Source: an uncultured Gammaproteobacteria bacterium
GTDB taxonomy: Bacteria > Pseudomonadota > Gammaproteobacteria > Steroidobacterales > Rariloculaceae
Assembly (NCBI GenBank): GCA_963741255.1
Contig: CAVUHM010000001.1
Span: 10,675 to 74,674 of the forward strand
Direction of reading: 5' to 3'
Length of the DNA: 64,000 bases
This document shows positions 1-64,000 of this stretch, one piece after another. Positions within the stretch are counted from its first letter, which is position 1. The number at the start of each line of letters is the position of its first letter. Under the pieces are notes generated by a model. That model saw nothing but the letters and a program-made list of their open reading frames with translations, was not told where the DNA came from and ran no database searches. The translations under genes and the position numbers were made by a program.

Positions 1-294
1 CCACCGATGACCGCTTCGGCGGAGGTCGTGGCCCACGGCGAGGACGTCTACTTCCGAAACTGCTCGTTGTGCCACGGCGTCAGCGGCGAGGTGCGTGGCG
101 GACTGTTCCCGGATCTGCGGCGTTCGTTTGCCACGAGTACGCCCGAGGCCTTCCGCACGGTCGTGCTGGAGGGAGCGCTGGAACAGAGCGGTATGCGGTC
201 TTTCTCCGAGGTGCTGACGGCCGAGGATGCCGAGGCGGCGCGCGCTTACATCGTGTCGCTGGCTCGGCGTGCACAGGCTGCGGAACAGCAGTGA
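1..294 (+). CDS. 3' end of a gene cut by the window edge: c-type cytochrome domain, probably the C-terminal heme domain of a quinohemoprotein (PQQ) dehydrogenase
   Basis: Frame is open from nt 1 to the stop at 292-294. It has a CSLCHG (CxxCH) heme motif and resembles the C-terminal heme domain of the quinohemoprotein at 32599-34658. The PQQ part would lie outside the window, so that part is inference. Confidence 0.6.
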   Translation, partial: PPMTASAEVVAHGEDVYFRNCSLCHGVSGEVRGGLFPDLRRSFATSTPEAFRTVVLEGALEQSGMRSFSEVLTAEDAEAARAYIVSLARRAQAAEQQ

Positions 295-318
295 GGCCTA
301 CTGGATTGGGGGGGCTCG

Positions 319-1352
319 ATGGTGAAGAGGCGGGCGAGGTCATGGTTGTCGGCTGCTGTGCTGCTGCTTGCGGCCTGCGACAACAGCGGTCGGGCGCCAG
401 CCGACAGCGGTGCGGGCGCTATGCCTGCTGCAAGTCGGCGTGGGGCGGAGCCCGTCGCGGTGGCGGCCCACCCCGATCCGCTCGCGGCGCTGGGGAGCAC
501 CGAGCCGACTCTTGCCGCGAACAAGCGGCTGGTGTTCGACTTTTGGCGGAGCGTGGTCAACGCGGGCCGCGTGGAAGTCGCGGACGACCTTCTGACAGAA
601 GGCTATATCCAACATAGCCCGGTTCTGCGCACGGGCCGCACCGCATTCAAAGAGATCTTTTCGGTCGTGCCCCGCCGCGACGTTCCGGAGCTCGTTGCTC
701 CTGCGCTGGTCGCGAGCGTGGCCGAAAGCAACTTGGTCGTGATGGCGCTGCTCGAAACGATGCCCGCGCGGGAAGAGTCGTCCGCGTATACCACGACGCA
801 CTTCAACCTATTTCGTATCGATGAGGGCCGTCTCGCCGAGCACTGGCATTCGGTGCAGACCCCGCCCGGTCCCGACGTCCCATTGCCCGAGGAGGGCGGT
901 CCGCAGCCGGTGACGGGTGTCACGGGTGCAGCGCAGCTCACGCTGCTGGCGTCGGCGGATCCGCGCCTCGCCGCGAACAAGCGCCTGGTCTTCGACGTCT
1001 GGCGCGAGATCGTCGATGCCGGTCGCGGGGACGGAGTCGAGCGTTATCTCGACGCGGCCTTCGTCGAGCACAATCCTGCTGCGGCTTCTGGGCGTGAAGG
1101 GTTTCAAGGAGTATTTCGCCGCACGCACCGCAAGGCCGGTCGAGGCAGTCGATTCGGGCGCCGGTCGTTGCGTTGGTTGCGGAGGGCGATCTCGTCGTGC
1201 TCGTGACCATGCGCGAGCACCCGCACCCAAGCCGTGCCGGCCGCACTTACACGACGACCTGGTTCGACATGTTTCGCGTCGTCGACGGCCGGTTGGCCGA
1301 GCATTGGGATGCGGCAACGAAGCCCGACGCATCGATCGATCCCGCGCGTTGA
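319..1352 (+). pseudogene. exported tandem SnoaL-like/NTF2-fold protein (two repeats), frame broken twice
   Basis: Lipobox-like N-terminus (LLLAAC). Two repeats each begin ANKRLVFDxW and end GRLAEHW. Repeat 2 is readable only by joining ORF 319-1206, the frame of ORF 917-1405 (about 1095-1150), and a third frame ending at TGA 1350-1352. Confidence 0.6.
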
Positions 1353-1391
1353 TCTGCTCGCTGTCGACCGACCGTGATGCGCGCCGGCGCG

Positions 1392-2996
1392 CTAGCGGCA
1401 GCTGAAGCTCGCGGCGTCGTTGGGATCGCCGCCGTCGTAGCGCGCGACGCTGGGGTACGGGCAGAGCGGGCGCGTGACGCCGGGCAGCGCGCGGCCGGAG
1501 GCAATCACACGATCCGGCGCGACATCGGCCTCGACCCAGGCCTGGATCGCCGTCAGCATGTCGAAGCTGTCGGTGGCCTGACCGCCGGCGCAGTGCAGCA
1601 TGCCGGGCACGAAGTATAGGCGCGCCCAGTCCTGCGGCCCGCCAGCGTCCCGCGGTGTGAGCCGCGCGTACCAGTCCGTCAGCGCGCCCGCCGACATGCT
1701 CTGATCCGACAGGCCGTGATAGACGATGAGCTTGCCGCCGCGTCCCGCGAAGCTCGAATGCAGTGTGCCGATCGCGTCGTTGATGGCCGCGGTCTCCGCG
1801 GTAAGCGCCATGTCGCGATCGAAATCGAAGTCGAGCGGATCTAGATCGGGGCGCGCAGGTGTCATCGCGAACAGGCGGAGCGTGTCGGACCCGAGCGAGG
1901 CATTCGCCGGCGGCCGCCCGTTGCCGCCCAGGTGCATCGAGCGCCAGGCGGGACTCGCGATGCCCGTGTCGAAGGTGAAAGCGCCGTACAGCGATTCGCC
2001 GGCCGAGTTGCGCGCGCCCGCGAAGATGTCACTGAGCGCCGTGGCTTGCCGCGCCGACAGGCATCGCCGTGCGTCGCCGGCCGCGGCATCGCACTGCAGT
2101 GACTTGGGATCGAAGCCGCAACCCTCGAAGTCGTTGATCAAGCCGTCGGCGAGGCCGTCGAGTGCATCGCACTCGGCCGTCACGGCACCCGCGACCGTTT
2201 GCAGCTCGGTATCGGAAAACGCGGCCGACGTGTCGGGTCGGCCGTCGGGTCCCGGCGGCGCGATTCGCGTGACGGTCTGCAGGCTGTAGACCTGATTAGC
2301 CGCGATGCGCGTCAGATTGAAGGTGGGATCGCCCGCGACGACGCCGTCGAATTCGAGCGGCAGGCGCTGCGCGGCGAGCATCCCCTCGCGTCCGCCCGTC
2401 GAGCAACCCATGAAATACGAGTGTTCGGGTCGCCTGCCGTAAAAGCGATCGATGATGGACTTCGCCTCGTAGGTCGTTCGCTGTACGGCCTGGTAGGCAA
2501 AGTCGAGCTTGGCTTGCTGATCGGCTGCGAAGCTCGAGTCGACGATGCTGCGGCCGCGATGGCCGCCGTCGGTGCTGACGACGGCGAAGCCGCGTTCGAG
2601 CGCCGATGAACCGCCTGAGACACTGCCGAAAGCCGGGTTCAGAGCGCCGTTCAAGCCGCCGCCGCCCTGAAAGAGAAAGCGGCCGTTCCAGTCGAGCGGC
2701 AGGCGCAGCTCGAAGCCGATGCCGAGACTTACCGCTTCGATCGAAGAGGGCCGGGCATCGAGCGTGACTCGGAACAGGCAATGCGCGAGCGCCGGCACGC
2801 GTGCCTGGGGCGGCCCGGCCGCGGGCGCCGCGGCCGCGTCGACCCACTCCGCCGAGTCGACGCGGAAGCCGTCCGCGTCGAGCGCTGCGAGCGCCTCGCA
2901 GGTGGCGCGCGACTCGGCTTCAGCGCCGAGTGCGGGCTCGAGCGCCAACAGCCCGAATGCAGCCAGCGCAGTGCCGCACGAAATCGACTTGTGCAT
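1392..2996 (-). CDS. tannase/feruloyl esterase family serine hydrolase, secreted
   Basis: ORF 1392-3314 trimmed to Met107 (MHKSISCGTALAAFGLLAL signal peptide). It has the FQGGGGLNG block and the GCSTGGREG nucleophile motif typical of the tannase/feruloyl esterase family. A paralogue lies at 54679-56235. Confidence 0.85.
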   Translation of the reverse strand: MHKSISCGTALAAFGLLALEPALGAEAESRATCEALAALDADGFRVDSAEWVDAAAAPAAGPPQARVPALAHCLFRVTLDARPSSIEAVSLGIGFELRLPLDWNGRFLFQGGGGLNGALNPAFGSVSGGSSALERGFAVVSTDGGHRGRSIVDSSFAADQQAKLDFAYQAVQRTTYEAKSIIDRFYGRRPEHSYFMGCSTGGREGMLAAQRLPLEFDGVVAGDPTFNLTRIAANQVYSLQTVTRIAPPGPDGRPDTSAAFSDTELQTVAGAVTAECDALDGLADGLINDFEGCGFDPKSLQCDAAAGDARRCLSARQATALSDIFAGARNSAGESLYGAFTFDTGIASPAWRSMHLGGNGRPPANASLGSDTLRLFAMTPARPDLDPLDFDFDRDMALTAETAAINDAIGTLHSSFAGRGGKLIVYHGLSDQSMSAGALTDWYARLTPRDAGGPQDWARLYFVPGMLHCAGGQATDSFDMLTAIQAWVEADVAPDRVIASGRALPGVTRPLCPYPSVARYDGGDPNDAASFSCR

Positions 2997-3405
2997 GGAC
3001 GGATTATTCGGCAGACCGCTGGAAGCAATCAACGTCCGACTCAGAACACGGCGACTTGACGTGGCATGAATCCGTGCGTTTCGCTGAGATTGGGCGTCAG
3101 CGCCTGACCGCTCAGGCTTATCGCGTTCGCCCATTCGCAAGGACGCGAAACCGGCCGCATGCGCCGATGCCCTCGTCGAACGACGTTCGCCGCTTTCAGC
3201 GAAACAGTTTCCGCTTCGATGACGACGAACGACGATCCGAAGTGATCTGCGCTTCACGTGATTAGCGCGGCCAGAGCGATGCCGCTGGCGATGCGATAAG
3301 CTCACGCGACGCAAGTCGCGGGAACGCTCCTATGTCGAGGCAGACAATTTCGTCGCGCCGACCAAGCTCGCCGCGACAGTACGCGCGGCGCGGGCTTGTG
3401 ACGCC

Positions 3406-5085
3406 GTGAAGCAGCCAGGCATCTTGAACCGACGAACGTGGCTGCTAGGGAGCGGCGCACTGACGGTCGCCGCGCTCGCGCGTGCGATACCGCTGCTCGG
3501 TCAGGAAGAATCCGCGCCGGGCCGCGTGGTAGACACGGCGAACGGTAAAGTCCGCGGGCTCGCGCAGCGCGGCGTCCAAGTCTTCAAAGGAATTCCTTAC
3601 GGTGCACCGACGAGCGGTGCGAGTCGCTTCAGGCCGCCGCGCAAACCAGAGTCGTGGCGCGGCATTCGCGAGGCGGCGTCCTATGGGTTGCGCGCGTATC
3701 AGCCCCCGCGGCCGATGATCCCAGAGATCGGCGACGCGCTGACGGGCAGCGGCCCGATGAGCGAGGACTGCCTGCGGCTGAACGTTTGGACGCCCCAGGT
3801 CGGGCGAGGCTCGCGCCCCGTGATGGTTTGGTTTCACGGCGGCGGGCAGCGTACGGGGTCCGGCAATTCGATCTTCTACGACGGCACCGAGCTCGCGCGA
3901 CAGCACGATGTCACCGTCGTCACCGTTACGCATCGACTGAACGCCTTCGCCTATCTCTGGCTGGCCGGTCTCCCGGGCGCTCGCGAGCGCTTCGCCGACT
4001 CGGCGAATCTCGGGCTCCGCGACCTGGTGCTCGCGCTCGAATGGGTGCGCGACAACATCGCTGCATTTGGCGGTGACCCACACAACGTCACCGTGTTCGG
4101 CCAATCCGGAGGCGGCGGCAAGACGGCGATGCTCACGGGCTTCCCTGCGGCACAGGGACTCTTCCAACGCGCCATCATAATGAGCACACTCGCGGACACG
4201 GCCCTGACGGGTCTCGAACCGGAGCATGCCGTGGAAGCGGCGGAGCTGCTGCTGCGGCGCCTCGGCATCGCGGCGCCGGATGCCGCGCGGCTCGAGAAAC
4301 TGCCGCCCGAGGCGATCGTCGCCGCCCTCGCGAGCGATGCGACTGCCGGCGAGCGGCCGGCGCCCGATCTCTCGCAACGTTACGTGCCGGTCGTCGACGG
4401 CACGACGTTGCCCGCACATCCGTTCGAGCCGTCCGCCTCGCCGCTCTCGGCCGCGGTCCCCATTCTCACGGGGTCGAACGAGTGCGAGGCGGTTCCTTAC
4501 GGCAACCCGAACGACGCTTATTGGGCGAGCGAGCCCACGAACGACGGTGAGCTGCGCGCGGCGCTGCAGCGCATCGTTACGCTCGACGACGCGGCCGCGG
4601 ACCGCCTGATCGCGCTGTATCGCACGAACCGCCCGACTGCTACACCGGGCGATCTGGCGGCGATCATGGCCGGCGATAACTCGCCACTCCGCTTATCGTC
4701 GTACACGATCGCCGCGCGCAAGTTCGCTCAGGGCGTGGCACCCGTTTATCTCTACTACTTCGATTGGTACTCGCCTGTGCGCGACGGCAAGCTGCGCGCG
4801 ATGCACGGCATGGAGCTACCGTTCGTTTTCGCTCACCCGGATCTCGTGCGTTTCATGACTGGCGTGGGCGAGGAGCGCTACGAGCTCGCGCGGAAAATGA
4901 GCGCGGCGTGGGTGGCCTTTGCGCGCACCGGCAACCCCAACCACGATGGCATTCCACGCTGGGAGCCGTGGAACCCTACTCGCTGGCCGACGATGATGTT
5001 CGGCCGCGAGGTGCGCGCCGCCGACGATCCGTGGGGCGACGAGAGGCGCGCAATGGCGGCCGCGCGCGACGCTCAGGCACGCTAA
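3406..5085 (+). CDS. type-B carboxylesterase (para-nitrobenzyl esterase-like), TAT/Sec exported
   Basis: Intact 559-aa ORF with a GTG start. N-terminus NRRTWLLGSGALTVAA. Motifs EDCLRLNVWTP, WFHGGG and GQSGGG (GxSxG) are typical of the COesterase family. Confidence 0.9.
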   Translation: MKQPGILNRRTWLLGSGALTVAALARAIPLLGQEESAPGRVVDTANGKVRGLAQRGVQVFKGIPYGAPTSGASRFRPPRKPESWRGIREAASYGLRAYQPPRPMIPEIGDALTGSGPMSEDCLRLNVWTPQVGRGSRPVMVWFHGGGQRTGSGNSIFYDGTELARQHDVTVVTVTHRLNAFAYLWLAGLPGARERFADSANLGLRDLVLALEWVRDNIAAFGGDPHNVTVFGQSGGGGKTAMLTGFPAAQGLFQRAIIMSTLADTALTGLEPEHAVEAAELLLRRLGIAAPDAARLEKLPPEAIVAALASDATAGERPAPDLSQRYVPVVDGTTLPAHPFEPSASPLSAAVPILTGSNECEAVPYGNPNDAYWASEPTNDGELRAALQRIVTLDDAAADRLIALYRTNRPTATPGDLAAIMAGDNSPLRLSSYTIAARKFAQGVAPVYLYYFDWYSPVRDGKLRAMHGMELPFVFAHPDLVRFMTGVGEERYELARKMSAAWVAFARTGNPNHDGIPRWEPWNPTRWPTMMFGREVRAADDPWGDERRAMAAARDAQAR

Positions 5086-5183
5086 CACGCCGCCGTCGCG
5101 CGACACGATCGCTCCGAGCGTCGCTGCGATCTGCTACAAATTATCGATACCGAGCTGATGACAACGAGCGGGGAAAACCGGTG

Positions 5184-7011
5184 ATGGGACGTTGGGTCGC
5201 CTATGCGGCAGTGTGTGCGTGCGCGCTCGTGGCCTCTTGGACGACAGTCGCTCAGCCCGACCTCGACGGGGACTGGCGCTCGATACGGCACGAGGATTTG
5301 CCCGATCGCGGCCCGGGAGTCGGCCTCGGCGATTACGCGGGCATTCCGCTGACGGACGCCGCGAGGCAATTCGCCGAGAGCTGGGACGCGGCGCGGCTCA
5401 GCATGCCGCAGCAGCAGTGCCGCGTGCATGCGTCGCCGTACAGCTATCGCGGCCCGCTGAACTTGCGGATTTCCGCCGAGCGCGACCCGCGTACGCAGGA
5501 AGTCGTCGCCTACCGGCACTACATCAGCACGTACGAGCAAACGCGCACGATCTGGATGGACGGCCGGCCGCATCCTCCGCCGCTACGCTCCGCACACGTG
5601 GATGGGGTTCTCGACGGGGCGGTGGCAGGGTGACCGGCTCGTCGTCGAGACGACGCACATCAAGAACGGCTGGCATCGACGCAACGGTGTACCGATGAGC
5701 GATCGGGCGACGATGACCGAATATCTCGTCCCGCACGAGGACACGTTCACGCACATCGCCGTGATTCGCGATCCCGTCTATCTGACGGAGCCGTGGGTCA
5801 AGACGCAGCACTTCGAGATCATGCGGCGCGCATTGCCGGCCAACGCCTGGCTCTGGCCGTGCACGGTCGTCGAAGAGGTGGACCGCGATCCGAACGAGGT
5901 GCCGCACTATCTGCCCGGCAAGAACCCCTATATGGCGGACTACCGCGCCGAGGTGCATCTCGACGTGCCGGGCGTCGGCGGCGGTGCCGCTACGCTGCTG
6001 CCGGAGTTCGCGCGGCGAGTGGCGAACGAGCCCGCGACGCCGGCGCAACCGCCCCGACGCAGCGGCCGTGCCGCGTCGGCGCGTCGAGCAGGCACCGCCG
6101 CGAAGCCGGCCGCTCAGCCGACCGACGCGATCGAAACTTGGCAGATCCGCGACAACGTTTACATGCTGGTCGGCGCGGGCGCCAACACGACGGTGCATAT
6201 CGGGCTCGATGGCGCCGTGGTCGTCGACCCCAAGCTCGAGGGCGCGAGCGACCGGTTGCTCGCCGCCATCCGCGCGCTCACGCCGCTGCCGATCCGCTTC
6301 GTCATCAATACGCACGTGCACGCCGATGCGATGGGCGGCAACCAAGCCGTGGCCGCCGCCGGCGCGACTCGCACGGGCGGCGTCGTCGTGCGGACGATCG
6401 GCACCGAGCTTCACCGAAGCGGCCGCGATCGTCGCGCACGAGAACGTGCTGGCGCGAGTCTCGACGCCGGGCCCCGACGAGCGACCGCAGCGCGCGTGGC
6501 CGACCGATACGTTCTTCGGCACGCGCCGCGAGTTCGCCGTCAACGGCGACGGCGTCGAGCTGCGGCATTTCCCGAACGCGCACACGGACGGCGACACGAT
6601 CGTCTATTTCCACCGTGCCGACGTGATCGCCGTCGGCGACCTCTTCAGCACCGAGACGCTACCCCGTCATCGATCTCGAGCGCGGCGGCTCGGTGCAGGG
6701 CCTGCTCGCGGCGCTCGACACGATCATCGAGCTCGCGATTCCCGACGTCGATCACGAAGGCGGCACGATGATCGTGCCGAGCCACGGCTATCTGGCCGAC
6801 GAGTTCGACGTGGCCGAGTATCGCGACATGTTGGCGATCGTGCGCGACCGCGTGCGGGACATGCTCGATCGCGGCCTCACGCGCGCCGAGATCCAGGCCG
6901 CTCGGCCGACGTTCGATTGGGACGCGCGCTACGGTGCGGAGTCCGGGCGAGTGGACCACCGCCATGTTCGTCGACGCCGTGATCACGAGCCTGAGCCAGA
7001 GGAGACGTGCG
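5184..7011 (+). pseudogene. GDTLV-motif periplasmic domain (unassigned family) followed by a metallo-beta-lactamase-fold domain; frame broken about 4 times; may be a fusion or two genes
   Basis: Signal peptide MGRWVAYAAVCACALVASW. N-terminal domain has GDW...GDYAGIPLT...GRWQGDRLVVETTHIKNGWHRRNGVP. An Ala/Pro-rich linker follows. The MBL domain has VINTHVHAD (HxHxD) and NAHTDGDT. Read by joining ORFs 4764-5633, 5602-6771, 5984-6982, 6693-7727 and 6934-7548. The 3' end is unresolved. Confidence 0.55.
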
Positions 7012-7764
7012 ATGAAGCGGCAATCGCTTGGCGCTCGTCACGGTCTTCGCAGCTTTGCATCGGCCAACCGCGTGACGGCTCAGTCCGCGCGCGCCGAAGC
7101 GCCCGTCGATCTGACCGGCTATTGGGTCTCGGTCGTGACCGAAGACTGGCCGTGGCGCATGCACACGCCGGCGAAAGGCGACTATGCGAGCATCCCGCTC
7201 AACGCGGAGGGCAGGCGCGTGGCCGATCTATGGACGGATGCGCAAGACGGCTCGTGCCTCGCGTTCGGCGCGGCCGCCGTGCTGCGCATGCCGACCCGCG
7301 TGCACATCACTTGGGCCGACGATTCGACGCTGAAGATCGAGACCGACAACGGCGCGCAGACGCGGTTGTTCCACTTCGATCGAGGCGGCGGCGAACGCGA
7401 GCCGCGCCGCGGTCGCTGCAGGGCACGTCGGTCGCCGAATGGCAGCACGCGGAAGTCGTGCGAGCGCGCGGCGCAGAGGGCGGTGAAACGAGCGCACGAG
7501 TCGACGGCGGCGCGTGGACGCCGCTCAAGGTCACGACGACGAATCTGACAGGCCGCCTGGCTGCGGCCGAACGGTGTGCCGGTCGGCGAAAACGCCGTCG
7601 TGACGGAGTACTTCGACTATTTCACGGAAGGCGAGGAGCAGTGGTTCGTCGTGACGACGATGGTCGACGACCCGCAGTATCTGAGCGAGCGGCTCGTGAT
7701 CAGCTCGAACTTCAGGCGGGAGCATAACGGCGCCCGATGGGCGCCGCAGTCTTGCAAAGGGTGA
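7012..7764 (+). pseudogene. paralogue of the GDTLV-motif family (divergent), frame broken at least twice
   Basis: AGGAGA Shine-Dalgarno-like sequence lies before ATG 7012. It shares LTGYW...GDYASIPLN and TTTNL.GGWLRPNGVP...VTEY with the 5184 gene. Joined from ORF 6934-7548, the frame of 6693-7727 (about 7385-7550) and ORF 7576-7764. Confidence 0.5.
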
Positions 7765-7909
7765 AGCGGGCGCCGGTGCGGGGTAGCCAGGCTACCAGCG
7801 CGCGGTGCGCTTCAGCGCCCCTCTGTTCATTTAGTGCGTCGGTTGGCGCTATGCTCTGCGACATAACAAACGGCTTCGGGGGCGGGCTCGAGGCCAGGGG
7901 AGATCGAGG

Positions 7910-9501
7910 ATGCTTGGGGGACTGCTGCATAGCCGTGGGCATTGGGCGCTGGGTTTATTGATCACTGTCGTTGTTGCCGCGCCGGCGCTGGCGGCCGACG
8001 ATCCGCTCATCGCGGCGGCGAGGGCCGGCGACGTTGGCGGCGTACGCAAGCTCATCGGCGAGCGCGCCGACGTCAACGCGCAGTCCGCAGACGGTTCCAC
8101 GCCGCTGCTCTGGGCCGCCTACAACGGTGAGCCCGCGATGGTGGAGGCGCTGCTCGAAGCGGGCGCCAAGCCCGACACCGCGAACCGCTACGGCGTGACA
8201 CCGTTGCTGCAAGCGAGCCGTGCCGGCGACGCGGCCGTGATCGCGACATTGCTCGAGCATGGCGCGAACGCCGCGCTCGGGCACCCGGACGGCGAGACGC
8301 CGCTGATGGGCGCCGCACGCGTGGGGCGCATCGAAGCCGTCGAGCTGTTGCTCGCGGCGGGCGTCGACGTCAACGCTGTCGATGCGTTCCAGCACGAGAC
8401 CGCGCTGATGCGTGCAGCCGCTGAGGGGCACACGGTGGTCGTCGATCGGCTGCTCGCAGCCGGCGCTGACCCGAACGGCCAAGCGCGTGTCACCGCGCTC
8501 AAGGATCGCAAGAACGCCGACTATCCGAGCGGCGGTTTCTCGGCCCTGATGTGGGCCGTGCGTAACGGCCATGTCGATGTCGTGCGGCGGCTCGTCACCG
8601 CCGGCGCGGATCTCAATGCGCGGAACGGCGACGGTGCGACCGCGATGATGATCGCGATCGTCAACGATCGCTACGATCTTGCGGCGGACGCTCGTCGACC
8701 TCGGCGCCGACGTCAACGACGGCTCGCTCTACCACGCCGTCGAGATGCGCGACGCAACGACGGACTGGTACGCGCGCGACGGCTCGAAGCTGCGCGCGAA
8801 TCACCCGAACCGGCACACGGCGCTCGACCTGATCGCACTGCTGCTCGACAAGGGCGCCGATCCCAACAAGCCGTTCGTCGGCCAGATGCACTCGGCGACG
8901 ATGTGCTGCGACACCGTCGCCAACGGCTCGCCGTTCTTCCGCGCCGCGATCGCCGCCGACGTCGTAGCGCTGAAGCTACTGCTCGCGCGCGGTGCGGCTG
9001 TCGAATGGACGCCGAGCAACGCCGACGGCTTGAAAGGCGCCAACACCAACGTCGGCCTGACGCCGTTGATGGTCGCAATGAAAGGCGGCCGTGGCGTGCC
9101 GTTCTCAGCCGGTCCCGGTTTCGTGCGCAAGGGACCGCCTCCGTTTCGCGAGCAGTCGAACCGAGAGCCGGCGCAGGCCGTGAAGCTGTTGCTCGAGGCC
9201 GGTGCGAACCCGAACGCCGTATCGCCGACGAAGGCCACGGTGCTGCACCTCGCCGTGGAAACGCGCAACCTCGAGACGCTCGATGCCTTGATCGCGGCGG
9301 GCGCCTCGCTGAGCGCAAAGAATGCCGATGGGCTCACGCCGCTGCAGGTTGCCGAGAAGCTCAAGCCCGACGATCCGGAGAATCGCAGCCCGTTCGGGCC
9401 GCAGGAGTTCATGCCGGTCGCGACGCCCGCAGCAGATCGTCGCGCTGCTGCGCGAGGCCGCCGCGGCGCCGGCGGTGGCTCACGAGGTCGCAGCGCGGTA
9501 A
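7910..9501 (+). pseudogene. exported ankyrin-repeat protein (copy 1), frame broken about twice
   Basis: Signal peptide (ALGLLITVVVAAPALA). Many repeats of the ankyrin type (G.TPL..AA..G....V..LL..GAD.N). ORF 7910-9889 is valid to about 8680, then ORF 8679-10310 to about 9425, then a third frame ending ...QQIVALLREAAAAPAVAHEVAAR at about 9499-9501. Confidence 0.75.
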
Positions 9502-11944
9502 TGAAGAGGAAGTCGCTCTACGTGGGTGCCGGCAGTGTCGCGGTCGCGGCGGTGGCCGCCGGGGTCGTGCTCCATACGCAGCGCTCGCCGGATGCCGTGC
9601 TGCACGAGCGCTGGGCGATGATCGATCACTACTGCGTCAGTTGCCACAACGATGCCGAGCTCACGGGCGGTGTGTCGTTCGAGCGCCTGAAGCCCGAGAA
9701 CGTCGCGGCCGATGCGCGCATCTGGGAAGCCGCGATCCGCAAGCTCAGGCTCGGCATGATGCCGCCGCGCGAGGAGCCGCAGCCGGAGCCCGGCGTGCGA
9801 GAGTCGTTCGTCGGCGCGCTCGAGTCCACGCTCGACGCTGCGGCCGAGGCTCGGCCGTACGCGGGCGAGCGGATCCGTGCACCGGTTGAATCGCGCCGAG
9901 TACGCCAATGCCGTGCGCGATCTGCTCGGCGTCGAGATCGACGTCGCCGAGCTTCTGCCGAGCGACGGCGGCGACTTCGGCTTCGACAACATCGCCTCGG
10001 TGCTGACCACGTCGCCACTGTTGCTCGAGCGTTATTTGACGGCGGCGCTGCGCATTGCGGATGCGGCGATCGGGGATGTCCAAGCGGCGCCGACGGCGGC
10101 AACGTACAAGATCGGTGTCGAGGTCACGCAGAACCAGCACATGGCGGGGCTGCCGATCGGCACGCGCGGCGGCACCGTCGTTCGCCACAACTTCCCGGCC
10201 GACGCCGAATACGTCCTGTCGGGTCGGCTGCTGAACACGGTGGCCGAGGGGTACTCGGGCGTCGAAGGCCACGACGAGCCGCACGAGTTCGTCATCACGA
10301 TCGACGGTGAGCAGGTGTTCTCCGCGCGGATCGGTGGACCCGAGGACCACGCCGAAAACTCGCGCGACTTTCTTGGCGTCGCACGCCGCCATCGACGAGC
10401 GCATGACGTCGCCGCGGTTGGCCGTCACGGCCGGCCCGCACGAAGTAGGCTTCACCTGGGTCGAGCGTCCGGCCGTCGAGCAGAACGTCTGGCAACCGCC
10501 TCTGCGCGCCACGCAGGAAGTGCACAACCCGTCCGGGCTACCGCGGCTCGAGTCCGCGAGCATCGTGGGGCCGTACGACGCAACGGGCGTTAGCTCCACT
10601 CCGAGCCGCGAGCGCATTCTCGTCTGCCAGCCGCAATCGCCGGCCGACGAGCCGGCGTGCGCCGAACGGATCTTCTCTTCGCTCGCGAAGCGCGCGTTTC
10701 GCCGGCCCGTCGACGCCGAGGACTTGGCTCCGGCGCTTGAGTTCTTCGCGCAGGCACGCGAGGAGGAAGGCAACTTCGACGCCGGCATCAAGGCAGGCAT
10801 TGCGCGCATTCTCGTGAGCCCGTCGTTCCTGTACCGCACCGAGTACGACCCGGCCGATCTCGCGGCAGGCTCTACGCATCGCGTCAGCGATGTCGAGCTC
10901 GCATCGCGGCTGTCGTTCTTCTTGTGGTCCAGCATCCCCGACGACGAGCTGCTCGATGTCGCCATCGATGGCCGCTTACGCTCCGCGAGCGTGCTCGAGG
11001 CGCAGGTGCGGCGAATGATCGCGGATCCGCGTGCCGACGCGCTCGTCCAGAACTTCACGGGGCAGTGGCTGCAGCTGCGTAATCTCGAGCAGCGCGTGGT
11101 TCCGGATTTGCTGCTGTTCCCCGACTTCGACGACAACTTGAGGCAGGCATTCCGCCGCGAGACCGAGTTGCTGTTCGCCGAGGTACTGCGCAGCGATCGC
11201 AGCGTGCTCGAGCTGCTGACCGCGAACTACACCTTCGTCAACGAGCGCCTGGCACGGCACTACGGAATCCCCGGCGTCTATGGCGCGCGCTTCCGCCGCG
11301 TCGAGCATACGGACCCGAACCGCTACGGCCTGCTCGGCCACGGCAGCATCCTGTCGCTGACCTCGGCGGCGACCAGAACCTCGCCGATCATCCGCGGCAA
11401 GTTCCTGATGGCGAACTTCTTGAATAACCCGCCGCCGACTCCGCCGGCCGTGGTTCCGGCGCTCGAGGACAGCGCGCCGAAGGACCGGCCTTCGACGGTG
11501 CGCGAGCAGCTCGAGCGCCATCGCGCGAATCCGAATTGCGCGGTTTGCCATCGAACACTCGACCCGCTCGGGTTCGCGCTCGAGAACTTCGATGCCGTCG
11601 GTCAGTGGCAAGACCAGACGATCGACGGCTTGCCGATCGACGCCGCCGGCGTGCTCGCGGACGGGACGCCCGTCGACGGGCCGCAGCAGCTGCGCGCGGC
11701 GCTGACCGCGAAGCCGGAGGTTTTCGCCGGCGCAGTGACCGAGAAGCTGTTGATCTACGCGCTCGGTCGCGGTCTCGAGCCGGCCGATATGCCCGTCGTG
11801 CGCAGCATCCTGCGCAATGCAATCAAGGACGACTATCGGCTCACGGCCATCGTGCTCGGTATCGTCGATAGTCTTCCGTTTCAAATGCGTACCAAGCCTG
11901 GTGCCTCGAGCGATCTACAGAGCATCGCGCAAGCGAAGGAGTAG
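9501..11944 (+). pseudogene. DUF1592/DUF1588/DUF1585-type large heme-motif protein (copy 1), frame broken about twice
   Basis: Its ATG overlaps the upstream stop (TAATG). N-terminal CVSCHN and C-terminal CAVCHRTLDPLGFALENFD heme-type motifs. Blocks VELASRLSFFLWSSIPDDELL, NFTGQWLQLRNL and TRTSPIIRGKF are as in Planctomycete-type DUF1592/1588 proteins. Joined from the frame of ORF 8679-10310, ORF 9877-10593 and ORF 10307-11944. Confidence 0.8.
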
Positions 11945-11947
11945 CCC

Positions 11948-13276
11948 ATGTTCGTGACGAAAAAGCATCTGCCTCGCCGCACTTTCCTCCGAGGCGCACT
12001 CGGGACGGCCATTGCGTTGCCGTTTCTCGATGCGATGGTGCCGGCGTTCGCGCAGTCGCGCTCGGGCGCTCAGTTGCGCTTCGGCGCGGTGTACCTCCCG
12101 AACGGCATCTACCCGCAGCTCTGGCACCCGGCGAAGCCCGGCCGCGATTTTGAGTTCCAGCAGATCATGAAACCGCTCGAGCCGTACCGCGATCACCTCG
12201 TGACCGTGAGCCAGCTCAAAGCGCCGGACGGCTCGGTGCACCTCGGCGCGAGCGCTGCCTGGTTGAACGGCGTGGGCCCCGTAAACGAGGCCGGCAACTT
12301 CGGCAAGATCGAGTCGAAGAAAACCGTCGACCAATACATCGCCGACGTGATCGCAGGCGACACGCCGCTGCGCTCACTCGAGGTAGGCACCGAAGACATG
12401 GGTACCGCAGCAGGTGCCTGCGACGGCTTCCCATGCGTGTTCTTCAACGCGATCTCGTGGCGCGACGATACGAGCCCGCTGCCGGTGGCGATCAATCCGC
12501 AAGTTACCTTCGAGCGCATGTTCGGCGATCCCGGCACGGCCCAACAGCGTCTTACCCGTCTGCGGCGCAAGCAGAGCATGCTCGATTCAGTCGCGCAGGA
12601 GACAGCGCGCTTGCAGCACAAGCTCGACTCGGCCGACAACCGGCTGCTCGACGAGTATCTGACGAACGTGCGGCGTGTCGAGCAGCAGCTGCAAAAGATG
12701 GAGGCTCGCCGCGACACGCTCGAGGACGCGCCGGCGTCGCCGGTCGGAATTCCCGATGCGTTCGACGATCACCTAACTGTCACGTACGACCTGATGCACC
12801 TTGCGTTTCAAGGCGACATCTCGCGCGTCTTCACTTACATGCTCGGCCACGAGGCGAGCGGCCGTAGCTACGCCAACATCGGCATCTCGGAGCCGCACCA
12901 TCCCGTCTCGCATCACGGCGACAAGCCCGAGGGCATCGAGCGCTACGCGAAGCTCACGACTTATCAGGTGGTCAAGCTCTCGGAGTTCGTCGGTAAGCTC
13001 GCGGCGACGCCGGACGGGGAGGGCACGCTGCTCGATTCGGTCGTGCTCTATTTCGGCAGCGGCATGAGCAACGGCAACGCGCACGATCGCAACAGCCCTC
13101 CTGCGCTGCTCGTCGGCGGAGCGAACGGCAGGCTGCAGGGCAACCGCCACGTCGTCGCCAAGCCGAAGGAGCCGACGGCGAACTTGCTGCTCGCGCTTGC
13201 CGACCTTGCCGGCGCCGAGGTGGAGTCGATCGGCGCCAGTACGGGCCGGCTCGCGCTGCACGAGACCGCCGCCTAA
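11948..13276 (+). CDS. DUF1552 family protein (copy 1), TAT signal
   Basis: Intact 442-aa ORF starting 3 nt after the DUF1592 stop. N-terminus HLPRRTFLRGALGTAIALPFLDAM is typical of DUF1552, the usual partner of DUF1592-type proteins. Confidence 0.9.
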   Translation: MFVTKKHLPRRTFLRGALGTAIALPFLDAMVPAFAQSRSGAQLRFGAVYLPNGIYPQLWHPAKPGRDFEFQQIMKPLEPYRDHLVTVSQLKAPDGSVHLGASAAWLNGVGPVNEAGNFGKIESKKTVDQYIADVIAGDTPLRSLEVGTEDMGTAAGACDGFPCVFFNAISWRDDTSPLPVAINPQVTFERMFGDPGTAQQRLTRLRRKQSMLDSVAQETARLQHKLDSADNRLLDEYLTNVRRVEQQLQKMEARRDTLEDAPASPVGIPDAFDDHLTVTYDLMHLAFQGDISRVFTYMLGHEASGRSYANIGISEPHHPVSHHGDKPEGIERYAKLTTYQVVKLSEFVGKLAATPDGEGTLLDSVVLYFGSGMSNGNAHDRNSPPALLVGGANGRLQGNRHVVAKPKEPTANLLLALADLAGAEVESIGASTGRLALHETAA

Positions 13277-13304
13277 TCGTTCGCCCCAGCCATCGGGGCG
13301 AGGC

Positions 13305-13691
13305 GTCAAGTCATCGGAGCCGCGGGACGAGGTCGCAGTCGGTGCGTCCGTTCGCGGGTCAGCCGGAGCTGATCGAGCGCATTCCGACGAACGGCTCGAC
13401 GCTCCTCATCTGCTCGATGTCGAAGTTGGGCAAGCGCTGTGCCGGGCCGTGCATCTGAATGCAGTCACCGCGGCGCGCGCGGAGCAAGCGCTCGACGACT
13501 TCGGAAATCTGGTGATCGAGCGGCATGCCCATCGCGAGCTGCTCCCGCGGATTTGGCAGCTACGAGACTCGCTAAGCGCGTATGACGGCACATACGTCGC
13601 GCTCGGCGAGGCTCTCGATGCGCCCGTTCTCACGTGTGACACGAAGCTTGCGCGCGCGCACGGCCACCGGGCGCGGATCGAAGTCGTCTAG
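13305..13691 (+). pseudogene. orphan PIN-domain (VapC-like) toxin remnant
   Basis: The C-terminal two thirds read like VapC (APHLLDVEVGQAL...IERHAH..LLPRIWQLRDSLSAYDGTYVALGEALDAPVLTCDTKLARAHGH.ARIEVV). There is no usable start codon. The usual N-terminal D in (I/V)xDAS reads VGAS. No antitoxin ORF lies upstream, because DUF1552 ends at 13276. Confidence 0.45.
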
Positions 13692-13809
13692 GTCGGCGCC
13701 GGGGGGCGCGTCCAAGCACGGTATTCATCGTTTTTCCGTGCTTTTCCCGTTGTGTTCGGGATTTCCGCCTAGCAGGGCGTTATATAGGAACCTCTTGTTG
13801 GGAGCTTCA

Positions 13810-14259
13810 ATGAGAAGAGGAATGGCGTTGTTTGTCGTGCTCGCATCGATGCTGGCGACCGCTGCCTCGCGCGCGCACCATTCGGTCTGGGCAGAATTCG
13901 ACAACGGTCGTCCGCTGGAGCTGCGCGGCCACTTCGTGAAAATGGACTGGATCAACCCGCACTCGTGGGTGCACCTCGAAGTCACGATGGAGGACGGCTC
14001 GAAGGCAGCCTGGGCCGCGGAAACACCGCCTCCGAATCAACTCATTCGGCAGGGCTGGCGGCGCAGCGACATTCAGCCTGGAGACGAGATCGTCGTGCGC
14101 GGCTTCGCGGCCAAGAACGGCACGTATCGCCTCTGGGCGCGGAACGTCCAGATCGTCGCGCGGAACGGCGAGCCGCTGGCGGAACCGCGGACCGTCCTCG
14201 CGTTGCTCGACCCGAACCCGGCCGGCGTGGCCGACGGCGTGTTGCCGGGCCGGAACTGA
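13810..14259 (+). CDS. small secreted protein with predicted mature N-terminus HHS (DUF6152-like, copy 1)
   Basis: GGGAG lies before ATG 13810. Signal peptide ends ...ATAASRA|HHSVWAEFD. It shares NPH, W..E...P......GW and GD blocks with the ORFs at 21601-22029 and 53424-53807. The family name is from memory and needs an HMM check. Confidence 0.75.
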   Translation: MRRGMALFVVLASMLATAASRAHHSVWAEFDNGRPLELRGHFVKMDWINPHSWVHLEVTMEDGSKAAWAAETPPPNQLIRQGWRRSDIQPGDEIVVRGFAAKNGTYRLWARNVQIVARNGEPLAEPRTVLALLDPNPAGVADGVLPGRN

Positions 14260-14299
14260 GCGTGGCCGCGAATCGCCAATTCGATTACGAGGTGCGCGC

Positions 14300-15088
14300 G
14301 TGAGCATTCGCGCCGCGGCGCTCGCCTTCGTCGTCGCGGTTACGCCCGTGCTCGCCGAATCGGTCGCCGCCCAGGAGTTCACGCCGGCGCGCAATCGCCA
14401 CGGTCAGCCGGATTTCGAAGGCATCTGGCAGGTTCTCGATCCGGCCCCGCATTTCAACATAGAGTCGCACGGCGCGAGCTACGGCGTGCCGGCGGGCCTC
14501 GGCATCGTCAAGGATCCCGCCGATGGCCGGATTCCGTACACCGCGGCGGGGCTTGCCAGGCGAGAGACGAATCGTGCGAACCGCGCGGCCGATCCGTTCG
14601 CCCGCTGCTACAAGCCGGGCGTGCCACACCTCATGTACCTGCCGTTTCCGTTGCAGATCGTGCAGTCGGAACATTTCCTGACGATCATGTCCGAGTACAT
14701 GCACAACACGCGGTTCATCTTCTTCAATCGCAGCGACCATTTCGGGGAGGGCGAGCTCGACCTGTGGAACGGCGACTCGGTCGGTCGTTTCGACGGCGAT
14801 TCGCTCGTGACGGACGTGTTCAATTTTCATCCTGACATCTGGCTCGACCGTTCCGGCAATCATGCGGGCGGCGCGACGCTGACGGTCGAGGAGCGCTTCA
14901 CGCTCATAGATGCCGATACGATCCGGTATCGCGCGACGTTGACCGATGCGGAAGACTTCACGCGGCCATGGACGATCGAAACGCATCTCTATCGCCACAA
15001 AGACCCCGCTAAGCAGATTCTCGAGTACGAATGTCATGCCTATGCCGAAAACGCACTCGGGCCGCCCGTGTTGCCGGAAGTGCCGTAG
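14300..15088 (+). CDS. GDTLV-motif periplasmic protein (unassigned family)
   Basis: Intact 262-aa ORF with a signal peptide. Motifs CYKPGVP, GRFDGDSLVTDV, WLDRSGNHAGG, TVEERF, DAEDFTRPWT and C-terminal EYEC are shared with the paralogues at 15102, 20068-21581 and 53809. Confidence 0.8.
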   Translation: MSIRAAALAFVVAVTPVLAESVAAQEFTPARNRHGQPDFEGIWQVLDPAPHFNIESHGASYGVPAGLGIVKDPADGRIPYTAAGLARRETNRANRAADPFARCYKPGVPHLMYLPFPLQIVQSEHFLTIMSEYMHNTRFIFFNRSDHFGEGELDLWNGDSVGRFDGDSLVTDVFNFHPDIWLDRSGNHAGGATLTVEERFTLIDADTIRYRATLTDAEDFTRPWTIETHLYRHKDPAKQILEYECHAYAENALGPPVLPEVP

Positions 15089-15101
15089 GTCGGTGACCAG
15101 C

Positions 15102-16007
15102 ATGCGAGCGCGCCAAAGTCCGTCGAGCACTTGCCGCGGTCATTTCGCCGGCCTGCGGATGCTCATGCTTTTGCTCGTGCTGGCGTCGGCGTCTGCAAGC
15201 GCGCAGCCCGCACTCGAGCGCCTGCCGAACGGCCGGCCGGACCTCGGCGGCAACTGGACCATCGCGGCCAGCATCTCGGATATCTCCGCGAACATCGTGC
15301 GTGTGGACGGCAAGCCAGTCGCCGGCGACGAGCGTGCCATTCCCTACACGCCGGTGTACGCACAGCTCCGTGCCGAAGCCGAGAGCAGGATGTTCGAGGA
15401 ACCGGAGCTGCACTGCTACATGTCGGGCGTGCCGAGCCATCTCTGGCGTCAGGCATATTCCGGTGCGGGCCTCGTCATTCAGCACACCGAAGAGTTCGTC
15501 GTCTTTCTGCACGAGTTTCAGGGTTCGCGGCGCATCGTGTCGCTGACGCGGCGCGAGCATACTCCAGCCGACATCCAGCTGTTCATGGGCGACGGTCTCG
15601 GCCGTTTCGAAGGCGATACGCTCGTCATCGAAACCAGAAACAACAATGCCCTGACCTGGCTCGACACCGGCGGCAATCGGCATTCCGCCCAGCTCGTCGT
15701 CACGGAGCGATTCGTGCCGGTCGACAACGACCGCTACGAGTACGAAGCGACCTTCGTCGATCCTGCGGCGTATACGGCTCCGTGGACGATCGCCGCGCCG
15801 ATGACGCGCGGCCCAACCCGAACGCCGAGATCCTCGAGTTCGCCTGCGTCGAGGGCAACACCGACCATCTGCACTACACCGAAGATGTCGGGGGCACGTC
15901 GATTGCGGCACCGAGTCCGGCGCCGGAGCCGCCAATGCGGCGGGCCCGTCGAACTAGCGAACGCAGCGAACCGCAATCACCTACGGCAGCAGGCGAGGAG
16001 TCACTGA
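15102..16007 (+). pseudogene. GDTLV-motif periplasmic protein (second tandem copy), frame broken near 15810; true stop unresolved
   Basis: Signal peptide ...LMLLLVLASASASA|QP. Motifs HCYMSGVP, GRFEGDTLVIETRNNNALTWLDTGGNRHS, VVTERF and DPAAYTAPWT. The C-terminal EILEFACVEGN is found in the frame of ORF 15131-16867. Confidence 0.6.
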
Positions 16008-17004
16008 TGAGCAACAGGATGGCCGCACTATCGACTTCGAGTGTCCTGCTGGCGCTCGCGGTCGCCTGGTCGGCGACGACGAGCGCGCAGCCGGATGCCG
16101 CGCCGGCGCCGCTCGGCGCCGCCGAGATCCGCGAGATGTTCGACGAGCTCTCGAACTGGGGCCGTTGGGGCGAGAACGATCAGCGCGGAACGCTGAATCT
16201 GGTGACGCCTGCCAAGCGCCGGCAGGCCGCGGCACTCGTGCGCGAGGGTATCTCGGTGTCGCTGTCGCAGAATCTGTCGACGGAGCAGGCGGTCGACAAC
16301 ACGAGGCCGATGCAACTCATCATGACGGCGCAGCCGGGCTCACCGGTCGCCATGGACGAATGGCGCATCTTCTACCACGGGCTGACGTATGCGCACATGG
16401 ATGCGCTCTGTCATGCGCGCTTCGAAGGCAAGGCGTACAACGGCTTCGCTGAGACCGACGCTGCCGAGAGCGGTTGCGCCCGGTCGGGCATCGAGCACCT
16501 CAAGGACGGCGTGCTCTCGCGCGGGATACTGATCGACGTGCCGCGGCTCAAGGGCGTCGACTATTTCGCACCGGGCACACCGGTTCTCGCGAGCGACATC
16601 GAGGCGTGGGAGCGCGAAGCCGGCGTCAGGATCGAATCGGGTGACGTCGTTTTCATTCGCACGGGCCGCTGGGGCCGGCGCTCCGCGAGGGCCCGTTCAG
16701 CCTCCAGGGCGGATCGCCGGGCGTTCACGTCTCGGCACTGCCGTTGCTGCGCGAACGCGATGCGGCCGTGCTCGGCACGGATGTCGGTCTCGACGTCGTG
16801 CCTGCAGGCGTCGAGGGCGTCGTCATCCCGACGCACACCGTTGCGATCGCGAGCATGGGACTTCTGATCATCGACAACGCGGACCTCGAGGAACTGGCTG
16901 CGACGGCGGCGCGCCTCAATCGATGGCAATTCATGTTGAGCGTTGCGCCAATTCCTGTCGCTGGCGCGACCGGCTCTGTGGTGAACGCCATCGCGACGTT
17001 TTGA
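16007..17004 (+). pseudogene. cyclase-family protein (kynurenine-formamidase-like fold), exported; one frame break near 16670-16680
   Basis: Signal peptide MSNRMAALSTSSVLLALAVAWSA. Motifs WGENDQRGTLN, YHGLTYAHMDALCH and a C-terminal AGATGSVVNAIA-type ending. Joined from the frame of ORF 15131-16867 and ORF 16744-17004. Confidence 0.7.
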
Positions 17005-17017
17005 GCGTGTCAGTACG

Positions 17018-18041
17018 TCATCGCACAGCGATGGGGCGAATCAGCGACCCCGTGGCTCCCCTGATGCGCTCCGGCAATCCAAGGAACAGGAACTCGTTTG
17101 CCTCGTCGCGCGCGAGCTCGGCGAGATCGAGGTTCTCGAGCAAGCGGAATTCCGTGGCCTAGGAAGAGCAGGTGGTGGACGCTCTCCTTCGGCACGGGTC
17201 CGCGAACCTCGACGCAGCACGAGTCGCCGCCGACGAGCCCGACGTTCCGCTCGATGAGCCAATTCGCCACCTCGACGCCGATGCCGGGTGAGCCTTGATT
17301 CTCGCCGGTGCCGATGAACGAATCGTTGTACTTCGATGGATTCGTCCAGTTCACGGCCCAACCGTAATTGAAGAGCACGGCGTCGCCTTGCGCGATGCTC
17401 GTCTCGCTCATCTGCTGCCGGGCCAGCGCACCGCGCACGTCCGCCATCGTGACTTCATAGGCCGGCGGTAGCGTCGGCACCTGCTTGAAGCCGGCGATGT
17501 CGAGCAACACGCCGCGCGTGATGAAGGGCTTCATCTGCTCGACGCCGAGTGCGGCGACGCCACCGAGCCCGTGCGTGGGCCCCATCAACTCCGTATCCGT
17601 GAAGCCGTTGTAGAAGACGGCCTCGACCGAGCCGTCGGCCATTCGGACATGACGCCCTTGGTGAGACGAGCGCATCGAACTGCGTGCCCATTTGCCCGAT
17701 GTAGCCCGGTGAAGTACTCGGTGTGGACGATCGGATCGCCAGGCGCGCGTGTGGCCGCGCGAGTCAGCACGTTCAAGAAATATGGGCGCGAGCCGTATTG
17801 CGGCATGCTGGCTTCATACGGATGGCCGAGCTCATAGGTCTGGCCCGTCTTCGGAATCGTGAGCGCCGCGAGGATCTTGGCCGGAGTCACGTAGTTCGAG
17901 GCACCGGCTTGGTCTTCGGGCCCATGCACGGACGGCCACCACGGCCCCCGCTCGCGTGTTTGTGCTGCCAAGGGCTGCACGCATCGCCAGAGCGGCGAGC
18001 AGGAGCGTGCCGGCACCGAGAACTCTCAACGAATCGATCAT
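17018..18041 (-). pseudogene. second cyclase-family protein, exported; frame broken at least 4 times
   Basis: Signal peptide in ORF 17832-18041. Body pieces lie in ORFs 17585-18016, 17455-17691 (GQMGTQFDAL) and 17010-17675 (VLLDIAGFK...GDAVLFNYGW...LVGGDS). The ending ENLDLAELARDEANEFLFLGLPERIRGATGSLIRPIAVR lies in a third frame. Confidence 0.6.
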
Positions 18042-18081
18042 CTTCAGTCCCCCCGAAAGTAGCGATGCGGACGCGTCACAC

Positions 18082-18771
18082 TCAACGTACGTTGCGGCTC
18101 AGCTCGCTGCGCGACAGATAGAGATCGTAGAACGCGTCGGCGACCGTCGCGGCTTCGAGGGTCGCCGCACCGTTGTCCCACGCCGAGCCCTTGACCGAGC
18201 CGAGCACCATGACCTCGCCGACGTAAACGCCGTGCGATTTGAGTTGGTGTGCGAGTAGCCCGACGAGCTTGCGCTTGGTCGCGTTTGCGAGCGCGAGACC
18301 CATCGCGCCGAACGCGACGGCGCGCTCGTCGATCGTCGGGTCATTGAGCCCGAATCCGCCGTTCGTGACTAGAACCGCGCCGTCTTGCGCTCGCTCCAGG
18401 TCGGGGAGTGCGTATTTCACGGCCGCGAGAAGCCCGATCACCGGGACGTCGAAGATCGCGCGCGCGGCACGTGCGTCTGCCGCGAGCAGATCCCCGGCGC
18501 TCGTCGCATACGCGTTCCAGTGCAGCACGGTGACGGGGCCGAGCGTCGCTCGTACTGATTCGAGCACGCGCTCGACCTCGGCCTCTTGGCTCAAGTCGGC
18601 GCGAAACGCGGCGGCGCGAATGCCGTTTGCCTCGAGCGCGGCGACACCCGCGGCGAGCCGCTCGGCGTTGCGGGCAACGAGTGCGACCTGAAACTCCTCG
18701 CGACCGAATCGTCTCGCGACGGCCGCGGAGATGCCGGGCCCATAGCCGCAGATGACGATCGTCTTGCTCAC
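18082..18771 (-). CDS. SDR-family NAD(P)-dependent oxidoreductase (no signal peptide)
   Basis: Intact 229-aa ORF with a Rossmann N-terminus TIVICGYGPGISAAVARRF. Its start is 7 nt downstream of the stop of the enolase-superfamily gene. Confidence 0.8.
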   Translation of the reverse strand: MSKTIVICGYGPGISAAVARRFGREEFQVALVARNAERLAAGVAALEANGIRAAAFRADLSQEAEVERVLESVRATLGPVTVLHWNAYATSAGDLLAADARAARAIFDVPVIGLLAAVKYALPDLERAQDGAVLVTNGGFGLNDPTIDERAVAFGAMGLALANATKRKLVGLLAHQLKSHGVYVGEVMVLGSVKGSAWDNGAATLEAATVADAFYDLYLSRSELSRNVR

Positions 18772-18778
18772 AGGCCGG

Positions 18779-20026
18779 CTACCAGTTCGTGTACGAGCCG
18801 TCGGGCCGGTGGTTCAGCAGCATGCCGGCGCGATACGTGTCGTACTCGCCGAGCAGCGTGAGCTTGCTCACGTCGACCTCGACGCCGAGCCCGGGCCGAT
18901 CGTTCGGCCACAACTTGCCTTCCTTGAAATCGTAGACCTTCGGCAGATGCGGCCAGGTGCGGCTGCCATCGCCGAGCATCTCCATGAGCGCGACGACCGA
19001 CGTGGCCGTGAGGCACTGGACGAGCGCGGCCTCGGAAATCGGGCCCGTGAAGTGCGGGATCATGCCGACGTAGTGCGTCTCGGCGAGCGCGATGATCTTC
19101 ATGAACTCGGTGATGCCGCCGACGTTCGGCAGCGTGACTCGCGCGTAGTCGATGAGCTGGTGCTCGATCAGCGTGTTGACGTCCCATTTGTAGCCGAACT
19201 GCTCGCCGACGGCGATCGGCACGCGCGTCCGCTCGCGGATCGTCGCGTACGACTCCACGTTTTCGCTGCGGATCAGGTCCTCGCAGAAATAGGGATGCAG
19301 CGGCTCGATCAAAGTAGCGAGGTTGATGGCGTCGGGCGGATCGAGCTCCGTGTGGAAGTCGATGGCCCACCGGCCGTCACCGGCGCCCTTGTGCATCAGT
19401 ACGCTGTCCTCGTGCATCTGCCGCACGAGCGCGAATCGGTCGACTTCGCGCTGCCGCGGGTTGTCCGTGGCATGACGATAGACGCGGAAGCCCGCGTCGA
19501 TGCAAGCGCGTGCCGCATCTTCGATCGTGCCGCCCGCTGGCCGCGGGAACACCGTCGAATAGAGCTCGATGTGGTCGCGCGACTTGCCGCCGAGCAGTTG
19601 CCAGACGGGCACGTCGAGCGCCTTCGCTTTGAGATCCCACAGCGCGAGATCGAGCGCGCCGAGCGAATGCAGCTTCTCGCGTCCGGCCGGATAGTGGTAG
19701 CCGCGCATCATGCGCTGCCAATGGTGATCGATGCGGAACGGGTCGAGGCCGATCAGCATGCTCGCGCATTCGTCCATCGTCGTCGGCTCGCCGCCTTCGC
19801 CGATGCCGACGAGCCCGCGCTCGGTCTCGATCATCACGACGTTGGTCGACTGGTTGACCATCGGCTGGCCGCGCCTGCCCTGCGAGTCGCCGGAGTTGCT
19901 GAAGTAGCGCACGATCTTGATCTTGTCGTCGGCAAGACCGAGGGCGTCGGCGGAGGGCGGCAGCCAGACGCTCGCGCCGACGGCGCCAAGCCCCGTTAGA
20001 ACGCTACGTCGATCAATTTTTTTCAT
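18779..20026 (-). CDS. enolase-superfamily enzyme (mandelate racemase / galactonate-dehydratase-like) with a twin-arginine signal
   Basis: Intact 415-aa ORF. N-terminus MKKIDRRSVLTGLGAVGASVWLPPSADA. Blocks typical of the MR/MLE subgroup: LDLALWDLKAKALDVPVWQLLGG, AIDFH, FCEDL and PIAVGEQ. Confidence 0.85.
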   Translation of the reverse strand: MKKIDRRSVLTGLGAVGASVWLPPSADALGLADDKIKIVRYFSNSGDSQGRRGQPMVNQSTNVVMIETERGLVGIGEGGEPTTMDECASMLIGLDPFRIDHHWQRMMRGYHYPAGREKLHSLGALDLALWDLKAKALDVPVWQLLGGKSRDHIELYSTVFPRPAGGTIEDAARACIDAGFRVYRHATDNPRQREVDRFALVRQMHEDSVLMHKGAGDGRWAIDFHTELDPPDAINLATLIEPLHPYFCEDLIRSENVESYATIRERTRVPIAVGEQFGYKWDVNTLIEHQLIDYARVTLPNVGGITEFMKIIALAETHYVGMIPHFTGPISEAALVQCLTATSVVALMEMLGDGSRTWPHLPKVYDFKEGKLWPNDRPGLGVEVDVSKLTLLGEYDTYRAGMLLNHRPDGSYTNW

Positions 20027-20067
20027 GGGTCTGCTCCGTCGCTCGCACGTGAATTAAATTCGAAGTC

Positions 20068-21581
20068 CTACTCTTGCGGACGATTGCAGACCACTTTCGA
20101 GAGCGCCATCCCTTCGCCTTCCACGCGCATGCAAGTCGGGCGATAGCGTTCGCGCACGTAGTACGCGTCCTCGAAGTCTTCTTGCCGCGGGTTCTCCATG
20201 CAGTCGTACTCGAACGGGTGCCGCGCGGCGCTCTTCTTCCAACTGCGCTTGATCGTGAATGGGGCGTCGTAGTACTCCGGGGTCGGTGATCGTCACCTCG
20301 ATATCGATGCTGCTGTTGTCGGGCGAGAGCGTCAGTCGCTCGACGGTGTGCAGCTTCGCGCTGGTCGGTTGCCCGCGCGCGTCGAGCTCGGCGTAGCCGT
20401 TGAATCCAGTGGTATCGATCACCAGCGTGTTGTCTTCCCAGCGACCGACGGAATCGCCGACGTAGCTCGGCTGCAGGCTTGCGGGATGCTCGGCGCCCAA
20501 CCGAACACGCCGCACCATGCGCGGCATCTCGAATAGGATCGTGAGCCTCGTCGGCGGACTGCAGAACCAGGATCTTCTCGCGCGGCATCGTCATCGTGGA
20601 GACGGCGCCGGGGCGGCACGACGTCCAGGCCGTGTGCATGATCTGCCCCGCGGCCATCGCGGCAGCGCCGCGATCGACCAGCGCCCGACCGGCCGTCGAG
20701 AGCGGCGCCTCCGGCACCATGAATCCAAAGGTCTTCGGTTCCCACATGCCGCTCAACCGCGGTGTCGCAGTGGCGGCGGAATCGGTCGTGACCGCAGGGA
20801 TCTCGATCGCTGGCTGCGCGTTGGCCAGCGGCGCGGGTAGTGCGGTGCGCACCGCTGGCTCACCGTCCGCAATCCTGTCGGGACAGATATCGTCGACGAC
20901 GTGCGCGGCGCTGTCTCGGTGGAAGTACAGGACGGTTTCCCAGGGTGCCGTGTAGGTGTCCGGATCCTCGATCGTGAGACGGTCTTCGAGGCGCCCGTCC
21001 GAGAGTACGCGCAGGCGCTCGGTCAGCACCAACTGATCGGAGTGAGGCAACCCCGTCGCGTCGAGCGCCGTGGCGTCGCTGAGTCCGATGGTGCGGATCA
21101 CCAGCGTATCGCCTTCCCAATGACCCACCGGGAAGCCCATCGTAAGCGGCAAGGGCGGGTCGTCGACCGCGCCGCCGGCCAGATCGACGATACGATGCCA
21201 ACGGTACCAGCCGTGGATGAAGGCCAGGTAGTCACCGTCCCGGCGGATCTCGAAGGGATAGGGCATCGTCATCACGCGAGGCATACCGGGCCCAGCACAC
21301 CACGTGGTCTGGTCGAAAGAACTATCGCCGGATTGCAGGCGCTGGAGCCGCTCCGCATGCACGCGGGCGGCCTCGGGCGTGAGTGGCGCCGGCGATCCGT
21401 CCACTGCGAGAAGCCGCTGCGGAGCAGCATCGGGCACCCAGGTGCCGAGCACGGCGTCGGGTCCGCTCGCCACACTGACGTTGTCTGATTTCGGACTGCA
21501 AGCAGCCATTGCGGCAACGCAAGCGAGCACCCCCAGGCGCAGCAGATTGAAGAAGCCGGCGTCGACGTGCAGGGTCCCCAT
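20068..21581 (-). pseudogene. two-domain GDTLV-motif lipoprotein (tandem internal duplication), frame broken about twice
   Basis: GGAGAG lies before ATG 21581, and there is a lipobox LACVAAMAAC. Domain 1 has WCAGPGMP and GHWEGDTLVIRT...DPDTYTAPWE. Domain 2 has GRWEDNTLVIDTTGFNGYAELDARGQPTS and ends HPFEYDCMENP. Joined from ORF 20013-21713, ORF 20054-20527 and a third frame with its stop at 20068-20070. Confidence 0.65.
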
Positions 21582-21600
21582 TTGCTCTCCTACTCGTGCA

Positions 21601-22029
21601 TCACTGGCCGTTGGCCGGCGGGGGCGGAAGCGCCCTGACTCGCGCGGCGACGCCTTCGAGCTGACGACCGTCCTCGAACGTGAGCACGCGCAGCGTCCCA
21701 TAGGGCTCACCATTGCGGGCCGGCGAGAGGAGCATCGTGACCACGTCCCCCGCCTTGACGCTGTTCTTACGCCATCCGAGGTTGACGTTCAGGCTTGGAG
21801 AACCGATCTCCACGGACCACTCCACCTTCCGTCCGCCCGCGTCGTCGACCAGCAGCTGAATATAGGAATGTGGATTCGTCCACTGCACTTCCTTCACCGT
21901 GCCCTCGATGGTGATCTGCTTCGTGTAGTCGAACTCCGCCGTCGAGTGATGCGCCGTTGCGACGCGCACCGAGAGGAGCGCTGTCGCGCCAGTCACGATG
22001 CCGAGAAGACGCCGTCGGCTGACTCGCAT
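21601..22029 (-). CDS. small secreted protein with predicted mature N-terminus HHS (DUF6152-like, copy 2)
   Basis: Intact 142-aa ORF. TAT-like signal SRRRLLGIVTGATALLSVRVATA|HHSTAEFD. NPH motif (WTNPHSYIQLLV). Its stop lies 19 nt upstream of the start of the 20068-21581 gene. Confidence 0.75.
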   Translation of the reverse strand: MRVSRRRLLGIVTGATALLSVRVATAHHSTAEFDYTKQITIEGTVKEVQWTNPHSYIQLLVDDAGGRKVEWSVEIGSPSLNVNLGWRKNSVKAGDVVTMLLSPARNGEPYGTLRVLTFEDGRQLEGVAARVRALPPPPANGQ

Positions 22030-22230
22030 GCGTCACCCCCCCCTTTGAAGTTGCCGTGCGGCAAAACGTATTCGCCGCAGCATACCAGTCGCGAAAACTC
22101 ATTCTTTGGCTCGTCGCCGGTGACTTCGAATCGGTCGTTTGGCCTGGCGACAGCGCGATAAGTTGGTGCGAGTCTGCCGCCGCGCTTGTAGTAGCCTATC
22201 GAACCGATCCTTCAAAAGGAGAATGCTGTC

Positions 22231-22789
22231 ATGCGAGCGATACTCTCCCGCGGCACCCTCGCAACTCTTTTTGTGAGTGCGGTGTTGCTGCCTGCAAACG
22301 CAGTCCGTGCTGAAAGCCAGCAGGAAGTGCTCGACCGCTTTCTGCATCAGCGAGCTCCAGTCTCGCTATGCTCTTGCGCATGATTTGACTGACCCGGCGA
22401 TGTACGCGTCGGTATTCACCGAGGACGCCGAGCTCTATGCGGCGGGTAGGTTGCTGGCCAAGGGCCGCCAGGCACTGCACGCGATTGGCGTCAATGACCG
22501 CAAGCGCTTCAATGCCGGTGCGAAGGAAGGGGAACGATCGTTCGGGGCGCTACGCCACGTCATCACCAATTCTGTCATCGAGCTCGATGGGGACACTACC
22601 GCGACTGGAGTTTGTTACGTGATGACCGTGGTCAATCGGCCGGAGCGTGGCCCGGAAATCCTCAGCGTCGGCCGTTACGAGGACGAATATCGAAAAGTCG
22701 ATGGAGAGTGGCTGATCGCCAAACGCGAGATCGTCATGGACATGGGTAACTCGGAGCTTGGGAAGGCGACGGGGTTGTTCGGCGAATAA
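22231..22789 (+). pseudogene. exported SnoaL-like/NTF2-fold protein, one frame break near 22339
   Basis: AAGGAGA lies before ATG 22231. The signal peptide MRAILSRGTLATLFVSAVLLPANAVRA is in a short unlisted frame. The body is ORF 22277-22789 (ELQSRYALAHD...VGRYEDEYRKVDGEWLIAKRE). The break coincides with a TTT run. Confidence 0.65.
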
Positions 22790-22822
22790 CAGGTGGCGTC
22801 CTGGCGAGACGAAACGTCCGGC

Positions 22823-23626
22823 TCAGACGTCGAAGGCACCGACAACCTCGGTCATGAAGGAGACGGGGCTGATCGAGGTGAAGTGGGGGATGTCGTCGAC
22901 GACGCGCTGGTGATTCCTGCTCGCGGCTGCGGCGAAGGCCTGCGCATCGGCGACGTAGATATTCGCAGTGCAACTGTAAAGGGGAGGGTTCGTCCCCTCC
23001 GGGGAAGACAGGCCCTTGCGTATTTCTATCCGACTGATCGCCTCGTGACCGAACAGCTTGATCAGCGAGGTCACGTGATGGTCCCGATAGTATTCATGAT
23101 CGAAACGGTCGGCAGGACCCTGGGGATATAGCACGGTCAGGCATCGGTCACCCGTTCGTGTCGCGCTTGCAGGCTTACCCGTCTCGCCAAACACCACCTC
23201 GCTCTGAACCTGCTGCTCACCATTGGTGAAGTGAGCTCTGTCTTGCACCATGGCCTGGCCGTGGGCGGCACTGGCTTTGGCAAAAGCTCGAGGATCAGGA
23301 ATCCAGAAGTTGACGATGGCCGCATACGGGGAGGGCGGCTCGCCTTCAGCGACGAGGGGCTTGCGCATTTCCACACGCGTCAATGCGTCGCCATACAGAC
23401 TCTGCATGATCGCAAGGTGCTCGTCGCGGTAGTAGTCGTAGTCGAAATGGACTCCGGCGCCACCCGGGAAAATAGCCGTGTAGGCCCGCATGCCGATGCT
23501 GACCCCGCCGGCGGCGTCCGCGAGCACCTGCGGCATCACCGCGCCGGCCACGACTGCGCCGGAAGCGCGTAGGACCTGTCGGCGGGAGACGAACGGGGAA
23601 CTGTGTCTGTGGACGGTATTGACCAC
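22823..23626 (-). CDS. tandem EthD-domain protein with TAT signal
   Basis: Intact 267-aa ORF. N-terminus SRRQVLRASGAVVAGAV. Two repeats of the EthD pattern (FDYDYYRDEHL...PPSPYAAIVNFW... and FDHEYYRDHHV...PPLYSCTANIY...). Confidence 0.75.
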   Translation of the reverse strand: MVNTVHRHSSPFVSRRQVLRASGAVVAGAVMPQVLADAAGGVSIGMRAYTAIFPGGAGVHFDYDYYRDEHLAIMQSLYGDALTRVEMRKPLVAEGEPPSPYAAIVNFWIPDPRAFAKASAAHGQAMVQDRAHFTNGEQQVQSEVVFGETGKPASATRTGDRCLTVLYPQGPADRFDHEYYRDHHVTSLIKLFGHEAISRIEIRKGLSSPEGTNPPLYSCTANIYVADAQAFAAAASRNHQRVVDDIPHFTSISPVSFMTEVVGAFDV

Positions 23627-23634
23627 GTCGTGTG

Positions 23635-25881
23635 CTATCCGCGCGCGAGCGTCGCTTGGTCGATCGGCAGGCGCCGTACCCGCTTACCGCACGCGGCATA
23701 GATCGCGTTGCAGAGCGCAGGAATCACCGGCGGCAACGCCGGCTCGCCGAGCCCCGTCGGCGGATTATCCGTCCGGCGGAAATGCACTTCGACGGGCGGC
23801 GCCTGGTTGATGCGCAGCAGCGCGAAGTCGTGAAAGTTCGATTGCACCGTGCGGCCGTTCTCGATGTTGATCCGTGCGAGCGCCTGGCTGATGCCGTCGA
23901 GCGCGGCGCCCTGCACCTGATTCTCGGCGCCGGTCGGATTGATGATCTGGCTGCCGACGTCGGCGGCGATCCACACTTTGTCGACTTTGAGCTCGCCGTT
24001 CGCGCTGACCGTGGCCTGAACCACCTCCGCGAAATAGCCCATGTGGCTGTAGTAAAACGCCGTGCCCATCCCGGTCCCCGGCGGAAGCTGCCGCCGGGCA
24101 TCCCAGCCGGACTTCTCGCGCACGAGCTCGAGCACTCCGCGCATTCGGCCGGTATGGAAATCGGGCTGCGGCCCGTAACGATCGTCCGTCGAATCGAGTA
24201 TCCGCGGCTCACCGAGCAGATCGAGACGGAACTGCAGCGGATCGCGTCCAGCGGCATGGGCAAGCTCGTCGAGAAAACTCTGGAACGCGAACGCGAGCCC
24301 ATTGCTTTCCGGTGCCCGCAGCGGCCCGGTCGGCACGCCCGACGGAATGAACGACGCGGCGAACTCCATGTCAGCGACGAAGCGGGCAGGAAACTCGTCG
24401 GGACCTGCAAAAGCGGACGACGCCGGCCCTTCGCCGGTGCCGAGCGTCACGAAATGGTCGCGGAACGCGATGAGGTCACCGCGGCTGTCGAGGCCGGCCT
24501 TGAAATAGTGGAAGCCGGCGGGGCGGTAGAAGTCGTGACGAATATCGTCGGCGCGGTTCCACAGCAGCTTCACCGGCACGCCGGCGTGCTTTGAGATGGC
24601 CGCGGCCTCCACTGCGTAGTCGCTCGAGCCGCGCCGGCCGAAGCCGCCGCCGCACCGGGTTAGATGGATCGTGATGTCCTGTGGGTCGAGCCCGAGCGTA
24701 CGAGCAATCACGGTTCGATTGCTCTCGGGGTTCTGCGTCGGCGCCCAGATCTCGAGCTTGCCGCCGGCGTACGACGCCGTGCAGTTTTGCGGCTCGAGCG
24801 TCGCGTGCGCGAGAAACGGATAAGCGTAGTCGGCTTCGAGCACCTGCGTGGCACTCGCGAGTGCTGCGTCGACGTTGCCGTCCTTGACGATATAGGTAGC
24901 GGGCGCTTGCCCCTTAAGTCTCGCTGCCTCCGCGGCGAAGCGCGCGTCGCTATCGCGCGCGGCGTCGCCTTCGTCCCATTCGACTTCGAGCTGCTCCCGC
25001 GCCTGCTCGGCAAGCCACCAGCTGTCGGCGACGATCGCGACGCCGTCGACGAGCCGGTCGAGCGGCCCCGTGGAGCCGGCGACACTCTCGTCGCCTCGCA
25101 CGATGAAGGCGTCGCGGACTCCCGGCAGCGACTTCAACGCGGCGACATTCGCGCTGACGACCGTGCCGCCGAACACCGGGCACTTCGCATAGATCGCGTA
25201 CTTCATGCCCGGCACCGTCACGTCGATGCCGAACAGCGGTTTGCCTTCGACCACGAGCGGACTATCGACGCCCCGCACGGACGTGCCGATGATCGTGAAA
25301 TCTTTCGGGTCCTTGAGCCGGACTGCCGCGGGATCCGGCGGCGCGATCTTTGCGGCCGCCGCCGCGAGCTCGCCATACGTGAGCTTCCGCCCGCTCGACA
25401 CGTGCGTGACGGCGCCCGCGGCCGTTCGCAGCTCGCTCGCCGGCACGCCTAAAGCCTCGGCCGCCGCTCGCACCATCATTTCGCGCCCCGCAGCGCCGAC
25501 CCGGCGCAGCGGTTCCCAATTGAGTGGCGCCGCGGTGCTGCCGCCGGCGAACTGCGGCGCATATCTGGCGCCGTCGGCGATCGCCTGCTCGATCCGTACG
25601 TTTTTCCAGTCGACGTCGAGCTCTTCCGCGATCAGCATCGGCAGCATGGTCTTGACGCCCTGGCCGATCTCCGGGTTCTTGGCCGTGATCGTGACGATGC
25701 CGTCTGGCATCACCTTGATATAGGCGTTCAACACCTCGCCCGTCGCGGACACAGCTGCCCGCACGCTCGGCACGTGGAACTCGAGTAACAGACCGCCGCC
25801 GGCCAGCGCGCTCGCTTTGAGGAACGTGCGGCGGGAAAGCCCGGACTTGGTCGCGGCTTCGGGTACGACATTCATGGCCAT
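23635..25881 (-). CDS. molybdopterin-binding subunit of a xanthine-dehydrogenase-family oxidoreductase (IorB / membrane-bound aldehyde dehydrogenase type), TAT signal
   Basis: ORF 23635-26406 trimmed to MAMNVVPE at 25881, 5 nt after the 2Fe-2S gene stop. N-terminus SRRTFLKASALAGGGLLL. It has the long conserved body typical of IorB-like subunits. Confidence 0.9.
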   Translation of the reverse strand: MAMNVVPEAATKSGLSRRTFLKASALAGGGLLLEFHVPSVRAAVSATGEVLNAYIKVMPDGIVTITAKNPEIGQGVKTMLPMLIAEELDVDWKNVRIEQAIADGARYAPQFAGGSTAAPLNWEPLRRVGAAGREMMVRAAAEALGVPASELRTAAGAVTHVSSGRKLTYGELAAAAAKIAPPDPAAVRLKDPKDFTIIGTSVRGVDSPLVVEGKPLFGIDVTVPGMKYAIYAKCPVFGGTVVSANVAALKSLPGVRDAFIVRGDESVAGSTGPLDRLVDGVAIVADSWWLAEQAREQLEVEWDEGDAARDSDARFAAEAARLKGQAPATYIVKDGNVDAALASATQVLEADYAYPFLAHATLEPQNCTASYAGGKLEIWAPTQNPESNRTVIARTLGLDPQDITIHLTRCGGGFGRRGSSDYAVEAAAISKHAGVPVKLLWNRADDIRHDFYRPAGFHYFKAGLDSRGDLIAFRDHFVTLGTGEGPASSAFAGPDEFPARFVADMEFAASFIPSGVPTGPLRAPESNGLAFAFQSFLDELAHAAGRDPLQFRLDLLGEPRILDSTDDRYGPQPDFHTGRMRGVLELVREKSGWDARRQLPPGTGMGTAFYYSHMGYFAEVVQATVSANGELKVDKVWIAADVGSQIINPTGAENQVQGAALDGISQALARINIENGRTVQSNFHDFALLRINQAPPVEVHFRRTDNPPTGLGEPALPPVIPALCNAIYAACGKRVRRLPIDQATLARG

Positions 25882-25886
25882 CGCGG

Positions 25887-26366
25887 TCAGCCCTCGCTCG
25901 CGTCGGTCGGCGACAGCCCGGCCGCCCGCTTGATGGCGGCGCGGATCCGCGTGTAAGTGCCGCAACGGCAGATGTTGCCGGTCATCGCGGCGTCGATGTC
26001 CGCATCGGACGGCGTGGAATTGCGCGACAGCAGCGCGGTGGCGGACATGATCTGTCCCGCCTGGCAGTAGCCGCATTGGACGACGTCGACATCGAGCCAG
26101 GCCGCTTGGACCTTGCTGCCGATCGGCGTGGCACCGATCCCCTCGATCGTCGTGATCGCACCTTCCGCGACGGCGGACACCGGCGTCACACAAGCGCGGA
26201 TCGGCGCGCCATCGATGTGCACCGTGCAGGCGCCGCACAGACTCATGCCGCAACCGAGCTTGGTTCCCTTGAGCTCGAGCTCGTCGCGCAACACCCAGAG
26301 CAGCGGTGTCCGCGGGTCCACGTCCACACTCCGGCTCTCGCCGTTCACGTTCAAGGTCAATTTCAT
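25887..26366 (-). CDS. (2Fe-2S)-binding small subunit of the same oxidoreductase (IorA type)
   Basis: Intact 159-aa ORF with cysteine motifs [11 protein letters not shown] and CGYCQAG...CRCGTY, typical of the two [2Fe-2S] clusters. Confidence 0.9.
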
Positions 26367-26406
26367 GCCTGTATCCTAGCTGACGGGTCGTGCCGGCGCC
26401 GGTCAA

Positions 26407-27336
26407 CTAGAGCCCCTTGCTTTCGTATTCCCATGCCGGATCGCCGCAGAGGCCGCAATTCGGACCGACGAAAGCGCGGGAAGCATCGCTGCTGCCACGG
26501 AGCTGCCAGTCGAGCCAGTCGATGACGACTTCGGCCGCCGCTCCGCCGTTCGGTTCCCAGTAGGTGCCGCCATGGCCCTTGTCGATGTTCGCGACGGCGA
26601 TCGGCACGTGATTGATCTTCTGGTAGTCGTCCATGCCGTTTGCGTAGGCGATATCGGTCGGCCCGCCAAGCACGTACAGGGTCGGCGTGTGCAGATCCTT
26701 GATCCGGCCTTTCGTCTCGACCATCGCGCCCATGCGGGTCTCGCCGTCGACGAAGAGGCCGCTGTTCATGATGACGACGGTCTTCACGCGCGGGTCGGCC
26801 GCAATCGTCAACGCCTGAACGCCGCCACAGCTGAAGCCGGAGATCGCGATCTGCTCGGGATCGATGCGGCCGTAGTAGCGGCTGCCGGAGCGCTCGTTCT
26901 CTGCGAGCGCCCAGTCGATCGCGGCGCCGAGCTGGGCCGGACGCGTCGGCGCGTAGTTCTCGATGCTCGTGTCCGCGGGCCGCGGCGGCGCTTCAGTCTT
27001 GCCGGGACCGTTGTAGATGCCACCAGGCGCGATCGCGAGGTAGCCGTGCGAGGCGACATTCAGCAGATGGAGCCGCGCGCTCGCACCGTCGTTCGAGCAG
27101 CCGCCGTTGCCGAACACGTACAGCCCGAGCTTCGTGTCGCCGAGAGCCGCTAGATCGGCCGGCCGGTAGACGACCTGGTCCGGCAGGCCGGCATCGATTT
27201 CCTTGATCGGCGCAAACGGGCCAGTGCCCGGCGTATCGGGAATCGCGTCGAGATTCGCGGGTGGCTGCCCGGAGGCAACGCCTGTCGCGATCAGCAGAAC
27301 GGCTGCAAGGACGGTGGAGATTCTGCGCGTGCTCAT
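26407..27336 (-). CDS. secreted alpha/beta hydrolase (serine esterase, chlorophyllase/dienelactone-hydrolase-like)
   Basis: Intact 309-aa ORF with a signal peptide. GFSCGG nucleophile elbow and a C-terminal Cys pair NCGLCGD. It is clearly paralogous to the gene at 27426-28331. Confidence 0.8.
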   Translation of the reverse strand: MSTRRISTVLAAVLLIATGVASGQPPANLDAIPDTPGTGPFAPIKEIDAGLPDQVVYRPADLAALGDTKLGLYVFGNGGCSNDGASARLHLLNVASHGYLAIAPGGIYNGPGKTEAPPRPADTSIENYAPTRPAQLGAAIDWALAENERSGSRYYGRIDPEQIAISGFSCGGVQALTIAADPRVKTVVIMNSGLFVDGETRMGAMVETKGRIKDLHTPTLYVLGGPTDIAYANGMDDYQKINHVPIAVANIDKGHGGTYWEPNGGAAAEVVIDWLDWQLRGSSDASRAFVGPNCGLCGDPAWEYESKGL

Positions 27337-27425
27337 TGGTTATCCCCCGAGATGCTGCTGCAAACAGCTTAGAATTTGAATCACCCGGTGCGCTACCGGG
27401 CAACTATATCCTGGGGGCAGGCGCT

Positions 27426-28331
27426 ATGCCGATCATGAATCTTCGAATCACAGTCGCAATGTCGTCGCTGCTGCTGGGGTCGCCATGGCTGGTCACGGCG
27501 CAGGCCGCGGACCCGGCAGGGTCCGGCGCGGAGCCCGCGATCGTGTATTCGGACGAATCGCTGCCGACGCATACGATCTATCGTCCCGAGCATCTGCAAG
27601 GCGACTATCCGGTCGTGCTCTGGGGAAACGGCTCTTGCGCCAACAGCAATTTCGGCTACCGGGAGTTTCTCGCGGAAGTCGCCTCGCACGGCTTCATCGT
27701 CCTGGCTCTCGGCCCCTATCGCGATTCTCCGCCGCCGCGGGAGCAACGCTCGGCGGATCCGGCCGAGTGGCCGCCGTTCGACACGCGCTACAGCCAGATG
27801 TTCGACGCGCTCGACTGGATCACCGCCGAGAACGGCCGGCCAGTCAGCCCGTTCCACGACAAGATTGCGATCGACCAAGTGGCCGTGATGGGCCACTCTT
27901 GCGGCGGGCTGCAGGCGGTCAAAGCGTCTCTCGACCGGCGCGTAACGACGGCGCTCGTGCTGAACAGCGGCATGATGGCCGACGACGACCAGTACATGGG
28001 CCGTCACGAGCTGCAACGCGCGATTCTCGACGAGATGCACGCGCCAATCGCGTACTTCATCGGCGGCGAAAGCGATATCGCGTACGCGAACGCCGAGGCC
28101 GATTGGCAAGAGCTACAGCGGCTCGATATCGCAGCGATCAACGCGAACATGGACGTCGGCCACGGCGCGACCTACCACCTGCCGAGCGGTGGACCGTTCG
28201 CGAGCGGGCCGCTGGCATGGCTCAAGTGGCAACTGAAGGGCGATGCGGAAGCGCGCGCGATGTTCGTCGGCAACGAGTGCGGCTTCTGCAATGACGGCGA
28301 CTGGACGTTGCGCCGCCACTTTCCGGAGTGA
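27426..28331 (+). CDS. secreted alpha/beta hydrolase, divergently transcribed paralogue of 26407-27336
   Basis: ORF 27261-28331 trimmed to MPIMNLRI. It has a signal peptide, a GHSCGG nucleophile elbow and a C-terminal ECGFCND. Confidence 0.8.
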   Translation: MPIMNLRITVAMSSLLLGSPWLVTAQAADPAGSGAEPAIVYSDESLPTHTIYRPEHLQGDYPVVLWGNGSCANSNFGYREFLAEVASHGFIVLALGPYRDSPPPREQRSADPAEWPPFDTRYSQMFDALDWITAENGRPVSPFHDKIAIDQVAVMGHSCGGLQAVKASLDRRVTTALVLNSGMMADDDQYMGRHELQRAILDEMHAPIAYFIGGESDIAYANAEADWQELQRLDIAAINANMDVGHGATYHLPSGGPFASGPLAWLKWQLKGDAEARAMFVGNECGFCNDGDWTLRRHFPE

Positions 28332-28370
28332 ACCAGCTACCGACGCGTGTCGTACTTGCCGATGGCATCG

Positions 28371-30455
28371 TTAGTCGCTCGGCAACGTGAACACGTAGAG
28401 CGCATGGCCGCGCTCGGGCACGCGGATCTCCGGAGTCAGCGTCGCCGGAACGCCGCGTGTGCTGCCCCCGCCGAGCCCGGTAGTGACGGCGATATATTGC
28501 TTGCCGTCGACCGCGAAGCTGATTGGAAATCCTTGCACCGATGTAGCGAGCCGAGTTTCCCAAATCACGTTACCGTCGCGCACGTCGACGGCCTTGAAGC
28601 TCCGATCGAGATCGCCGGCGAACGCCAAGCCGCCGGCTGTCGACAACACCGATGTCAGAAACGACGCACGCTGCTCGAGCGACCAGACTTGCTCGAGCGT
28701 ATCCACGTTGAAGGCCGCAAGCTTGCCGACGTTGCCGTTCGCGCCCGGTGCCACATAGAAACGTCGGTCGGCACCGCCGCTGCTGCCGCCGCCGGGGGTG
28801 AGCTCCACGGCACGCGCGCGCATCGAAGCGCAGCTCTGACTCAGTGGAATGATGAGTTGCCGTGTCGGCGCGTGGAAGCTCATCGCGGGCCAATTCTTGC
28901 CGCCGGCCGTGCTCGGGCACGCGTCGATCCACTCGCCGACTTTTTGGTCGATGATGTCTTGCCGGTAGCGCGGCCGCCCGGTCTCCCGATCGAAGCTGGC
29001 CCAAATGTTCTGCAGCACGGTCTCCGCGTGGCCGATGTAAGCGCCCGTGCGGCGGTCGTTCTTCCACAGGATGCCGTCCTTACCGACCGACAAGACCCAC
29101 TTGTCGGGGCCGGCGTCGACGAGCACGCGTTCGTAGACGACATCGAGGTCGAACGATTCGCCGGGCGCATGCGAGAAGTACCAAGCGAGCTTGCCCGTCG
29201 TCGCGTCGAGCGCGAGCGTCGAGCTCGTGTAGAGCGCGGCGTCGTTGGCGTTCATGCCGCGGCTCGCGGGCATCCACGGTTTTGCCTGCGTCGTGCCCCA
29301 GTACGTGAGGTTGAGCTCGGGATCGTAGCTGCCCGTGATCCACGACTCACCGCCCGCGCGATAGAGATCCGGCAGGCCGCTCCAACTGTCGCCGCCGGGC
29401 TCGTCCGTGAGCGCGATCGTACGAAACCGCCAGAGTTGCTTGCCGTCCTCAGGATCGTAAGCGCTGATGAAGCACTTGGTCTGCTCGAAGATGCTGCACG
29501 TGCCCATGCCTTGGATGATGAGTCCGTTCGCGATGACGGGGCCGCTATTCGTGGCATACACGTCGGGCATGACGACGTCCCACGCGAGCTCGCCGGTGCG
29601 CGCATCGAGCGCGATCAGACGCGCTTCTTGCGGACGGTTGGCCCAGGTGATCGTGCTCTGAAAAATCAGCTTGTTGCCGTAGAGCGAGATGCCGCGCGGC
29701 GCAACGTCGGCGCCGACGTGGTATTCCCAGATCAGGTTGCCCGTGCGCGCGTCGAGCGCTTGCACGATGCCGCCGGTATTGGCGAGGTAGATCGTGCCTT
29801 GGTAGGCGAGCGGGGCGGGTTGGTTGATGCCGCCATCGCGCATCGGCCAAATCCAGGCGAGCTGCAGGCGCTTGGCGTTGTCGGGCGTTATCTCGGCGAG
29901 CGGGCTGAAGCTCGTTGCGCTGTAGTCGTGTCGCAGCATCACCCAGTCGGCAGGATCCGGGCGCCGTAGCGTGTCGTCGGTGACCGGCACGAAGCGCGGC
30001 ACCGTGCCGGCCACCATGACACCCGTGGGCCCTTCCGCTTCGCGAGTAGTGAGGATGGCCGCGGTACCCGGAAGATCCTTGCCGAGGCGCTCCGTCGAGG
30101 CGGCCGTGATGGCCGCTTCGCTCGCCGGGCTGCCGTTGGCTTGCAGCAGATAGGCCACGATATTCGTGTAGGCCTCGACCTCGAGGCCGCCGGGATTGTC
30201 CGGCGGCATCGTCGAGCGCGTCTGCGCGATGAGCTCGTTCGTGCCGCGGTTGCCCCAGCTCGCGACGAACTCGGGTCCCCCGAGTGAGGCGTTCGGCAGT
30301 TGGCGCAGGTTCGCGCCGTGGCAGGTGGCGCAGCTCTGCTCGAACACGGCGCGGCCAGCGGCGGCTTGCTCGGTCGTGAACGCGAATACCGGTTCGCTGT
30401 GAAAGCCAAGCGCCGCGATGATCGCGAGCGAGGCGAAACGTTGCATCGAGCTCAT
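28371..30455 (-). CDS. quinohemoprotein: N-terminal cytochrome c domain fused to a PQQ-type 8-bladed beta-propeller dehydrogenase
   Basis: Intact ORF. The start is probably MSSMQRF at 30455, 7 nt after the lactonase stop. CATCHG heme motif at about residue 50. The rest carries PQQ-dehydrogenase repeats ([38 protein letters not shown]). Confidence 0.85.
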
Positions 30456-30462
30456 CGTGTTT

Positions 30463-31734
30463 TCAATACCGTACGTCCCCACACCACAGCTGAAACAGGC
30501 CGCCGGTCTGCACGTCCTGCTTGTATTGAAACGTCAATCGGCCGTCGGGCTCGATCGAGAACAGAACGATTCGCGGCGGCACGATCTCGACGCTGTTTCC
30601 TCTGCGCCGTTTTATCGGTCCTTCGGACTCGTGGCTCGTGGCCACGAGCGAGCGGCCGTCGGGATGCAGCGCGAACATCCGGACATCGAGGCTCTGCGGA
30701 TCCGCAGATTGGATCAGCCGCGGCTCGCCGGTCGCGGCATCCACGTCCAACACCGCGATTGAATTCTCCATGTTTTCGGCGATGACCTCTTCGCCCTGAA
30801 AAACTTCCTTGCCGCGACCGCGATTCGCGACATACAGCGTCCGGCCGTTGGTCGGATGCATGCGGATCGCCGATGCCGCTTGTCCTGGCTGCGACCGGGT
30901 ACCCGGCGCCAGAAGACTCGTGACGAACAACGGTTCTGCCGAAAGCCGATCGTCCTCGATGCCGAACGTTTGCAGCTGATTCTGCGACTCGATGACCACG
31001 TACACCCATTTGCCGGACGGATGAAATTCGACGTGACGGCAGCGAAAGTCACGGCCGCCGTTCGGCGCTACGGACTGCTTGTTCGTGAGCTGACCGTTGG
31101 CGTAGCCGAATATCTTGAGCGCACCGCGATCTTCTTCTCTTTGGCCCGAAATCGCCTGATTGCCGCGCGCAGGCAGGATGACGGCACGACCGGAGGGCAT
31201 TACGCGAATTTGGTGAGCATAGATTCCGGCATCGAGCGTCGCCGCTTGTCGCACTTCGCCTCCGACCGAGCCGTCGGCGTTGAGGCGATGAACGGCGATT
31301 CCGCTCGGTCGATTGAAAGCGGAGAGTAAGTGCTCGCCTCGAGGGTCGACCGTGATGTGGATCGGCCGATGGCGCAAGCGGACTGCAGCGCCGAGCGGCT
31401 CGAGCGCTCCCGACGAATCGACTTCGAAGGCGTTCAGATAATGGTTCTGCGGATTCGCCGCCGTATGCTCATCGCTGCTCGCGACGTAGAAATGCCGGCC
31501 CCATTGGCACGCTTCCTGAATTTCTTCGGCTACGACGATCGGTTCGCCGAGCTCGACGAGGGATTTACCGTCGTCGGCAATTCGGTAGCGCAACAGTCGG
31601 GGGCCGACGTTGGCATAGATATCCGCCCGCACTCTGTTCGGCTGTTGCGCCCCGAGGAGGCCGAGATGACCGAGCGCTGCCGCGCCGGCTGCGCCCGCCA
31701 AGCCTGCGTTGAATCTACGTCGATGCACGGCCAT
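30463..31734 (-). CDS. lactonase-family 7-bladed beta-propeller protein, TAT signal
   Basis: Intact 423-aa ORF. N-terminus [19 protein letters not shown]. Repeats such as [35 protein letters not shown] and [10 protein letters not shown] are typical of the 6-phosphogluconolactonase/lactonase family. Confidence 0.8.
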
Positions 31735-31739
31735 CCGCT

Positions 31740-32588
31740 CTAGGCGTGCTCACGGATGAATGCAAGCACGTTGGCGACGCACTCGTCCGGATTCGCGACT
31801 GCGATGTGATACGCGTCGCTCTGTAGCACGACGAGCCGCGAATCGGGTATCGCCACCTGATACTTGCGCACCTTTTCGACGGACTGCAGCGCGCTTCTGT
31901 CCGCCGTGATGATCAGCGAGGGTGCCGCGATGCGCTGCAGCACGCCGTCTCTTTCGAGGTCGAAGCTCGATAGCGCCGCATTCAGTCCCTGCGTGCCCGC
32001 TTGCGGCGCGGCCTTCTCCATCGCGTTCCAGTATTCGATCATCTCCGCGGATGCGGACGACCCGAGTCTGTCCTTCTGCGGAACGGGCGATGGATTCGAA
32101 ATCGAGATGACCGAAGCGGGTCCGCTGACGACGCAGAGAGACCGCGTCCTTAAGGGAAAGTCGGCAGCGAACTGCATCGCGATCGGGCCGCCGGTTTTCG
32201 CGCCGACAATGTGAGCGGACTCGATGCCTGCTTTGTCGAGCACGCTCGCTATATAGCGCGCAAGACCTGGAAACGACCATTCGAAGCCGGCCGGAACCGT
32301 CGAGAGTCCGCAACCCGGCAGGTCCGGGCGAAGCACGCGATACTCCTTCGCCAGTGTCGGTACCCACGCGAACCAGACGACGCCCGATTCGAGCGCACCG
32401 TGAATCAGAACGACGGCTTCCCGCTGGCGCCAAGGTTCACCGAACCAATCGTCGCGAAAAAACCGGTCGGTCGGTTCTCCGACGGGCTGTGTTTGGGCGT
32501 GCGCCGCCGTCGAAACGATACCGGTGCCGCCGATAGCCGCGCCGATCGTTGTCTTCAGGACGCTGCGGCGGGATACGGTGATCGCCAT
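31740..32588 (-). CDS. alpha/beta-hydrolase-fold protein with TAT signal and a non-canonical nucleophile elbow
   Basis: ORF 31740-32624, with the start probably at MAITVSRRSVLK (32588). It has VVLIHG and a C-terminal His (DAYHIAV). The elbow reads HIVGAKTGG where GxSxGG is expected. Confidence 0.75.
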   Translation of the reverse strand: MAITVSRRSVLKTTIGAAIGGTGIVSTAAHAQTQPVGEPTDRFFRDDWFGEPWRQREAVVLIHGALESGVVWFAWVPTLAKEYRVLRPDLPGCGLSTVPAGFEWSFPGLARYIASVLDKAGIESAHIVGAKTGGPIAMQFAADFPLRTRSLCVVSGPASVISISNPSPVPQKDRLGSSASAEMIEYWNAMEKAAPQAGTQGLNAALSSFDLERDGVLQRIAAPSLIITADRSALQSVEKVRKYQVAIPDSRLVVLQSDAYHIAVANPDECVANVLAFIREHA

Positions 32589-32598
32589 AGCGGATCCT

Positions 32599-34658
32599 CT
32601 AGTTGGGCTGCTTCTCTTCGGCACGCCGCGCGAGCTCGCGCACCCACGCGCTGACGTTCGCGATGGCGGCCTCGTCGAGGAAACTGCCGAACGCGGGCAT
32701 CAGGTTGCGGCCGGTCGACACGATACGTGGAATCTCGTCCGCTGCCAGCGCCGTCGTGAAAGCGGGGCCGCCGTGACCGCCGGTGCCGTCGGCGCCGTGG
32801 CAGAACACGCAGGAATTGACGTAAGCGGCCCGCCCGCTTTCGAGACTCACTTCAGCATTGCCGCTGCCCGGGGCTCGAGTAATCGACTGCTGCGTCGCTT
32901 CGGCGACTTCATCGAGCGTGCCGCTGAGCGAGAACAGCCAGACACTGTCGCCGCGAGCACCGCCCTGCACATGTCCACCCGAGTAGACCGCGACATACTG
33001 TTGCCCGCCGTGCTCGAAAACGCTCGCCGGTGCATTGACGCCCGCTCCTGTTTGAAACTCCCAACGTTTCGCGCCGGTCGCGGAGTCGAGTGCGGTGAGA
33101 CGACCATCGTTGCGGCCCACGAACACGAGGCCGCCGGCCGTCGTGACGGAACCGCTCAGACAGCGCTCCGGCCAATGCTGCTGCCACACGAGCTTGTTGG
33201 TTCGCAGATCGAGCGCGGCGAAAACGCCGAACAGCGGCATCGGGTTGGTGCCGAAGTTGCCGCCGATGTAGAACTCGCCGGGGGGCGGAAGCTCGTCGCT
33301 AATCTCCCAGGCGCGAAATGCGCTCGCGCCGTCGGCCGCGCAGACATAGATGTAGCCTGTTTCGATGTCGACCGAGCTCGGCGGCCAGTTCGCGCCGCCG
33401 CGGAGGCCCGGCTTCGCCAAGACGTAGTCCGTCCAATAGGGCGTGAAGATCCCGCCGCGATTGACGAGCTCGAACCCTTCGGGCGCGACTTCCATCGACA
33501 ACGGGACGAACGCATCGCCGATCGGAAACGGTTGCGTCGCCGCAGTGGCCTGGCGCGGCTCCTGCGGCACGGCGCGCTCCTCGATACCGATCAGCGGTTC
33601 GCCGGTCGTTCGGTCGAGTAGGTAGACCCAGCCCGTCTTGCCTGCCTGAGCCAAGCCCTTGCGCTCGACGCCGTCGATTTCGACGTCGAATAGCACGACG
33701 GGATTCGGTGAGTCGTAGTCCCACAGATCGTGATGGACTTGCTGAAAGTGCCAGCGGTATTTCCCGGTTCTCACATCGACCGCAACGATCGATGCGGAAA
33801 ACAGGTTGTCGCCGGGCCTCACGGCGCCGTTGAAATCGGGGCCGGCGTTGCCGGTGGAGAAGTAGACGAGTCCGAGCTCGGGGTCGAGGGCCGGTGTCTG
33901 CCACACCGTCGCGCCGCCGCTGCGCCAGACCTCGTTGTCTTGCGGCCAGGTGTCGTGGCCGAGCTCGCCCGGGCCCGGAATCGTGTAGAACGTCCATACC
34001 AGCGAACCGTCGTCGGCATCGTAGGCTTTGACGCGGCCGCGAACGCCGAACTCGGCACCGCGCAAAGCCCGTGATCACGAGGCCGTCGTAGTAGAGCGGC
34101 GCGGTCGTGATCGTGAAGCCGTCCTGCCATCGCTCGGCCTGGATGCTCCAGACGACCTCGCCTGTGCGCCTGGTCGAGGGCGACGAGCTTGCCGTCGAGC
34201 TGGCCTGCGTAGACTTTGCCGTCGCCGATCGCCACACCGCGATTGGTCCAGCCGCAGCAGACCGTCGAGATGCCGGGCTCGAGGTTCGCCTCGTAGGTCC
34301 ACAGGAAGTCGCCGCTGTCGACATCGATGGCGAAAACATCGTTGGCGGGCGTCGCGACGTACAGCACGCCGTCGAAAAAGATCGGTTGTGCTTCGGCCGA
34401 ATAGCGCGGGCCGAATCCCGAGCCGTTCAGTCGTGCTCGCCACACACCCTTCAGACGCTCGACCGTGTCGCGGTTGATTTCTTGCAGAGGCGAGTAGCGG
34501 CGGTTGTACCAGTCCCCGCCGTTGGTCGGCCAGTCGCTGCGTGGGGCAGTCAGCGACGAGCCCGCGAAGTTCGGTGCGACGACCTGCGCCTCGACGCCGA
34601 CGAGCGCCGGTGCCGCGAGCAGTGCCAGAACGATTGCAGTGGAGAACCTAATGTTCAT
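32599..34658 (-). pseudogene. quinohemoprotein alcohol-dehydrogenase-type PQQ enzyme with C-terminal cytochrome c domain; frame broken twice
   Basis: Signal peptide. DWPTNGGDWYNRRYSPL and the vicinal Cys pair in STVCCGWTNRG are typical of quinoprotein alcohol dehydrogenases. C-terminal CVFCHG heme motif. Joined from ORF 33819-34658, the frame of ORF 33299-34339 (about 34165-34065) and ORF 32599-34065. Confidence 0.8.
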
Positions 34659-34706
34659 CGGAGCTCACCTTGCGTGTAACCGAGCGTCGCCAGCTTAACC
34701 TGTCGC

Positions 34707-35855
34707 TCAGTCGGCCGAGAATGCGAAGACGGTTCGGCTCCGAAACGTCTGGTCGGGGAGCAGCGTCGTCCGCGGAAAGTGCGGCTGGTTCGGCGAGTCC
34801 GGGAAGTGGCCGGTCTCGAGCGCGACGCCGGCGCGCAGCGGGTATCTCACGCCGCCTTTCATGGCGCGCTGCGTGTCGATGAAGTTCGCGGTGTAGAGAA
34901 AGAGTCCCGGCTCGTTGGTCGAGACCGTGAGCGTCCTGCCCGACACCGGGTCGTGCAGCACGGCGGCTTCGGCGAGCTCGCCGGGAACGCTCGAGCGGCG
35001 CAGCACGAAGTTTTGGTTGTAGCCGCGGTTCTGGACCATTTGCGGGTCGTCGGCCGCGATGTCGCGGCCGATGGGCTTGGCCACGGTGAAGTCGAAGGGC
35101 GTGCCGCGCACAGACCTGATCTCGCCCGTCGGCGTGTTGTCGGGCAGCGCGAACGTGAAGAAGTCCGCAGCGATCGCGAGCGTGTGGGCGAGCACATCGC
35201 CGTTGCCGGCGCCAGCCAGGTTGAAGTAGCTGTGCTGCGTGAAGTTGACGACGGTGGGTTTCGTCGTCGTTGCGGTGTAGTCGACGATGAGGCGGTAGTC
35301 GTCGGTCCAATGATAGGTCACGGACACGGTCACGCGACCCGGAAAGCCTTGATCGCCGTCGGGGCTCACGAGCGTGAAGCGCAGGCCTTGGCCATCGGCG
35401 GTACGGATTCGCGACGTCGACCACAGCCGGTTGCCAAAGCCGTCCGGCCCGCCGTGCATGACGGACGGCGCCGGCTTGCCGTCGCGTGTCGTGCCGCTCG
35501 TGAGCTCGAACGTTTGGCCGTCGAGCGCGATCTTCGTGCTCGCGATTCGATTCGCGTAGCGGCCGATCGTCAGGCCGAACTGCGCAAAGTTGCTCGTGTT
35601 GTAGTCCGCCGCCGAGTCGTAGCCGAGGACCACGTCGGCCAGCGCACCGTCGCGATCGGGTGCCTCGACGGACAGGATAGCGGCGCCGAGGGGCATGAAG
35701 GCCGCTCTTGCGCCCGACGAGTTCGTAATCGTGTAGCGCGCGATCGCGCGGCCGTCGGCGAGCGCGCCCCAGGGCTCTTCGGCGATGCGTGCTCGATTTT
35801 GCGCGACAGCGCTGAGCGAGGCTGCGCTGACCGCGACGACGATCAGGTACTTCAT
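34707..35855 (-). CDS. aldose 1-epimerase (mutarotase) family protein, Sec signal
   Basis: Intact 382-aa ORF with signal peptide MKYLIVVAVSAASLSAVAQ. Blocks GRYANRI, HGGPDGFGNRLW and NLAGAG are typical of galactose mutarotase-like proteins. Confidence 0.85.
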   Translation of the reverse strand: MKYLIVVAVSAASLSAVAQNRARIAEEPWGALADGRAIARYTITNSSGARAAFMPLGAAILSVEAPDRDGALADVVLGYDSAADYNTSNFAQFGLTIGRYANRIASTKIALDGQTFELTSGTTRDGKPAPSVMHGGPDGFGNRLWSTSRIRTADGQGLRFTLVSPDGDQGFPGRVTVSVTYHWTDDYRLIVDYTATTTKPTVVNFTQHSYFNLAGAGNGDVLAHTLAIAADFFTFALPDNTPTGEIRSVRGTPFDFTVAKPIGRDIAADDPQMVQNRGYNQNFVLRRSSVPGELAEAAVLHDPVSGRTLTVSTNEPGLFLYTANFIDTQRAMKGGVRYPLRAGVALETGHFPDSPNQPHFPRTTLLPDQTFRSRTVFAFSAD

Positions 35856-35940
35856 CCGGTAGCCTTCCCCCCAGGTTCACGTTCCATAATGGGCGAACGC
35901 CCGCGCACCATTCAAGACGACTACAGGATCGGCGGAACCT

Positions 35941-37587
35941 ATGGCGCACGAACGCAGCAACGACGGTCCGACGCAGAAGCCCGCGCTGGATCGCCGGGCG
36001 GCAGTCAAAGGCGCGCTGGCCGTTGCCGGCGCGCTCGGGCTCGGTTCCCTGGCGCCGTCATCCGCACACGCCCAGTCGAGTGCCGCGCCTGCTGCGCGCG
36101 CCGGCGGCGCAACACTTGCGCTTACGCGCTTCTTGAACACCACTGCGTACGGCGATCTACCGCCGCTCGCTATCGAGCACGCCAAGATGATTCTCGCGAG
36201 CACGCTGTCGAGCGCTGCCGTGGGAGTCACGATGGACTCGGCGCGTATCCAACGCGAGCTGGCAGTGGATCAGGGTGGCAAGGCGGACAGCACCGTCTGG
36301 TTCGACGGAACCAAACTGCCGGCGGTGCTCGCCGCACGTGCCAACGCTGCTGCAAGCGACGCCGCCGCCTCCGACGACAGCGACATCCGCACCATTGCGC
36401 ACTTCGGCACGACGTTGACCGCGGCCGGTCTCGCGCTCGGCGAACGCACGCACGCGAGCGGTCGGGACTTGTTGCTCGCGATGGTGATCGGCTACGAAGC
36501 CGGCGGACGCATCGGCGACGCGCGCGCGGGCGGCCGCTCAGGGTTGCACGCGTCGCAGCTCGTGGCGTTCGCGAGCGCCGCCGTCTCCGCGAAGCTGCTC
36601 GAGCTCGGCGACGGGGAGATGGCGCATGCGCTTGGGCTAGTCGCCACCACGGTGGGCGGCCTTGGCGTCGGCACGAACAGCTGGGCGCGCGAATACATGG
36701 GCGCCAACGCGGCGTTCACGGGCGTGCAGGCGGCGCTGTCGGCGGCGAGCGGCTTCACGGTGAATGAGGACATGATCGAAGGCCCTAACGGGTTCATCGA
36801 CGTGTTCGGGGGTGGCGCCTCGAGCGTCGGCCGGCTGACGGCCGATCTCGGCACGTCCTGGAACATCGACGACTACCTCGCCATCAAGCTCTGGCCGGGC
36901 GCCCACCCGCTCTCCGGCATGGTCGAAGCCGCCGTCACCGCAGCGCGCGAAGGTAACGTCGAGGCGAGCGACGTGGCGCAGATTCTCGTCGCCGGCCCGT
37001 CGGTTCGCACGATGTTCGGCAGCCGCCGTCCGAAGGACCATGTCGAGGCCATTCACAGCCTGCCGTACTTCGTGGCCTCCGCGATTGCCGACAAGAACTT
37101 CACCTGGGTGCACGCGACGGCGGACAAGATCTTCGATCCGACCGTGCAGCGGCTGATGGCGCTCGTGGATCCGGATCCGTCGCCGCCGGCCGTGGAGACG
37201 CGCTGGCCCTGGGCCGGCACGGTTACCATCGTGACGACGTCGGGCGCGCGTATCACGCGGACCGTGGACGCGCCGCGCGGCTCGGCGCCGCGCGGCATCG
37301 AATGGACGGATGTGGAAGCGAAGTACCGCGAGCTGATGCCGCAGTCGCGGCTGCCGGCCCGACGCCTCGACGAGATTCTCGCGACGATCCGCGAGTTCGA
37401 GAACGTCAACGACGTGTCGCAGCTGACGCGCATGCTCGCACCGGCGGCGCTGAGCTCGCTTCTGTCGGTCGCCGCAATCTGCACTACGCGTCGTTACGGC
37501 AGTGCGTACGCGATCAGCTCGGCACCGGCGTTGACGCCCGATTGGCTCACGGCCACCACGATGTACTGCTTGCCGTTGTGCAGGTAG
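35941..37587 (+). CDS. MmgE/PrpD-family protein with TAT signal; 3' end uncertain
   Basis: 548-aa ORF. N-terminus LDRRAAVKGALAVAGALGLGSLAPSSAHA. The body has the length and pattern of the 2-methylcitrate-dehydratase family. The last 94 nt overlap the convergent PQQ gene, which suggests a lost or shifted stop. Confidence 0.75.
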   Translation: MAHERSNDGPTQKPALDRRAAVKGALAVAGALGLGSLAPSSAHAQSSAAPAARAGGATLALTRFLNTTAYGDLPPLAIEHAKMILASTLSSAAVGVTMDSARIQRELAVDQGGKADSTVWFDGTKLPAVLAARANAAASDAAASDDSDIRTIAHFGTTLTAAGLALGERTHASGRDLLLAMVIGYEAGGRIGDARAGGRSGLHASQLVAFASAAVSAKLLELGDGEMAHALGLVATTVGGLGVGTNSWAREYMGANAAFTGVQAALSAASGFTVNEDMIEGPNGFIDVFGGGASSVGRLTADLGTSWNIDDYLAIKLWPGAHPLSGMVEAAVTAAREGNVEASDVAQILVAGPSVRTMFGSRRPKDHVEAIHSLPYFVASAIADKNFTWVHATADKIFDPTVQRLMALVDPDPSPPAVETRWPWAGTVTIVTTSGARITRTVDAPRGSAPRGIEWTDVEAKYRELMPQSRLPARRLDEILATIREFENVNDVSQLTRMLAPAALSSLLSVAAICTTRRYGSAYAISSAPALTPDWLTATTMYCLPLCR

Positions 37588-39589
37588 GTCATCGGCGAGC
37601 CCGTTTGCTTGGCCGGCATCTTCACCTGTCCCGCCACGTCCTCGCCGGTCTCCTTGTCGTAGGCGCGTAGCAGCGCCACCGTTGCGCCGCTCGCATCGGT
37701 GTGGACGTCGCCTTCGCCCGCGATCACGAGCGTCTTGGTCGTCAGCGTGCCGATGAAGATCCGGCCGTAGGCGCCGAGTCGCGACACGTCGAGGCCCGCG
37801 AGTGCAGGGTTGTTGCGGATGTTGTCGGGCGTCGTGGAGTGGGCTTTCTGCCAGAGCATCTCGCCCGTATTCATGTCGTACGCCGTGATCCGGTCGTACG
37901 GCGGCTTGATCAGCGGAATGGTCCCTTGCAGGAAGGTGCTCGCGCGAGGCCCTCCCGGCCCCGGTTGCGCTCCCAATGCGCCGGGTCGCGGGCCGAGGCC
38001 ACCGGCTGGCGGCGCCGGCGGCGGGGCGGCCGCCACCGGAGCGGCGCCCGCGCGCGCAGCCGGACCCGGGTCGAACGGCCTGAGATTGGCGGGGATGTTC
38101 TGCAGCGTGAAGACCGCCGTATGCGAGTGAATGTAGAGGCGGTTCGTCTCGGGATCGAAGCTGCCGCCGGGCCAATTGGCGCCGCCGACATCGGCCGGCA
38201 GCATGAGCGTCCCGAGCGGGCCGCCCGGACGGTCGATCGCCGCCGGCGTGTACAGAGGCCCGATGTGGTACTGCGCCATGACTCTCTCGGCCTCGGCGCG
38301 CAGCGCCGGCGTGAGATCGTTCAGCACGTCCGCGGAAAAACCCTGGCGGTCGAACGGTTGCGGCCGCGTCGGAAACGGCTGCGTGGGGCTCGTCTTCTCG
38401 AACGGCGACTCCGATTGCGGCACGGGCCGTTCTTCGATGGGCCAGATCGGTTCGCCCGTTTCGCGGTTCAGCACGAACAGGAACGCCTGCTTGGTCGGCT
38501 GTGCCAGCGCCTTGATCGTGCGGCCGTCCTGCTGCATGTCGAAGAGAATCGGTGCGGCACGGCAGGTCGAAGTCCCAGAGGCCGTGATGCACCGTTTGGT
38601 AATGCCACCGGCGTTGGCCGGTGCGCACGTCGACCGCCACGAGCGATTCGCCGAACAGTCCGTCGCCGGGGCGGTTGAAGCCGTTGTAGTCGGAGGACGG
38701 CATCTCGACGGGCAGATACACGAGCCCGAGCTCCGGATCCGCGCTCATTTGCGACCAGACGCCGGTGTTGCCGTTGCGCTCCGCCGCGCCGTCTCCCCAC
38801 GTCTCGTAACCGAACTCGCCTCGAGCCGGGACGGTATGGAAGATCCAGAGGCGCTTGCCGGTCCGCACGTCGAAACCGCGCACGTTGCCGCGTACGTCCC
38901 AGGTCGAGCTCGGGGCTGCCGGCCGGGCGATGCGCGGCGCCCACCACAATGACGTTCCCGACCACGAGCGGCGTGGCGTTGAGCCCGATGTTGCCGCCGT
39001 CCGGGTCGACCTCCTGGTCGAAGTTTTCCTTCAGGTCCACGATGCCGTCGTCGCCGAACGAGTCGACGGGAATGCCCGTCTTGGCGTCGAGCGCGATCAT
39101 GCGATAGCCGGGCGTCACGTAGATGATGCGTTCGTCCGTGCCGTCCGGGCTCGACCACCACGCCACGCCGCGACCGGCTCCTTGGCGAGCGCCCGCACTG
39201 CCGCGCGCGCCTTCGTCCTCGCGGTACAGCCATTTCATTTCGCCCGTTGCGGGATCGAGCGCGACCACCGCGCGGCGCGTGCCCGCCGTCGTGTACAGGG
39301 TGTCGTTCACGTACAGCGGGGTTGCGGAATACAGCGTGTCGGGGCGCGGGCCGAGAAAATCCGTGCGCAGGCGCCACGCGATCCGCAGATCCTTGAAGTT
39401 GTCCTTGTCGATTTGGTCCAGCGACGAGTAGCGCTGGCTCGCAAGGTTGCCGCCGTAGGTCGGCCACTGCTCGGCGCGACCACTCGCTGCGGCCGGCGGT
39501 TGCGCTGTGCCGAGGGACGCGCCAAGCACGCCCCCGAGCACGAGGGCGCAGGCTGCGATCCTAAATTTACGCAAGTAGGCTCTCCCCAC
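37494..39589 (-). pseudogene. PQQ-dependent dehydrogenase (glucose/quinate-dehydrogenase-like propeller, no heme domain); frame broken twice
   Basis: Signal peptide. EQWPTYGGNLASQRYSSLDQI, ALDPATGEMKWLY, AVDVRTGQRRWHYQTVHHGLWDFD and AYDMNTGEMLWQ. Joined from ORF 38468-39589, the frame of ORF 36637-38949 (about 38945-38560) and ORF 37494-38537. Confidence 0.75.
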
Positions 39590-39601
39590 GGCTATCGATG
39601 A

Positions 39602-40039
39602 TTACGGGTTCGGCGGGATCTGGAACGTCATCTTAGTAAGGGCGTCCTGCTCGGCAGGCAGCGGTTCGCTCCCGAGCGGCAAGCCGTTGTACCAGAGAAC
39701 GTAGGTCAGGATCTCGACCCGCTGTTCCTCGAGCAGGCTCGCGGGCTTCTCCGGCGGCATCGTCGCGATGCGCGCGACCAACGCCGCGAGCGGTGCACCG
39801 TTCCACGTGCTGGCGAATTGCGGGCCGACGAGTGGCGGAGACTTGTCCGCTCCCGCCATGGTCTCGCCGTGGCATTGCAGGCAGTGCTGGTAGTAGAGGT
39901 CCCGGCCGCGCAGCGCCTGCTCCTCGGTGTAAGCGCCGGCCAAGATCGATGGTGTGGCCGCCGGCTGTCCCACGGCCCGGACGAGACCGGTACCGGCGGA
40001 GCACGCGCTGACCAGTAGTGCGATTGAGTGGATTCTCAC
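39602..40039 (-). CDS. monoheme c-type cytochrome, exported
   Basis: ORF 39602-40126 trimmed to a GTG (VRIHSIALLVSACSA signal/lipobox). CLQCHG heme motif. Its stop is 12 nt upstream of the start of the PQQ gene. Confidence 0.75.
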   Translation of the reverse strand: MRIHSIALLVSACSAGTGLVRAVGQPAATPSILAGAYTEEQALRGRDLYYQHCLQCHGETMAGADKSPPLVGPQFASTWNGAPLAALVARIATMPPEKPASLLEEQRVEILTYVLWYNGLPLGSEPLPAEQDALTKMTFQIPPNP

Positions 40040-40152
40040 GAGTGGACCTTTGCGATGCGGATGCGTGGGAGCGTGTCGAGGACGTTCGCGTTCGAGCGCG
40101 CTATGCTCCGACTCGCAGCCGCACATGGCAAGCGAACGGGGGAGAATTGAAT

Positions 40153-40639
40153 ATGCTGAAAACCAAGCTCGTCACGGCCTTGCTCCTGTGGCTGGCATTC
40201 GCCCCTCCGGCGCTCGTGGCGCAAGGGATCGAGATCACGCCAGCAGACGCGCGGACTGCCGCGACGCGGCCCGCAAACGGCCTATACCGGTGTGGCAATC
40301 GCGGAGCTGCTGTTTCGGGCGAACGACAAGAGCAAGCTGACGATGGCGGAAATCAGCTTCGAGCCGGGTTCGCGCACGGCCTGGCATAACCACCCAGCCG
40401 GGCAGTACCTATACGTCACCTCAGGCATCGGCTGGGTGCAGTCGCGCGGCGAGAAGAAGCGCGTGGTCAAGGCGGGAGATGTGATCTGGACACCGCCCGG
40501 CGTTTTCCACTGGCATGGCGCTACGGCAACGCAAGGACTGCGGCACATCGCCGTATGGCAGTTCGTCGATGGCAGCGGAGGCGAGCTCGCAGAGCATGTC
40601 ACCGATGTCGATTACCTGGCGGAGCCGGCCGACGAGTGA
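40153..40639 (+). pseudogene. exported cupin-domain protein, one frame break near 40285
   Basis: GGGGGAGA lies before ATG 40153. Signal peptide MLKTKLVTALLLWLAFAPPALVA, in the frame of ORF 40018-40389. The cupin core WHNHPAGQYLYVTSGIGWV...PPGVFHWHGA lies in ORF 40292-40639. Confidence 0.65.
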
Positions 40640-40710
40640 AGCGCGCGGAAGTGGAGCTGCGCACGACGCACGGCTCGAGACCGTGTGCCGAGCGTGCACC
40701 GAGAGCTTGC

Positions 40711-42070
40711 TCAAAGTCCGCGCATCAGTTCGACTAACCCATCGACGATTCCCGCTTCGGCGCAGCCGGGCTTCAGCCGCGAGCTGAGCACCGTGAACAC
40801 ATTGCGGCCAAAGGCGTCGTCGCTGGGAATGTAGCCCGTCGGCGCCGAGCCGTTGGTGAGCGTGGACATCATCGTGTGCTTGAACGGCGACTCGCGCTTC
40901 AGGCGCTGCGCAATGCCGTTGTAGACCTCGCCATCCACGGTGCCGATGTACACGTCGCCGATGCGCAGCGCGCCGAGGCGGATCGAGACCTCGTCGGCAT
41001 CGACGTACGTGCCCGGAAAGCCGGCGCGACCGGAGTCCGTCCGCCGCCGCGCCGGGCAGGAGAAGCTCGCCTGCGCGCCGCTCAGCGTCGCGTCGGCCGG
41101 CGACTTCTCGAGCGATTCGCGCATCACGTGCAGCACTTCCTCGCCGAGCATCTGGCCCATCGTCTCGTCATCTGCTTCTGCTGCTTCATGAGCAGCTGCA
41201 CGCGCGGATTGCTGCGATCCAGGCCCTGGCCGCCGGGCGGCATCGCATTGCTGATGTCCTCGCCGCGTTTCGCGTAGTCCGCGATGCGGATCTCGCGCAG
41301 CTCGTAGGTCTGGTTGAAGTAGATCGGGTTCTGGTCGCCGGCCGCGCCGCTCGCCCACAGCGCCACGGCGTCTGCCGCCGAGGGATTCCTCGACGTAGCG
41401 CGAGGTTGCGCCGGGAATGTCGCCGCTGATCATGTCGAGCGTGCCGGTGAGCACGCCGTGCACGGCATAGTTGTAGTACACCGCGATCGGCTCGCCGGCC
41501 GGCGTCTCGACGCGGACCACGGCCACGGTCTTGTCGGACGTGCCGTCGTAGTTGGGCCCTTCCCACCAGCGGTTGGTTACCGGATCGACGCGGTCGCGGT
41601 TCACGTTGATGTACGAGACGCCCGTGCCCCAGGCCACCCGCGCCGGCTGCAGCCGCGCGACGCCTCGCGCAGGCTCTGCAGGATCTTTTCCTCGACGCCG
41701 CCGCCGAGCCGGAACGGCACGCTGTGCGTGTGCGTCGCCGAAATCAGCAGCTGGTTGGCAGGGATCGCCAGCTCCGCCTGCGGCGCGCGCGCTGACCTTG
41801 TTGTACAGGTCGGTGGGAATCGCGCCGGCATCCACCGCGACCAGCGCCGCGCGCGTGCGGCCGTTGTCGACCACGAGGGCGCGCACGAAGATCGGATCGA
41901 GCACGCCGGTGAAGTTGCGGGGCAGCTGCGCGTCCGCGCGGCGTGTAGTCGATGCGCGCTGCGCCGGCGCGCAATTCATCCCCGGGCCTTGCCGACGGCT
42001 GTGCGTGCACCGCCGCCGATGCGCAGAGCGCGACGGACGACAGCCAGACAACCGGGGATCGACTTCGCAC
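40711..42070 (-). pseudogene. neutral/alkaline ceramidase-like hydrolase, exported; frame broken at least 5 times
   Basis: Signal peptide in ORF 41744-42070. LDPIFVRALVVDNGRTRAALVAVDAG and LLISATHTHS (ORF 41601-41831) match the ceramidase N-terminal domain pattern. The remaining pieces lie in ORFs 40711-42114 and 41124-41366. Confidence 0.55.
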
Positions 42071-42151
42071 GCATGGCGCCTCCTCTTGCGGTATCGGCGC
42101 AGCATACCCGCCATCGCACGCTATGCAACCGTTTGCACAACCCGAACGGCG

Positions 42152-43108
42152 CTAGGTTCCGGTGGCGATCTCGCGGTGCGCCTGCATCGCGAGCAATATT
42201 CCGCCGACGATGCCCGAGTCCCCGCCGAGCTCAGGCGCACGAACGTAGCCCGCCGCGCGCTCCAAGTCTGCGAGCGGCGGCAGGTAGCCGTTCAAGTATT
42301 CGAGCATTGCCGCGCTCACGAGCGGCAAGAGCGCTCCGTTCGACATTACACCTCCGCCGAACACGATGCGCTCGACCGATTCCAGCAGCGCGATCGACGC
42401 GGCGAGCTGCCCCAAGTAGCCCGCGATAACGGAGTGTCCGAAGTGATCGGCGGGGAGCGCTTCGAGATCGCGGCCCCAGCGCGCGCGGATCGCGGGCCCG
42501 CTCGCGAACCCCTCGATGCAGCTGCGATGAAACGGGCACACCCCCGCGAAGCCGGCGTCGCGCGGATCGCGAGCCGCCGGCAGATGACCCATCTCGGCGT
42601 GCATGAGCCTGCGCCGCGTGCGGTCCTGCGGTGCCACCGCGCCGCCAATCCCGGTGCCGACTGTCACGTACGCGAGCGACCCCGCGCCGCGGCCCGCGCC
42701 GAGGCGCCACTCAGCGAGCGCAGCGGCGCCGACGTCGGTGTCGAGCGCGATAGGCGCAGCGAACGCCGAGCGCAGGGGTGCGAGTACGTCGGTGCCGGAC
42801 CAGCCCTGCTTCGGCGTGGTCAGCAATCGGCCGAAGTTGCTTGCGCCGGGCGCAAGCTCGATGGGGCCGAAGCAGCCAAAACCGAAAGCCGCGATTGGCC
42901 CGCGCGCGTTCTCGGCGGCCAAGAAGAAGTCCACGCATTCGGCGAGCGTCGCGCGAGCGTCGACGGTCGGCACCGCGACGCGATCGAGAATGCGGTCCGG
43001 CGCTTCGGCCACCGCGCAAACGAACTTCGTGCCGCCGCCTTCTATCGCGCCGAACAGCGGTTTGCGCGCATGGGTGCTCGCCATGCTGATCGTGCCGCTC
43101 ATGCTCAT
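42152..43108 (-). CDS. ROK-family sugar kinase (fructokinase-like)
   Basis: Intact 318-aa ORF. FGAIEGGGTKFVCAV, DTDVGAAALAE, VTVGTGIGGA and the zinc motif CPFHRSCIEG. Confidence 0.8.
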   Translation of the reverse strand: MSMSGTISMASTHARKPLFGAIEGGGTKFVCAVAEAPDRILDRVAVPTVDARATLAECVDFFLAAENARGPIAAFGFGCFGPIELAPGASNFGRLLTTPKQGWSGTDVLAPLRSAFAAPIALDTDVGAAALAEWRLGAGRGAGSLAYVTVGTGIGGAVAPQDRTRRRLMHAEMGHLPAARDPRDAGFAGVCPFHRSCIEGFASGPAIRARWGRDLEALPADHFGHSVIAGYLGQLAASIALLESVERIVFGGGVMSNGALLPLVSAAMLEYLNGYLPPLADLERAAGYVRAPELGGDSGIVGGILLAMQAHREIATGT

Positions 43109-43148
43109 GGCGGGCTATCGGTGCCCAACGGCCTAACGGTAGACTTCG

Positions 43149-44477
43149 GTGCAAACGATTGCAACGGAGCCTGTGAGAAGCTTCTTGGAGACTACGCCGG
43201 CGAGCAACGAGAGCAATGACGGGCGAATGATCCGCGCGCTCGTCTGCTTGATGTTTTTCACCTTCGCGATGACGACCGATGCCGTCGGCAGCGTGATTCC
43301 GGCCGTCATCGCCGAGTTTTCACTCAGCATGACGGCGGCGAGCGCGTTCCAGTACGCGACGATGGCCGGCATCGCCGCGGGGGCGTTGCTGCTCGGTTTT
43401 CTCGCCGACCGGTTCGGCCGCAAGCGCACGGTCATCGTCGGCCTCTGCCTGTACGGCGCCGCATCGCTCGTGTTCGCGGTCAGCGACCGCTTCGGCGCCT
43501 TCGTGATGCTGCTGGCAGTTTCCGGCCTCGGCATCAGCGTGTTCAAGATCGGCGCGCTCGCGCTCGTGGGCGACGTTTCCGCGTCGACGACGTCGCATAC
43601 GCGCTTCATGAACACGATCGAGGGCTTCTTCGCCGTCGGCGCCATCGTGGGCCCGGCCGTCGTCGCGACGTTGATCGCGCAGGGGCTTTCCTGGAAATGG
43701 CTGTACGTGGCGGCGGCCGCAATCTGTGTGTTGCTCGTGGCGATGGCCTCGCGGGTGCGCTATCCGGATACGACGAAGGGCGCGACGGAGCGGGCCACGC
43801 TGCGCGAGATGGTGAGCGTCCTGCGGGATCCCGTGGCGCTCGGTGTCTCGGCTCTCGTGATGCTGTACGTCGCTGTCGAGGTCGCCGTTTACGTTTGGAT
43901 GCCGACGTATCTGCTCGGTTACGGCGGCTCGTTCGCGTGGCTGCCCGCGTACGCGCTGACGCTGTTTTTCGTGCTGCGCGCCGCGGGCCGATTCCTCGGC
44001 GCATGGCTCCTGGCGCACGTGTCCTGGACGCCCGCGCTTGCGATCGTTGGCGGGGCGATCTTCCTCTGCTTTCTCGGCTCATTGTGGTTCGGTGTCGACG
44101 CTGCTGCGTGGCTACTCCCTATCTCCGGGCTCTTCATGTCCATCGTGTACCCGACACTGAACTCGAAGGGCATCAGCTGCTTTCCGAAGTCGCAGCACGG
44201 CGCGGCCGCCGGCGTGATCTTGTTCTTCACGGCAGTGGCTGCGGCGCTCGGTCCGCTCGCGATGGCAGCGATCAGCGATGCCTACGGCACGACCGAGGCC
44301 GGCTTCGTGCTGGCGACGGCATTCGCCTTCTTGCTGCTCGCGGGGCTCGCGGGCAACTGGCTGCTCGATCCGTTCGGGCGCCGGTTGCAGGCCTCCGACC
44401 GTGACGATTATGCCGGCGCACAGGCGCGAGCACGGCGCTCCCGCACGCGACGCCCGTGTCAGCACCCGATCCCGCGA
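43149..44477 (+). CDS. MFS transporter (sugar porter type); 3' end uncertain
   Basis: ORF 43149-44819 has about 12 hydrophobic segments and the GFLADRFGRKR loop motif. Its frame runs on into the next gene without a stop, so the true end (about 44400-44480) cannot be fixed. Confidence 0.8.
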
Positions 44478-44478
44478 A

Positions 44479-45964
44479 GTGAAGAACCGCGTCCAGCTGA
44501 TCGCCTACGCGGACCGCCTCGGCGGCACATTCGCGGGTTTGCGGGAGCTGCTCGCCGGGCCGCTCTCGGGGCTGTTCGGCGGCGTGCACCTTCTGCCGTT
44601 CTTCGAGCGCATCGACGGCGCAGATGCGGGATTCGATCCGATCGATCACACGCGCGTCGACGCGCGCTTGGGCACGTTGGGACGACGTCGCCGCGCTCGC
44701 GCGCGATGATCGACGTGATGGCCGACGTGATCGTGAATCACATCTCGAGCCGCTCGCCGCAGTTCCTGGACTCTGGCCGAGCGCGGCGCTCGAAGCCGCG
44801 TTCGCGGGGATGTTTCTGACGCTGGACGGCGTATTCCCGGAAGGCGCTGCCGAGCGCGACTTGCTGGCGATCTATCGGCCGCGGCCGGGCCTGCCGTTCA
44901 CGACGCTCACGCTGCGGATGGCACGCGCCGAATACTCTGGACCACGTTCACGCCCGAGCAGATCGACATCGACGTCACGCATCCGCGCGGCATCGAATAC
45001 CTCGAGGAGATCCTACGGACGTTCGGCGCGCACGGCATCAAGATGATCCGGCTCGACGCGGTCGGCTACGCGATCAAGAACGCCGGGCACGAGCTGCTTC
45101 ATGATGCCCGAGACCTTCGAGTTCATCGGCGAGTTGGCCGCTCGCGCGCGCCGCCACGGCCTCGAGGTGCTCGTCGAGGTGCATTCGCACTACGAGCAGC
45201 AGATCGAGATCGCGCGGCACGTGGATTGGGTGTACGACTTCGCGTTGCCGCCGCTCGTGCTGCACGCTTTCTCGCGAGGCACGGCACGCGCTCTGAAGCG
45301 CTGGATCGCGATCCGCCCGCGCAACGCGCTCACCGTGCTCGACACGCACGACGGCATCGGCGTGATCGACATCGCGGCCGAGCACGGTGGAACCGGGCGG
45401 CCCGGGCTCGTTGCAGACGACGAGCTCGACCGTCTCGTCGAAGACATTCACGCGAACAGCCGTGGCGAAAGTGCGCGCGCCACGGGCGCGGCTGCGTCGA
45501 ATCTCGATCTCTACCAGGTGAACTGCACGTTCTACGACGCGCTTGGCCGAGACGATCGCAAATACCTGCTCGCCCGCGCCATCCAGTTCTTCTTGCCCGG
45601 AGTCCCGCAGGTGTACTACGTCGGCTTGCTGGCCGGCACGAACGACATGGCGCTGCTCGCCCGAACGGGCGTCGGTCGCGACATCAACCGGCATTACTAC
45701 ACGCGCGCCGAGATCGACGAGGCGCTGGCCCGGCCGTGCGTGCAGCGACTGTTCGATCTGATTCGCCTGCGCAACGAGCATGCCGCCTTCGGCGGCACGT
45801 TCGAGATCGGCGACTCGCCGGATGACATGCTCGATCTGACGTGGCGTCGAGGCGAGGACGTCGCGCGCCTCACGGTGAATCGTCGCGACCTGCGAGCATC
45901 GTCTCGAATACTCGAGCGCCGGGCGAGTTCAGCGGTTCGAGCTGGGCGGCACGCCTGCAGGTAG
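44479..45964 (+). pseudogene. GH13 sucrose-phosphorylase-like glycoside phosphorylase; frame broken at least 4 times
   Basis: Strong run of sucrose-phosphorylase blocks: KNRVQLIAYADRLGG, HLLPFF...DGADAGFDPIDHT, IVNHIS, IYRPRPGLPFT, IRLDAVGYA, VEVHS, YDFALPPL, LDTHDGIGVID, NLDLYQVNCTFY, FLPGVPQVYYVG and GRDINRHYY. They are spread over ORFs 44278-44709, 43149-44819, 44624-45046, 45043-45825 and 45101-45964. Confidence 0.75.
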
Positions 45965-46038
45965 CGCCGAGCGGCGCAGCGCGCGAGCCGCGTCCATCGG
46001 AGAGAGTCTTGGGTAAGAGGAAGGCGCGCAACAGCAAG

Positions 46039-47137
46039 ATGGCCGAGGTCGCGCGGCGCGCCGGCGTGTCGCTTTCGACCGTGTCCCGCGCGCTCGCTGG
46101 CAGCCCGCTGATCTCGGAAGGTACGCGCAAACTGGTGCGCAGCGTGGCCGCGCGTCTCGACTATCGCGTCGACGCGGCCGGCAGCAGCCTGCGGACGGGG
46201 CTCACGCGCACGGCCGGTGTCGTGATTCCGCTCACGCACGCGGAAACGCAGCATCTTTCGGACCCGTTCTTTCTCGAAATACTCGGCGCGATCGCGGACG
46301 AGCTTGCGGCGCGCGGCTACAACATGCTGCTCGCAAAGGTCACGCACGACCCGACGGAGTGGATCGCGAGCTCGATCCGCTCGCGGCGCGCCGACGGCGT
46401 CATCGTGATCGGACAGAGCCTGCATCATGGCGCGTTGAACGCGCTCGCCGACGCGGATGTGCCGCTCGTCGTCTGGGGCGCGCAGCTTCCCGATCAGCGT
46501 TACGCTGTCGGTCGGCTCGGACAACGAGGAGGGCGGCTACTCGGCGACGCAGCATCTGCTCGAGCAGGGTTGTCGCGACATCGCGTTTCTCGGCGATGCC
46601 GCCGTTCCCGAAGTGGCCGCGCGTCTTTCAGGTTATGCCCGCGCTCTGCGGGAGGCTGGCCGGCCTCGGGAAGCGCGTTTGGAGCTCTGCGTGCGGTTCG
46701 GCAGCGATCGCGACACCGCGCATCGGGCCGTCTCGTCGTTGCTCGACGCCGACGTTGCGTTCGACGGCGTCGTCGCGTGCTCGGACCTGTTTGCAATGAG
46801 CGCGGTGCAGGCGCTCGTCGAGCGCGGACGGAGAGTGCCGGCCGACTGCGCCGTCGTCGGCTACGACGACATCCCGTTCGCTTCGCTGACGACGCCACCG
46901 CTGACGACGGTGCGACAGAACTGCCGCGAAGGCGCCAAGCAGCTCGTCGATAAGCTCATGCGGGCGATCAACCGCGAACGACCCTCGTCAGCCGTGCTTC
47001 CGACCGAGATCGTCGTGCGCGCGTCGAGTCAGCGCGAGCGCTACCGAAAGCTGCCGTCGATTTCGGGGAAGCGAGCGTCCGGCTCGGCGCGCTCGCGTCA
47101 CGGCCGGCGTAACGACCCTGTCGGTGGTCAAGGCTGA
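46039..47137 (+). pseudogene. LacI-family transcriptional regulator, one frame break near 46507-46516
   Basis: HTH MAEVARRAGVSLSTVSRAL in the frame of ORF 45841-46953. Sugar-binding domain in ORF 46457-47137 (VGSDNEEGGY...VVGYDDIPFA...LTTVRQ). The break sits at gtcGGtcggc. Confidence 0.8.
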
Positions 47138-47150
47138 TTGCCGCCCCTAA

Positions 47151-47167
47151 TGTTATGCGCTATAACA
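47151..47167. promoter_or_regulatory. AT-rich inverted repeat TGTTAT-N5-ATAACA overlapping a TATAAC -10-like hexamer, between LacI and the DUF1592 copy-2 gene
   Basis: Read directly: tgttatgcgctataaca. It is the only AT-rich patch in the 71-nt spacer, 42 nt upstream of ATG 47209, and GGGGGAG lies before the ATG. Its function is not demonstrated. Confidence 0.25.
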
Positions 47168-47208
47168 AAGCGTAACGGCACGAGCATGTTGGGGGAGCGC
47201 TAGCGTCT

Positions 47209-49510
47209 ATGTCGCCGCGGGCAATACTGCTCGTCAGCATAGGGCTGCCCGCGGTCACGCTCGCCGCTGTGGCCGCTTGGAAGCTGCGCGATCGCGAGCG
47301 AGTCGAACCGCAAGCGGTGCTGGAGCGTTATTGCATCGAGTGTCACAACTCAGCGGAACGCGCGGGAGATCTCGCGCTCGATCGGCTGTCGCTCGACCTC
47401 GTAGAGCCGGACGTGCATGCGTGGGAGCAGGTGGTGCGGAAGGTTCGGACGGGATTCATGCCGCCGGTCGGGGAGCCGCGGTCCGCCGCGCGTTGTGCTC
47501 GACGGTTTCGCTGCGGCCCTCGAACAGCGGCTCGACGCCACGGCGCAGGCGGCACCGCGCGCGGGATTCAAGACCGTCTCGCGCTTGAATCGCACCGAGT
47601 ACACGAACGCGATCCGAGACCTGCTCGCCTACGACGCAAGCTCCGTCGCGGCGACGCTCCCGGCCGACGATGCGATTCAGGGTTTCGACAACGTTGCGGC
47701 AGCGCTCACCGTTTCACCTACGCTGATTGAGCGCTACGTCGCCGCGGCGGCGAAGATCAGCCGCGCAGCGGTCGGGGACCGCACCCACGCCCGTACACAA
47801 GTCAGTTACGCGGCGCCGGGCGGGACGCAGGCAAGCCACGTGGACGGCCTGCCGCTCGGTACCCGCGGCGGATTCAAGCTCGTGCACGACTTTCCGCTCG
47901 ACGCAACCTACGAGATCCGCATCCGATCCCGGGGCTTTGGACCTCTGGCGGGTCAACGCGTGTGCCCATTGCCGCGAATCGACGTCACGCTGGACGGCGC
48001 GCCGCTCGCCGTCGTGAACCCCGACTCGTTTCGGCAGCGCATCGGCGCCGGGCCGCATGCATTGACCGTTGCGTTGCTCGACGAGCATCGGTGCGAGGGT
48101 GTCAACGAGTTGTTCGGCGTGTACGCGCCGGCCGGGGGCGTGGACGCCGTGGAGATACACGGGCCCTTCGAGCCCGAAGGACTCGGCGACACGCCGAGCC
48201 GGCGCGCCATCTTCGTTTGCCGCCCGTCGTCTCCCGAGCAGGAGACTGCATGCGCAAGCGAGATCCTCACGCGACTTGCGACACGCGGTTATCGCCAGGC
48301 CGTGCGCGAGGATGACCTTGGCCTAGCCACGCTGATGAGCTTCTACCGGCAAGGCCGGCAAGACGGTGATTTCGAGAGCGGCATCGAGCGGGCGCTCGCG
48401 CGCCTCCTCGTCGATCCGCGATTCCTGTATCGGCTCGAGGCAGAGCCGGAGGACATCGCGCCGGGCACGACCTATGCGTTGACCGACGTCGAGCTTGCAT
48501 CGCGTCTGTCGTTCTTCCTGTGGAGCAGCATCCCCGACGACGAGCTGCTGGCCGTCGCCGCGGCCGGTGAGCTGGGCGAGAAGGACACGCTCGAGCAGCA
48601 GGTTCGGCGCATGCTCGCCGACCCGCGCTCGATTGCGCTCGTCGAGAATTTCGCCGGCCAGTGGCTGAAGCTGCGCGAGCTCGACGATGCGCTGCCGCAA
48701 GACGCCGGGTTCGACGCCCGGCTCCGCGACTCCTTCCGGCGGGAGACCGAGCTGCTGTTCGAGCACGTCGCTCCGCGACGACCTGCCGCGTGCTCGATTT
48801 GCTTGCCGCGCGTTACACGTTTCTCGACGAGCGCCTCGCGCGCCACTACGGTATCGACGGCGTGATCGGCAGCTATTTCCGGCGCGTGGAATTGCCCGAG
48901 GACAGCCCCCGCGGCGGACTGCTTGGGGCAGGGCAGCATCCTGACGGCCACGTCGGTCGCGAACCGCACGTCGCCGGTCGTCCGCGGCGCGTGGATCGTC
49001 GAGAACCTGCTCGGCGCCGAGGTGCCGCCCCCGCCGCCCGGTGTCGAAGCGGATCTCTCCGGCGCGCGCTCGCCGGCCGAAGCGAAGACGTTGCGCCAGC
49101 GCATGGAGGCGCACCGCACGAATACCGTCTGCGCAGCCTGTCACCAGCTCATCGACCCGTTCGGCTTCGCGCTCGAGACCGTTCGATCTCGTCGGCCGCT
49201 GGCGGGACAGCGATGCCGGCGAGCCGATCGATGCCACTGCGACGCTCGTCGACGGCACGGCCCTCGACGGGCCGGCCTCGCTGCGCCGCGCGCTGTTCGA
49301 GCCGCTCCGACGCGTTCGTCACGGCGTTCACGGAGCGGCTCATGACCTATGCGCTCGGGCGCATCCTCGACGCGCACGACAGGCCGGCCGTGCGCCGCAT
49401 CGTCGCGACCGCGGCCGCCGACGAGCATCGTTTTTCCGCGCATCGTCTCGGCATCGTCATGAGCCCGCAATTTCGCAGTGCAGACCAAGCGCACGACGGA
49501 GGAACCATGA
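47209..49510 (+). pseudogene. DUF1592/DUF1588-type large heme-motif protein (copy 2); frame broken at least 5 times
   Basis: N-terminal CIECHN and C-terminal CAACHQLIDPFGFALE. VELASRLSFFLWSSIPDDELL, NFAGQWLKLREL and NRTSPVVRGAW. Pieces lie in ORFs 47209-47730, 47417-48865, 48661-50208, 48923-49345 and 49041-51275. Confidence 0.75.
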
Positions 49511-50421
49511 GCCACCGCGATTTCACCCGAACTTCGCGCCGCACGCTGCTCGCAGCCGGCGCCGGGCTTGCCGGCCGGTTGCGCTGCGCGGACCGCGCGC
49601 AGCGACCGCGCAGCCGCGTCCCGATGCCGCGGTGCCGAGCGGAACCGACGGCCGCCGCGATCGCGGCCGCGTTGCCGCTCGACACGCTCGGGCTCGAGCA
49701 TATCGGCACCGTCGTGCCCGATGTGACGCGCGCCGCGCGCTTCTACTCGCGCGTGTTCAATCCCGTGCTCTACAAGGAGCGGGACGAGCCGTTGCGCTAC
49801 TACGTGACGCTCGACCCCGGCTACATCGCGCTCGGCAGCCGCGCCAACGAGACGCGCGCGTTCATCGACCACGACTGTGCACTGCTGCGCAGCTACGACC
49901 GCGCCGCGATGGCGCGGCGGCTCGAAGCCGAAGGCCTGCCGGCCGGACGCTTCGGCGTCATTCCGGATCCCGACGGCCTCGGCCTTCAGTTGCTCGGCGC
50001 GCCGGGCGGTCTCGCCGGCTCGACGGTAGCCGGCGGGCCGTCTCGTCGAGGGCGAGCCGCTCGTGCGGCCGCGAGGGCTCGCCTACGTCGTGCGGTACGT
50101 GGCCGACCTCGAGCGCTCGGCGGCGTTCTACCGGAAAATGTTCGGCACGGAGCTGCCCGACGACGGCGGCGGTCTCGCTTTCTCGCGCCGCACATACGCG
50201 CTGGATAGTGCGGACGGCACCGACGAACGAAGCGCCGCGCATCGACCGCGTCGGCGTCAACGTCGCGCGCTTCGATGCGGCAGCCGTCGCACGTGAGCTC
50301 GAGGCACTCGGCGCACGCGTCGATCTCGACTGCGCCGGAGCGCTTGCACTTCCGCTGCCCGGACGGCCTCGGCGTCGAGCTCGTGCCCGTCGATCCGGCG
50401 CGCATCTGGGGGCTCGCATGA
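49507..50421 (+). pseudogene. two-domain VOC (glyoxalase/dioxygenase-fold) protein with TAT signal; frame broken about 3 times
   Basis: GGAGGA lies before ATG 49507. N-terminus TSRRTLLAAGAGLAG. LEHIGTVVPDVTRAARFYSRVFNP and YVVRYVADLERSAAFYRKMFG are VOC beta-alpha-beta-beta-beta starts. The end GVELVPVDPARIWGLA overlaps the next start (ATGA at about 50418-50421). Confidence 0.6.
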
Positions 50422-51758
50422 GCGCGAGCGCTGCGGACGGGCCGGCACTGTCGCGGCGCGACGTTGCTGCGCGGCGCCGGCGCGACGATCGCGTTGCCGT
50501 TCTTGAGCTCGATGCTGCCGGCGGGACGCGCGTCGGCGGCGACGCCGCGCGTCGCGCTTTGCCTGCATCTACATCCCGCACGGCGCCGTCATGCGGCAGT
50601 GGACGCCGGCGACGGACGGCGCAGGCGTTCGAGCTCGCCGCCGATTCTGCGCTCGCTCGAGCCGTTCCGCGATCGGCTCAACGTCGTCAGCGATCTCGAC
50701 GCTGCCGCTCGCCTACGGCGAGGACGCCTCGGCGGGCGCAAACCACACGCGCTCGTCGGCTGTCTGGATCACGTGCACGCAGCCCGAGCACGGGCGCGAC
50801 ACCACGGCTCGGCATCTCCGCTCGATCAAGTGGCCGCGCAAGCCTTCGGCCAGGACACGCCGCTGCCGTCGCTGGAGTTGTCGCTCGAGGAGGGCGGCTT
50901 GAGCGGTGGCTCGGGTCTGTCGGGCGCCTACCGCAATACGATCGCGTGGCGCACGCCGACGGCTCCGCTGCCGATGGAGGTGAATCCGCAAGTCGTGTTC
51001 GAGCGACTGTTCGGCGACGGCGCGACGGTCGAGCGAGCGCGCGCAGCGGCGCGAGGCGAGCCGCGAGCCTGCTCGACTCGGTGCTCGAGGATGCGGCCAG
51101 CACTCGACGCGCACGCTGCCCGGCCGACGACCGCGCGCGTCTCGAACGCCACCTCGAGGACGTCCGCGAAGTCGAGCGGCGTATCGAGCTCGCGGGCAGC
51201 AAGGTGCGCGCGATCTCGACGTGCCGGCGCAGCCCGCAGGCGTGCCCGACGATTTCGAGCAGCATGCGAAGCTGATGTTCGACTTGCTGGCGCTCGCGTG
51301 GGCCGCCGATCTCACGCGCGTCGGCACGCTCATGATCGCGAAGGAAGTCAGCAACGCCGTTTATCCCGCGAGCGGCATCAACGATCCGTTCCACAATCTG
51401 TCGCACCACTCGGAGGTGCCGGCCAACATCGAGCGCTACGCGCGCTTGAACGCGTATCACACGAGCACGACGCTCGCGTATTTCCTCGGCAAGCTGCGCG
51501 ACACGCCCGACGGCGACGGCACGCTGCTCGACCATTCGCTCGTGCTCTACGGCAGCGGCATGAGCAACTCGAACCAGCACGACCACGAGCCGTTGCCGAC
51601 GATCGTTGCGGGCGGCGCATCGGGCGCGCTGATCGGGTGGGCGTCACGTCCGCGCCGGCGCCGGCACGCCGATGGCGAATCTGCTGGTCGCGCTGCTGCA
51701 GAAGCTCGGCGTCGACGCCGAGCGTTTCGGCGACAGCACGGGAGTCGTGTCGATATGA
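50418..51758 (+). pseudogene. DUF1552 family protein (copy 2); frame broken at least 6 times
   Basis: TLLRGAGATIALPFLSSMLP, IYIPHGAV, ILRSLEPFRDRLNVVSDL, PSLELSLEE, NPQVVFERLFGD, LLDSVLEDA, DLTRVGTLMIAKEVSN, SHHSE and LVLYGSGMSNSNQHDH are colinear with the intact copy at 11948-13276. They are scattered over ORFs 49041-51275, 50464-51789, 50591-50902 and 51221-52267. Confidence 0.7.
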
Positions 51759-53334
51759 GGCGCGCGTGGGCCGGGCTGTGCCTGCCTAGCATTGCGCGGA
51801 TTTTGCCGCGGGGCAGAGCGCGATTACGCGACGCTCGCGGACGCAGCCATGAACCGCGACGCGGGCGCGGTGCGTGCTCTGCTCGCCGCCGGTGCGGACG
51901 TGAACGCGCTCGGCACGTACGGCACACCCGCGCTGCATTGGCTCGTCCGCGTCGAGGATCCGCGCGAGCGCGGGCGCTGCTGCTCGACGCCGGCGCGGAC
52001 CCGAACCTCCGGAGCGCACAGGGCGTTGCGCCGCTGCACCTCGCGCTCGCGAATCGCGATCGTCGGGACGGTGGGCCTGCTGTCGCCGCCGGAGCGGACG
52101 CGACGCTCGCCGATCATGCCGGCGAGACTCCGCTGATGCTCGCTGCACGTGCACGGCGACGCCACGATCGTCGCGCGGCTGCTCGCGGCGGGTGCGCCCG
52201 TCGACACGCGCGAGGCCGAGTACGATCAGACGGCGCTCATGGTCGCCGCTCGCGAGAGCAACGTTGAGGTCGTGCGAATGCTGGTCGCGGCAGGCGCCGA
52301 CGTGAATGCTCGAAACGCGGGCCGGGGCCGTGCCTGCGTTTCCGTAAGCCGGCCGACAACGCGGGCTCGAAAGGAATCGGCATCGTTCGCGGTGGCTGGC
52401 CCGAGCGCGGCATGCGCGCGCCTATTCCAGGCGCGAAGACGCCGTTGCTGTACGCGACCCGCCGCGGCGACCTCGCGATCACGAAGACGCTCGTCGAAGC
52501 AGGTGCGGACGCTCGAGCTCGCCGACGCGGATGGCATCACGCCACTGCTAAACGCCATTTTGAACGCGAGCATCGCGGCGGCCCGTGGGGCACCGAAGGG
52601 GGCTGCGCATTTTGCCATCGCGCACTATCTGATCGAGCGCGGCGCCAACGTGAACACAGTCGATTGGTACGGCGAGACGCCGCTGTGGGCTGCTGTCGAC
52701 GTCCGTAATCTCGACGTCAACGGCCCGGGGCGCGACAACGGCATCGATCGAGGGGCGGCGCTCGACGCTCATCGAAACTCTGCTCGCGGCGGGTGCCGAT
52801 CCGAACGCACGCACGATCGAGTATCCGCCGGAGCGGCGGTTCCTGACGCCGCTCGGCTCGCTGTCCTGGGTCGACTTCACCGGGCAGACGCCGTTCCTTC
52901 GCGCTGCGCTCGCTGGCGACGTGACAGTCATGCGTCTCACGCTCGCGCACGGCGCCGATCCCGCGATCGGCACATTCGCGGGCACAACTCCACTGATGGC
53001 GGCTGCCGGCATCAACTGGGTATTCAATCAGACGTTCGACGAAGGGCCGGAAGCGCTGCTCGAAGCCGTGGCGCTGTGTTTCGAGCTTGGGGCACGACGT
53101 CAACGCGACGAACACGATGGGCCTTACTGCGATTCACGGGGCCGCAAACCGCGGCTCGAACGACATCATCGAGTTCCTCGCGGCGCCGCGGCGCCGATGC
53201 TCGACACACCGGACCCGCACGGGCGTACACCGTCGGTTTGGGCCGAAGGCGTCTTCCTCGCGACGCACCCTCCGCAGCGCAAACCCGAGACGATCGAGTT
53301 GCTCGCGCGCCTGCTACGGACGGCACCGCCATGA
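51755..53334 (+). pseudogene. ankyrin-repeat protein (copy 2); frame broken many times
   Basis: Its start overlaps the DUF1552 stop (ATGA at about 51755-51758). Ankyrin repeats are found in ORFs 51792-52136, 51221-52267, 52149-53807, 52412-52708, 53087-53419 and 52921-53334 (for example GTPALHWL, GVAPLHLA, GETPLMLAA, KTPLLYATRRGDLAITKTLVEAGAD, GITPLLNA, GETPLWAA, GTTPLMAAAG, GLTAIHGAANRG). Confidence 0.65.
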
Positions 53335-53423
53335 AGCCGACGAGGACCCGATCGGCAATATTCCGATCATTCCGGTCATCGGTGCTGCGAAGGGCACTTC
53401 CTTTCGCTATATTGAATAACACT

Positions 53424-53807
53424 ATGACGTTGCGTTCGGGTTTTTTTGGCGTACTCGTGCTCGTGGCGGGGGCCGCCTACGCGCACCACTCGGCGCCGGT
53501 CTTCTACAACGTCAATGAGCGTACGACCGTTAGCGGCACGGTCACCGAGTTTCGTTTCAGCAACCCGCACGCGATCCTCAAGCTCGAGGTAGTGGGCGCG
53601 GACGGCGAGAAGCAGCAGTGGACGGCCGAGACCACATCGCCGTCGATCTTGCGCCGGCGCGGCTGGAGTCAGACGAGCTTCAAGCCTGGCGACAAGGTGA
53701 AGCTCGAAGGGATGCCTTCGCTCGATGGCACGTATTTGATCCGCATCACGCGCGCGTTCCACGAGGACGGAACTGAAATCGGCCTGCCGCCGGGCACCAA
53801 CAACTGA
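53424..53807 (+). CDS. small secreted protein with predicted mature N-terminus HHS (DUF6152-like, copy 3)
   Basis: In the frame of ORF 52149-53807, from MTLRSGFFGVLVLVAGAAYA|HHSAPVFYN. NPH motif (FSNPHAILKLEV), W.AE..SP....RGW and PGDKV. A TATATT -10-like hexamer lies about 15 nt upstream. Confidence 0.75.
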   Translation: MTLRSGFFGVLVLVAGAAYAHHSAPVFYNVNERTTVSGTVTEFRFSNPHAILKLEVVGADGEKQQWTAETTSPSILRRRGWSQTSFKPGDKVKLEGMPSLDGTYLIRITRAFHEDGTEIGLPPGTNN

Positions 53808-53808
53808 T

Positions 53809-54600
53809 ATGCGGGCGCTAAACCTTCTGACCGCGCTCGCCGGGTGCGTTGCAGGTGTCGGCGCAACGATGGGGAACCTTCATGCCCAGTCGCCGCAAGG
53901 TCACGGCATCGCGGGCTTCTGGTCCATGACTCCGGGGCCGACGCCGCCTCGGCGGGCTGCGACGCCGGCGGAAGCCGAGCTGATCGCGCAGTTCCGCGAA
54001 GGCCACTTGCTGCTCGCCGACGCCGGCGCGACCGAGTTTCCGCCCGGGGACTACGGCGGACTGAGCGTGCACGCGAGCTTGCGCGAAGCAGCGAAAAGCT
54101 ATGATCCCGAAAACCAGACGGACGTGTCGTTGACCTGCCGGCCGCCGGGCGTGATCTACTCGATGCAGGGCCCGTTCCCGCTCGAGATCTTCGAAGGCCG
54201 CGACCTCATCGTCATCAAGCTCGAGTACTTCGATCTCGTGCGCATCATCTTCATGAACGAAACAGAGCACCCCGACGATTGGCCGCACTCGCAGACCGGC
54301 CATTCGATCGGCCGCTGGGAAGGAGACACGCTGATAGTCGACACGACCCGGCTGATGCCCGGCACGCTGTTCAACAACGGGATCGACTATACGCAAGACG
54401 TGCGCCTTCTCGAACGGTTCCGCCTCGCCGACGCCAACACGCTGATCGTCACGCAACAGTTCGAGGATCCCGGCTCCTTCGAAGGGACGGCCGCGCGAAT
54501 CATGTCATTTCGGCGCGGCGATGATCACGTTTACCCCTACGAGTGCGATCCAACGTACGGTCTCGCCATCGAGTCGCGCCAAGGTCCGGACTCGGAGTAG
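53809..54600 (+). CDS. GDTLV-motif periplasmic protein (unassigned family)
   Basis: Intact 263-aa ORF starting 1 nt after the HHS gene stop. It has a signal peptide and motifs LTCRPPGV, GRWEGDTLIVDTTR, LLERF and C-terminal YPYECDP. Confidence 0.8.
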   Translation: MRALNLLTALAGCVAGVGATMGNLHAQSPQGHGIAGFWSMTPGPTPPRRAATPAEAELIAQFREGHLLLADAGATEFPPGDYGGLSVHASLREAAKSYDPENQTDVSLTCRPPGVIYSMQGPFPLEIFEGRDLIVIKLEYFDLVRIIFMNETEHPDDWPHSQTGHSIGRWEGDTLIVDTTRLMPGTLFNNGIDYTQDVRLLERFRLADANTLIVTQQFEDPGSFEGTAARIMSFRRGDDHVYPYECDPTYGLAIESRQGPDSE

Positions 54601-54678
54601 GGTCTGTCGCGGGCTCGTCATGATCGATGCGGGGGAGTCACGGTGCGAACACAACCTTTCGGACAAATGGGAGAGACG

Positions 54679-56235
54679 ATGACGACGTTGCGACTCGTTG
54701 TAGCGACCGCCCTCACGATTGCGGCGCTCGCTGCGCATGCGTCGGCGCAGGCGCAGACCCAGGCGCAGGAGCGGGCGTGCGCTACGCTCGCCGGCCGTAC
54801 CGGCGGCCCCGAGGATCTGACGATCGACGAGGCGAGGTTCTATGCGAATCGCACGATAGCGGCTCGGCCCGGCGCCGAGATGACGCTGCCGCCGCACTGT
54901 CACGTCGCCGGCAGCTTCGAGCGCCGAACAGGCGTCGACGGTAAGCCGTACGCGATCGGTTTCGCGATCAACATGCCGGCCGAGTGGAACGGGCGGTTCA
55001 TGTTTCAGGGCGGCGGGGGATTGAACGGCGCGATCCGCGAGCCGGTTGGGTCACAAGTGGCCGGAGAGCGGACCGCGCTCGAGCGCGGCTTCGCGGTCGT
55101 CGCGACGGACAGCGGCCATCAGGGCAGCGGCTTCGACGGCAGCTTCATGGCCGATCAGCAGGCGTTGTTGAATTTCCAATTTCAAGCGAATGCGAAGACG
55201 ACCGAAGTCGCGCTTCCGATCGTCGAGGCGTACTACGGCGAGGCACCACATCACAGCTACTTTGTCGGATGCTCGACCGGCGGACGTGAAGGCATGATCA
55301 TGGCGCAGCGGTATCCAGATCTCTACGACGGCATCGTTTCCGGAGCTCCTGCGATGCGAACGACGATGAGCAATCTCGCGCTGCGCTGGATCAGCAATCA
55401 GTACGTCAAGGCGAAGGTCGAGACGCCGCGCGATCCGTTCACGCCGGAGGAGGAGCGGCTCGTCATGGGTGCGCTCATGCAGCGCTGCGACGCGCTCGAC
55501 GGTCAGGCGGACGGGCTCATCTTCAATCGCACGTCATGCGACTTCGACCCGACCGAGCTCGCATGCTCGGCCTCGGAGCGAGCTCCGCAGTGCCTCGCCC
55601 CCAACAAGGCGGAGGCGCTTGCGCGAGCCATGGCGGGACCCGTGAATGCAGCCGGCCTCCCGGTCTACGTCGGGTATCCGTACGACTCCGGCATCGACGA
55701 CTCCGGCGGCTTGCCGGGCCTGCTGCTCGCCGGCGGCAGCCCGCCGATCGGGCCAAACGGCGCCGACCTGCAGGATCAGAACGTCGACGCGGAATTCCTC
55801 GCTGCGATCGCTGCGAACGAAGCGCTGGGCAGCACGGCGTCGTACTACAACCTGACTTCGTTCGTCGGCCACGGCGGCAAGCAGATCTTTTATCACGGCG
55901 AAGCGGACCCGTGGTTTTCCGCGAACGACACCGTCCGCTATTTCGAGCAGATCGGCGAGGCGAACCGAGCGGTGCAGACGGTCGACGAGTATGGACGTTT
56001 GTATCTCGTCCCCGGCATGTCGCATTGCCAGGGCGGCGAGCTGACACCGGACTCGTTCGATTTGGTGACGCCGCTCGTCGAGTGGGTGGAGAAGGGCGAC
56101 GGGCCCGGCGCCGTGACGGCGACGGGCAGATCGATGCAGGGGCGGAGTCGGCCGCTATGCCCGTATCCGAGTTACGCGCACTACAAGAGCGGCGACGCGG
56201 CCGACGCTCGCAACTACGAATGCAGGACCCCTTGA
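54679..56235 (+). CDS. tannase/feruloyl esterase family serine hydrolase (copy 2), secreted
   Basis: ORF 54643-56235, with the likely start at MTTLRLVVATALTIAALAAHASA. It has FQGGGGLNG and GCSTGGREG and is colinear with the gene at 1392-2996. Confidence 0.85.
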   Translation: MTTLRLVVATALTIAALAAHASAQAQTQAQERACATLAGRTGGPEDLTIDEARFYANRTIAARPGAEMTLPPHCHVAGSFERRTGVDGKPYAIGFAINMPAEWNGRFMFQGGGGLNGAIREPVGSQVAGERTALERGFAVVATDSGHQGSGFDGSFMADQQALLNFQFQANAKTTEVALPIVEAYYGEAPHHSYFVGCSTGGREGMIMAQRYPDLYDGIVSGAPAMRTTMSNLALRWISNQYVKAKVETPRDPFTPEEERLVMGALMQRCDALDGQADGLIFNRTSCDFDPTELACSASERAPQCLAPNKAEALARAMAGPVNAAGLPVYVGYPYDSGIDDSGGLPGLLLAGGSPPIGPNGADLQDQNVDAEFLAAIAANEALGSTASYYNLTSFVGHGGKQIFYHGEADPWFSANDTVRYFEQIGEANRAVQTVDEYGRLYLVPGMSHCQGGELTPDSFDLVTPLVEWVEKGDGPGAVTATGRSMQGRSRPLCPYPSYAHYKSGDAADARNYECRTP

Positions 56236-56294
56236 GCAAGCCCGCCTAGCACGCGTGCTGGTGGTGCTCGAGACAATCGTCTAGCGCATTCGCC

Positions 56295-57578
56295 TTAGCG
56301 GGAGAATATCGTCGTGTCGATGGCGCTCGCCATGGCGGCGTTGCCGGCGTCGTTCGGATGGATGTGATCGCCGCTGTCGAGCTCCGGTGCGAGCCGCGCC
56401 GGTTGCCGAGGGTCGCGTGTCGCTGAGTCGAAATCGGCCACCGCATCGAGCTTGCCGGTCGTCCGGATCCATGCGTTGACGGCCTGACGCATCGCCTCCG
56501 TCTCGGCGTTGTGCAGCCATAGTCCGCCCATCGGCATCAGCGTGCCGCCCATGACCTTGATGCCGCGCGCATGCGCACGATCGACGATCTGCTCGAGGGT
56601 TTCGATGACCTCGTCGGCCGTCGTGCTCTGCGTGTCAGGCACGGCTGGAAGCGATGACCAAGTAATGTCGTTGATGCCTTCGAACAGCACGAGCCACCGC
56701 ACGCCGGCGCGCGCGAGCACGTCGCGATCGAAACGGCCGAGCGCGCTCGCGCCGATGACGTCGCGCCGCACGCGGTTGCCGGAGATCCCGGCGTTGATCA
56801 CCGCCCAGTGGCGGGTCGCGGGGTTGGCCTGAAGCTTCGCTGCGAGCAGCGACGGCCACGCTCGATGAGTATCGGGTGTCGTGGTGACCCCGTCGGTAAT
56901 CGAATCGCCCAGCACTACGATGGCACCCGCGTCGGCGGAAGCGAGCACCTCGACGCCGGCCAGCCAAAAATACGTGAGATTGGTCCGCGCGTTTGGCAGC
57001 GCTGTGGCGGCAGCGGCGTTGCCGGCAACGACGTAGGTCGTGTTGAGTGCGAACTCATGGGTCGTCACGCCCGGCGTTTCGTTCGGGAGATACACGGAGA
57101 CCGCGAGCTCCGTGAGCGGCGGCACCGCGAGTTCGACGGGATCGCTGACCACGAGCGTGCCGGGTTGAACGGAAAACGACGCTTTGCCGCCGAACGTTAC
57201 CGCACGATCAGTTTCCGTGACGATCGCCGATCCGCGCTCGCGTAGCGCCACGTGCACGGCGCCGACGTTTACCTCGCTCTGGCCGAGCGCATTCGACAGC
57301 GTCAGGCGCAAACGATCGCCGCCGACGCTCGTCCGCACGATCATGCGAACGGTTTCGTCATGGAACGACGACGGGTAGGGAGGCAGCAGCGGGGGCGGGG
57401 GCGGCTCGTTCGGCTCGCGCGGTGGCGGCACGACCCAAACCGGCAGCGTCTCGGCGGCGAGCTGCTGAGCCGTACCCCAAGTGCTGACCCAGTGCGGGTT
57501 TCGGCCAGTGTCCGGCGTTTGCGCCGCGCAAACACAACAGCACAGCAGGAGAGCGAGCGCCGAGAAACGCTTGTACAT
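56295..57578 (-). CDS. SGNH/GDSL-family hydrolase with N-terminal beta-rich domain, secreted
   Basis: ORF 56295-58274 trimmed to MYKRFSALALLLCCCVCAAQ. SGNH blocks VVLGDSITDG, NAGISGN, FEGINDI and GDHIHPN. Confidence 0.85.
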   Translation of the reverse strand: MYKRFSALALLLCCCVCAAQTPDTGRNPHWVSTWGTAQQLAAETLPVWVVPPPREPNEPPPPPLLPPYPSSFHDETVRMIVRTSVGGDRLRLTLSNALGQSEVNVGAVHVALRERGSAIVTETDRAVTFGGKASFSVQPGTLVVSDPVELAVPPLTELAVSVYLPNETPGVTTHEFALNTTYVVAGNAAAATALPNARTNLTYFWLAGVEVLASADAGAIVVLGDSITDGVTTTPDTHRAWPSLLAAKLQANPATRHWAVINAGISGNRVRRDVIGASALGRFDRDVLARAGVRWLVLFEGINDITWSSLPAVPDTQSTTADEVIETLEQIVDRAHARGIKVMGGTLMPMGGLWLHNAETEAMRQAVNAWIRTTGKLDAVADFDSATRDPRQPARLAPELDSGDHIHPNDAGNAAMASAIDTTIFSR

Positions 57579-57592
57579 CCGAGTTGCCGCCT

Positions 57593-58691
57593 TCAGCTCT
57601 TGCCGAGGCGCTCGGCGAAGAAACGGACGATCACGTCGTAGCACTCGCGCGATTCCGGCACGTCGGGGTTGTAGAAGAAACCGTGGAACATGCCCTCCCA
57701 AACGTGCAGATCGGCATCGACGCCGTGCTTCACGAGCTGAGCGTGCGTGTAGACGGCGTTGCTGAGCTCGAAGGAGCGCGTGCCCGTCACGATCAGAGTG
57801 GGAGGGAACATTGCGAGCACCTCGGGCGAGCTCGCCGGCGCGACGAGCGGATCGTTGGGCTCGGTGTCGGCGAAGTAATCCATGGGAACCGGATTGTCGG
57901 CGGCGCTCGGCGGCACGACGCGACCTTCCCCGAGCGGCAGCGTCGTGTAGCTCGCGTCGCCGCCGAAGGCCCCGCCGTCCGACACTCGCGGCGCCCGCGC
58001 ACAGGAGGCCGATGGCACCGGGTCGCGGCAGCCCGTGGCGCTGGAACCAGGCGACGGACATCGCCGTGAGCATGCCGCCGGCCGAGCAGCCGTAGATGCC
58101 GATGTTCTCGGCGCGATAGCTCTTCAGCAAGCTCGCGGTACGCCGCGGCGACGTCCTCGCTGGCCGCGGGATGGCGGTGCTCGGGGCCTTGGCGGTAGTC
58201 GAGGCGCGACCACTTTGATGCGCCCGAGCGCCGCGATCGGCATCGACTCGAGCTCCGCGCATGCTGGCCAGCACTCGCGAAAGCCGCCGCCGTGCAGATC
58301 GATGAGCACGCGGTCGCGATTTTCGGCCGCGATGCCGCCTCGCGGCGTGTAGACGTAGGCGTGCACGCCGCCGATCGTCGTCTCTTCGCGGTCGACCGGA
58401 AACAGCTCGCGCTGCCGCGCGATGTAACCCGCGATAAGCCGCGGCACGCCGTTTTCTTGGACGAGCATCTCAGGCCGCTGCAGATTGCGGAGGTGCTCCG
58501 CTAGATACGCTTTGCCTTCGGGGCTCAGAAATCCGGACACCGGCACCGTCTGTTCCGGCACGTGGACGGTGCCGTCGGGTTCGATTGCGACCTCGCGTGG
58601 TCGCGGCCGGTTGCGGAAGTGCCGCTGCGCCCAACAGCATCGCGAGGAAGCCGATCGCCATCGAACGCCTGAACATCGAGGGCCGTTGCAT
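57593..58691 (-). pseudogene. HSL-type (Abhydrolase_3) esterase/lipase, exported; frame broken at least 3 times
   Basis: Signal peptide in ORF 58470-58751. Oxyanion motif DLHGGGF in ORF 58124-58891. Nucleophile elbow IGIYGCSAGG in the upper part of ORF 56295-58274. C-terminal HVWEGMFHGF in ORF 57593-58018. Confidence 0.7.
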
Positions 58692-58813
58692 GGAGTCTCC
58701 GCGCCGCGGGCGGCGATCACGATACGCCCGCGAAAGTACCTTCCTCTGCAATCGATTGCAAACGTCGCGCGCCGATCACTATCATCGGGTGCTACAGGTC
58801 GGAGGAGAGCGCA

Positions 58814-59882
58814 ATGCACAAGTCGTATCGCCGGGTTTTCGCCGTTTTGCTCATCGCGGTCTCTGCTCTTGTGACTGGCCCGCTCGGGCACAACCCGCCG
58901 CCGGCCGTATCGAGCGCATCCGCGTGCCGGGACCGTCGCTCGAAGGCAATCTCACCGGCGACGACGCAACGCGCGACGTCTTCGTCTATCTGCCGCCGAG
59001 CTACTCGCGCGACACGCGGCGGCGCTATCCCGTCGTCGTGTTTCTGCACGGCTACACGGCCACGGCGGATGCCTACGTGCGCTATCTGGACTTGCCGCAA
59101 GCGGCGGATAGTGCGATCGCGGCCGGCGCACGCGAGATGATCGTCGTGCTGCCCGACTCGTTCACGGCCTACAGCGGCAGCATGTACTCGAGCTCCGTCG
59201 ACGACGGGCGATTGGGAAACCTATATCGCAGGCGATTTGGTCGACTACGTCGACCGTCATTACCGCACGCTCGCGCAGCGCGAGAGCCGCGGCCTGAGCG
59301 GGCATTCGATGGGCGGCTACGGCACCGTGCGCATCGGTATGAAGCGCCCCGATGTGTTCGGCGCGCTCTACGCGATGAGCTCGTGCTGTTTGCTGATCGA
59401 TCCCGCGCAGCGGCGGCGACGTGGTCATGCGCGCGGCGCGCGAGCGCGCCGCAGCGGCGCCGGCAAGCGAGGCACAGCCGCGCGGGCGACCCGATCCTGC
59501 GGCAGGGTTCGCGAACGCGCTGTCGGCGCAAGCCGCCGCTTGGGCGCCGAATCCCGACAATCCGCCCGAGTATTTCGATCTGCCGTTCAAGAACGGCGAG
59601 CTCGATCCGCTCGTCGCAGCCAAATGGCTGGCGAACGCGCCGCTGCTCATGGTCGATCAGTACGTGCCGAGCTTGAAGCGCTATCGGGCGATCGCGCTCG
59701 ATGTCGGCAACGCCGACCCGCTGCGCGCGGACAATGTGAATCTCGACGCTGCGCTGACGCGTTTGCGAGTAGCCCATCGGTTCGAAGAGTACGAGGGCGA
59801 TCACGGCAACCGAGTGCGCGAACGGTTCGCTTCGAAGGTGCTGCCGTTCTTCTCGGAGCAGCTCGACGCCGGCCCCGAATGA
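58814..59882 (+). pseudogene. esterase of the PF00756 ('putative esterase'/esterase D) type, exported; frame broken about 3 times
   Basis: Signal peptide in ORF 58814-59140. YPVVVFLHGY in ORF 58585-59676. [11 protein letters not shown] in ORF 59237-59932. C-terminal [12 protein letters not shown] in ORF 59421-59882. Confidence 0.7.
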
Positions 59883-59938
59883 CGTCTAGGGCAACGCCTC
59901 GCAGTCGTGCCTCTTCGTCGCCAGAAGAGTAGGCCCGG

Positions 59939-60948
59939 TCAGACCTTGAACCTCGGGAACAGCCGCTCGGCGTTGCCGCGCAGCATCATCTGCTCGAACG
60001 CCTTCGGCAGCGACAGCCCCGGCAGCTCGTTCACCGTGGACTCGATCGGCTCCGGCGAGTAGTCGGTGCCGAAGAGGATCTGGGATTCGGGCATGAAGGC
60101 TCGCATCGCGGCCATCGGCCAGGGGAAGCTGGCGTGCGCGATGTCGTAGTACCACTTCCGCAGCTCCGCATAGAGGCCGTTCGGCAGGTACTTCTCGCGC
60201 GCCGGCCGGCACGCGGTCCTTCATCCGCCCGGCCAGCATCGGCACCGTCCCGCCCGAATGGACGGTGATGAAGCGGATGTTCGGGTAGCGGAACATCACC
60301 CCGTTGACGACGATGCTGGCCACGCCGCGCGTGACGTCGAAGTCGTACTCCAGCATCGACGCCGCGGGGCCGTATTTCAGGTTGCCGCAGCACGGCGGCG
60401 CCAGTGGGTGCATGTAGACGATGGCGCGGCGGCGGTTCAGCTCCTGCCACATCGGCTCGAAGTACGGGTCGCCCGGCCAACGCCCCTGGTTGTCGTTGCT
60501 GTAGATGCCGATGGCGTCCACCTTCAGCGTGTCGTAGACGTACTCGATCTCCTTGAGGGAGCCGTCGAGGTCGGGTAGCGGCACGCCGCCCATCTGGCCG
60601 AACTGCTTCGGGTACTTCTGCACCAGCTCGGCGCCGTAGTCGTTGCCGCGCCGGATCTCGGTGCGCCCCTTCTCGGTGCCGTTGTAGAGCAGGTCCCCGT
60701 TCTGCGTCATCGACAGGATGGCGACGCCGATGCCGAACCGCTCCATCTGGTCGAGCGACGCCTGCGGCGACCAGGGGCGCGGGCCGGCGCTCTGGCCTGG
60801 GGGCAGGAAATGGTGGTGCACGTCGATCGCGCCGCCACGCACGTTGACTTTGTTGACGCGCTCCTGGCCGAAGAGGCTGCCGGCAGGCGCCAGCGGACGC
60901 CGCGCCCGCCGCCGCCAGGGACTTGAGAAACGTGCGTCGGTCGCTCAT
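59939..60948 (-). pseudogene. amidohydrolase-2 family (ACMSD-like decarboxylase/hydratase/lactonase fold) with TAT signal; frame broken about twice
   Basis: MSDRRTFLKSLAAAGAASAGA in ORF 60031-60948. IDVHHHFLPP and the main body in ORF 59886-60842. The ending ...ILFGTDYSPEP...AERLFPRFKV lies in a third frame with its stop at about 59939-59941. Confidence 0.7.
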
Positions 60949-60982
60949 CGGCTTCGCCTTTGGTCAAGTCCTCGATAAACGC

Positions 60983-63213
60983 CTAAGGAGAGAGCCGAGA
61001 CAACAGTGGGCTCCGAACGGCAGGTTCCGCGGCTCCCATGCCGGCCGCCCAATCGACGATCACGGTGATCGGCCGGTCGGTCGTCTCTTCGACGGGACTC
61101 TCGAGCAGGAATTTCGAACCGTCGGCGGCGGCGGCATAGAGGTCGCGCGCGTCGGCCGGATTGCCGCGACCGACGCGCGGAACAATGCGCGCGGCGTGCC
61201 GAATGCGATGCCGGCGCTCATGTCGATGTCGACCGCCGAGACGGCGCGGTCTGCCGAAAGATAGAAGAGCTCGTGCTGATCGGCGCGCCATTGCGGTTGG
61301 CCGCCGCCGCCGATCGAGACTTGTCGTTTCTCGCCGAGCTCGGGATACCGCTCGACGTAGACCTCGAGGGAGCCCGACTCATCGGAAGCATAGGCCACCC
61401 ACCTGCCGTCCGGGGAGATACGCGCCTGCATCTCGTTGGCGGGCGTTGCTAGCAACGGCCGTCCGACGCCATCGTCCGCGCGCGCGATCCACAGATCGAA
61501 ACTCGCAGCTCCATCGATACGCGTGTAGACGAACTCGGCGCCGTCCGGCGACCAATCGCCGAGCAGCTTGATCGCATCGTCGCTGACAAGAAGCAGTGGC
61601 GGTTCCGCGCTGTCGATCCTGCGTACGAGCAGGTCGAAGCCATCGCGAGCCGTGAACGCGATACGGCTGCCGTCGGGCGACCAAAGCGGGGCTATTGCGT
61701 CGGTCTCGAGCCGCGCGACCTCGGCTCTCGTCAGGTGCGCGAGCCAGAGCCCGGGATTGTTCGTCACCGCGCTCGTGGCGATGAGACGGGACTGGTCCGG
61801 AGAGATTCGCGGATTGAACAGCGTGGTTGGTAGCGGCAGCGTGCCGACGTTCTGTCCTGCGCGGTCGAACCACGCGAGATTCTGGGTCCTGACGCCGGTC
61901 TGGAATGCCAGCAGATCGCCTGCCGCCGACACGACGTTATCTGCGCCGAGCAATGGCGGCGAGACGTCGCGAGCGACGACGCTCGCGCGACCCGTGAGCT
62001 CGAGACGTTCGTCGTCGATCTCTGCCGCGATCAACATATTGTTCTCGACGTACAGCACGTGCCGAGGAGCGGCGAACGTCGCGGCCGAATCGCCGGCCAG
62101 CAGACGGAAACTGTCGCGCGTGTCGAGATTGCCGACGTAGACGCCCGCTGCGCGCGGGATCGAGACTCACGATCTGGTACAGAAAGCGCCGCCCATCGGG
62201 TAGAAACTGCGGCCAGGCAAACGCGATGTCGCGCGCGTCTCGATCGAGCTTTGCGACCGTCTCGATGTGCCCGTCGCCGCTCGCGGGAACTGCGTATAGA
62301 CCGCTCGGCCACAGCGCAAACAGGATCGTGTCGTCAGGTGCCCATGTGCCGCCGGCGACGACGACGTCGACGGCAGCCACGTTTACCACTGCTCGGCTCG
62401 CGACATCGACGGTCATCAGTTTGCCGCTCGCAAAAAAGCCGATGCGGCGCGAGTCGGGCGACCAGAACGGCTTCGATGCGTCGTCGGTTTCGGGTAGCCG
62501 CTCGAGCGCGCTCGACTGCAGCGAACGCACCCAAAGCGCGTTCTTTCCGGCCATGTCGTCGCGTGCGACGAACGCGAGATAACGGCCGTCTGGCGACAGC
62601 ATGCCGCCGGACGCGATGCTCGCCTCGGGCGGCGATGGCTGCGATAACCATACCGATCGCGCGGCGCCGTCGAGCGTGGGGCGCCGGCCACGCCAGGAGT
62701 GCGATGAGCGCGATGAGGATTGCGCACGCGGCTGCGCCTGCTGCGACCCATGCCAAACGAGCAGGCCGGCGCGACGGGGGCGATGGAGCTGCGACCTGTG
62801 CGGTGATCGGCGGCGCATCCGGTTCGCTAGCAGTGGGTTCGACACTGCGCTCGACTGCGTCGGTTCGCACCGTGCCGATGAAACGGTAGCCGCGCCGTGG
62901 CACGGTCTCGATGTACTTCGGATGCGCCCGCTCGTCGGCGAGCGCGCGGCGCACGACGGAGATTGCATGCGTCAAGCTGTCGTCGGTAACGACGACGTCC
63001 GACCAGATCGCGTCGATCAAGCTCGTTCTTTTGGACTAGGCGCTCGCGGTGCTCGATGAGGTAGACGAGCGCATCGAATGCTCGGGAAGGGAGCGCCGTC
63101 GCGGTGTCGCCGCGCAGGAGCTTTCGCGCAGCGACGTCGAGCGTGAACTCGTCGAACCGGTACGCGCGGGCAGGCGTCGTAGGAGCGGCGATCTCTCGGG
63201 GTGCGGTTGCCAT
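60983..63213 (-). pseudogene. membrane-anchored winged-helix (OmpR/CadC-type) transcriptional regulator with periplasmic TolB-like beta-propeller; frame broken at least 4 times
   Basis: YRFDEFTLDVAARKLLR...IETVPRRGYRF (Trans_reg_C) in ORFs 62827-63213 and 62334-63020. One TM segment (LAWVAAGAAACAILIALIALLAW). TolB-type repeats (SPDGRYLAF, WSPDSRRIGF, WSPDGSRIAF, WSPDGAEFVY, SPDGRWVAYAS) in ORFs 61937-62968, 61060-62058 and 60983-61291. Confidence 0.7.
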
Positions 63214-63358
63214 GCGGCGTTCTTGGTTTTTCCGGAGTTTTCCGCAGTTTTTCGGGACTTCGGTTCCGGTCTAGCGTACGAATTCCGCTAGTGGCCGGCA
63301 ACCAGCCGGCGGGCGGTGTGCTGCGCCTGTCAAACGGCGGCTCTCAGGGGGTGCGTGG

Positions 63359-64000
63359 ATGCGCAAAGTCGTCGGAATAGGCCGCGTCGCCGTGATGTGG
63401 GCGGCTGCTGCGGCCGCGTCGGTATCGGCCCAGCCGGGTTCGCCAAACGTGCCCGTCGACGCCGACGACATCGGCGGCGTCGTCGCAGGCCCGAACGGCC
63501 CGGAGGCCGGTGTCTGGGTCATCGCCGAAACGGACGACCTCCCGACCAAGTTTCGCAAGATCGTCGTCACCGACGAGCACGGCCGTTATCTGCTGCCGGA
63601 TCTGCCGGCCGCGAATTACGTCTTGTGGGTGCGCGGGTACGGGCTCGTCGATTCGCCGCGCGTGCGCTCGGCGCCCGGGCGCGTCGTCGCCTTGCCGGCC
63701 GTGATCGCGCCCGACGCGCGCGCCGCCGCGCAGGTGTATCCCGCGAACTATTGGTACTCGCTGATCGAGCTGCCGAGCGTCGAGCAGTTCCCCGGCACGG
63801 GCGCGAACGGCAACGGCATCGAAGCCGGTATGTGCGACGCAGCACCATTGGATCAATTCGATCAAGACCGGCTGCAACGTCTGCCATCAGCTCGGCAATC
63901 TCGCGACGCGCGAGTTTCCGCCGGGCCTGGGCAATTCGAGTCGTCGTACGACGCGTGGGATCACCGCACCCAGGTCGGGCAAGACGGCACCTCGATGATC
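63359..64000 (+). CDS. 5' part of an exported protein with a CarboxypepD_reg-like domain followed by a c-type heme motif; runs off the window; one frame break near 63835
   Basis: Own translation (not in the ORF track because there is no stop): AGGGGG before ATG 63359; signal peptide MRKVVGIGRVAVMWAAAAAASVSA; VVTDEHGRYLLPDLPAANYVLWVRGYG. After a frame change the text reads HHWINSIKTGCNVCHQLGN (CxxCH). Confidence 0.55.
   Translation, partial: MRKVVGIGRVAVMWAAAAAASVSAQPGSPNVPVDADDIGGVVAGPNGPEAGVWVIAETDDLPTKFRKIVVTDEHGRYLLPDLPAANYVLWVRGYGLVDSPRVRSAPGRVVALPAVIAPDARAAAQVYPANYWYSLIELPSVEQFPGTGANGNGIEAGMCDAAPLDQFDQDRLQRLPSARQSRDARVSAGPGQFESSYDAWDHRTQVGQDGTSMI

Follow-up and report, generated by a model that had tools for sequence, protein, structure and literature searches.

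The window (the whole 64,000-nucleotide stretch of DNA that was analysed) carries two adjoining gene units, in which all genes are co-oriented (Table 1). Unit A encodes an ankyrin-repeat protein, a DUF1592-type cytochrome with two CxxCH motifs and a DUF1552 protein; unit B encodes a DUF6152 protein, two proteins of the GDTLV family and a cyclase-family protein. The original prediction had listed these genes, together with a degraded PIN toxin gene after DUF1552, as one module, and all of them are present in the order given. It had ended the locus at 16007, which is an artefact of reading in one frame only: the second GDTLV gene stops with the TAG at 15955-15957 and the cyclase gene lies outside these limits.

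Table 1. Features of the locus and of related gene groups in the window. Columns: feature; position in the window; strand; evidence or remark.
Feature	Position	Strand	Evidence or remark
GDTLV-like "h288" gene	5190-6009	+	tblastn with L001 proteins, HMM map
Metallo-beta-lactamase-fold gene	6055-6953	+	
Distant GDTLV-family gene	7012-7764	+	directly upstream of ankyrin gene
Unit A (ankyrin, two-CxxCH DUF1592-type cytochrome, DUF1552)	7910-13276	+	
Unit A gene 1, exported ankyrin-repeat protein, about 530 aa stitched	7910-9501	+	Pfam, homologue alignment, stitched translation
Unit A gene 2, DUF1592-type PSCyt/PSD protein, about 816 aa stitched	9501-11944	+	Pfam, frame mapping
Unit A gene 3, DUF1552 (HXXSHH) protein, 442 aa, intact	11948-13276	+	PF07586
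PIN/VapC-like remnant	13305-13691	+	Pfam PIN E = 0.0077, sub-threshold
Non-coding leader, lower G+C	13692-13809	.	sequence, Viterbi coding path, blastn extents
Unit B (DUF6152, GDTLV-A, GDTLV-B, cyclase)	13798-17004	+	
Unit B gene 1, DUF6152 protein, 149 aa	13810-14259	+	PF19649
Unit B gene 2, GDTLV-A, 262 aa, intact, exported	14300-15088	+	motif GDSLV
Unit B gene 3, GDTLV-B	15102-15957	+	motif GDTLV; start ATG 15102 or 15159
Unit B gene 4, cyclase-family protein, signal peptide	16007-17004	+	PF04199
Third cassette, cyclase	17813-17010	-	
Third cassette, short-chain dehydrogenase	18813-18082	-	
Third cassette, MR_MLE enolase-superfamily gene	20053-18779	-	twin-arginine-like leader
Third cassette, two GDTLV genes	21488-20204	-	
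Third cassette, DUF6152	21990-21694	-	
Copy 2, DUF1592	47249-49515	+	
Copy 2, VOC/glyoxalase	about 49520-50400	+	twin-arginine-like leader
Copy 2, DUF1552	50437-51755	+	
Copy 2, ankyrin	51774-53456	+	
Copy 2 separate cassette, DUF6152	53409-53804	+	
Copy 2 separate cassette, GDTLV	53815-54588	+	
Copy 2 separate cassette, tannase	54601-56235	+	

The ankyrin reading frame opens at ATG 7910, and its product has an N-terminal signal peptide and several Ank repeats that exceed the Pfam thresholds (Ank_2, E = 1.6e-39, 134.7 bits; Ank, 131 bits). As read from the sequence, its TAA (9499-9501) overlaps the ATG of the DUF1592 gene in a TAATG at 9499-9503, and a gap of 3 nt (11945-11947) separates the DUF1592 and DUF1552 genes; both junctions had been predicted and both are real. 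The DUF1592 protein has a hydrophobic anchor at its N-terminus and two CxxCH haem-binding motifs (residues 45 and 681 of the stitched protein), which are kept in five homologues. PSD5 (DUF1595, 71.3 bits), PSD4 (DUF1592, 164.1 bits), PSCyt3 (DUF1588, 110.1 bits) and PSD2 (DUF1585, 76.3 bits) all score above gathering at 10307-11944. PSCyt1 reaches 21.3 of the 22 bits required, with CVSCH at residue 45, and the PSD3 (DUF1587) region is split by a frame break, the stitched frame being readable where it is aligned to the PSD3 region of the L021 protein. The latter is intact and shows the full PSCyt/PSD architecture, scoring on both PSCyt1 and PSD3. The DUF1552 protein matches PF07586 (E = 1.9e-80, 271.2 bits, cut-off 30), its residues H318, P319, S321, H322 and H323 are invariant in alignment A3 and its translation reads a twin-arginine signal, RRTFLRG, at residues 10-16.

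The first protein of unit B, named HHS protein in the original prediction, belongs to the DUF6152 family (PF19649, E = 3.2e-28, 98.1 bits, cut-off 27). Its signal peptide ends in Ala directly before an invariant His-His, which is the predicted N-terminus of the mature protein, and an NPH motif is likewise invariant (alignment A2). The AlphaFold2 model is an OB fold (pLDDT 82), for which Foldseek returned generic OB folds (the LysRS anticodon-binding domain, SSB, PriB and CcmE, E about 3e-4). CusF and CcmE, which carry copper or haem, are small OB-fold proteins of the periplasm. DUF6152 resembles them in being small, exported and modelled as an OB fold with the invariant HH and NPH, but it has no sequence similarity to them and CcmE appears only among the generic matches. 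By this analogy, metal or haem binding may be a candidate role for DUF6152.

No Pfam or NCBIfam match was found for GDTLV-A, which has 904 homologues; no Pfam domain occurs among the 120 of them listed. No Pfam match was obtained for the GDTLV family in 13 proteins scanned either. The family is very large, with 13,535 clusters. As predicted, two GDTLV genes stand in tandem and are followed by the PF04199 gene. GDTLV-A and GDTLV-B are paralogues of about 32% identity, and in 44 of 53 loci the A-type gene precedes the B-type gene. The structural model of GDTLV is poor (pLDDT 64); its C-terminal half gives weak FABP matches in Foldseek (E about 1e-3) that recall the calycin barrels (FABP, lipocalin, streptavidin), although the TM-scores are low (0.25 and 0.42). 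His, Asp, Glu and Cys residues are invariant at many positions of the family (alignment A1), which is as compatible with an enzyme or metalloprotein as with a carrier. In the PDB there is no sequence relative for any member of DUF1552, DUF1592, DUF6152 or GDTLV. The cyclase scores 40.9 bits with PF04199 in the window reading frame (cut-off 23.1) and 56.3 bits in its L088 orthologue; intact orthologues of 332-333 aa were found in L001, L088 and L094. Members of this cyclase family are metal-dependent hydrolases.

Several of these genes are not continuous. The ankyrin and DUF1592 genes are both present, as had been claimed, but each requires two frame corrections: the ankyrin frame reaches its TAA only via changes near 8686 and near 9420, and those of the DUF1592 gene, located by comparison with the intact proteins of L021 and L055, lie near 9867 and near 10372. 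In GDTLV-B, single nucleotides are missing at about 15812 (compared with L001, L088 and L094) and about 15930 (compared with L088 only), and the cyclase gene lacks one at 16688 compared with the same three relatives. Such breaks could mean that the locus is decaying and that the ankyrin, DUF1592, GDTLV-B and cyclase genes are pseudogenes with true mutations. The 1-nt differences at 15812 and 16688 do separate the window from three independent relatives, the indel sites are not clearly homopolymers, except for one CCCC-to-CCC case compared with L001, and the PIN remnant adjoins the broken genes. However, at least 26 clean frame switches were counted over the whole window, in unrelated genes including PQQ, MBL, regulator and SnoaL genes. 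Homologues align contiguously through every break with all residues kept and at high identity (54-64% for intact type I homologues across the ankyrin break at 8680/8691), the codon bias persists in each new frame, and so uniform a loss would be odd in a free-living soil bacterium. Decay is therefore very unlikely; since the frame breaks occur throughout the window, they are probably indel errors of the assembly.

The junction between the units is about 0.5 kb long. The degraded PIN toxin predicted here exists as a PIN-like remnant without a start codon and below the threshold, with 17.3 bits compared with a cut-off of 23.6. It aligns to profile positions 35-117 of 120 (residues 40-123 of the translation of 13290-13688), leaving positions 1-34 unmatched. 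It resembles the VapC/PIN type II toxins in this partial alignment and differs from them in the score below the cut-off, the unmatched profile start and the lack of a start codon and an antitoxin: from the DUF1552 stop to 13449 the frame contains no ATG, GTG or TTG, and no antitoxin gene lies upstream, where the distance from the DUF1552 stop to the PIN-like frame is only about 30 nt. A tblastn search found no match to the remnant anywhere in 174 loci. The leader that follows contains TTATATAGG, and GGGAG is located a few bases upstream of ATG 13810; the Viterbi coding path is non-coding from 13687 to 13819. Homology to relatives of the trio stops at about 13257 and homology to relatives of the cassette begins at the 3′ end of the leader, at 13798. 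A terminator in the 13.3-13.8 kb gap had been named as a feature that would split the locus. A consensus-based scan found no terminator-like or promoter-like site there, and read-through transcription from the trio into the cassette may occur in this genome; the break in synteny in this gap speaks against a single unit in the same way as a terminator. The 0.5 kb would represent a rearrangement junction that carries a dead PIN toxin gene.

The two sides of this junction were compared with related loci. In the trio, the DUF1592 and DUF1552 genes are adjacent and co-oriented with DUF1592 first, as they are in the other loci surveyed. In all 52 assessable loci, in which both sides of this pair are visible, the ankyrin gene adjoins the pair, standing first in 26 and last in 26. 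The three genes thus stay together, with the ankyrin gene at either end. The same trio occurs in the genome loci L021 and L055, and 30 type I trio loci are homologous at the DNA level to 8011-13257 of the window only. Co-divergence of the components had been proposed as a check and was observed for the trio: in each window copy, all three components share their best-match loci.

The cassette behaves differently from what a single module predicts. Its closest relatives, L001, L088 and L094, are homologous over 13798-17008 only (86-90% nucleotide identity, 88-90% over aligned bases), and no trio is present in the visible flanks. In L001 the cassette is preceded by a PQQ-cytochrome gene and followed by a regulator, and upstream of it in L094 stands a divergent Ser/Thr kinase-PD40 gene. 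Downstream of the cassette in L088 lies a TonB-dependent receptor gene; the L088 contig begins inside the DUF6152 gene, so that its upstream side is not visible. Among 80 GDTLV-centred genome loci, DUF6152 is part of the same-strand cluster in 46 and two or more GDTLV genes stand in tandem in 67, whereas a DUF1552 or DUF1592 gene is located within 10 kb in only three and is lacking at this distance in the other 77. In L021, one of these three, two unrelated genes, one of them MetK-like as judged from its sequence, separate GDTLV from the trio gene.

The original prediction regarded trio and cassette as one functional module held together by selection, in which the two-haem DUF1592 protein could for instance be a redox partner of the cassette proteins or of neighbouring PQQ dehydrogenases. 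Both trios of the window directly adjoin DUF6152/GDTLV cassettes, two of the three window cassettes abut a trio, and copy 1 is flanked by GDTLV-family genes on both sides. In L165 and L151, DUF1552 is followed after 130-257 nt by a GDTLV gene of the same orientation, and in L001 a PQQ dehydrogenase-cytochrome c fusion takes the place upstream of the cassette where the trio stands here. A precedent for such a partner is Cbp2D, which combines DUF1587 with a c-type cytochrome domain and was studied as an electron donor to a copper enzyme of the His-brace type (PMC8981238). Near type I trios, a gene for GDTLV or DUF6152 was found within 1.5 kb in 9 of 32 cases and within 10 kb in 17 of 32, compared with 1 of 16 type II trios. 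This difference suggests that some of the regional association is real or that both families share a taxon. On the other hand, trios elsewhere have GDTLV neighbours that differ in side, strand, distance and subfamily and are only 20-45% identical to the GDTLV genes of the window. These neighbours reach a density of 0.115 per kb within 0-1.5 kb of the trios and of 0.052-0.077 per kb farther out, an excess over the high local background (taken from the distal flanks of the trio loci) that is not significant (p = 0.12-0.13), and the third window cassette has no trio. We consider one common module unlikely.

Instead, the listed genes represent a juxtaposition of two gene units, each conserved independently of the other, a reading to which we assign a probability of about 70%. 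Adjacency of trio and cassette is not conserved in related genomes, and the reading as a single eight-gene module does not hold. Because the GDTLV neighbours vary and their density near trios does not significantly exceed the background, selection for co-localisation, which had been deduced from conserved content in shuffled order, is supported within the trio and not for trio plus cassette; the synteny proposed as a check holds for the trio and breaks between about 13257 and 13798.

The second copy (47.2-54.6 kb) has the gene order DUF1592, VOC, DUF1552, ankyrin, DUF6152, GDTLV, with ankyrin after DUF1552 and a VOC gene inserted, as had been described. Both copies are real, but the picture of two copies is incomplete. 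A third cassette, DUF6152-GDTLV-GDTLV, is encoded on the minus strand (21990-20204), and further GDTLV-family genes lie upstream of copy 1; there, the three kinds of genes (GDTLV-like, metallo-beta-lactamase, GDTLV) have the same order as in L088, where they also precede an ankyrin gene. Since the same families occur twice within 64 kb, copies 1 and 2 might have arisen by segmental duplication in this genome followed by local rearrangement. The paralogues of the two copies are, however, only 28-47% identical, which rules out a recent duplication and agrees with the earlier view that this is not a simple segmental duplication. The components of copy 1 share 62-70% identity with genes on other contigs (for DUF1552, with those of type I metagenome loci), far more than with copy 2, and each of the two gene orders occurs widely in other organisms. 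In addition, L001 carries separate orthologues of the copy 1 and copy 2 cassettes, neither of them with an adjoining trio. Any such duplication is extremely improbable.

Gene pairs comparable to the DUF1592-DUF1552 pair have been reported from Rhodopirellula and freshwater Verrucomicrobia, where genes for planctomycete-specific cytochromes c (PSCyt3/DUF1588 plus PSD) occur with an adjacent family; nothing was known on the function of the paired genes, and a periplasmic or cytoplasmic location was predicted for their products (He et al., 2017, mSphere; PMC5615132). The domain set matches (PSCyt1, PSD3, PSD5, PSD4, PSCyt3, PSD2), with PSCyt1 just below its cut-off and PSD3 split by a frame break in the window protein. 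The partner here is DUF1552, and equating it with the adjacent family, which the main text of that study leaves unnamed, is our reading. Here, both proteins of the pair carry export signals, the source, probably an uncultured Acidobacteriota of soil as judged from the best genome matches, lies outside the PVC group (Planctomycetes-Verrucomicrobia-Chlamydiae), and a gene for a signal-peptide ankyrin protein of about 520 aa is a constant third member. No mention of ankyrin as third partner of this pair was found in the literature searched. A comparable setting is katB-ankB of Pseudomonas aeruginosa, where the gene next to that of a catalase codes for an ankyrin-like protein that carries an export signal and without which the catalase is not fully active. 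In both cases an exported ankyrin-repeat protein is encoded beside redox or haem proteins; the partner proteins belong to other families and the likeness is one of description. This setting suggests that the ankyrin protein of the trio is a helper or scaffold.

The products of all three genes of unit A carry export signals, that of the ankyrin protein being of the Sec type. The roles proposed for both units are inferred. In the trio, DUF1552 would be exported in the folded state, possibly with a cofactor, and would be the catalytic partner, the two-haem DUF1592 protein would pass electrons to or from it, and the ankyrin protein would serve as scaffold or assembly factor. Unit B is a four-gene cassette of Sec-exported proteins, in which DUF6152 would bind a metal or ligand and act for the two GDTLV proteins and the periplasmic enzyme encoded next to them. 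The cassette would relocate between genomes as a block. Both units sit in a genome island rich in genes for exported enzymes.

The plus strand between 7910 and 17004 carries seven genes and one gene remnant. Genes were placed by Pfam matches, by comparison with intact homologues and along a codon-bias path, and their frames were mapped with such homologues and locally built HMMs; the G+C content of the window is 62-71%, and spurious open reading frames are therefore common. The original prediction for this region was largely right: all listed genes are present, the TAATG overlap at 9499-9503 exists as described and the 3 nt spacing between the DUF1592-type gene and the DUF1552 gene was confirmed. 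Three corrections were required, concerning the frames, the end of GDTLV-B (one of two paralogues from a family named after a motif) and the end of the region. The latter had been set at 16007, where an open reading frame in the wrong frame ends, which leaves out the cyclase gene that the prediction itself had named. Two changes of frame, one near 8686 and one near 9420, are needed for the ankyrin gene to arrive at its TAA, and the DUF1592 gene is shifted near 9867 and near 10372. Compared to all three close relatives (contigs L001, L088 and L094), one nucleotide is deleted at approximately 15812 in GDTLV-B and another at 16688 in the cyclase gene; a further one is missing from GDTLV-B at approximately 15930 in comparison to L088.

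Genes of the plus-strand region and examples of frame-switched stretches in the window
Feature	Coordinates	Strand	Remarks
Ankyrin gene	ORF from ATG 7910	+	ankyrin repeats (Pfam)
DUF1592-type gene	starts at ATG 9501; ORF 10307-11944	+	ORF with PSD5, PSD4 (DUF1592), PSCyt3 and PSD2
DUF1552 gene	11948-13276	+	intact; begins 3 nt past the preceding stop
DUF6152 gene	13810-14259	+	
GDTLV-A	14300-15088	+	no Pfam or NCBIfam match; paralogue of GDTLV-B
GDTLV-B	15102/15159-15957	+	no Pfam or NCBIfam match; paralogue of GDTLV-A
Cyclase-family gene (PF04199)	16007-17004	+	
Frame-switch examples	442-1325, 5250-6932, 32608-34568, 38106-39466, 47249-53456, 61046-63093		

Such frame breaks are not confined to this region. 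At least 26 clean single-base frame switches were found with the help of homologues, cutting most long genes of the window, and the codon-bias Viterbi path shows the same pattern along the entire 64 kb. Intact proteins of related contigs align across clean switches in many unrelated genes; examples are the genes for two PQQ dehydrogenases, a regulator, a metallo-beta-lactamase-fold protein and a SnoaL-type protein, and the whole trio (ankyrin, DUF1592, DUF1552) of the second copy at 47249-56235. Some long genes, for instance the tannase gene, are uninterrupted. The homologues are contiguous over the breaks and no residues are lost. Decay of the first copy was therefore set aside as the cause, and judged from the sequence the breaks probably reflect an indel-prone assembly, perhaps from long reads. 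Genes called automatically on this assembly will come out in fragments.

The original prediction combined all these genes into a single module selected for co-localisation. Comparison with contigs whose genes encode near relatives of GDTLV-A and DUF6152 shows where one unit ends: L001, L088 and L094 are 88-90% identical to the window at the nucleotide level, and this identity is confined to 13798-17008, exactly the DUF6152, GDTLV-A, GDTLV-B and cyclase genes (the cassette). The visible flanks of the cassette differ among the three. In L001 it is preceded by a gene for a PQQ dehydrogenase that includes a cytochrome c domain and followed by a regulator, and in L094 a divergent Ser/Thr kinase-PD40 gene is located upstream. 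L088 has a TonB-dependent receptor gene downstream; this contig starts within the DUF6152 gene, so that its upstream side is out of view. The copy 2 cassette (DUF6152, GDTLV, tannase) has its orthologue in L001 as well, with 69-71% amino-acid identity; there, both cassettes are located back to back with no trio nearby. A search for repeats around the cassette revealed no flanking repeats and no mobile-element ends, only the paralogy of GDTLV-A and GDTLV-B.

On the other side, DNA homology of the window to relatives with the ankyrin gene first covers only 8011-13257. The junction between the two homology blocks is 13277-13797. It contains the frame that was read as a degraded PIN toxin, which scores below the Pfam cut-off, lacks the first 34 profile positions and has neither a start codon nor an antitoxin gene; no homologue was found in the 174 loci fetched from other genomes and metagenomes. 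A short leader of lower G+C content lies 3′ of this frame. No flanking repeats were found at the junction, and a scan of the plus strand from 7400 to 17400 identified no terminator-like or promoter-like site. A terminator in the gap at 13.3-13.8 kb, which the original prediction had named as what would split the locus, is thus not seen; the synteny break does the same job.

Each block was followed separately. Searching one genome of each species with a GDTLV alignment yielded 80 loci, mostly from Acidobacteriota (Terriglobia, Bryobacterales, Vicinamibacterales) and some from Gammaproteobacteria. DUF6152 is part of the same-strand cluster in 46 of them, and 67 of the 80 have at least two tandem GDTLV genes; the A-type precedes the B-type in 44 of 53 loci. 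GDTLV is tightly paired with DUF6152. In the next-closest genomes (L005, L008, L009 and L010; GDTLV-A 54-77% identical) as many as four PQQ dehydrogenase genes flank the DUF6152-GDTLV-GDTLV triplet, which hints that this cassette subfamily is tied to quinoprotein dehydrogenases. The window contains a third cassette on the minus strand (17010-21990) with genes for DUF6152, two GDTLV proteins, an MR_MLE enolase-superfamily enzyme with a twin-arginine-like leader, a short-chain dehydrogenase and a cyclase, and no trio. It is convergent with the copy 1 cassette; the cyclase-family genes of both end approximately 5 nt from each other, with stops at 17004 and 17010.

For the trio, metagenomes were scanned with a DUF1552 alignment, and the 80 loci obtained were mapped with locally built HMMs. 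The ankyrin gene adjoins the DUF1592-DUF1552 pair in all 52 loci with both sides visible, being first in 26 and last in 26. For all three components of copy 1 the best matches come from a single set of loci (L100, L103, L099, L109; 62-70%), and for those of copy 2 from another (L142, L165, L166, L130; 45-52%). Therefore, the trio evolves as a unit whose components, ankyrin, DUF1592 and DUF1552, co-diverge. A recent duplication as origin of the copies was rejected on the sequence identities. The DUF1592-DUF1552 pair is already known; its constant ankyrin partner with alternating position appears to be unreported in the searchable literature. Several metagenome contigs (L099, L130, L150 and L159) carry two trios side by side, tandem or convergent, with one trio of each gene order in L099; trio paralogues therefore tend to cluster, as they do in the window. 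Copy 2 contains a VOC/glyoxalase-type gene between DUF1592 and DUF1552 (approximately 49520-50400), encoding a twin-arginine-like leader (SRRTLLAAGAG); other trio loci have no room for a gene at this position.

A composite module of trio and cassette is not supported, since the homology blocks are separate and only three of the 80 GDTLV loci have a DUF1552 or DUF1592 gene within 10 kb. In one locus, L021, two unrelated genes, one of them MetK-like by sequence, separate GDTLV from the trio-type gene. The window holds at least seven GDTLV-family genes in 64 kb, a density at which chance adjacency to a trio is expected fairly often. Elsewhere, GDTLV genes occur at 0.115 per kb within 1.5 kb of ankyrin-first trios and at 0.052-0.077 per kb farther away, a difference that is not significant (p = 0.12-0.13). 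These neighbours are found on both strands and on both sides of the trios; their subfamilies vary, and their identity to the genes of the window is only 20-45%. GDTLV is almost absent next to ankyrin-last trios (one gene in 123 kb), which may reflect taxonomy. That the neighbourhood of trio and cassette is functional seems unlikely. Still less probable is a specific version of functional co-occurrence, in which DUF6152 would be an OB-fold metal (e.g., copper) protein with a histidine-brace-like N-terminal His, GDTLV-A/B a new periplasmic metalloprotein or enzyme, and the trio would move electrons to or from the cassettes and neighbouring PQQ dehydrogenases, the whole forming a periplasmic system, undescribed so far, through which Acidobacteriota would oxidise soil organic matter. 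According to the sequence comparisons, the two families occur in the same genomes and islands but probably do not form an operon. The window itself looks like an island of genes for exported catabolic enzymes (PQQ, tannases, MBL-fold, SnoaL, EthD, cyclase), with three PQQ-dependent dehydrogenase genes within 11 kb on the minus strand (28413-39571).

Immediately upstream of the ankyrin gene (5190-7764) are a GDTLV-like gene (h288), a metallo-beta-lactamase-fold (MBL) gene and a more distantly related member of the GDTLV family. Genes of these three kinds also precede an ankyrin gene, in the same order, at L088:7224-10297, and in L097, L102 and L112 MBL and GDTLV genes adjoin the ankyrin gene on the opposite strand. 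A conserved larger unit was considered and is not favoured here, because orientation varies and identity amounts to only about 40%.

The stitched DUF1592 protein has a hydrophobic N-terminal anchor and two CxxCH motifs, which are kept in five homologues; the intact L021 protein shows the complete PSCyt1/Cytochrome_CBB3, PSD3, PSD5, PSD4, PSCyt3 and PSD2 architecture. According to the sequences, DUF1552 carries a twin-arginine signal and the ankyrin protein a Sec signal. The three products might form a periplasmic redox complex, with DUF1552 as putative catalytic partner, the two-haem DUF1592 protein as putative electron carrier and the ankyrin protein as putative scaffold. PSCyt3 genes have been reported to adjoin a family of unknown kind, and the function of such genes is not known (PMC5615132). 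The c-type cytochrome domain of the DUF1587-containing Cbp2D of Cellvibrio has been studied as LPMO reductant (PMC8981238). A literature search under the PSD/PSCyt names found no functional study, and PDB sequence searches returned no relative of DUF1552, DUF1592, GDTLV or DUF6152.

All four cassette products have signal peptides. The DUF6152 model is an OB fold (pLDDT 82), and the protein has an invariant His-His right behind the Ala closing the predicted signal peptide as well as an NPH motif; no paper on DUF6152 was found. In GDTLV-A two Cys residues are invariant, as are many His, Asp and Glu residues. Its model is poor (pLDDT 64) with a weak Foldseek resemblance to FABP-type barrels, and the fold is possibly calycin-like. 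DUF6152 could be a metal- or ligand-handling helper of the GDTLV A/B pair, which in turn may work with a neighbouring periplasmic enzyme; next to this cassette that enzyme is the cyclase, next to others a PQQ dehydrogenase, a tannase or an MBL-fold enzyme. Among 1.84 billion representatives, the GDTLV family comprises 13,535 clusters (50% identity) at E <= 1e-3 and 6,303 at E <= 1e-10. No match was obtained with Pfam for 13 GDTLV proteins or with NCBIfam for two, and an NCBIfam search of six proteins gave nothing useful.

Separating trio and cassette averts a false operon annotation. Several phyla of soil and water are rich in the DUF1592/DUF1552 pair, which has lacked an assigned function ever since the first planctomycete genome; with the exported ankyrin protein as invariable third partner, there is a concrete handle for testing a complex. 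GDTLV and DUF6152 together are candidates for new family definitions and may mark periplasmic catabolic islands in Acidobacteriota.

Follow-up and report, generated by a model that had tools for sequence, protein, structure and literature searches.

DUF6152 proteins with a predicted N-terminal His-His and their calycin-like GDTLV partners: a possible metal-bearing two-component unit of the periplasm

Three intact paralogous open reading frames of the DUF6152 family (D1, D2 and D3) were found in the window, by which we mean the whole stretch of 64,000 nucleotides that was analyzed, and in each of the three loci a gene of the GDTLV family lies downstream (Table 1). A sequence-only reading of this DNA had described the three ORFs as homologous, with lengths of 127 to 149 aa, and this description and the positions assigned to them were borne out by the ORF calls and by tblastn (31 to 35% identity; E values of 1e-16 to 5e-17); overall, the three proteins are 29 to 35% identical. 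The same reading had named DUF6152 as the family, which the HMM search confirmed, as D1, D2 and D3 scored 99.4, 115.4 and 92.1 bits, respectively, against PF19649 (92 to 115 bits versus a gathering score of 27 bits), with near-full coverage of the 98-position model. A Pfam scan of D1 to D3 detected nothing besides DUF6152, and none of the five DUF6152 and GDTLV proteins searched had a match in NCBIfam. The W..E...P......GW and GD blocks noted earlier were present in all three paralogues. The start codon of D1 was backed by 149-aa homologues at 96% identity, and a GGGAG sequence was located 7 nt upstream of the ATG. A public protein with 100% identity to D2 is encoded on a 172-kb contig, and the same contig encodes a protein identical to D3 (P0133). 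Tat export of D2, for which an SRRRLLG sequence was considered, was rejected because the RR pair is not kept in orthologues.

Table 1. Coordinates of the DUF6152 genes, their GDTLV partners and a neighboring gene in the window
Feature	Position	Strand	Details
D1, DUF6152	13810-14259	+	149 aa; Pfam E 1.3e-28
D1 signal peptide (MRRGMALFVVLASMLATAASRA)	13810-13875	+	predicted
D1 mature start, His-His-Ser	13876-13884	+	predicted junction SRA-HHS
D1 NPH	13954-13962	+	within WINPHSW
D1 Glu49 (mature numbering)	14020-14022	+	
D2, DUF6152	21601-22029	-	142 aa; Pfam E 1.3e-33
D2 mature His-His	21951-21946	-	predicted signal peptide ending ATA
D2 NPH	21876-21868	-	within WTNPHSY
D3, DUF6152	53424-53807	+	127 aa; Pfam E 2.5e-26
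D3 mature His-His	53484-53489	+	predicted signal peptide ending AYA
D3 NPH	53562-53570	+	within FSNPHAI
G1, GDTLV secreted protein	14300-15088	+	262 aa from a GTG start codon; with signal peptide; 40 nt past D1
G1b, second GDTLV paralogue after G1 (GDTLVIET)	15159-16007	+	tblastn with G1: 32%, E 4e-23
G2a and G2b, GDTLV	20054-21581	-	frame analysis and tblastn
G2a, lipoprotein-type GDTLV	21581-20844	-	begins 19 nt past D2
G3, GDTLV	53809-54600	+	263 aa; probable lipobox LAGC; 1 nt past D3
Fourth GDTLV copy, without adjoining DUF6152	5170-5900	+	frame break near 5600
Tannase/feruloyl-esterase gene	54643-56235	+	PF07519, E 7e-107; 42 nt past G3

The junctions SRA-HHS, ATA-HHS and AYA-HHS of D1, D2 and D3 had been read as placing a histidine at position 1 of the mature proteins, and in silico this prediction extended to the whole family. 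The arrangement did not arise by chance: the pattern AxA-HH(S/G/A) was detected in 178/181 close homologues, and in 138 of 143 diverse representatives, no pair of which was more than 50% identical, the histidine came straight after a stretch with a charged n-region, then a hydrophobic core, and with small residues at -1 and -3. The cleavage site was predicted from the conservation of this junction and simple signal-peptide rules, from which we infer that signal peptidase I would cut right before His-His.

Weighted conservation was calculated for 407 DUF6152 sequences, with values of 0.99 for H1, 0.99 for H2, 0.98 for N27, 1.0 for P28, 1.0 for H29, 0.95 for E49 and 0.90 for D9. By these values, the side chains conserved best are those of three histidines and one glutamate. 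The NPH histidine was located 27 to 28 residues past His1, in agreement with the distance of about 30 residues noted earlier. Three tryptophans were also conserved across the 407 sequences, and no conserved methionine was detected anywhere in them. The His/Glu set was kept in a divergent HHG...PPH subfamily (Sinorhizobium and Paracoccus), and the Azospirillum protein reads HHG...NPH. The conserved tryptophans, together with the conserved His, Glu and Asn residues, would be compatible as well with a site for an organic ligand or a glycan. In four tandem-domain relatives (P0189, P0201, P0206 and P0251), the second domain carries an internal HHS(Y) and has lost the NPH histidine, while in a fifth (P0186) the second domain has a DPH and no HH. 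The internal HHS of the tandem domains suggested that HH may also serve a role that does not involve a free amine.

AlphaFold modeled the mature form of D1 as an OB-like beta-barrel with a pLDDT of 77 and a b1-b2-b3-helix-b4-b5 topology, the first ten residues being the least confident structured part (mean pLDDT, 67). The best Foldseek matches of this model were OB folds (SSB, the MCM N-terminal domain, ModE Mop and LysRS), all with E values of >0.02, and the list also included AB5-toxin B subunits and Mop domains. No likeness to the LPMO, CopC, PmoB or cupredoxin fold was detected in this search. Mean-field DCA of the family (Meff 180) recovered the b1/b2, b2/b3, b1/b4 and b4/b5 ladders, and the b2/b3 register put H29 beside E49. 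Couplings with Pro52 and Leu56 of the helix were observed both for Glu7, in the N-terminal block, and for Ser30, which follows the NPH motif; the helix carrying these two residues is flanked by P53, G60, W61, G69 and D70. Judged from strand topology and coevolution, the N-terminal block would share one end of the modeled barrel with His29 and Glu49; the N-terminus of the model has a pLDDT of 67. A PDB sequence search with D2 alone gave no match. A type II dehydroquinase (6smf; HxS...NPH) was obtained with the DUF6152 profile at a subthreshold E value of 0.0066 and was rejected as a chance match, as its fold differs.

The gaps between the DUF6152 genes and the adjoining GDTLV genes agreed with those reported earlier (40, 19 and 1 nt for D1, D2 and D3, respectively). 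In G1b, the reading frame is interrupted in the region of 15810-15830, past which the expected C-terminus (PNAEILEFACVEGN) is encoded in another frame. G2a has a lipobox (AMAAC) and is followed, with no intervening stop codon, by the second GDTLV barrel, G2b, in which frame breaks occur near 20530 and 20250. The fourth GDTLV copy has a carboxylesterase on one side and a metallo-beta-lactamase-fold domain on the other, and it shows that the calycin-like partner can stand without DUF6152. G1 had no family match in Pfam or NCBIfam, including the Pfam lipocalin and FABP families. Its AlphaFold model (pLDDT, 93.6; pTM, 0.89) was a calycin beta-barrel, and the best Foldseek matches were CRABP, CRBP and FABP, with probabilities of 0.99 to 1.0 and target-normalized TM scores of 0.5 to 0.64. 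At Foldseek E values of 2e-3 to 1e-2, the resemblance of the G1 model to FABP, CRBP and CRABP amounts to an analogy of fold and not to demonstrated homology. Conserved features of the GDTLV family include Arg114, Glu174/Arg175 and a Cys79-Cys221 pair; a universally conserved His or Cys cluster marking a metal recipient was not found in it. A PDB search with the GDTLV profile detected nothing beyond CNRIP1 at an E value of 0.12.

The proposal that the two genes form a two-component unit was upheld at the genetic level by their linkage in other genomes. A GDTLV gene was present at 79 of 80 foreign DUF6152 loci and was directly adjacent, on the same strand, at 76/80 (37 downstream, 35 upstream and 4 both). 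Furthermore, natural DUF6152-GDTLV fusions were represented by four distinct sequences (P0300 and P0460 to P0462). A different partner was observed in Sinorhizobium meliloti, Paracoccus versutus, Comamonas antarctica and Azospirillum brasilense, where DUF6152 is directly followed by DUF6644/DUF2214. DUF6644 is a 4-TM protein with an invariant histidine in TM1, and no gene for it is present in the window. Its identification as a CopD-like permease was considered and rejected (hhalign probability of 1% against Escherichia coli YebZ). The DUF6644 profile had no significant match in the PDB, and a literature search on DUF2214/DUF6644 found only incidental mentions.

Genes of the window include two tannases, a carboxylesterase, a GDSL lipase and three PQQ dehydrogenases, and the tannase gene that follows G3 is likely to be an operon neighbor of D3/G3. 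Elsewhere, the commonest same-strand neighbors of DUF6152 encode COesterase, beta-lactamase-family, BD-FAE and PQQ proteins. Transporters, chaperones or regulators for copper or other metals were not detected among the scanned window genes, nor were metal-homeostasis genes present among 97 same-strand neighbors at the 80 foreign loci. An Rfam scan of the entire window gave 0 matches and hence no metal riboswitch, and a promoter and terminator scan of positions 13200-16300 found nothing over the shuffled background. This setting, rich in esterases and PQQ dehydrogenases, points to periplasmic catabolism and not to metal homeostasis.

With 15,428 clusters at 50% identity, the DUF6152 family is very large, and its members are found above all in soil Acidobacteriota, Gammaproteobacteria and sphingomonads. 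The closest relatives were gammaproteobacterial and acidobacterial (Acidobacteriota) MAGs, and the family is rich in paralogues, with multiple loci per genome. Literature searches found no paper naming DUF6152 and nothing for the combination of OB-fold, periplasmic, N-terminal histidine and metal. The family is also absent from the signal strapping study (PMC12537917) and from those of its supplements that were searched.

As the best explanation of these results, to which we would give a probability of only about 40%, we tentatively propose that DUF6152 is the OB-like, metal-bearing partner of the GDTLV calycin in a periplasmic two-component unit of catabolic loci. DUF6152 would be exported as a protein of approximately 100 residues after a signal peptidase I cut before His-His, and the mature protein would form an OB-like barrel with a mononuclear transition-metal site at its helix-capped end. 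Candidate ligands would be the free amino terminus, His1, His2, His29 and Glu49, and possibly Asp9 or Asp70. In the GDTLV calycin barrel or barrels, either secreted or present as lipoproteins, the bound molecule would probably be small and either hydrophobic or a carboxylate, and the two components may act together in catabolic loci rich in esterases and dehydrogenases. An N-terminal-histidine metal site in DUF6152 is plausible, and it would be new for an OB-like fold; we infer the cleavage itself, metal binding, the kind of metal, a complex with GDTLV and an action on the ligand. Points that count against this explanation are the low-confidence N-terminus of the model, the lack of nearby metal genes or a riboswitch, the internal HHS of the tandem domains, the lack of a metal-recipient cluster in GDTLV and the conserved Trp, His, Glu and Asn residues that could instead serve an organic ligand or a glycan.

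Foremost among the alternatives, and nevertheless unlikely, is that DUF6152 is not a metalloprotein and uses the conserved Trp, His, Glu and Asn surface of its OB-like barrel to bind a glycan, an aromatic acid or a peptide, or acts as a lid or adaptor for the calycin, with the N-terminal HH having a structural or partner-binding role. Oligosaccharides and oligonucleotides are classical ligands of OB folds, and this habit, along with the AB5-toxin B subunits and Mop domains in the Foldseek list, the three conserved tryptophans, the HHS kept in second domains that lack the NPH histidine and the absence of a metal-related genomic context, would suit such a role. A non-metal function would, however, leave it hard to account for an HH exactly at the junction in approximately 97 to 99% of the family and for three histidines and a glutamate being the most conserved side chains. 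A second alternative, in whose favor stand a predicted His at +1 and the other invariant histidines, is a canonical redox copper histidine brace, in which His1 would coordinate copper through its amine and N-delta and His29 (or His2) through N-epsilon, with DUF6152-GDTLV functioning as a periplasmic oxidase or (per)oxygenase on a calycin-held ligand. The many paralogues and the catabolic loci, which resemble those of LPMO genes and not homeostasis loci, would be consistent with a brace, and substrate binding could come from the calycin partner. The analogy with histidine-brace copper sites had been drawn by the sequence-only reading, and the results leave a copper brace unproven: the fold is unlike that of LPMO, CopC or PmoB and unrelated to known brace proteins, genes for copper handling or metal homeostasis are absent nearby, the operons encode no obvious electron donor, HHS occurs internally in tandem domains, and two of four recent N-terminal-His DUFs favored Ni over Cu. 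We consider a copper brace improbable and rank it below a non-metal function.

Ranked behind both, and rather doubtful, is a non-catalytic role in which DUF6152 would capture a periplasmic metal ion and hand it off, as a chaperone or 'anglerase', to DUF6644/DUF2214 in alpha- and betaproteobacteria and to GDTLV in the window. The position of DUF6644/DUF2214 directly after DUF6152 in the four named alpha- and betaproteobacteria and the invariant TM1 histidine of DUF6644 would fit a hand-off, and the architecture resembles CopC-CopD, YcnI-YcnJ and Ang-HupE/UreJ. Yet no CopD-like character was detectable in DUF6644, the gene for which is missing from the window, and at least 3 copies in 64 kb with multiple loci per genome would be unusual for metal homeostasis; the catabolic neighbors and the lack of a conserved metal-ligand cluster in GDTLV also argue against it. 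A more elaborate version of the metal-bearing unit, and the one we hold to be the long shot of the set, is a two-subunit periplasmic metallo-oxidase or (per)oxygenase, in which a Cu (or Ni or Fe) center of His-His/His/Glu on DUF6152 would face a small hydrophobic substrate held by the calycin, and DUF6644 would in other lineages couple the metal-bearing subunit to the membrane, for electrons or metal. If true, N-terminal-histidine chemistry would gain both a fold and a quaternary logic that are new, across thousands of soil-bacterial gene clusters.

Secreted proteins with His at position 1 have repeatedly proved to be metalloproteins with unexpected functions, as seen with LPMOs, CopC and YcnI and, in 2025, with DUF4198, DUF6702 and Ang. 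DUF6152 has the same hallmark, with 99% conservation, and a different, OB-like predicted fold. If the site is real, it would constitute a new metal-binding scaffold and would suggest a function for two large uncharacterized families. DUF6152 could be tested in cultured hosts, which include Novosphingobium, Sinorhizobium meliloti, Paracoccus versutus and Azospirillum brasilense.

Comparison with known systems identified likenesses for each component. FABPs bind carboxylates through Arg, and the GDTLV proteins have a conserved Arg on a predicted barrel strand; they also share with FABP, CRBP and CRABP the predicted barrel architecture and a G-x-W at the first strand. They differ in having approximately 240 residues, an extra N-terminal region of approximately 90 residues and a conserved Cys pair, and in being predicted to be secreted or lipoproteins. 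CusF is a small periplasmic OB-fold chaperone for Cu(I)/Ag(I), encoded in cusCFBA, that uses His, two Met residues and a cation-pi interaction with a conserved Trp close by. DUF6152 is likewise small, with a predicted periplasmic OB-like fold and conserved Trp, but lacks a conserved Met and nearby efflux genes, and CusF was outside the top 50 Foldseek matches for the DUF6152 model.

The histidine brace is defined as a T-shaped 3N arrangement of the N-terminal amine, its imidazole and a second His (PMC10952591). DUF6152 resembles LPMOs (AA9 to AA17), CopC and PmoB in being secreted with a predicted His1 and a conserved His approximately 30 residues further on, whereas those proteins have an Ig-like sandwich or cupredoxin-like fold, homology to them was not found, and DUF6152 has an invariant His2, which is not a feature of the brace, and no copper context. 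DUF4198, DUF6702, Ang-1 and Ang-2 are DUF-type secreted proteins with a conserved His after the signal peptide, which bind Ni, Co or Cu through noncanonical two- or three-histidine braces, two of the four preferring Ni over Cu (PMC12537917). A beta-sandwich is seen both in the crystal structure of DUF4198 and in an AlphaFold3 model of DUF6702, and DUF4198 sits with genes for a TonB receptor and NikR, while Ang-1 and Ang-2 are fused to HupE/UreJ permeases (PMC12537917). DUF6152 likewise has a conserved His after the predicted signal peptide and further conserved histidines, and differs from DUF4198 and Ang in having no such metal-linked neighbors. YcnI (DUF1775) of Bacillus subtilis, a secreted former DUF in which signal-peptide removal turns a highly conserved His into residue 1, binds Cu(II) in a mono-histidine brace; the ligands are the N-terminal amine, the His1 imidazole and a Glu, a conserved Trp lies close to them, and its genes adjoin copC, copD or PCuAC (PMC8424229). 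DUF6152 has no sequence relationship to YcnI and differs from it in the two N-terminal histidines and a third invariant one, in the OB-like prediction and in its neighbors, which are calycin-like or DUF6644 genes and catabolic enzymes; like YcnI, it combines a predicted His1 with a conserved glutamate, Glu49, and conserved tryptophans.

The three small ORFs with a predicted mature N-terminus of His-His-Ser (D1, D2 and D3) were homologous, as the sequence-only reading had proposed, with mutual tblastn matches of 31 to 35% identity and E values of about 1e-16. An HMM search bore out their proposed assignment to DUF6152: all three belonged to Pfam family PF19649, scoring 92 to 115 bits where the gathering score is 27, and no NCBIfam model matched them. 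The junctions (SRA/HHS, ATA/HHS and AYA/HHS), the NPH motifs (WINPHSW, WTNPHSY and FSNPHAI) and the W..E...P......GW and GD blocks were all found as quoted, and gaps of 40, 19 and 1 nt separated the stop codons from the starts of the downstream genes, in which the partner motif was GDTLV, GDSLV or GDTLI. A purine-rich or AT-rich stretch lay 5' of each DUF6152 start codon, and the chosen starts were supported by the existence of homologues of equal length. The signal peptide of D2 included SRRRLLG, similar to a twin-arginine motif, and its c-region had a basic residue; Sec export appeared more likely than Tat export because the RR pair was not conserved in orthologues.

Coordinates of features in the window and of DUF6152-DUF6644 loci in other genomes
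Feature	Position	Strand	Remark
D1 (DUF6152)	13810-14259	+	149 aa, intact ORF
D2 (DUF6152)	21601-22029	-	142 aa, intact ORF
D2 signal peptide	21951-22029
D3 (DUF6152)	53424-53807	+	127 aa, intact ORF
Carboxylesterase	3406-5085
Lone GDTLV copy	about 5170-5900		no DUF6152 gene
Carboxylesterase, lone GDTLV gene, metallo-beta-lactamase-fold domain	3406-6800		in this order
Broken frame, G1b	15810-15830
Broken frame, G2b	about 20530 and 20250
Broken frame, fourth GDTLV copy	about 5600
PQQ-dependent dehydrogenase ORFs	28374-30533, 32602-34074, 37497-38744		two with cytochrome c domains (quinohaemoproteins)
DUF1592/1595/1588/1585 and DUF1552 (HXXSHH) pair	10235-13276		adjacent; just upstream of D1
Second DUF1592/1587/1595-type ORF	47405-48862
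Long ankyrin-repeat ORFs	7910-9889, 51786-53334		one directly upstream of D3; frames look partly disrupted
Sinorhizobium meliloti locus L082	6962-7827
Paracoccus versutus locus L083	7001-7864
Comamonas antarctica locus L086	6019-6872
Azospirillum brasilense locus L085	5923-6835

When a single genome per species was scanned, at least 557 encoding stretches were detected, of which the best 80 came mostly from Acidobacteriota (Bryobacterales, Vicinamibacterales and Terriglobia) and gammaproteobacterial MAGs. A GDTLV gene was present in 79 of these 80 loci, and in 76 it immediately adjoined the DUF6152 gene on the same strand in one to four copies (37 downstream only, 35 upstream only and 4 on both sides). 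Furthermore, in a natural fusion of 435 aa (P0300), DUF6152 occupied residues 18-132 and GDTLV residues 244-422, with a linker rich in Pro, Ala and Thr between them; together with its cluster mates P0460-P0462, this fusion was represented by four distinct sequences from separate assemblies. The two-component unit suggested from adjacency in the window is thus well supported by the adjacency in other genomes and by the fusions.

The GDTLV proteins belonged to no Pfam or NCBIfam family, nor was any family precomputed for 120 database homologues, and all carried a signal peptide or lipobox. The AlphaFold2 model of mature G1, the partner of D1, was confident (pLDDT 93.6, pTM 0.89), and its best Foldseek matches were cellular retinoic-acid-, retinol- and fatty-acid-binding proteins (probability 0.99 to 1.0, target-normalised TM 0.5 to 0.64, E values of 2e-3 to 1e-2), which indicated a predicted ligand barrel of the calycin type, preceded by an additional N-terminal region. 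Among 142 diverse members, the first-strand G-x-W, the longer G-x-W-x-G-D-T-L-V, Cys79, Cys221, Gln98, Glu108, Arg114, Glu174, Arg175, Asp192 and Glu218 were conserved, the two cysteines likely forming a disulfide; no invariant His or Cys cluster was detected in this set. The lone copy in the window shows that members of the calycin family can also be found apart from DUF6152, beside hydrolases. In three GDTLV genes the reading frame was interrupted and the conserved C-terminal segment expected there ran on in another frame, and other large ORFs of the window appeared split as well; these are assembly indel errors or else pseudogenes.

Conservation of the junction, rather than a signal-peptide predictor, was used to judge the His-first N-terminus across the family, which comprised 15,428 clusters at an E value of ≤1e-3 and 7,752 at ≤1e-10 (HMMER, 1.84 billion cluster representatives). 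An HH pair among the N-terminal 60 residues, followed by NPH 25 to 26 residues past the first His, was present in 178 of 181 close homologues, with Ala almost always at -1 and Ala or Ser, or in a few cases Val, Gly or Thr, at -3. Among the 150 best representatives, no pair of which was >50% identical, 144 had a His 25 to 30 residues (nearly always 25 to 26) ahead of NPH, preceded by Ala in 131. Signal-peptide features defined by a simple rule (an n-region containing K/R, then a hydrophobic core, then small residues at both -1 and -3) were present in 138 of 143 diverse representatives, with His1 at a median position of residue 24. Sequence-weighted conservation over 407 unique members was 0.99 for H1 and H2, 0.88 for S3, 0.90 for D9, 0.98 for N27, 1.00 for P28 and H29, 0.94 for W46, 0.95 for E49, 0.99 for G60, 0.92 for W61, 0.99 for G69 and 0.82 for D70 (mature numbering). 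Conservation is therefore highest for the side chains of the three histidines and of Glu49. All four were kept in a divergent HHG...PPH subfamily (Sinorhizobium and Paracoccus), and an Azospirillum protein had HHG...NPH. That an invariant HH falls exactly at the predicted signal-peptidase junction is difficult to account for if a free N-terminus does not matter. A role for the free N-terminus is complicated by tandem proteins. Two matched stretches occurred in 7 of the 150 representatives (P0186, P0189, P0196, P0201, P0206, P0251 and P0258), and the six that were read all had two DUF6152 domains. The internal second domains of P0189, P0201, P0206 and P0251 retained HHS(Y) and had lost the NPH histidine; that of P0186 lacked HH and retained DPH, W and E. 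These second domains look degenerate, and show that HHS can persist without a free amine.

An AlphaFold2 model of mature D1 (91-sequence alignment, pLDDT 77, pTM 0.70) had the order b1(8-24)-b2(30-37)-b3(43-50)-helix(53-58)-b4(71-79)-b5(86-96) plus two short strands, which is the OB-fold order in this predicted topology. Foldseek against the PDB returned solely weak OB-fold matches (best E value 0.027, TM at most 0.5), namely, SSB, the MCM N-terminal domain, the ModE Mop domain, the LysRS anticodon-binding domain and AB5-toxin B subunits. Applied to the 407 family members (Meff of about 180), mean-field DCA recovered the expected antiparallel ladders b1/b2, b2/b3, b1/b4 and b4/b5 in its top pairs, indicating a meaningful signal. 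Trp31 paired with Glu49, a b2/b3 register in which His29 would share a face with Glu49 and lie a few angstroms from it. Ser30, next after NPH, coupled to Leu56 and Ile57 of the helix, and Glu7 of the conserved block HHSxxAEFD coupled to Pro52 and Leu56; by topology, the same helix is flanked by P53, G60, W61, G69 and D70. Nearly all invariant residues would thus lie at the helix-capped end of the barrel, which is weakly suggestive of a single functional site. Type II 3-dehydroquinate dehydratase (PDB 6smf), matched by the DUF6152 profile (E value 0.0066) through a common 'A-x-HxS ... E-V-x-x-S/T-NPH' pattern, was rejected as a relative; the folds differ, and the motif match was judged to be due to chance.

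The window is a catabolic island. It encodes two tannase/feruloyl esterases (the gene for one follows immediately after D3 and its partner G3), a carboxylesterase, a GDSL lipase, a PETase/chlorophyllase-like hydrolase, the three PQQ-dependent dehydrogenases, a molybdenum hydroxylase with its 2Fe-2S subunit, a cyclase, an enolase-superfamily protein, and SnoaL and EthD proteins. Also present are DUF1592-type and DUF1552 proteins, uncharacterised families of Planctomycete type, and long ankyrin-repeat proteins, which are unusual in bacteria. The most frequent Pfam families in the 97 same-strand neighbours in the foreign loci were COesterase (7), Beta-lactamase, BD-FAE and Abhydrolase_3 (6 each), and the OMP_b-brl_4 outer-membrane barrel, PQQ and SSF symporters (5 each); a looser BLAST cluster, its representative identified by eye as a PQQ dehydrogenase, recurred in 16 of 80 loci. 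Copper, nickel and zinc homeostasis genes were absent from the scanned genes of the window and from these 97 neighbours, no riboswitch was found in the window, and several genomes had multiple DUF6152 loci.

The observations of the sequence-only reading (ORFs, motifs, junctions and gaps) held, and its interpretation held in part. The reading with the most support is threefold: DUF6152 would be a secreted OB-like barrel, its N-terminal His-His, His29 and Glu49 would form a putative mononuclear metal site, and within periplasmic catabolism it would work as the partner subunit of the adjoining calycin-like protein. This reading is supported by precedent: YcnI/DUF1775 (PMC8424229) and DUF4198, DUF6702, Ang-1 and Ang-2 (PMC12537917), all of them DUF-type proteins in which a conserved histidine follows the signal peptide, bind metal. 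An OB domain binding a non-metal ligand, or serving as an adaptor, is a possible rival and would be compatible with the modelled fold and the calycin partner. A genuine copper brace catalysing redox chemistry, a second rival, would share the N-terminal histidine, but no LPMO, CopC, cupredoxin or DUF4198-like structure was among the PDB matches of the D1 model, which places DUF6152 outside every known histidine-brace family as modelled, and copper should not be assumed because two of DUF4198, DUF6702, Ang-1 and Ang-2 prefer Ni over Cu (PMC12537917). A non-catalytic metal hand-off protein is a third possible reading. The catabolic neighbours, the absence of metal-homeostasis genes or a riboswitch and the multiple loci per genome argue against a housekeeping metal-trafficking role, and the context favours a role in breaking down esters, alcohols and hydrophobic acids in the periplasm. 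DUF6152 would be a variant among the secreted N-terminal-histidine metalloproteins.

No paper naming DUF6152 was found in the literature, the family being catalogued and uncharacterised. New here are the family-wide N-terminal His-His/His/Glu signature on a predicted OB-like scaffold, the calycin partner, which is near-obligate and forms an unannotated family of its own, and an alternative 4-TM partner, DUF6644/DUF2214. Plasmid and chromid records of cultured bacteria showed the latter gene directly 3' of DUF6152, replacing the GDTLV calycin, in S. meliloti, P. versutus, C. antarctica and A. brasilense, mostly with the HHG...PPH variant; none was present in the window. In a Novosphingobium humi locus and three MAG loci, DUF6152, GDTLV and tandem DUF6644 genes lay close together. 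DUF6644 has an invariant His in TM1 and invariant Arg, Lys and Trp, and similarity to CopD was not detectable. The DUF6152-DUF6644 arrangement nevertheless resembles those of CopC-CopD, YcnI-YcnJ and Ang-HupE/UreJ.

Follow-up and report, generated by a model that had tools for sequence, protein, structure and literature searches.

Gene content of the locus

The window, a 64,000-nucleotide stretch of DNA from an uncultured soil gammaproteobacterium, contains a minus-strand run of five co-directional genes at 28371-35855 with spacers of exactly 48, 10, 5, and 7 nt. This run and the genes discussed around it are as follows.

18779-20026, minus strand: enolase-superfamily protein with a Tat signal, D-mannonate dehydratase (ManD) subgroup, twin-arginine motif DRRSVLTG
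26407-27336, minus strand: secreted PETase/dienelactone-hydrolase-like alpha/beta hydrolase (hyd309)
28371-30455, minus strand: N-terminal cytochrome c (heme motif CATCH) and PQQ dehydrogenase fusion of the sorbose-dehydrogenase/Pseudogluconobacter PQQ-ADH type (Pfam and PDB matches)
30463-31734, minus strand: Tat-signal 7-bladed beta-propeller lactonase-family protein (PF10282, 5e-30)
31740-32588, minus strand: Tat-signal alpha/beta-fold protein, abK (Abhydrolase_1), with Lys at the nucleophile-elbow position
32599-34658, minus strand: type II-like quinohemoprotein, PQQ-cytC, a PQQ dehydrogenase with C-terminal cytochrome c (Pfam, PDB matches, and intact relatives)
34060-34167, minus strand: two frameshifting 1-nt insertions in PQQ-cytC, one at each end of the interval (alignment to relatives)
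34707-35855, minus strand: secreted aldose 1-epimerase (mutarotase), first gene of the operon (PF01263, 4.7e-72)
35941-37587, plus strand: divergent Tat-signal MmgE/PrpD-family protein, twin-arginine motif DRRAAVKG
37494-39589, minus strand: PQQ3, a soluble homologue of the membrane glucose/quinate dehydrogenase catalytic domain with a signal peptide (model match)
39602-40039, minus strand: small c-type cytochrome (145 aa) beside PQQ3

The order and spacers given in the original prediction agreed with the window coordinates, and its domain families were recovered by Pfam in gene order as Aldose_epim, PQQ with C-terminal Cytochrome_CBB3, Abhydrolase_1, Lactonase (7-bladed propeller), and N-terminal Cytochrome_CBB3 with PQQ. 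Motif inspection also found the Sec- and Tat-type N-termini that it had described for the operon proteins. Sec-type signals without RR occur on the mutarotase and both heme proteins, while twin-arginine motifs occur on heme-free folded proteins (the alpha/beta protein, lactonase, enolase-superfamily protein, and PrpD-like protein) and are preserved in their orthologues. As periplasmic heme attachment requires Sec, this set of signals is internally consistent and the operon proteins are predicted to be exported.

The mutarotase carries the Sec-type signal MKYLIVVAVSAASLSAVA followed by Q and is a bona fide GalM-family protein, scoring 268.9 bits against NF008277 (cutoff 240) and matching PDB entry 4RNL at 4.5e-68. 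PQQ-cytC has the heme motif CVFCH, a Sec-type signal, a vicinal Cys-Cys pair, and D-Y-D as its metal motif; it most resembles type II quinohemoprotein alcohol dehydrogenases (nearest solved structures 1KB0, 1KV9, and 1YIQ) and PedH. The cytochrome c-PQQ fusion, with a Sec-type signal and a D-L-D metal motif, is closest to 4CVB, 9M2C, 7WMD, and 4MH1 (E 1e-74 to 1e-93), including carbohydrate-oxidising PQQ enzymes (4CVB and 4MH1) as its closest solved relatives. The two operon enzymes fall within the methanol/ethanol (ADH) family and outside the classical aldose-C1 dehydrogenases. All three PQQ enzymes, PQQ3 included, have the D-x-D motif of the lanthanide type and may use lanthanides accordingly.

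The lactonase-family protein has the twin-arginine motif HRRRFN, of which RRxFN is retained in relatives at 55% identity, and homologues at that identity adjoin PQQ_2 and GSDH genes. Its AF2 model (pLDDT 86) matches PpgL and 6-phosphogluconolactonases, with 1RI6, 6NAU, and 6IGB (PpgL) as best Foldseek hits; the sequence match to 6IGB is weak and identity to characterised lactonases is 15-19%, such that the activity is putative. The neighbouring abK (twin-arginine motif SRRSVLK) was said in the original prediction to lack the Ser nucleophile, which was verified by alignment of its G-A-K-T-G-G to G-H-S-M-G-G. With Lys in place of Ser it would be unable to act as a serine hydrolase. The Lys is invariant in relatives (G-A-K-x-G-G), the His is kept, and the Asp is usually kept, and this conservation over 36-94% identity points to catalysis. 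No characterised homologue was found. Homologues of abK that lack nearby PQQ genes were seen in Alphaproteobacteria and Acidobacteria.

Conservation of the operon and integrity of its quinohemoprotein

At least eight independent loci from metagenomes or MAGs repeat the order PQQ-cytC/alpha-beta/lactonase, which is more than chance, with proteins 76-94% identical; this order was kept in L001-L004, L007, L008, L010, L030 (a partial contig with only PQQ-cytC and the initial half of abK), L036, and L037. The conserved core is thus PQQ-cytC, the alpha/beta-fold protein, and the lactonase, with the cytochrome c-PQQ fusion usually next. Only the window and L001/L002 have the mutarotase here, and it was absent from the syntenic loci L004, L007, L008, L010, L036, and L037. 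It is a lineage-specific addition and lies outside the conserved unit. Values of dN/dS were 0.09-0.17 across all genes, including the frameshifted ones after correction. Contigs of metatranscriptome-labelled soil libraries, which may contain DNA, covered all five genes and bridged three of the four junctions.

The original prediction treated the quinohemoprotein as one open reading frame and was silent on its interruption; in the window PQQ-cytC is spread over three frames because of 1-nt insertions at ~34167 and ~34060. The extra bases were missing in every covering relative contig (four DNA runs and RNA-labelled runs), blastn against L001 agreed, and relatives encode an intact protein of 681-693 aa. 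Removal of both bases gave a clean ORF of 685 codons (2058 nt) with a dN/dS of 0.117, so purifying selection on the corrected gene matches that on the adjacent ones. PQQ3 is similarly broken by two 1-nt insertions (38558 and 38908) and, once corrected, has no internal stops and a dN/dS of 0.087. These four uncompensated +1 insertions, two per gene, are the only uncompensated coding single-base indels in an 11.7-kb alignment to L001, which would fit a decaying operon in which PQQ-cytC and PQQ3 are true pseudogenes of this strain and the five-gene route is non-functional. Such decay is improbable given that the inserted bases are absent from all relatives, that their removal restores stop-free genes as constrained as intact neighbours, and that further 1-nt indels lie in unrelated window genes (37446, 37465, 37475, 40090, 40264, 44425, 44676, 44914, ~46480, and 47482). 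Because of these many other indels, the PQQ-cytC frameshifts are most likely long-read assembly errors, and the operon is therefore taken as intact in the organism. Genes split in a similar manner at other positions were present in the related long-read MAG loci L007, L008, L010, L031, and L032, derived from Nanopore sequencing (PMC12313526), which also speaks against decay.

The surrounding island

The PQQ enzyme most similar to glucose dehydrogenase lies outside the operon: PQQ3 aligns to positions 149-783, the catalytic part, of the membrane glucose/quinate dehydrogenase model, and the adjacent 145-aa cytochrome is its likely electron acceptor. The divergent MmgE/PrpD gene probably ends near 37440, its reading frame overrunning as the natural stop was lost through indels. 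It had been called a Tat-exported PrpD-like dehydratase; the Tat motif is present, but "PrpD-like dehydratase" is too specific, since the solved structures nearest to it are those of cis-aconitate decarboxylases and of IDS epimerase (E ~1e-18). The gene recurs as a neighbour in L001, L007, L008, L010, and L036.

The enolase-superfamily protein bears the Tat-type signal foreseen for it, and a strict pattern detected this motif in 74 of 80 relatives, most of the other six having NRRRTL. Genes for GDH-type PQQ enzymes often adjoin the ManD-type gene, following it directly in six loci, and one related contig (L085) combines a mutarotase, GSDH, two twin-arginine enolase-superfamily proteins, a transporter, and aldolases of the RraA-like and HpcH types that have Sec-like signals. 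These observations give real support to the suggestion in the original prediction that later steps might also be periplasmic, and hint that further sugar-acid reactions are exported. ManD- and GalD-type dehydratases, FAH, an RraA-like aldolase, and GSDH recur in the neighbourhood. The island is also abundant in tannase/feruloyl-esterase, carboxylesterase, and GDSL genes, and hyd309 recurs in relatives near the enolase-superfamily gene and GDH-type PQQ genes.

Proposed function and comparison with known systems

The operon is best read as an exported PQQ oxidation module that is linked to cytochrome c and paired with a lactonase, and which probably acts on a sugar-like substrate outside the cytoplasm. 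Sugar chemistry is made plausible by family resemblance and by gene context, from which we infer the following substrate class and reaction order. The two PQQ dehydrogenases, each with a fused c-type cytochrome, would act in the periplasm on a sugar or a polyol resembling one, oxidising its hydroxyl or hemiacetal groups and passing electrons via heme c to the respiratory chain. Oxidation of a hemiacetal (lactol) would yield a lactone to be opened to the acid by the Tat-exported beta-propeller lactonase, and abK, as a member of the conserved unit, most likely acts on a carbonyl or lactone intermediate by different chemistry. In the lineage of the window a secreted mutarotase would have been added as first gene, which argues for a free aldose as substrate there. 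The island probably extends the route to a 2-keto-3-deoxy-aldonate outside the cytoplasm by means of the soluble PQQ dehydrogenase of GDH type and its cytochrome c, the Tat-signal ManD-type aldonate dehydratase, the Tat-signal MmgE/PrpD protein, and secreted esterases. We give this respiratory-chain-linked sugar/polyol oxidation module, with its island extension, a probability of about 50%. Of the complete periplasmic aldose-lactone-aldonate operon in the original prediction, the exported PQQ and lactonase module stands, whereas the mutarotase is not part of the conserved unit and the operon PQQ enzymes are not classical aldose-C1 dehydrogenases.

Characterised ADH-family members oxidise mostly alcohols and not the anomeric carbon, an observation against the sugar reading, and the esterase richness of the island means that the true substrates could be alcohol moieties of plant esters instead of free sugars. 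The cluster could be a non-sugar module in which the quinohemoproteins oxidise alcohols or diols, by way of hydroxy-aldehyde and lactol, to a lactone for the lactonase, its substrates released by the many secreted esterases or being aliphatic diols, and its mutarotase an unrelated recent insertion. The kinship of PQQ-cytC with alcohol dehydrogenases and PedH, the lack of the mutarotase in most syntenic loci, the tannase, carboxylesterase, GDSL, and PETase-like genes in the window and relatives, and locus L038, where no alpha/beta protein accompanies a close lactonase homologue, a tannase, and another PQQ gene, all favour this possibility. It is nevertheless rather doubtful, as the nearest solved relatives of the fusion enzyme are carbohydrate-active, sugar-acid enzymes recur nearby, and the mutarotase is apparently expressed from the same tight operon (48-nt spacer and a bridging contig from an RNA-labelled library). 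That abK and the "lactonase" are accessory factors for maturation, docking, or stabilisation of the quinohemoproteins in a two-enzyme alcohol oxidation system is very unlikely: the missing Ser nucleophile, the lack of a characterised abK homologue, and the distance of the lactonase from known enzymes would suit this role, but the abK triad positions are conserved, abK homologues exist without PQQ neighbours, and lactonase homologues pair with other partners.

PQQ-cytC shares with the type II ADHs (Comamonas qhEDH 1KB0; Pseudomonas putida ADH IIB 1KV9 and ADH IIG 1YIQ) the eight-bladed PQQ propeller, C-terminal cytochrome c, CxxCH, and vicinal Cys-Cys, while its D-Y-D metal motif is that of lanthanide PedH and XoxF compared to D-x-T in the Ca enzymes. 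To our knowledge, type II quinohemoprotein ADHs have no operon partners such as an alpha/beta protein, lactonase, and second quinohemoprotein. Degradation of polyvinyl alcohol (PVA) involves a dehydrogenase whose heme c domain is N-terminal and an alpha/beta-fold oxidised-PVA hydrolase. Both gene sets encode an N-terminal-cytochrome c quinohemoprotein beside an alpha/beta-fold protein, and the PVA hydrolase acts on the oxidation product; however, abK lacks the Ser used by that hydrolase, showed no similarity to it among PDB matches, and we know of no place for a lactonase or mutarotase in PVA degradation. The PQQ domain of the fusion is nearest to sorbose/sorbosone-type enzymes (Pseudogluconobacter PQQ-ADH 4CVB and Ketogulonicigenium sorbose dehydrogenase 4MH1), although its N-terminal cytochrome c domain is absent from the solved members. 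Its D-x-D motif is shared with a predicted lanthanide-type sorbose-dehydrogenase "SDH" clade, mostly from Acidobacteria and Gammaproteobacteria (PMC11996626).

Periplasmic glucose oxidation in Pseudomonas and Acinetobacter (PQQ glucose dehydrogenase Gcd or sGDH, and the periplasmic gluconolactonase PpgL) combines PQQ sugar oxidation outside the cytoplasm with a beta-propeller lactonase, as proposed for the window. PpgL (6IGB) ranks near the top when the window lactonase is compared by sequence or by fold, but the two are only 18% identical. In Acinetobacter a secreted signal-peptide mutarotase accompanies the PQQ dehydrogenase, a pairing also found in the window. The window enzymes differ in being methanol/ethanol-family cytochrome c fusions and not a quinone-linked membrane Gcd or six-bladed sGDH, and their genes share a single tight operon that also encodes a Lys-type alpha/beta protein and has Tat-signal dehydratase-family neighbours. 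The families in the window and related loci (mutarotase, dehydrogenase, lactonase, enolase-superfamily aldonate dehydratase, and 2-keto-3-deoxy-acid aldolase or dehydratase) are those of the non-phosphorylative Weimberg, Dahms, and De Ley-Doudoroff pathways, and their logical order is also the same. The known pathways run in the cytoplasm and are NAD(P)-linked, whereas here the dehydrogenases are of the PQQ/cytochrome c type and Tat or Sec signals are found on the dehydratase- and aldolase-family proteins.

Oxidation genes of the operon and their predicted export

Translation and the ORF listing confirmed five co-directional genes on the minus strand of the window, separated by exactly 48, 10, 5, and 7 nt, and Pfam and NCBIfam scans confirmed the family assigned to each gene in the original prediction.

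Genes of the operon in the window
34707-35855, minus, mutarotase
32599-34658, minus, PQQ dehydrogenase with C-terminal cytochrome c (PQQ-cytC)
31740-32588, minus, alpha/beta-fold protein
30463-31734, minus, lactonase-family propeller
28371-30455, minus, N-terminal cytochrome c-PQQ fusion (the fusion)

The N-termini of the mutarotase and both heme proteins read as Sec-type signals (MKYLIVVAVSAASLSAVA and MNIRFSTAIVLALLAAPALVGVEA, each with predicted cleavage before Q, and a third with predicted cleavage before F). Twin-arginine motifs were present on the alpha/beta-fold protein (SRRSVLK), the lactonase (HRRRFN), the enolase-superfamily protein at 18779-20026 (DRRSVLTG), and the MmgE/PrpD protein starting at 35941 (DRRAAVKG), and in the twin-arginine proteins of the window the motif led into a hydrophobic stretch with an A-x-A-type cleavage site after it. 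The anticipated Tat-type export of these four proteins and Sec-type export of the mutarotase both find the corresponding motifs in the sequence. The c-type cytochromes cross the membrane unfolded and obtain heme in the periplasm, such that Sec signals on the heme proteins and twin-arginine signals on the others are the expected split. A promoter and terminator scan gave no signal exceeding chance, a plasmid megablast with the operon as query returned no match, and an exact-sequence look-up for the lactonase of the window found no record.

The mutarotase is a regular GalM-family protein, matching the family over its full length with scores above the curated cutoffs (PF01263, 243 bits versus 27; NF008277, 268.9 bits versus 240) and aligning with PDB entries 4RNL (4.5e-68) and human GALM (3e-58). 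Its HGG, QHSYFNL, and LETGHFPDSPN stretches were conserved and aligned with 4RNL at the level of stretches rather than residue by residue. The lactonase matched PF10282 (105 bits versus a cutoff of 21.7) and, weakly in sequence, PpgL. Its AlphaFold (AF2) model (pLDDT 86) had the seven-bladed family fold, with best Foldseek matches to 1RI6 (Escherichia coli YbhE), 6NAU (Klebsiella 6-phosphogluconolactonase), and 6IGB (PpgL) at target-normalised TM scores of 0.78-0.87; identity to characterised members was only 15-19%, and its lactone hydrolysis is a prediction. Homologues at 55% identity retained an RRxFN motif and adjoined a PQQ_2 propeller and a GSDH-type sugar dehydrogenase.

PQQ-cytC combined an eight-bladed PQQ propeller (PF01011) with a C-terminal cytochrome c (PF13442, CVFCH), its best PDB matches being the type II quinohemoprotein alcohol dehydrogenases 1KB0, 1KV9, and 1YIQ, and it was also close to PedH. 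Its metal motif reads D-Y-D, conserved in orthologues, in place of the calcium-type D-x-T/S, so that a second aspartate stands two positions beyond the catalytic one, and the fusion (D-L-D) and a third PQQ dehydrogenase outside the operon (PQQ3; DFD) likewise carried a D-x-D kept in orthologues. In a residue comparison, D-x-D occurred in the lanthanide enzymes PedH (6ZCW) and XoxF (6DAM), whereas calcium enzymes had D-x-T in 1KB0 (D-Y-T), 1KV9 (D-F-T), and 1YIQ or D-S-E in 4CVB and 7WMD. A 2025 survey takes D-x-D as an indicator of lanthanide binding and places close to 4CVB a clade of predicted lanthanide "sorbose dehydrogenases", mainly from Acidobacteria and Gammaproteobacteria (PMC11996626). 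The scanned ORFs of the window included neither pqq biosynthesis genes nor genes for lanthanide uptake.

The PQQ domain of the fusion was closest to the Pseudogluconobacter PQQ alcohol dehydrogenase 4CVB (1.6e-93), with 9M2C, 7WMD, and the Ketogulonicigenium sorbose dehydrogenase 4MH1 (2e-74) also matching, compared to only approximately 1e-51 for the type II alcohol dehydrogenases. These four structures form a carbohydrate-active branch, and a sugar or polyol activity of the fusion itself is a prediction. No other enzyme of the region is as GDH-like as PQQ3, which covers the whole catalytic part of the TIGR03074 model (membrane glucose/quinate/shikimate dehydrogenase). Its match spans positions 149-783 only and scores 369 bits versus a cutoff of 832, and a signal peptide replaces the N-terminal anchor of that membrane-bound family.

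Third PQQ dehydrogenase and its cytochrome
37494-39589, minus, PQQ3 (soluble, glucose/quinate-dehydrogenase type)
39602-40039, minus, cytochrome c of 145 aa, a separate gene preceding PQQ3

Frameshifts in the PQQ dehydrogenase genes

The second operon gene had been read as a plain quinohemoprotein gene, overlooking that it is not a single ORF in the window. Its product is spread over three frames: frame 0 to ...LVALDQ, +1 for RTGEVVW...ITGFA, and +2 from GAEFGVRG on. Alignment to the syntenic metagenome locus L001 (90% nucleotide identity across the gene and 87% across an 11.7-kb collinear region) resolved this to exactly two 1-nt insertions at approximately 34167 and 34060, and PQQ3 was split in the same manner, with one inserted base at 38558 and another at 38908.

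These frameshifts are probably consensus (assembly) errors rather than real pseudogenes, because several lines of evidence converge. In four independent DNA runs, as well as in RNA-labelled ones, the contigs assembled for related populations always lacked the inserted bases; once these bases were removed, both genes read as uninterrupted ORFs as long as their orthologues; and dN/dS versus L001 of the corrected genes (0.117 for PQQ-cytC and 0.087 for PQQ3) was similar to that of intact neighbours (0.095-0.165). Many more 1-nt indels relative to related populations affected unrelated genes of the window, among them the PrpD-like gene at its C-terminus, the MFS and GH13 genes (44425, 44676, and 44914), and the LacI gene (split at approximately 46480). 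Genes were also split, at other positions, in the related long-read MAG loci L007, L008, L010, L031, and L032, whose MAGs were Nanopore-sequenced (PMC12313526). A recent real inactivation is the less probable alternative and keeps some weight because the source reads are absent from the indexed runs, the insertion sites having been compared with contigs of relatives; no public run contained the window sequence and the best runs shared 0.37-0.47 of the sampled words. Programmed frameshifting was rejected, as the +1 insertions occurred in no relative, were uncompensated (net +2), and had no slippery motif by eye.

Across the window, approximately one single-base indel per kb was observed versus related populations, a pattern typical of unpolished long-read assembly, with example sites at ~6400, ~16675, 37446-37475, 40090, 40264, and 47482 in addition to those in the sugar-utilisation genes; the split genes also included MBL-fold and cyclase genes and a PSD/DUF1592 pair. 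A home-made codon-usage segmentation flagged many frame changes and was noisy, wrongly dividing the single ORFs 20013-21713 and 40711-42114, and was used only where independent evidence agreed. As a practical lesson, frameshifts in long-read MAG contigs can mask intact genes.

Conserved unit and the lysine-bearing alpha/beta-fold protein

All close relatives came from soil, rhizosphere, bog, and sediment metagenomes or MAGs labelled Gammaproteobacteria, and no cultured organism appeared among them. The PQQ-cytC, alpha/beta, and lactonase gene order was kept in loci L001-L003, L004 (the same contig as L009), L007, L008, L010, L036, and L037, while the L030 contig stops within the alpha/beta gene and shows the first two genes only. 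Because this trio recurs, the fusion directly follows it in most of the loci keeping the order (L008 and L037 excepted), and the mutarotase precedes it only in the window and L001/L002, the invariant unit consists of three to four genes, and the mutarotase is an addition specific to this lineage. In soil libraries that carry a metatranscriptome label, contigs covered all five genes and bridged the mutarotase/PQQ-cytC, alpha-beta/lactonase, and lactonase/fusion junctions, consistent with co-transcription, with the proviso that RNA-labelled libraries can contain DNA.

Recurrent neighbours of the cluster in relatives included the Tat-signal MmgE/PrpD protein, PQQ3 with its 145-aa cytochrome c, secreted esterases, and the genes listed below, which recurred in L004, L008, L036, and L057.

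Neighbouring genes in the window that recur beside the cluster in relatives
22823-23626, minus, Tat-signal EthD-domain protein
21601-22029, minus, DUF6152 protein with twin-arginine motif
13822-14256, plus, DUF6152 protein
23635-26406, minus, molybdopterin oxidoreductase with 2Fe-2S subunit

The alpha/beta-fold protein (PF00561) gave an AF2 model of canonical fold (pLDDT 74) with TM scores of 0.6-0.7 to many alpha/beta hydrolases, all generic matches. The claim that it lacks the serine nucleophile was upheld by alignment, as its elbow G-A-K-T-G-G aligned to G-H-S-M-G-G with lysine at the nucleophile position. This lysine was invariant in 20 loci at 36-94% identity from Gammaproteobacteria, Alphaproteobacteria, and Acidobacteria. 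The same loci kept the triad histidine (SDAYHIA) and a DWFGEPW motif, usually the aspartate, and, except in the three most distant, the SRR Tat motif. When 1.84 billion cluster representatives were searched with a profile, lysine occupied the site in 90 of the 120 best matches that covered it, many of these 90 without a signal peptide, and the nearest serine-containing relatives read G-E-S-x-G-G. The literature searched held no relevant description of a family with a lysine-type nucleophile elbow. We infer that the protein may act on the oxidation product through carbonyl-directed chemistry, of either a Schiff-base or a general-base type. Polyvinyl-alcohol degradation was set aside as the protein lacks the serine and has no specific similarity.

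The wider family (P0361-P0510) is large and carries G-A-K-x-G-G in place of the usual G-x-S-x-G; the majority look cytoplasmic (starting MP...DD.FTDPW), with a Tat-signal subgroup including the operon protein. Distant members were not linked to PQQ genes and often lay near an uncharacterised secreted protein of approximately 280 aa. This latter family (motif GDSVGHYEGDTLVVDT...PH...LHVVER, no Pfam match) is apparently present in tandem in the window (20013-21713, minus) and recurs near alpha/beta homologues in Alphaproteobacteria and Acidobacteria MAGs (L011-L021).

Candidate substrates and predicted export of later steps

Apart from the overlooked frameshifts, the original observation on the five genes held up, and the aldose to lactone to aldonate route proposed for them is supported in part. 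The exported PQQ/cytochrome c oxidation and lactone-opening module is well founded. A sugar is a plausible candidate substrate, the mutarotase is accessory, and the route leaves the alpha/beta-fold protein without an assigned step. The main rival is that the quinohemoproteins could be fed alcohol moieties from plant esters rather than free aldoses, as the window is unusually dense in secreted ester hydrolases (two tannase/feruloyl esterases, a carboxylesterase, a GDSL enzyme, and two PETase/chlorophyllase-like proteins), which suggests an island for plant-derived esters. On the side of a sugar substrate stand the nearest relatives of the fusion.

Secreted ester hydrolases in the window
1401-3014, minus
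3295-5085, plus
54658-56235, plus
56304-57527, minus
26407-27336, minus (hyd309, PETase/dienelactone-hydrolase-like)
27485-28331, plus

The window also contains an apparent cytoplasmic sugar-utilisation locus (42152-47137) with ROK (minus), MFS transporter, GH13, and LacI regulator genes, the last three hit by single-base indels; the GH13 gene was read as sucrose-phosphorylase-like solely on its N-terminal sequence. Elsewhere, two PSD/DUF1592-type and DUF1552 (HXXSHH) gene pairs (10370-13276 and 47495-51634, plus), families better known from Planctomycetes, and an ankyrin-repeat/PSCyt1 protein (7958-9875) were observed.

Export of later sugar-acid steps, raised in the original prediction, gained good comparative support from conserved Tat motifs and from two related loci, and remains a prediction from signal motifs. 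The enolase-superfamily protein (18779-20026, minus) belongs to the D-mannonate dehydratase (ManD) subgroup (best PDB matches 4FI4, 3THU, 3VCN, and 2QJJ; 1e-44 to 1e-47) and matched the NCBIfam ManD and GalD models below their equivalog cutoffs. A metagenome scan identified 80 soil and rhizosphere relatives at 75-94% identity (L039-L118), of which 74, counted by a strict pattern, retained the Tat signal ([DN]RR[SG][VF]L, with a PSADA cleavage region followed by L), and most of the other six had NRRRTL. In six loci a GDH-type soluble PQQ dehydrogenase gene and one for an hyd309-like secreted hydrolase came immediately after it. A literature search for Tat-exported enolase-superfamily proteins returned nothing relevant. 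The Tat motif was also conserved in orthologues of the lactonase and the PrpD-like protein. For the latter, the label "dehydratase" is unjustified since, despite its Pfam family domains, it had no NCBIfam match, and even its nearest solved relatives were remote (cis-aconitate decarboxylase and IDS epimerase, only 1e-17 to 1e-18).

In L037, a GalD-like dehydratase, an FAH-family protein, and an RraA-like protein lie just downstream of the PQQ-cytC, alpha/beta, and lactonase trio. The related 12-kb contig L085 resembles, as judged from its gene content, an almost complete exported non-phosphorylative sugar oxidation route; no GSDH, HpcH, RraA, or SBF homologues were found within the window.

Gene content of contig L085 (1-12052)
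Part 1: hyd309-like hydrolase, MBL-fold protein, HpcH/HpaI aldolase (signal-like N-terminus), GalD-like enolase-superfamily protein (twin-arginine motif SRRSILK)
Part 2: RraA-like aldolase (Sec-like signal), secreted mutarotase, GSDH, Tat-signal ManD-type protein
Part 3: SBF transporter, DLH-type esterase, PQQ3

Taken together, the lineage may run a whole non-phosphorylative pathway in the periplasm from aldose via lactone, aldonate, and 2-keto-3-deoxy-aldonate to pyruvate and an aldehyde, an unlikely reading in its entirety that is given a probability of roughly one in five. In it, c-type cytochromes would be fed by lanthanide-type PQQ dehydrogenases, the later steps would fall to ManD- and GalD-type dehydratases, RraA-like and HpcH aldolases, and the MmgE/PrpD protein, all Tat- or Sec-exported although their families are normally cytoplasmic, and the alpha/beta-fold protein would add a new catalytic type with lysine for serine. 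If the dehydratase and aldolase steps are exported, carbon would be taken to small acids before uptake with electrons passing straight to the respiratory chain; these abundant uncultured soil bacteria would then have a different economy of sugar use. The leads from this analysis are the quinohemoproteins with a lanthanide-type metal site, the widespread Tat-signal ManD-type dehydratase family, and the large uncharacterised alpha/beta-fold family with lysine replacing the catalytic serine. To our knowledge, periplasmic PQQ sugar oxidation stops at gluconate or ketogluconates and subsequent steps are cytoplasmic. The system is a variant of known periplasmic PQQ oxidation systems, and it is the variant itself that is new.

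Follow-up and report, generated by a model that had tools for sequence, protein, structure and literature searches.

Two separately conserved gene units probably meet in a haem protein, DUF1552 and ankyrin locus of an uncultured gammaproteobacterium

Do the genes at 47209-54600 of this DNA form a single system? The window, a stretch of 64,000 nucleotides from an uncultured Gammaproteobacteria bacterium, carries six gene families in this region, all on the plus strand and all except the GDTLV protein matched by Pfam (Table 1). A sequence-only reading had taken them as one translationally coupled operon and had located the same families a second time at 7910-16007. Here, we refer to the PSD, DUF1552 and ankyrin genes as the cassette and to the DUF6152 and GDTLV genes as the module. 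Our analysis favours, with a probability of about 0.7, two gene units, each conserved on its own, that are adjacent in the source lineage only: unit 1 at 47209-53334 and unit 2 at 53424-54600. Signal peptides and twin-arginine signals were read directly from the protein sequences.

Table 1. Positions of the features in the window, counted from its first nucleotide
Feature	Position	Strand	Basis
Exported ankyrin protein, copy 1, one frameshift near 8690	7910-9501	+	Pfam
PSCyt/PSD two-haem protein, copy 1, frameshifts near 9870 and 10370	9501-11944	+	Pfam
DUF1552 protein, copy 1, intact, 442 aa, twin-arginine signal	11948-13276	+	PF07586, 271 bits
PIN (VapC)-like remnant	13383-13691	+	PF01850, E 0.0057, below Pfam cut-off
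DUF6152 protein, copy 1	13810-14259	+	PF19649, 98 bits
Two tandem GDTLV genes, copy 1 (14300-15088 and about 15159-16007)	14300-16007	+	tblastn and HMM
Third module: DUF6152 (21607-22020), then two GDTLV units, frameshifted or fused	20089-22020	-	HMM
PSCyt/PSD protein, copy 2, 764 aa after repair	47209-49510	+	Pfam on raw pieces and repaired protein
TAT-signal two-module VOC protein, 302 aa after repair	49507-50421	+	PF00903, ATGA overlap with PSD
DUF1552 (HXXSHH) protein, copy 2, twin-arginine signal, 442 aa after repair	50418-51758	+	PF07586, ATGA at both ends
Exported ankyrin-repeat protein, copy 2, about 520 aa after repair	51755-53334	+	Ank_2, stop TGA 53332-53334
AT-richer spacer, 89 bp, synteny breakpoint between operon and DUF6152 pair	53335-53423		Sequence, similarity ends
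DUF6152 protein, copy 2, 127 aa	53424-53807	+	PF19649, 89 bits
GDTLV protein, copy 2, 263 aa, signal peptide	53809-54600	+	Homologues, structure model

In copy 2, the reading frames are interrupted along 6.1 kb by a net total of about 36 single-base insertions relative to an orthologous locus, L089. Pfam applied to the raw ORF pieces detected PSCyt1, PSD3, PSD5, PSD4, PSD2, DUF1552/HXXSHH, ankyrin and DUF6152. When the operon proteins were repaired against L089 by removing single-base insertions, the roughly 2,000 codons contained no stop, and most substitutions were at third positions (176 of 254 in the PSD gene, for example). A decaying pseudogene operon in which the frameshifts are real mutations would account for this number of insertions, and the genes in the adjacent 53.4-56.2 kb are intact, so that the defect is local. 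However, nearly every indel is an insertion of 1 nt, whereas bacterial gene decay is usually biased towards deletions, and the lack of stops and the excess of third-position changes after repair also argue against decay. Furthermore, the same type of error is seen in other genes of the window (copy 1 and the MFS, amylase and LacI genes), and nowhere in the window is the GC content higher than in the affected stretch. Decay is hardly credible given this pattern, which indicates that the frameshifts are sequence errors and that the genes are intact in reality.

As had been proposed as a check, Pfam was run on the repaired copy-2 proteins, and every domain scored above its cut-off. The first gene encodes a protein with the domain order PSCyt1-PSD3-PSD5-PSD4-PSCyt3-PSD2 (25, 81, 50, 148, 118 and 78 bits, respectively) and an N-terminal membrane anchor or signal. 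These six PSCyt/PSD domains, together with two CxxCH motifs (CIECH and CAACH) that are putative haem c attachment sites, bear out the earlier description of a large protein with two CxxCH motifs and DUF1592/1588-type blocks. Its closest orthologue, P0241, is intact, has 764 aa and is 97% identical over a 464-aa query fragment. A comparison of the window proteins with PDB sequences gave no significant match. The second gene encodes a member of the VOC (glyoxalase/bleomycin-resistance/dioxygenase) superfamily. The C-terminal module of this VOC protein scored 41.6 bits with PF00903 against a cut-off of 20.6, and the N-terminal module was sub-threshold; all matches to specific-enzyme models were far under their cut-offs, and no enzyme activity can be assigned from them. 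The repaired VOC and DUF1552 proteins carry the twin-arginine signals SRRTLL and SRRTLLRG, respectively. The identification of a TAT-signal DUF1552 protein followed by an ankyrin protein with a signal peptide was correct, with 299 bits for PF07586 and 156 bits for Ank_2, and the ankyrin protein is 90.6% identical to that of L089.

All three junctions between these four genes are ATGA overlaps. Those at VOC/DUF1552 (50418) and DUF1552/ankyrin (51755) had been reported before; the one at PSD/VOC (49507) had not. The order PSD-VOC-DUF1552-ankyrin, with the VOC gene between PSD and DUF1552, is kept in five orthologous loci (L089, L090, L091 and two JGI contigs). Gene calls give 4-nt overlaps at most junctions in L089, L091 and the JGI contigs, and in L090 they are broken by frameshifts. 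Because the overlaps occur at every junction and the same order recurs in five orthologous loci, the data support the idea that PSD-VOC-DUF1552-ankyrin is one translationally coupled operon.

This conservation ends sharply. At the nucleotide level, L090 and L091 resemble the window only over 47286-53315, and similarity to L089, L090 and L091 stops at 53313-53315, that is, at the ankyrin stop codon. The next gene in all five orthologues is a beta-lactamase-family gene, as in L089, or MarR, and never directly DUF6152. In the window, the ankyrin stop (53332-53334) and the DUF6152 start (53424) are separated by an 89-bp spacer, a feature absent from the sequence-only reading. The gene previously called HHS is DUF6152; its end at 53807 and the GDTLV start at 53809 confirm a 1-nt spacing in this pair. 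Similarity to L092 begins at 53429, at the DUF6152 start, and this locus retains DUF6152-GDTLV-tannase, preceded by a beta-lactamase-family and a cupin-like gene. Including L092, the copy-2 pair has orthologues (76-89% identity) in seven other contexts (also L001, L003, L004, L005 and two JGI contigs), and none of the seven has a PSD, DUF1552 or ankyrin gene nearby.

Copy 1 contains the same families, as had been claimed, in the order ankyrin-PSD-DUF1552 without a VOC gene, with a 533-bp gap containing a PIN-like remnant between DUF1552 and DUF6152, and with two GDTLV genes. The ankyrin stop TAA overlaps the PSD ATG (TAATG) and the PSD/DUF1552 gap is 3 nt. Pieces of the PSD protein matched PSD3, PSD5, PSD4, PSCyt3 and PSD2, with PSCyt1 just below the cut-off; its CxxCH motifs are CVSCH and CAVCH, and the DUF1552 protein has the twin-arginine signal RRTFLRG. 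The ankyrin proteins of both copies have signal peptides and score 135-156 bits with Ank_2. Identity to the locus L007 is 64-66% for the copy-1 ankyrin protein and 63-80% for the PSD protein, and homologues of the DUF1552 protein reach 96%. Between copies 1 and 2, amino-acid identity is 42% over the C-terminal part of PSD, which agrees with the proposal that they are diverged paralogues and indicates that they are old. The window also holds a third DUF6152 and GDTLV set, on the minus strand, that had not been noted before. No cytochrome, DUF1552 or ankyrin gene lies near it, and its neighbours are MR/MLE enolase, SDR and EthD genes.

That PSD, VOC, DUF1552, ankyrin, DUF6152 and GDTLV form one operon or obligatory system, duplicated in the genome, is suggested by two occurrences of the same families as neighbours in the window and by about ten other loci in which a module, usually in the same orientation, follows DUF1552 within 400 bp. 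At copy 2, the gap is only 89 bp, and the ankyrin stop is overlapped by an ATG (53331) that is in frame with DUF6152 and has no match in orthologues. However, each half has orthologues at sites where the other is missing, synteny breaks exactly at the ankyrin/DUF6152 junction, the halves of copy 1 are parted by the gap with the PIN remnant, and the third module stands alone. No module was present within 10 kb in 42 of 80 cassette loci, with DUF6152 or GDTLV found in 38, and among 80 metagenome loci seeded with GDTLV, PSD or DUF1552 was present in only 3. Moreover, where copy-1 cassettes are orthologous, the modules beside them reach no more than 47% identity with the window's copy-1 module, and modules beside orthologous cassettes are not orthologues of one another. 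A six-gene operon is unlikely and the comparative data largely refute it, so that the claim of one coupled operon holds for PSD-VOC-DUF1552-ankyrin and fails for DUF6152 and GDTLV. On these comparisons, DUF6152-GDTLV is a separate unit and not part of the four-gene operon or of an obligatory set. The GDTLV family is large (609 homologues; 13,898 cluster representatives), and about 46% of complete GDTLV clusters have an adjacent DUF6152 gene. The pair is very common in the same soil bacteria, where it occurs dispersed among genes whose products are exported catabolic enzymes.

In all of the assessable genome loci seeded with DUF1552 (69 of 69), the gene immediately upstream of PSD encodes an ankyrin protein, and these cassette loci span Gammaproteobacteria, Vicinamibacterales, Terriglobia, Rhodospirillales and one member of the Acidimicrobiia. 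Measured from one HMM match envelope to the next, the median gap is 14 nt for ankyrin-PSD and, in 65 loci, 8 nt for PSD-DUF1552; seven loci have the alternative order PSD-DUF1552-ankyrin. The similarity scores of the three cassette proteins co-vary across loci (Spearman 0.49-0.82). Together, these comparisons indicate that the link of ankyrin with PSD-DUF1552 is real and strongly conserved and that the ankyrin gene is a core part of the cassette. Our literature search found no paper naming these domains that also names ankyrin. The suggestion that an undescribed linkage exists here is therefore upheld for ankyrin, both in the literature searched and by gene neighbourhood, but not for HHS/GDTLV as an obligatory set.

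In freshwater Verrucomicrobia, a PSCyt3-type gene lies beside a partner of unknown function, a conserved adjacency whose function is also unknown (PMC5615132). The PSCyt3/PSD (DUF1587-DUF1595-DUF1592-DUF1588-DUF1585) and DUF1552 pairs of Planctomycetes and Verrucomicrobia have the same Pfam set and adjacency as the genes studied here, which adjoin directly in copy 1 and have the VOC gene inserted in copy 2. Unlike those pairs, cassettes of the window type come from soil Gammaproteobacteria (Rariloculaceae-like) and Acidobacteriota, always include the exported ankyrin gene as a third gene, have a TAT VOC gene in one subfamily and have no carbohydrate-binding module. PSCyt2/DUF1549-DUF1553 and DUF1501 pairs, the second type termed 'Planctomycete-specific', also place a cytochrome-domain gene beside one for a TAT-signal sulfatase-like protein. 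Their Pfam families differ from those of the window and we know of no ankyrin partner for them; a DUF1501 gene occurs at the edge of L090.

Exported ankyrin proteins are also encoded in catalase operons, where they are much smaller than about 520 aa. Examples are KatB-AnkB of Pseudomonas aeruginosa, KatA with Cj1386 and the Leptospira KatE operon, in which periplasmic ankyrin proteins interact with the catalases and promote activity or haem delivery (PMC10294975). As in unit 1, an exported ankyrin protein thus shares an operon with a periplasmic haem enzyme (PMC10294975). The partner there is catalase, whereas the window ankyrin proteins (about 520-545 aa) would, from the gene arrangement, partner the PSCyt/PSD-DUF1552 pair. 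The products of unit 1 are all exported, as a membrane-anchored two-haem PSCyt/PSD protein, a TAT-dependent VOC metalloenzyme, a TAT-dependent DUF1552 protein and a Sec-dependent ankyrin protein of about 520 aa, and we propose that they form one periplasmic complex. The haem protein could pass electrons to or from metal centres of DUF1552 (and VOC), and by analogy with the catalase systems the ankyrin protein may be an assembly, stabilising or haem-handling partner. In unit 2, which is independent and would start on its own downstream of the 89-bp spacer, the two genes encode a small exported DUF6152 protein and a signal-peptide protein that is predicted to form a calycin-like barrel for ligand binding.

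We also considered whether the units, transcribed separately, are functional partners, with DUF6152 as an N-terminal histidine-brace copper protein, the PSD cytochrome as its reductase and GDTLV delivering a hydrophobic substrate. In 19 of 19 DUF6152 sequences, an AxA cleavage site lies directly before an invariant His-His, and an NPH motif supplies a third invariant His; in copy 2, the signal peptide ends in AYA and the predicted mature protein begins His-His-Ser. Because the signal peptide is cleaved directly before the histidine, His is mature residue 1, which together with the further invariant His would resemble the arrangement in histidine-brace copper proteins (LPMOs, CopC and PmoB). 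DUF6152 differs from these in having His-His at positions 1-2 and the NPH motif. The mature N-terminal His-His is a probable metal site. A model for the PSD role is Cellvibrio japonicus Cbp2D, which has DUF1587 (PSD3) and c-type cytochrome domains, whose c-type cytochrome domain reduces LPMO copper and whose X183 domain has been characterised as an LPMO electron donor (PMC8981238); a close Cellvibrio homologue is named as a DUF1592 protein (PMC6004670). Like the window PSD proteins, Cbp2D is an exported multidomain protein with DUF1587 (PSD3) and single-CxxCH c-type cytochrome domains; unlike them, it has CBM2, YceI-like and FN3 domains, and neither a DUF1552 nor an ankyrin partner has been reported for it.

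The neighbourhood data bear on this partnership in both directions. In several lineages, cassettes have different DUF6152 paralogues in their vicinity, and the first kb from the cassette contains 12 modules compared with 6.7 expected under uniform spread, an approximately 2-fold excess. However, the density profile is nearly flat over 10 kb with no fall with distance, and most modules lie far from any cassette. Modules outnumber cassettes by, as a rough estimate, nine to one, so most of them could not depend on the cassette cytochrome. We regard such a partnership as quite improbable. Because modules occur near 38 of 80 cassettes and a DUF6152 gene lies 0.8-6 kb downstream of four of the five copy-2-type operons, some functional association is conceivable, and the two units possibly share a looser neighbourhood association (2- to 5-fold enrichment).

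Structure models offer some guidance on folds. The DUF1552 model (pLDDT 58) gave weak Foldseek matches (E about 1e-3, TM about 0.4). Nearly all of the 50 matches listed are sulfatases, phosphonate monoester hydrolases, YejM/PbgA-type domains, ENPP enzymes or alkaline phosphatases, and a profile of the family found no match among PDB sequences. The DUF1552 core, which includes a conserved His cluster, is thus probably, on weak matches, in the alkaline-phosphatase/sulfatase superfamily. GDTLV has no Pfam or NCBIfam model and no sequence similarity to any solved structure. Its model (pLDDT 75, pTM 0.74) matched SAHS, CRABP and CRBP proteins best in Foldseek, with a moderate top match to 5xn9 (E 3.6e-4, TM about 0.55-0.56 normalised to the target), which suggests a fatty-acid-binding-protein-like (calycin) ligand-binding barrel. 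As in calycins (fatty-acid/retinoid-binding proteins and lipocalins), the C-terminal 120 residues are modelled as an antiparallel barrel. GDTLV differs from calycins in being twice the size, in a conserved Cys pair and in its usual pairing with DUF6152. The family starts with a conserved GxW, the motif with which lipocalins start.

Pfam searches of the raw open reading frame (ORF) pieces in the copy-2 region (47209-54600, plus strand) returned matches to PSCyt1, PSD3, PSD5, PSD4, PSD2, DUF1552 (HXXSHH), ankyrin repeats and DUF6152. The window has a G+C content of about 67% and is crowded with overlapping spurious ORFs, and the frames of the first four copy-2 genes are interrupted many times in the raw sequence. 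When the repaired proteins were searched with Pfam, as the sequence-only reading had proposed, all four operon products scored above the cut-offs, and the large cytochrome protein (PSD protein) had the domain order PSCyt1-PSD3-PSD5-PSD4-PSCyt3-PSD2. ATGA overlaps were found at all three junctions inside this four-gene operon (49507, 50418 and 51755); the latter two are the VOC/DUF1552 and DUF1552/ankyrin junctions that the earlier reading had picked out. Because the families, the ATGA overlaps and the single base between DUF6152 (then called the HHS protein) and the gene named for its GDTLV motif were all present, the gene set described from the sequence is confirmed. A longer DUF6152 start, an ATG at 53331 overlapping the ankyrin stop, was dropped because the 31 residues it would add are rich in Arg and Ser, are encoded in AT-richer DNA and are not matched in orthologues. 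A scan of 46.9-56.4 kb for promoter and terminator consensus sites returned fewer sites than in shuffled sequence and was uninformative on transcription units. The block immediately upstream of the operon, which is probably a separate sugar-utilisation unit, keeps its synteny in L089, a farmland-soil contig.

Features of the window and of related loci (window coordinates unless a locus, L, is named)
Feature	Position	Strand	Description
PSD gene, copy 2		+	764 aa repaired; hydrophobic N-terminus; two CxxCH
VOC-superfamily gene, copy 2		+	302 aa repaired; twin-arginine signal
DUF1552 gene, copy 2		+	442 aa repaired; twin-arginine signal
Ankyrin-repeat gene, copy 2	stop 53332-53334	+	about 520 aa repaired; signal peptide
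Spacer, ankyrin stop to DUF6152 start			89 bp; AT-richer
DUF6152 gene, copy 2	starts 53424	+	ends 1 base before GDTLV gene
GDTLV gene, copy 2	53809-54600	+	263 aa; no family match
Block upstream of copy 2	42152-47137		ROK kinase (-), MFS transporter, GH13 alpha-amylase-family gene, LacI regulator
Copy 1	7910-16007		ankyrin-PSD-DUF1552, gap, DUF6152, two GDTLV genes
Ankyrin/PSD junction, copy 1			TAATG overlap
PSD/DUF1552 junction, copy 1			3-nt gap
DUF1552-to-DUF6152 gap, copy 1			533 bp; contains PIN-like remnant
PIN (VapC)-like remnant	13383-13691	+	E 0.006, below Pfam cut-off
Third module	20089-22020	-	DUF6152 + two GDTLV units, perhaps fused or frameshifted
MR/MLE enolase	18779-20026		downstream of third module, co-directional
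Short-chain dehydrogenase	18082-18771		follows the enolase, co-directional
GDTLV-like fragment adjoining metallo-beta-lactamase-fold gene; no-Pfam ORF	5557-5880; 6934-7548	+	
Exported catabolic genes	1395-5082; 23635-38537; 54643-58274		two tannase/feruloyl esterases, carboxylesterase, three PQQ dehydrogenase-cytochrome c fusions, molybdopterin oxidoreductase, lactonase, TAT-signal EthD protein, two cyclase-family genes, GDSL lipase
TonB-dependent receptor, copy-2-type loci	L090 8440-9948; L091 6838-9993; one JGI contig		ends 8-50 nt before PSD
Cupin-like gene	L001 9088-9546; L003 9097-9561; L092 1479-1937; L089 11810-12268		152 aa
Two-CxxCH gene and no-Pfam gene	L004 7120-9467; L003 4155-6493		520 aa, weak CCP_MauG/RoxA-like matches; 260 aa

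The interruptions were placed by alignment to L089, the closest relative, which is collinear with 43210-53315 at 87.5% nucleotide identity. The noise in a GC3 frame plot was too great for this, and the type-B proteins of L037, also tried as guides for the repair, have only about 37% identity to copy 2. The alignment shows over 60 small indels; almost all are single-base insertions in the window, outside homopolymers, and the sum is about +36 bases across 6.1 kb. These insertions span 43200-53334, are densest at 47200-53300 and disrupt all four genes of the copy-2 operon; the adjoining genes at 53.4-56.2 kb have none. No other part of the window is as GC-rich as this stretch (G+C 70-71%). Removing the insertions yielded four ORFs without a stop codon, encoding proteins 87-93% identical to those of L089. 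Third codon positions account for most of the substitutions relative to L089 (176 of 254 in the PSD gene, for instance), a pattern on which we rejected the idea that copy 2 is a pseudogene. In another metagenome there is also an intact 764-aa orthologue of the PSD protein (P0241; 97% identity over the query fragment). Together, the open frames, the third-position substitutions and the intact orthologue indicate that the frameshifts are sequence errors and not decay; their pattern resembles assembly error in a contig built from long reads.

To see whether the cytochrome, DUF1552 and ankyrin genes form a conserved unit, we used a scan seeded with a DUF1552 alignment and limited to one genome per species, which returned 80 loci; six-frame ORFs of these were searched with HMMs built for this analysis. 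The hosts are soil Gammaproteobacteria (including Candidatus Rariloculus, Rariloculaceae), Vicinamibacterales, Terriglobia, other Acidobacteriota, Rhodospirillales and one Acidimicrobiia. In 69 of the 69 loci with enough upstream DNA, an ankyrin gene of about 540 codons lies directly 5' of PSD, and the median distances between HMM envelopes are 14 nt for ankyrin-PSD and 8 nt for PSD-DUF1552. Nucleotide similarity between the window and seven such loci is limited to 8024-13276, which is exactly the three cassette genes of copy 1. The alternative order, PSD-DUF1552-ankyrin, was found in seven loci, mostly with a cassette of the first order a few kb away. Five loci orthologous to copy 2 (73-91% identity) retain the order PSD-VOC-DUF1552-ankyrin, with 4-nt overlaps at most junctions that have intact gene calls. 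The cytochrome-DUF1552-ankyrin part is thus a conserved unit. Within one DUF1552 subfamily (L009-L088), identity is 64-80% across Gammaproteobacteria, Acidobacteriota, Rhodospirillales and an Acidimicrobiia metagenome-assembled genome; such values across phyla suggest either that the cassette was transferred horizontally as a whole or that constraint is unusually strong.

Several copy-2-type loci have a second, divergent cassette beside the first, and in two or three of them a TonB-dependent receptor gene is directly upstream of PSD. A MarR regulator gene lies 3' of the ankyrin gene in L091 and two JGI contigs. In L028, L037, L041, L042, L043, L045, L060 and L091, cassettes of the two orders often lie within 5-8 kb of each other, in some cases in divergent orientation.

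Few gene families without an assigned function have expanded as much in Planctomycetes and Verrucomicrobia as the PSCyt/PSD-DUF1552 pairs, and the adjacency of PSCyt3 genes to an unknown gene was already reported as conserved and of unknown function (PMC5615132). The literature searched that names these DUFs does not mention ankyrin, in agreement with the sequence-only reading, which knew of no description of this linkage. What is new is the conserved ankyrin (and VOC) component; the pair itself is known and unexplained. Outside the Planctomycetes/Verrucomicrobia superphylum, the widespread subfamily is a compact three- or four-gene cassette, always with the exported ankyrin protein where this could be assessed and sometimes with a TAT-exported VOC protein, which provides a defined set to co-express, pull down and model.

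The earlier proposal went further and placed DUF6152 and GDTLV in the same operon. Orthologues of the copy-2 pair (76-89% identity) occur in seven other contexts, each with DUF6152 first and GDTLV after it, the two overlapping or 1 nt apart, and the available DNA of those contexts contains no PSD, DUF1552 or ankyrin gene. In the five copy-2-type operons, the gene after ankyrin is of the beta-lactamase family or MarR, and DUF6152 follows in none of the five. L089 matches the window up to 53315 and beyond that point carries a beta-lactamase-family gene, then a cupin-like one. Another locus, L092, matches the window from 53429 on (DUF6152-GDTLV-tannase), and its upstream beta-lactamase-family and cupin-like genes are 88% identical to those of L089. 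The cupin-like gene precedes the copy-2-type pair in relatives, follows the ankyrin and beta-lactamase-family genes in L089, and is absent from the window. Because the partners differ in this way and the cupin-like gene is missing, the simplest reading of the alignments is that about 1.9 kb was lost between the ankyrin gene and DUF6152 in the window lineage.

Frequencies in larger samples agree with a separation of the two units. Among 80 metagenome loci retrieved with the GDTLV family as seed, DUF6152 adjoins about 46% of the complete GDTLV clusters, and PSD or DUF1552 is present in only 3 loci. The flanks of the 80 cassettes (1,064 kb) contain 49 DUF6152-GDTLV modules, at a density that is almost flat to 10 kb, with 12 modules in the first kb on either side vs 6.7 expected under a uniform spread. 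The anticipated co-occurrence of ankyrin, DUF6152 and GDTLV genes did not hold for the latter two: 42 of the 80 cassette loci lack any module in their flanks, and an obligatory set that includes the pair is not supported. The two conditional frequencies, set against each other, point to roughly nine modules per cassette; depending on the genome-wide counts assumed, this would imply a local enrichment near cassettes of about 2- to 5-fold. The copy-1 module of the window shares at most 47% identity with modules that adjoin orthologous copy-1 cassettes, although the DUF1552 proteins are 75-81% identical, so the juxtapositions arose repeatedly with different paralogues. This fits the very high module copy number and could also reflect loose functional attraction. 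The sequence-only interpretation is therefore supported in part, and its proposed six-gene operon is not supported: PSD-VOC-DUF1552-ankyrin stands as a conserved, overlapping set, DUF6152 and GDTLV are outside it, and the two units, each with its own architecture, occur independently.

The other copies in the window have related arrangements. Copy 1 has the families of copy 2 in a different order and no VOC gene, and the PIN-like remnant between its DUF1552 and DUF6152 genes suggests a rearrangement junction. The third module lacks cytochrome, DUF1552 and ankyrin genes, and a lipobox-like MAAC|S is present in the first of its GDTLV units. The ORF without a Pfam match that lies immediately 5' of the copy-1 ankyrin gene has a GxW start and the motif 'DDSTLKIETD', and could be another distant member of the barrel family described below.

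To gain some idea of what these proteins may be, we compared models and sequences with known families. NCBIfam gave no usable name for any protein, PDB sequence searches with DUF1552, GDTLV, DUF6152 and PSD profiles or proteins returned nothing meaningful, and VOC had weak superfamily matches only. The AlphaFold2 model of DUF1552, built from 32 sequences, was poor (pLDDT 58). Nearly all of the 50 Foldseek matches listed for it belong to the alkaline-phosphatase superfamily (E ~1e-3, TM ~0.4), including sulfatases, phosphonate monoester hydrolases and YejM/PbgA-type domains. These matches, the TAT signal and a conserved His cluster (HxxSHH, NAHD) hint at a possible metal-dependent enzyme core. 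The GDTLV model (pLDDT 75, pTM 0.74) has an antiparallel barrel at residues 125-237 and matches tardigrade SAHS and retinoid/fatty-acid-binding proteins (best E 3.6e-4, target-normalised TM 0.56). This family, which no Pfam or NCBIfam model matches, has a conserved GxW near its start, a conserved Cys pair and a GxSxGRWxGDTLV motif; it comprises 13,898 representatives of 50%-identity clusters (E <= 1e-3), with some tandem fusions. In all 19 aligned DUF6152 sequences, the signal peptide ends in an AxA-type site and the very next residues are an invariant His-His, with an invariant NPH about 27 residues further on. The mature protein is therefore predicted to begin with histidine, as in histidine-brace copper proteins, and a histidine-brace-like metal protein is a lead drawn from sequence. 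Searches of the literature for DUF6152 and Rariloculus found no papers.

The most likely model, in which we infer the interactions, folds and chemistry of both units, is as follows. The cassette products would form one periplasmic complex, in which the membrane-anchored two-haem PSD protein may exchange electrons with metal centres of DUF1552 (and of VOC in copy 2). The nearest studied relative of the PSD protein is Cellvibrio Cbp2D, which combines a DUF1587 domain with c-type cytochrome domains, of which one has been characterised as donating electrons to LPMO (PMC8981238; PMC6004670). The ankyrin protein would be an assembly or haem-handling partner; its precedent is in catalase operons, where small periplasmic ankyrin proteins bind catalases and promote their activity or the delivery of haem (PMC10294975). 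Because relatives have receptor genes upstream of the cassette, the substrate may be one imported across the outer membrane. DUF6152 and GDTLV would be an accessory pair that is separate from the cassette and very abundant: a small metal-binding protein with an N-terminal His, and a ligand-binding barrel. The invariant N-terminal His-His of DUF6152 makes metal binding a directly testable lead. A bolder reading, to which we give little chance (somewhat under one in ten), is that DUF6152 is a hitherto unrecognised family of periplasmic histidine-brace copper proteins acting with its calycin-barrel partner on hydrophobic or aromatic substrates, with the cassettes as a dedicated electron supply, much like Cbp2D with LPMOs. 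If true, it would be the first function for the 'Planctomycete-specific' cytochrome families.

The DUF6152-GDTLV modules are dispersed among genes whose products are exported esterases, tannases, PQQ dehydrogenases and the like. Three stretches of the window are dense in exported catabolic enzyme genes, and in L004 and L003 the two-CxxCH gene and its no-Pfam companion lie just upstream of a DUF6152-GDTLV pair.
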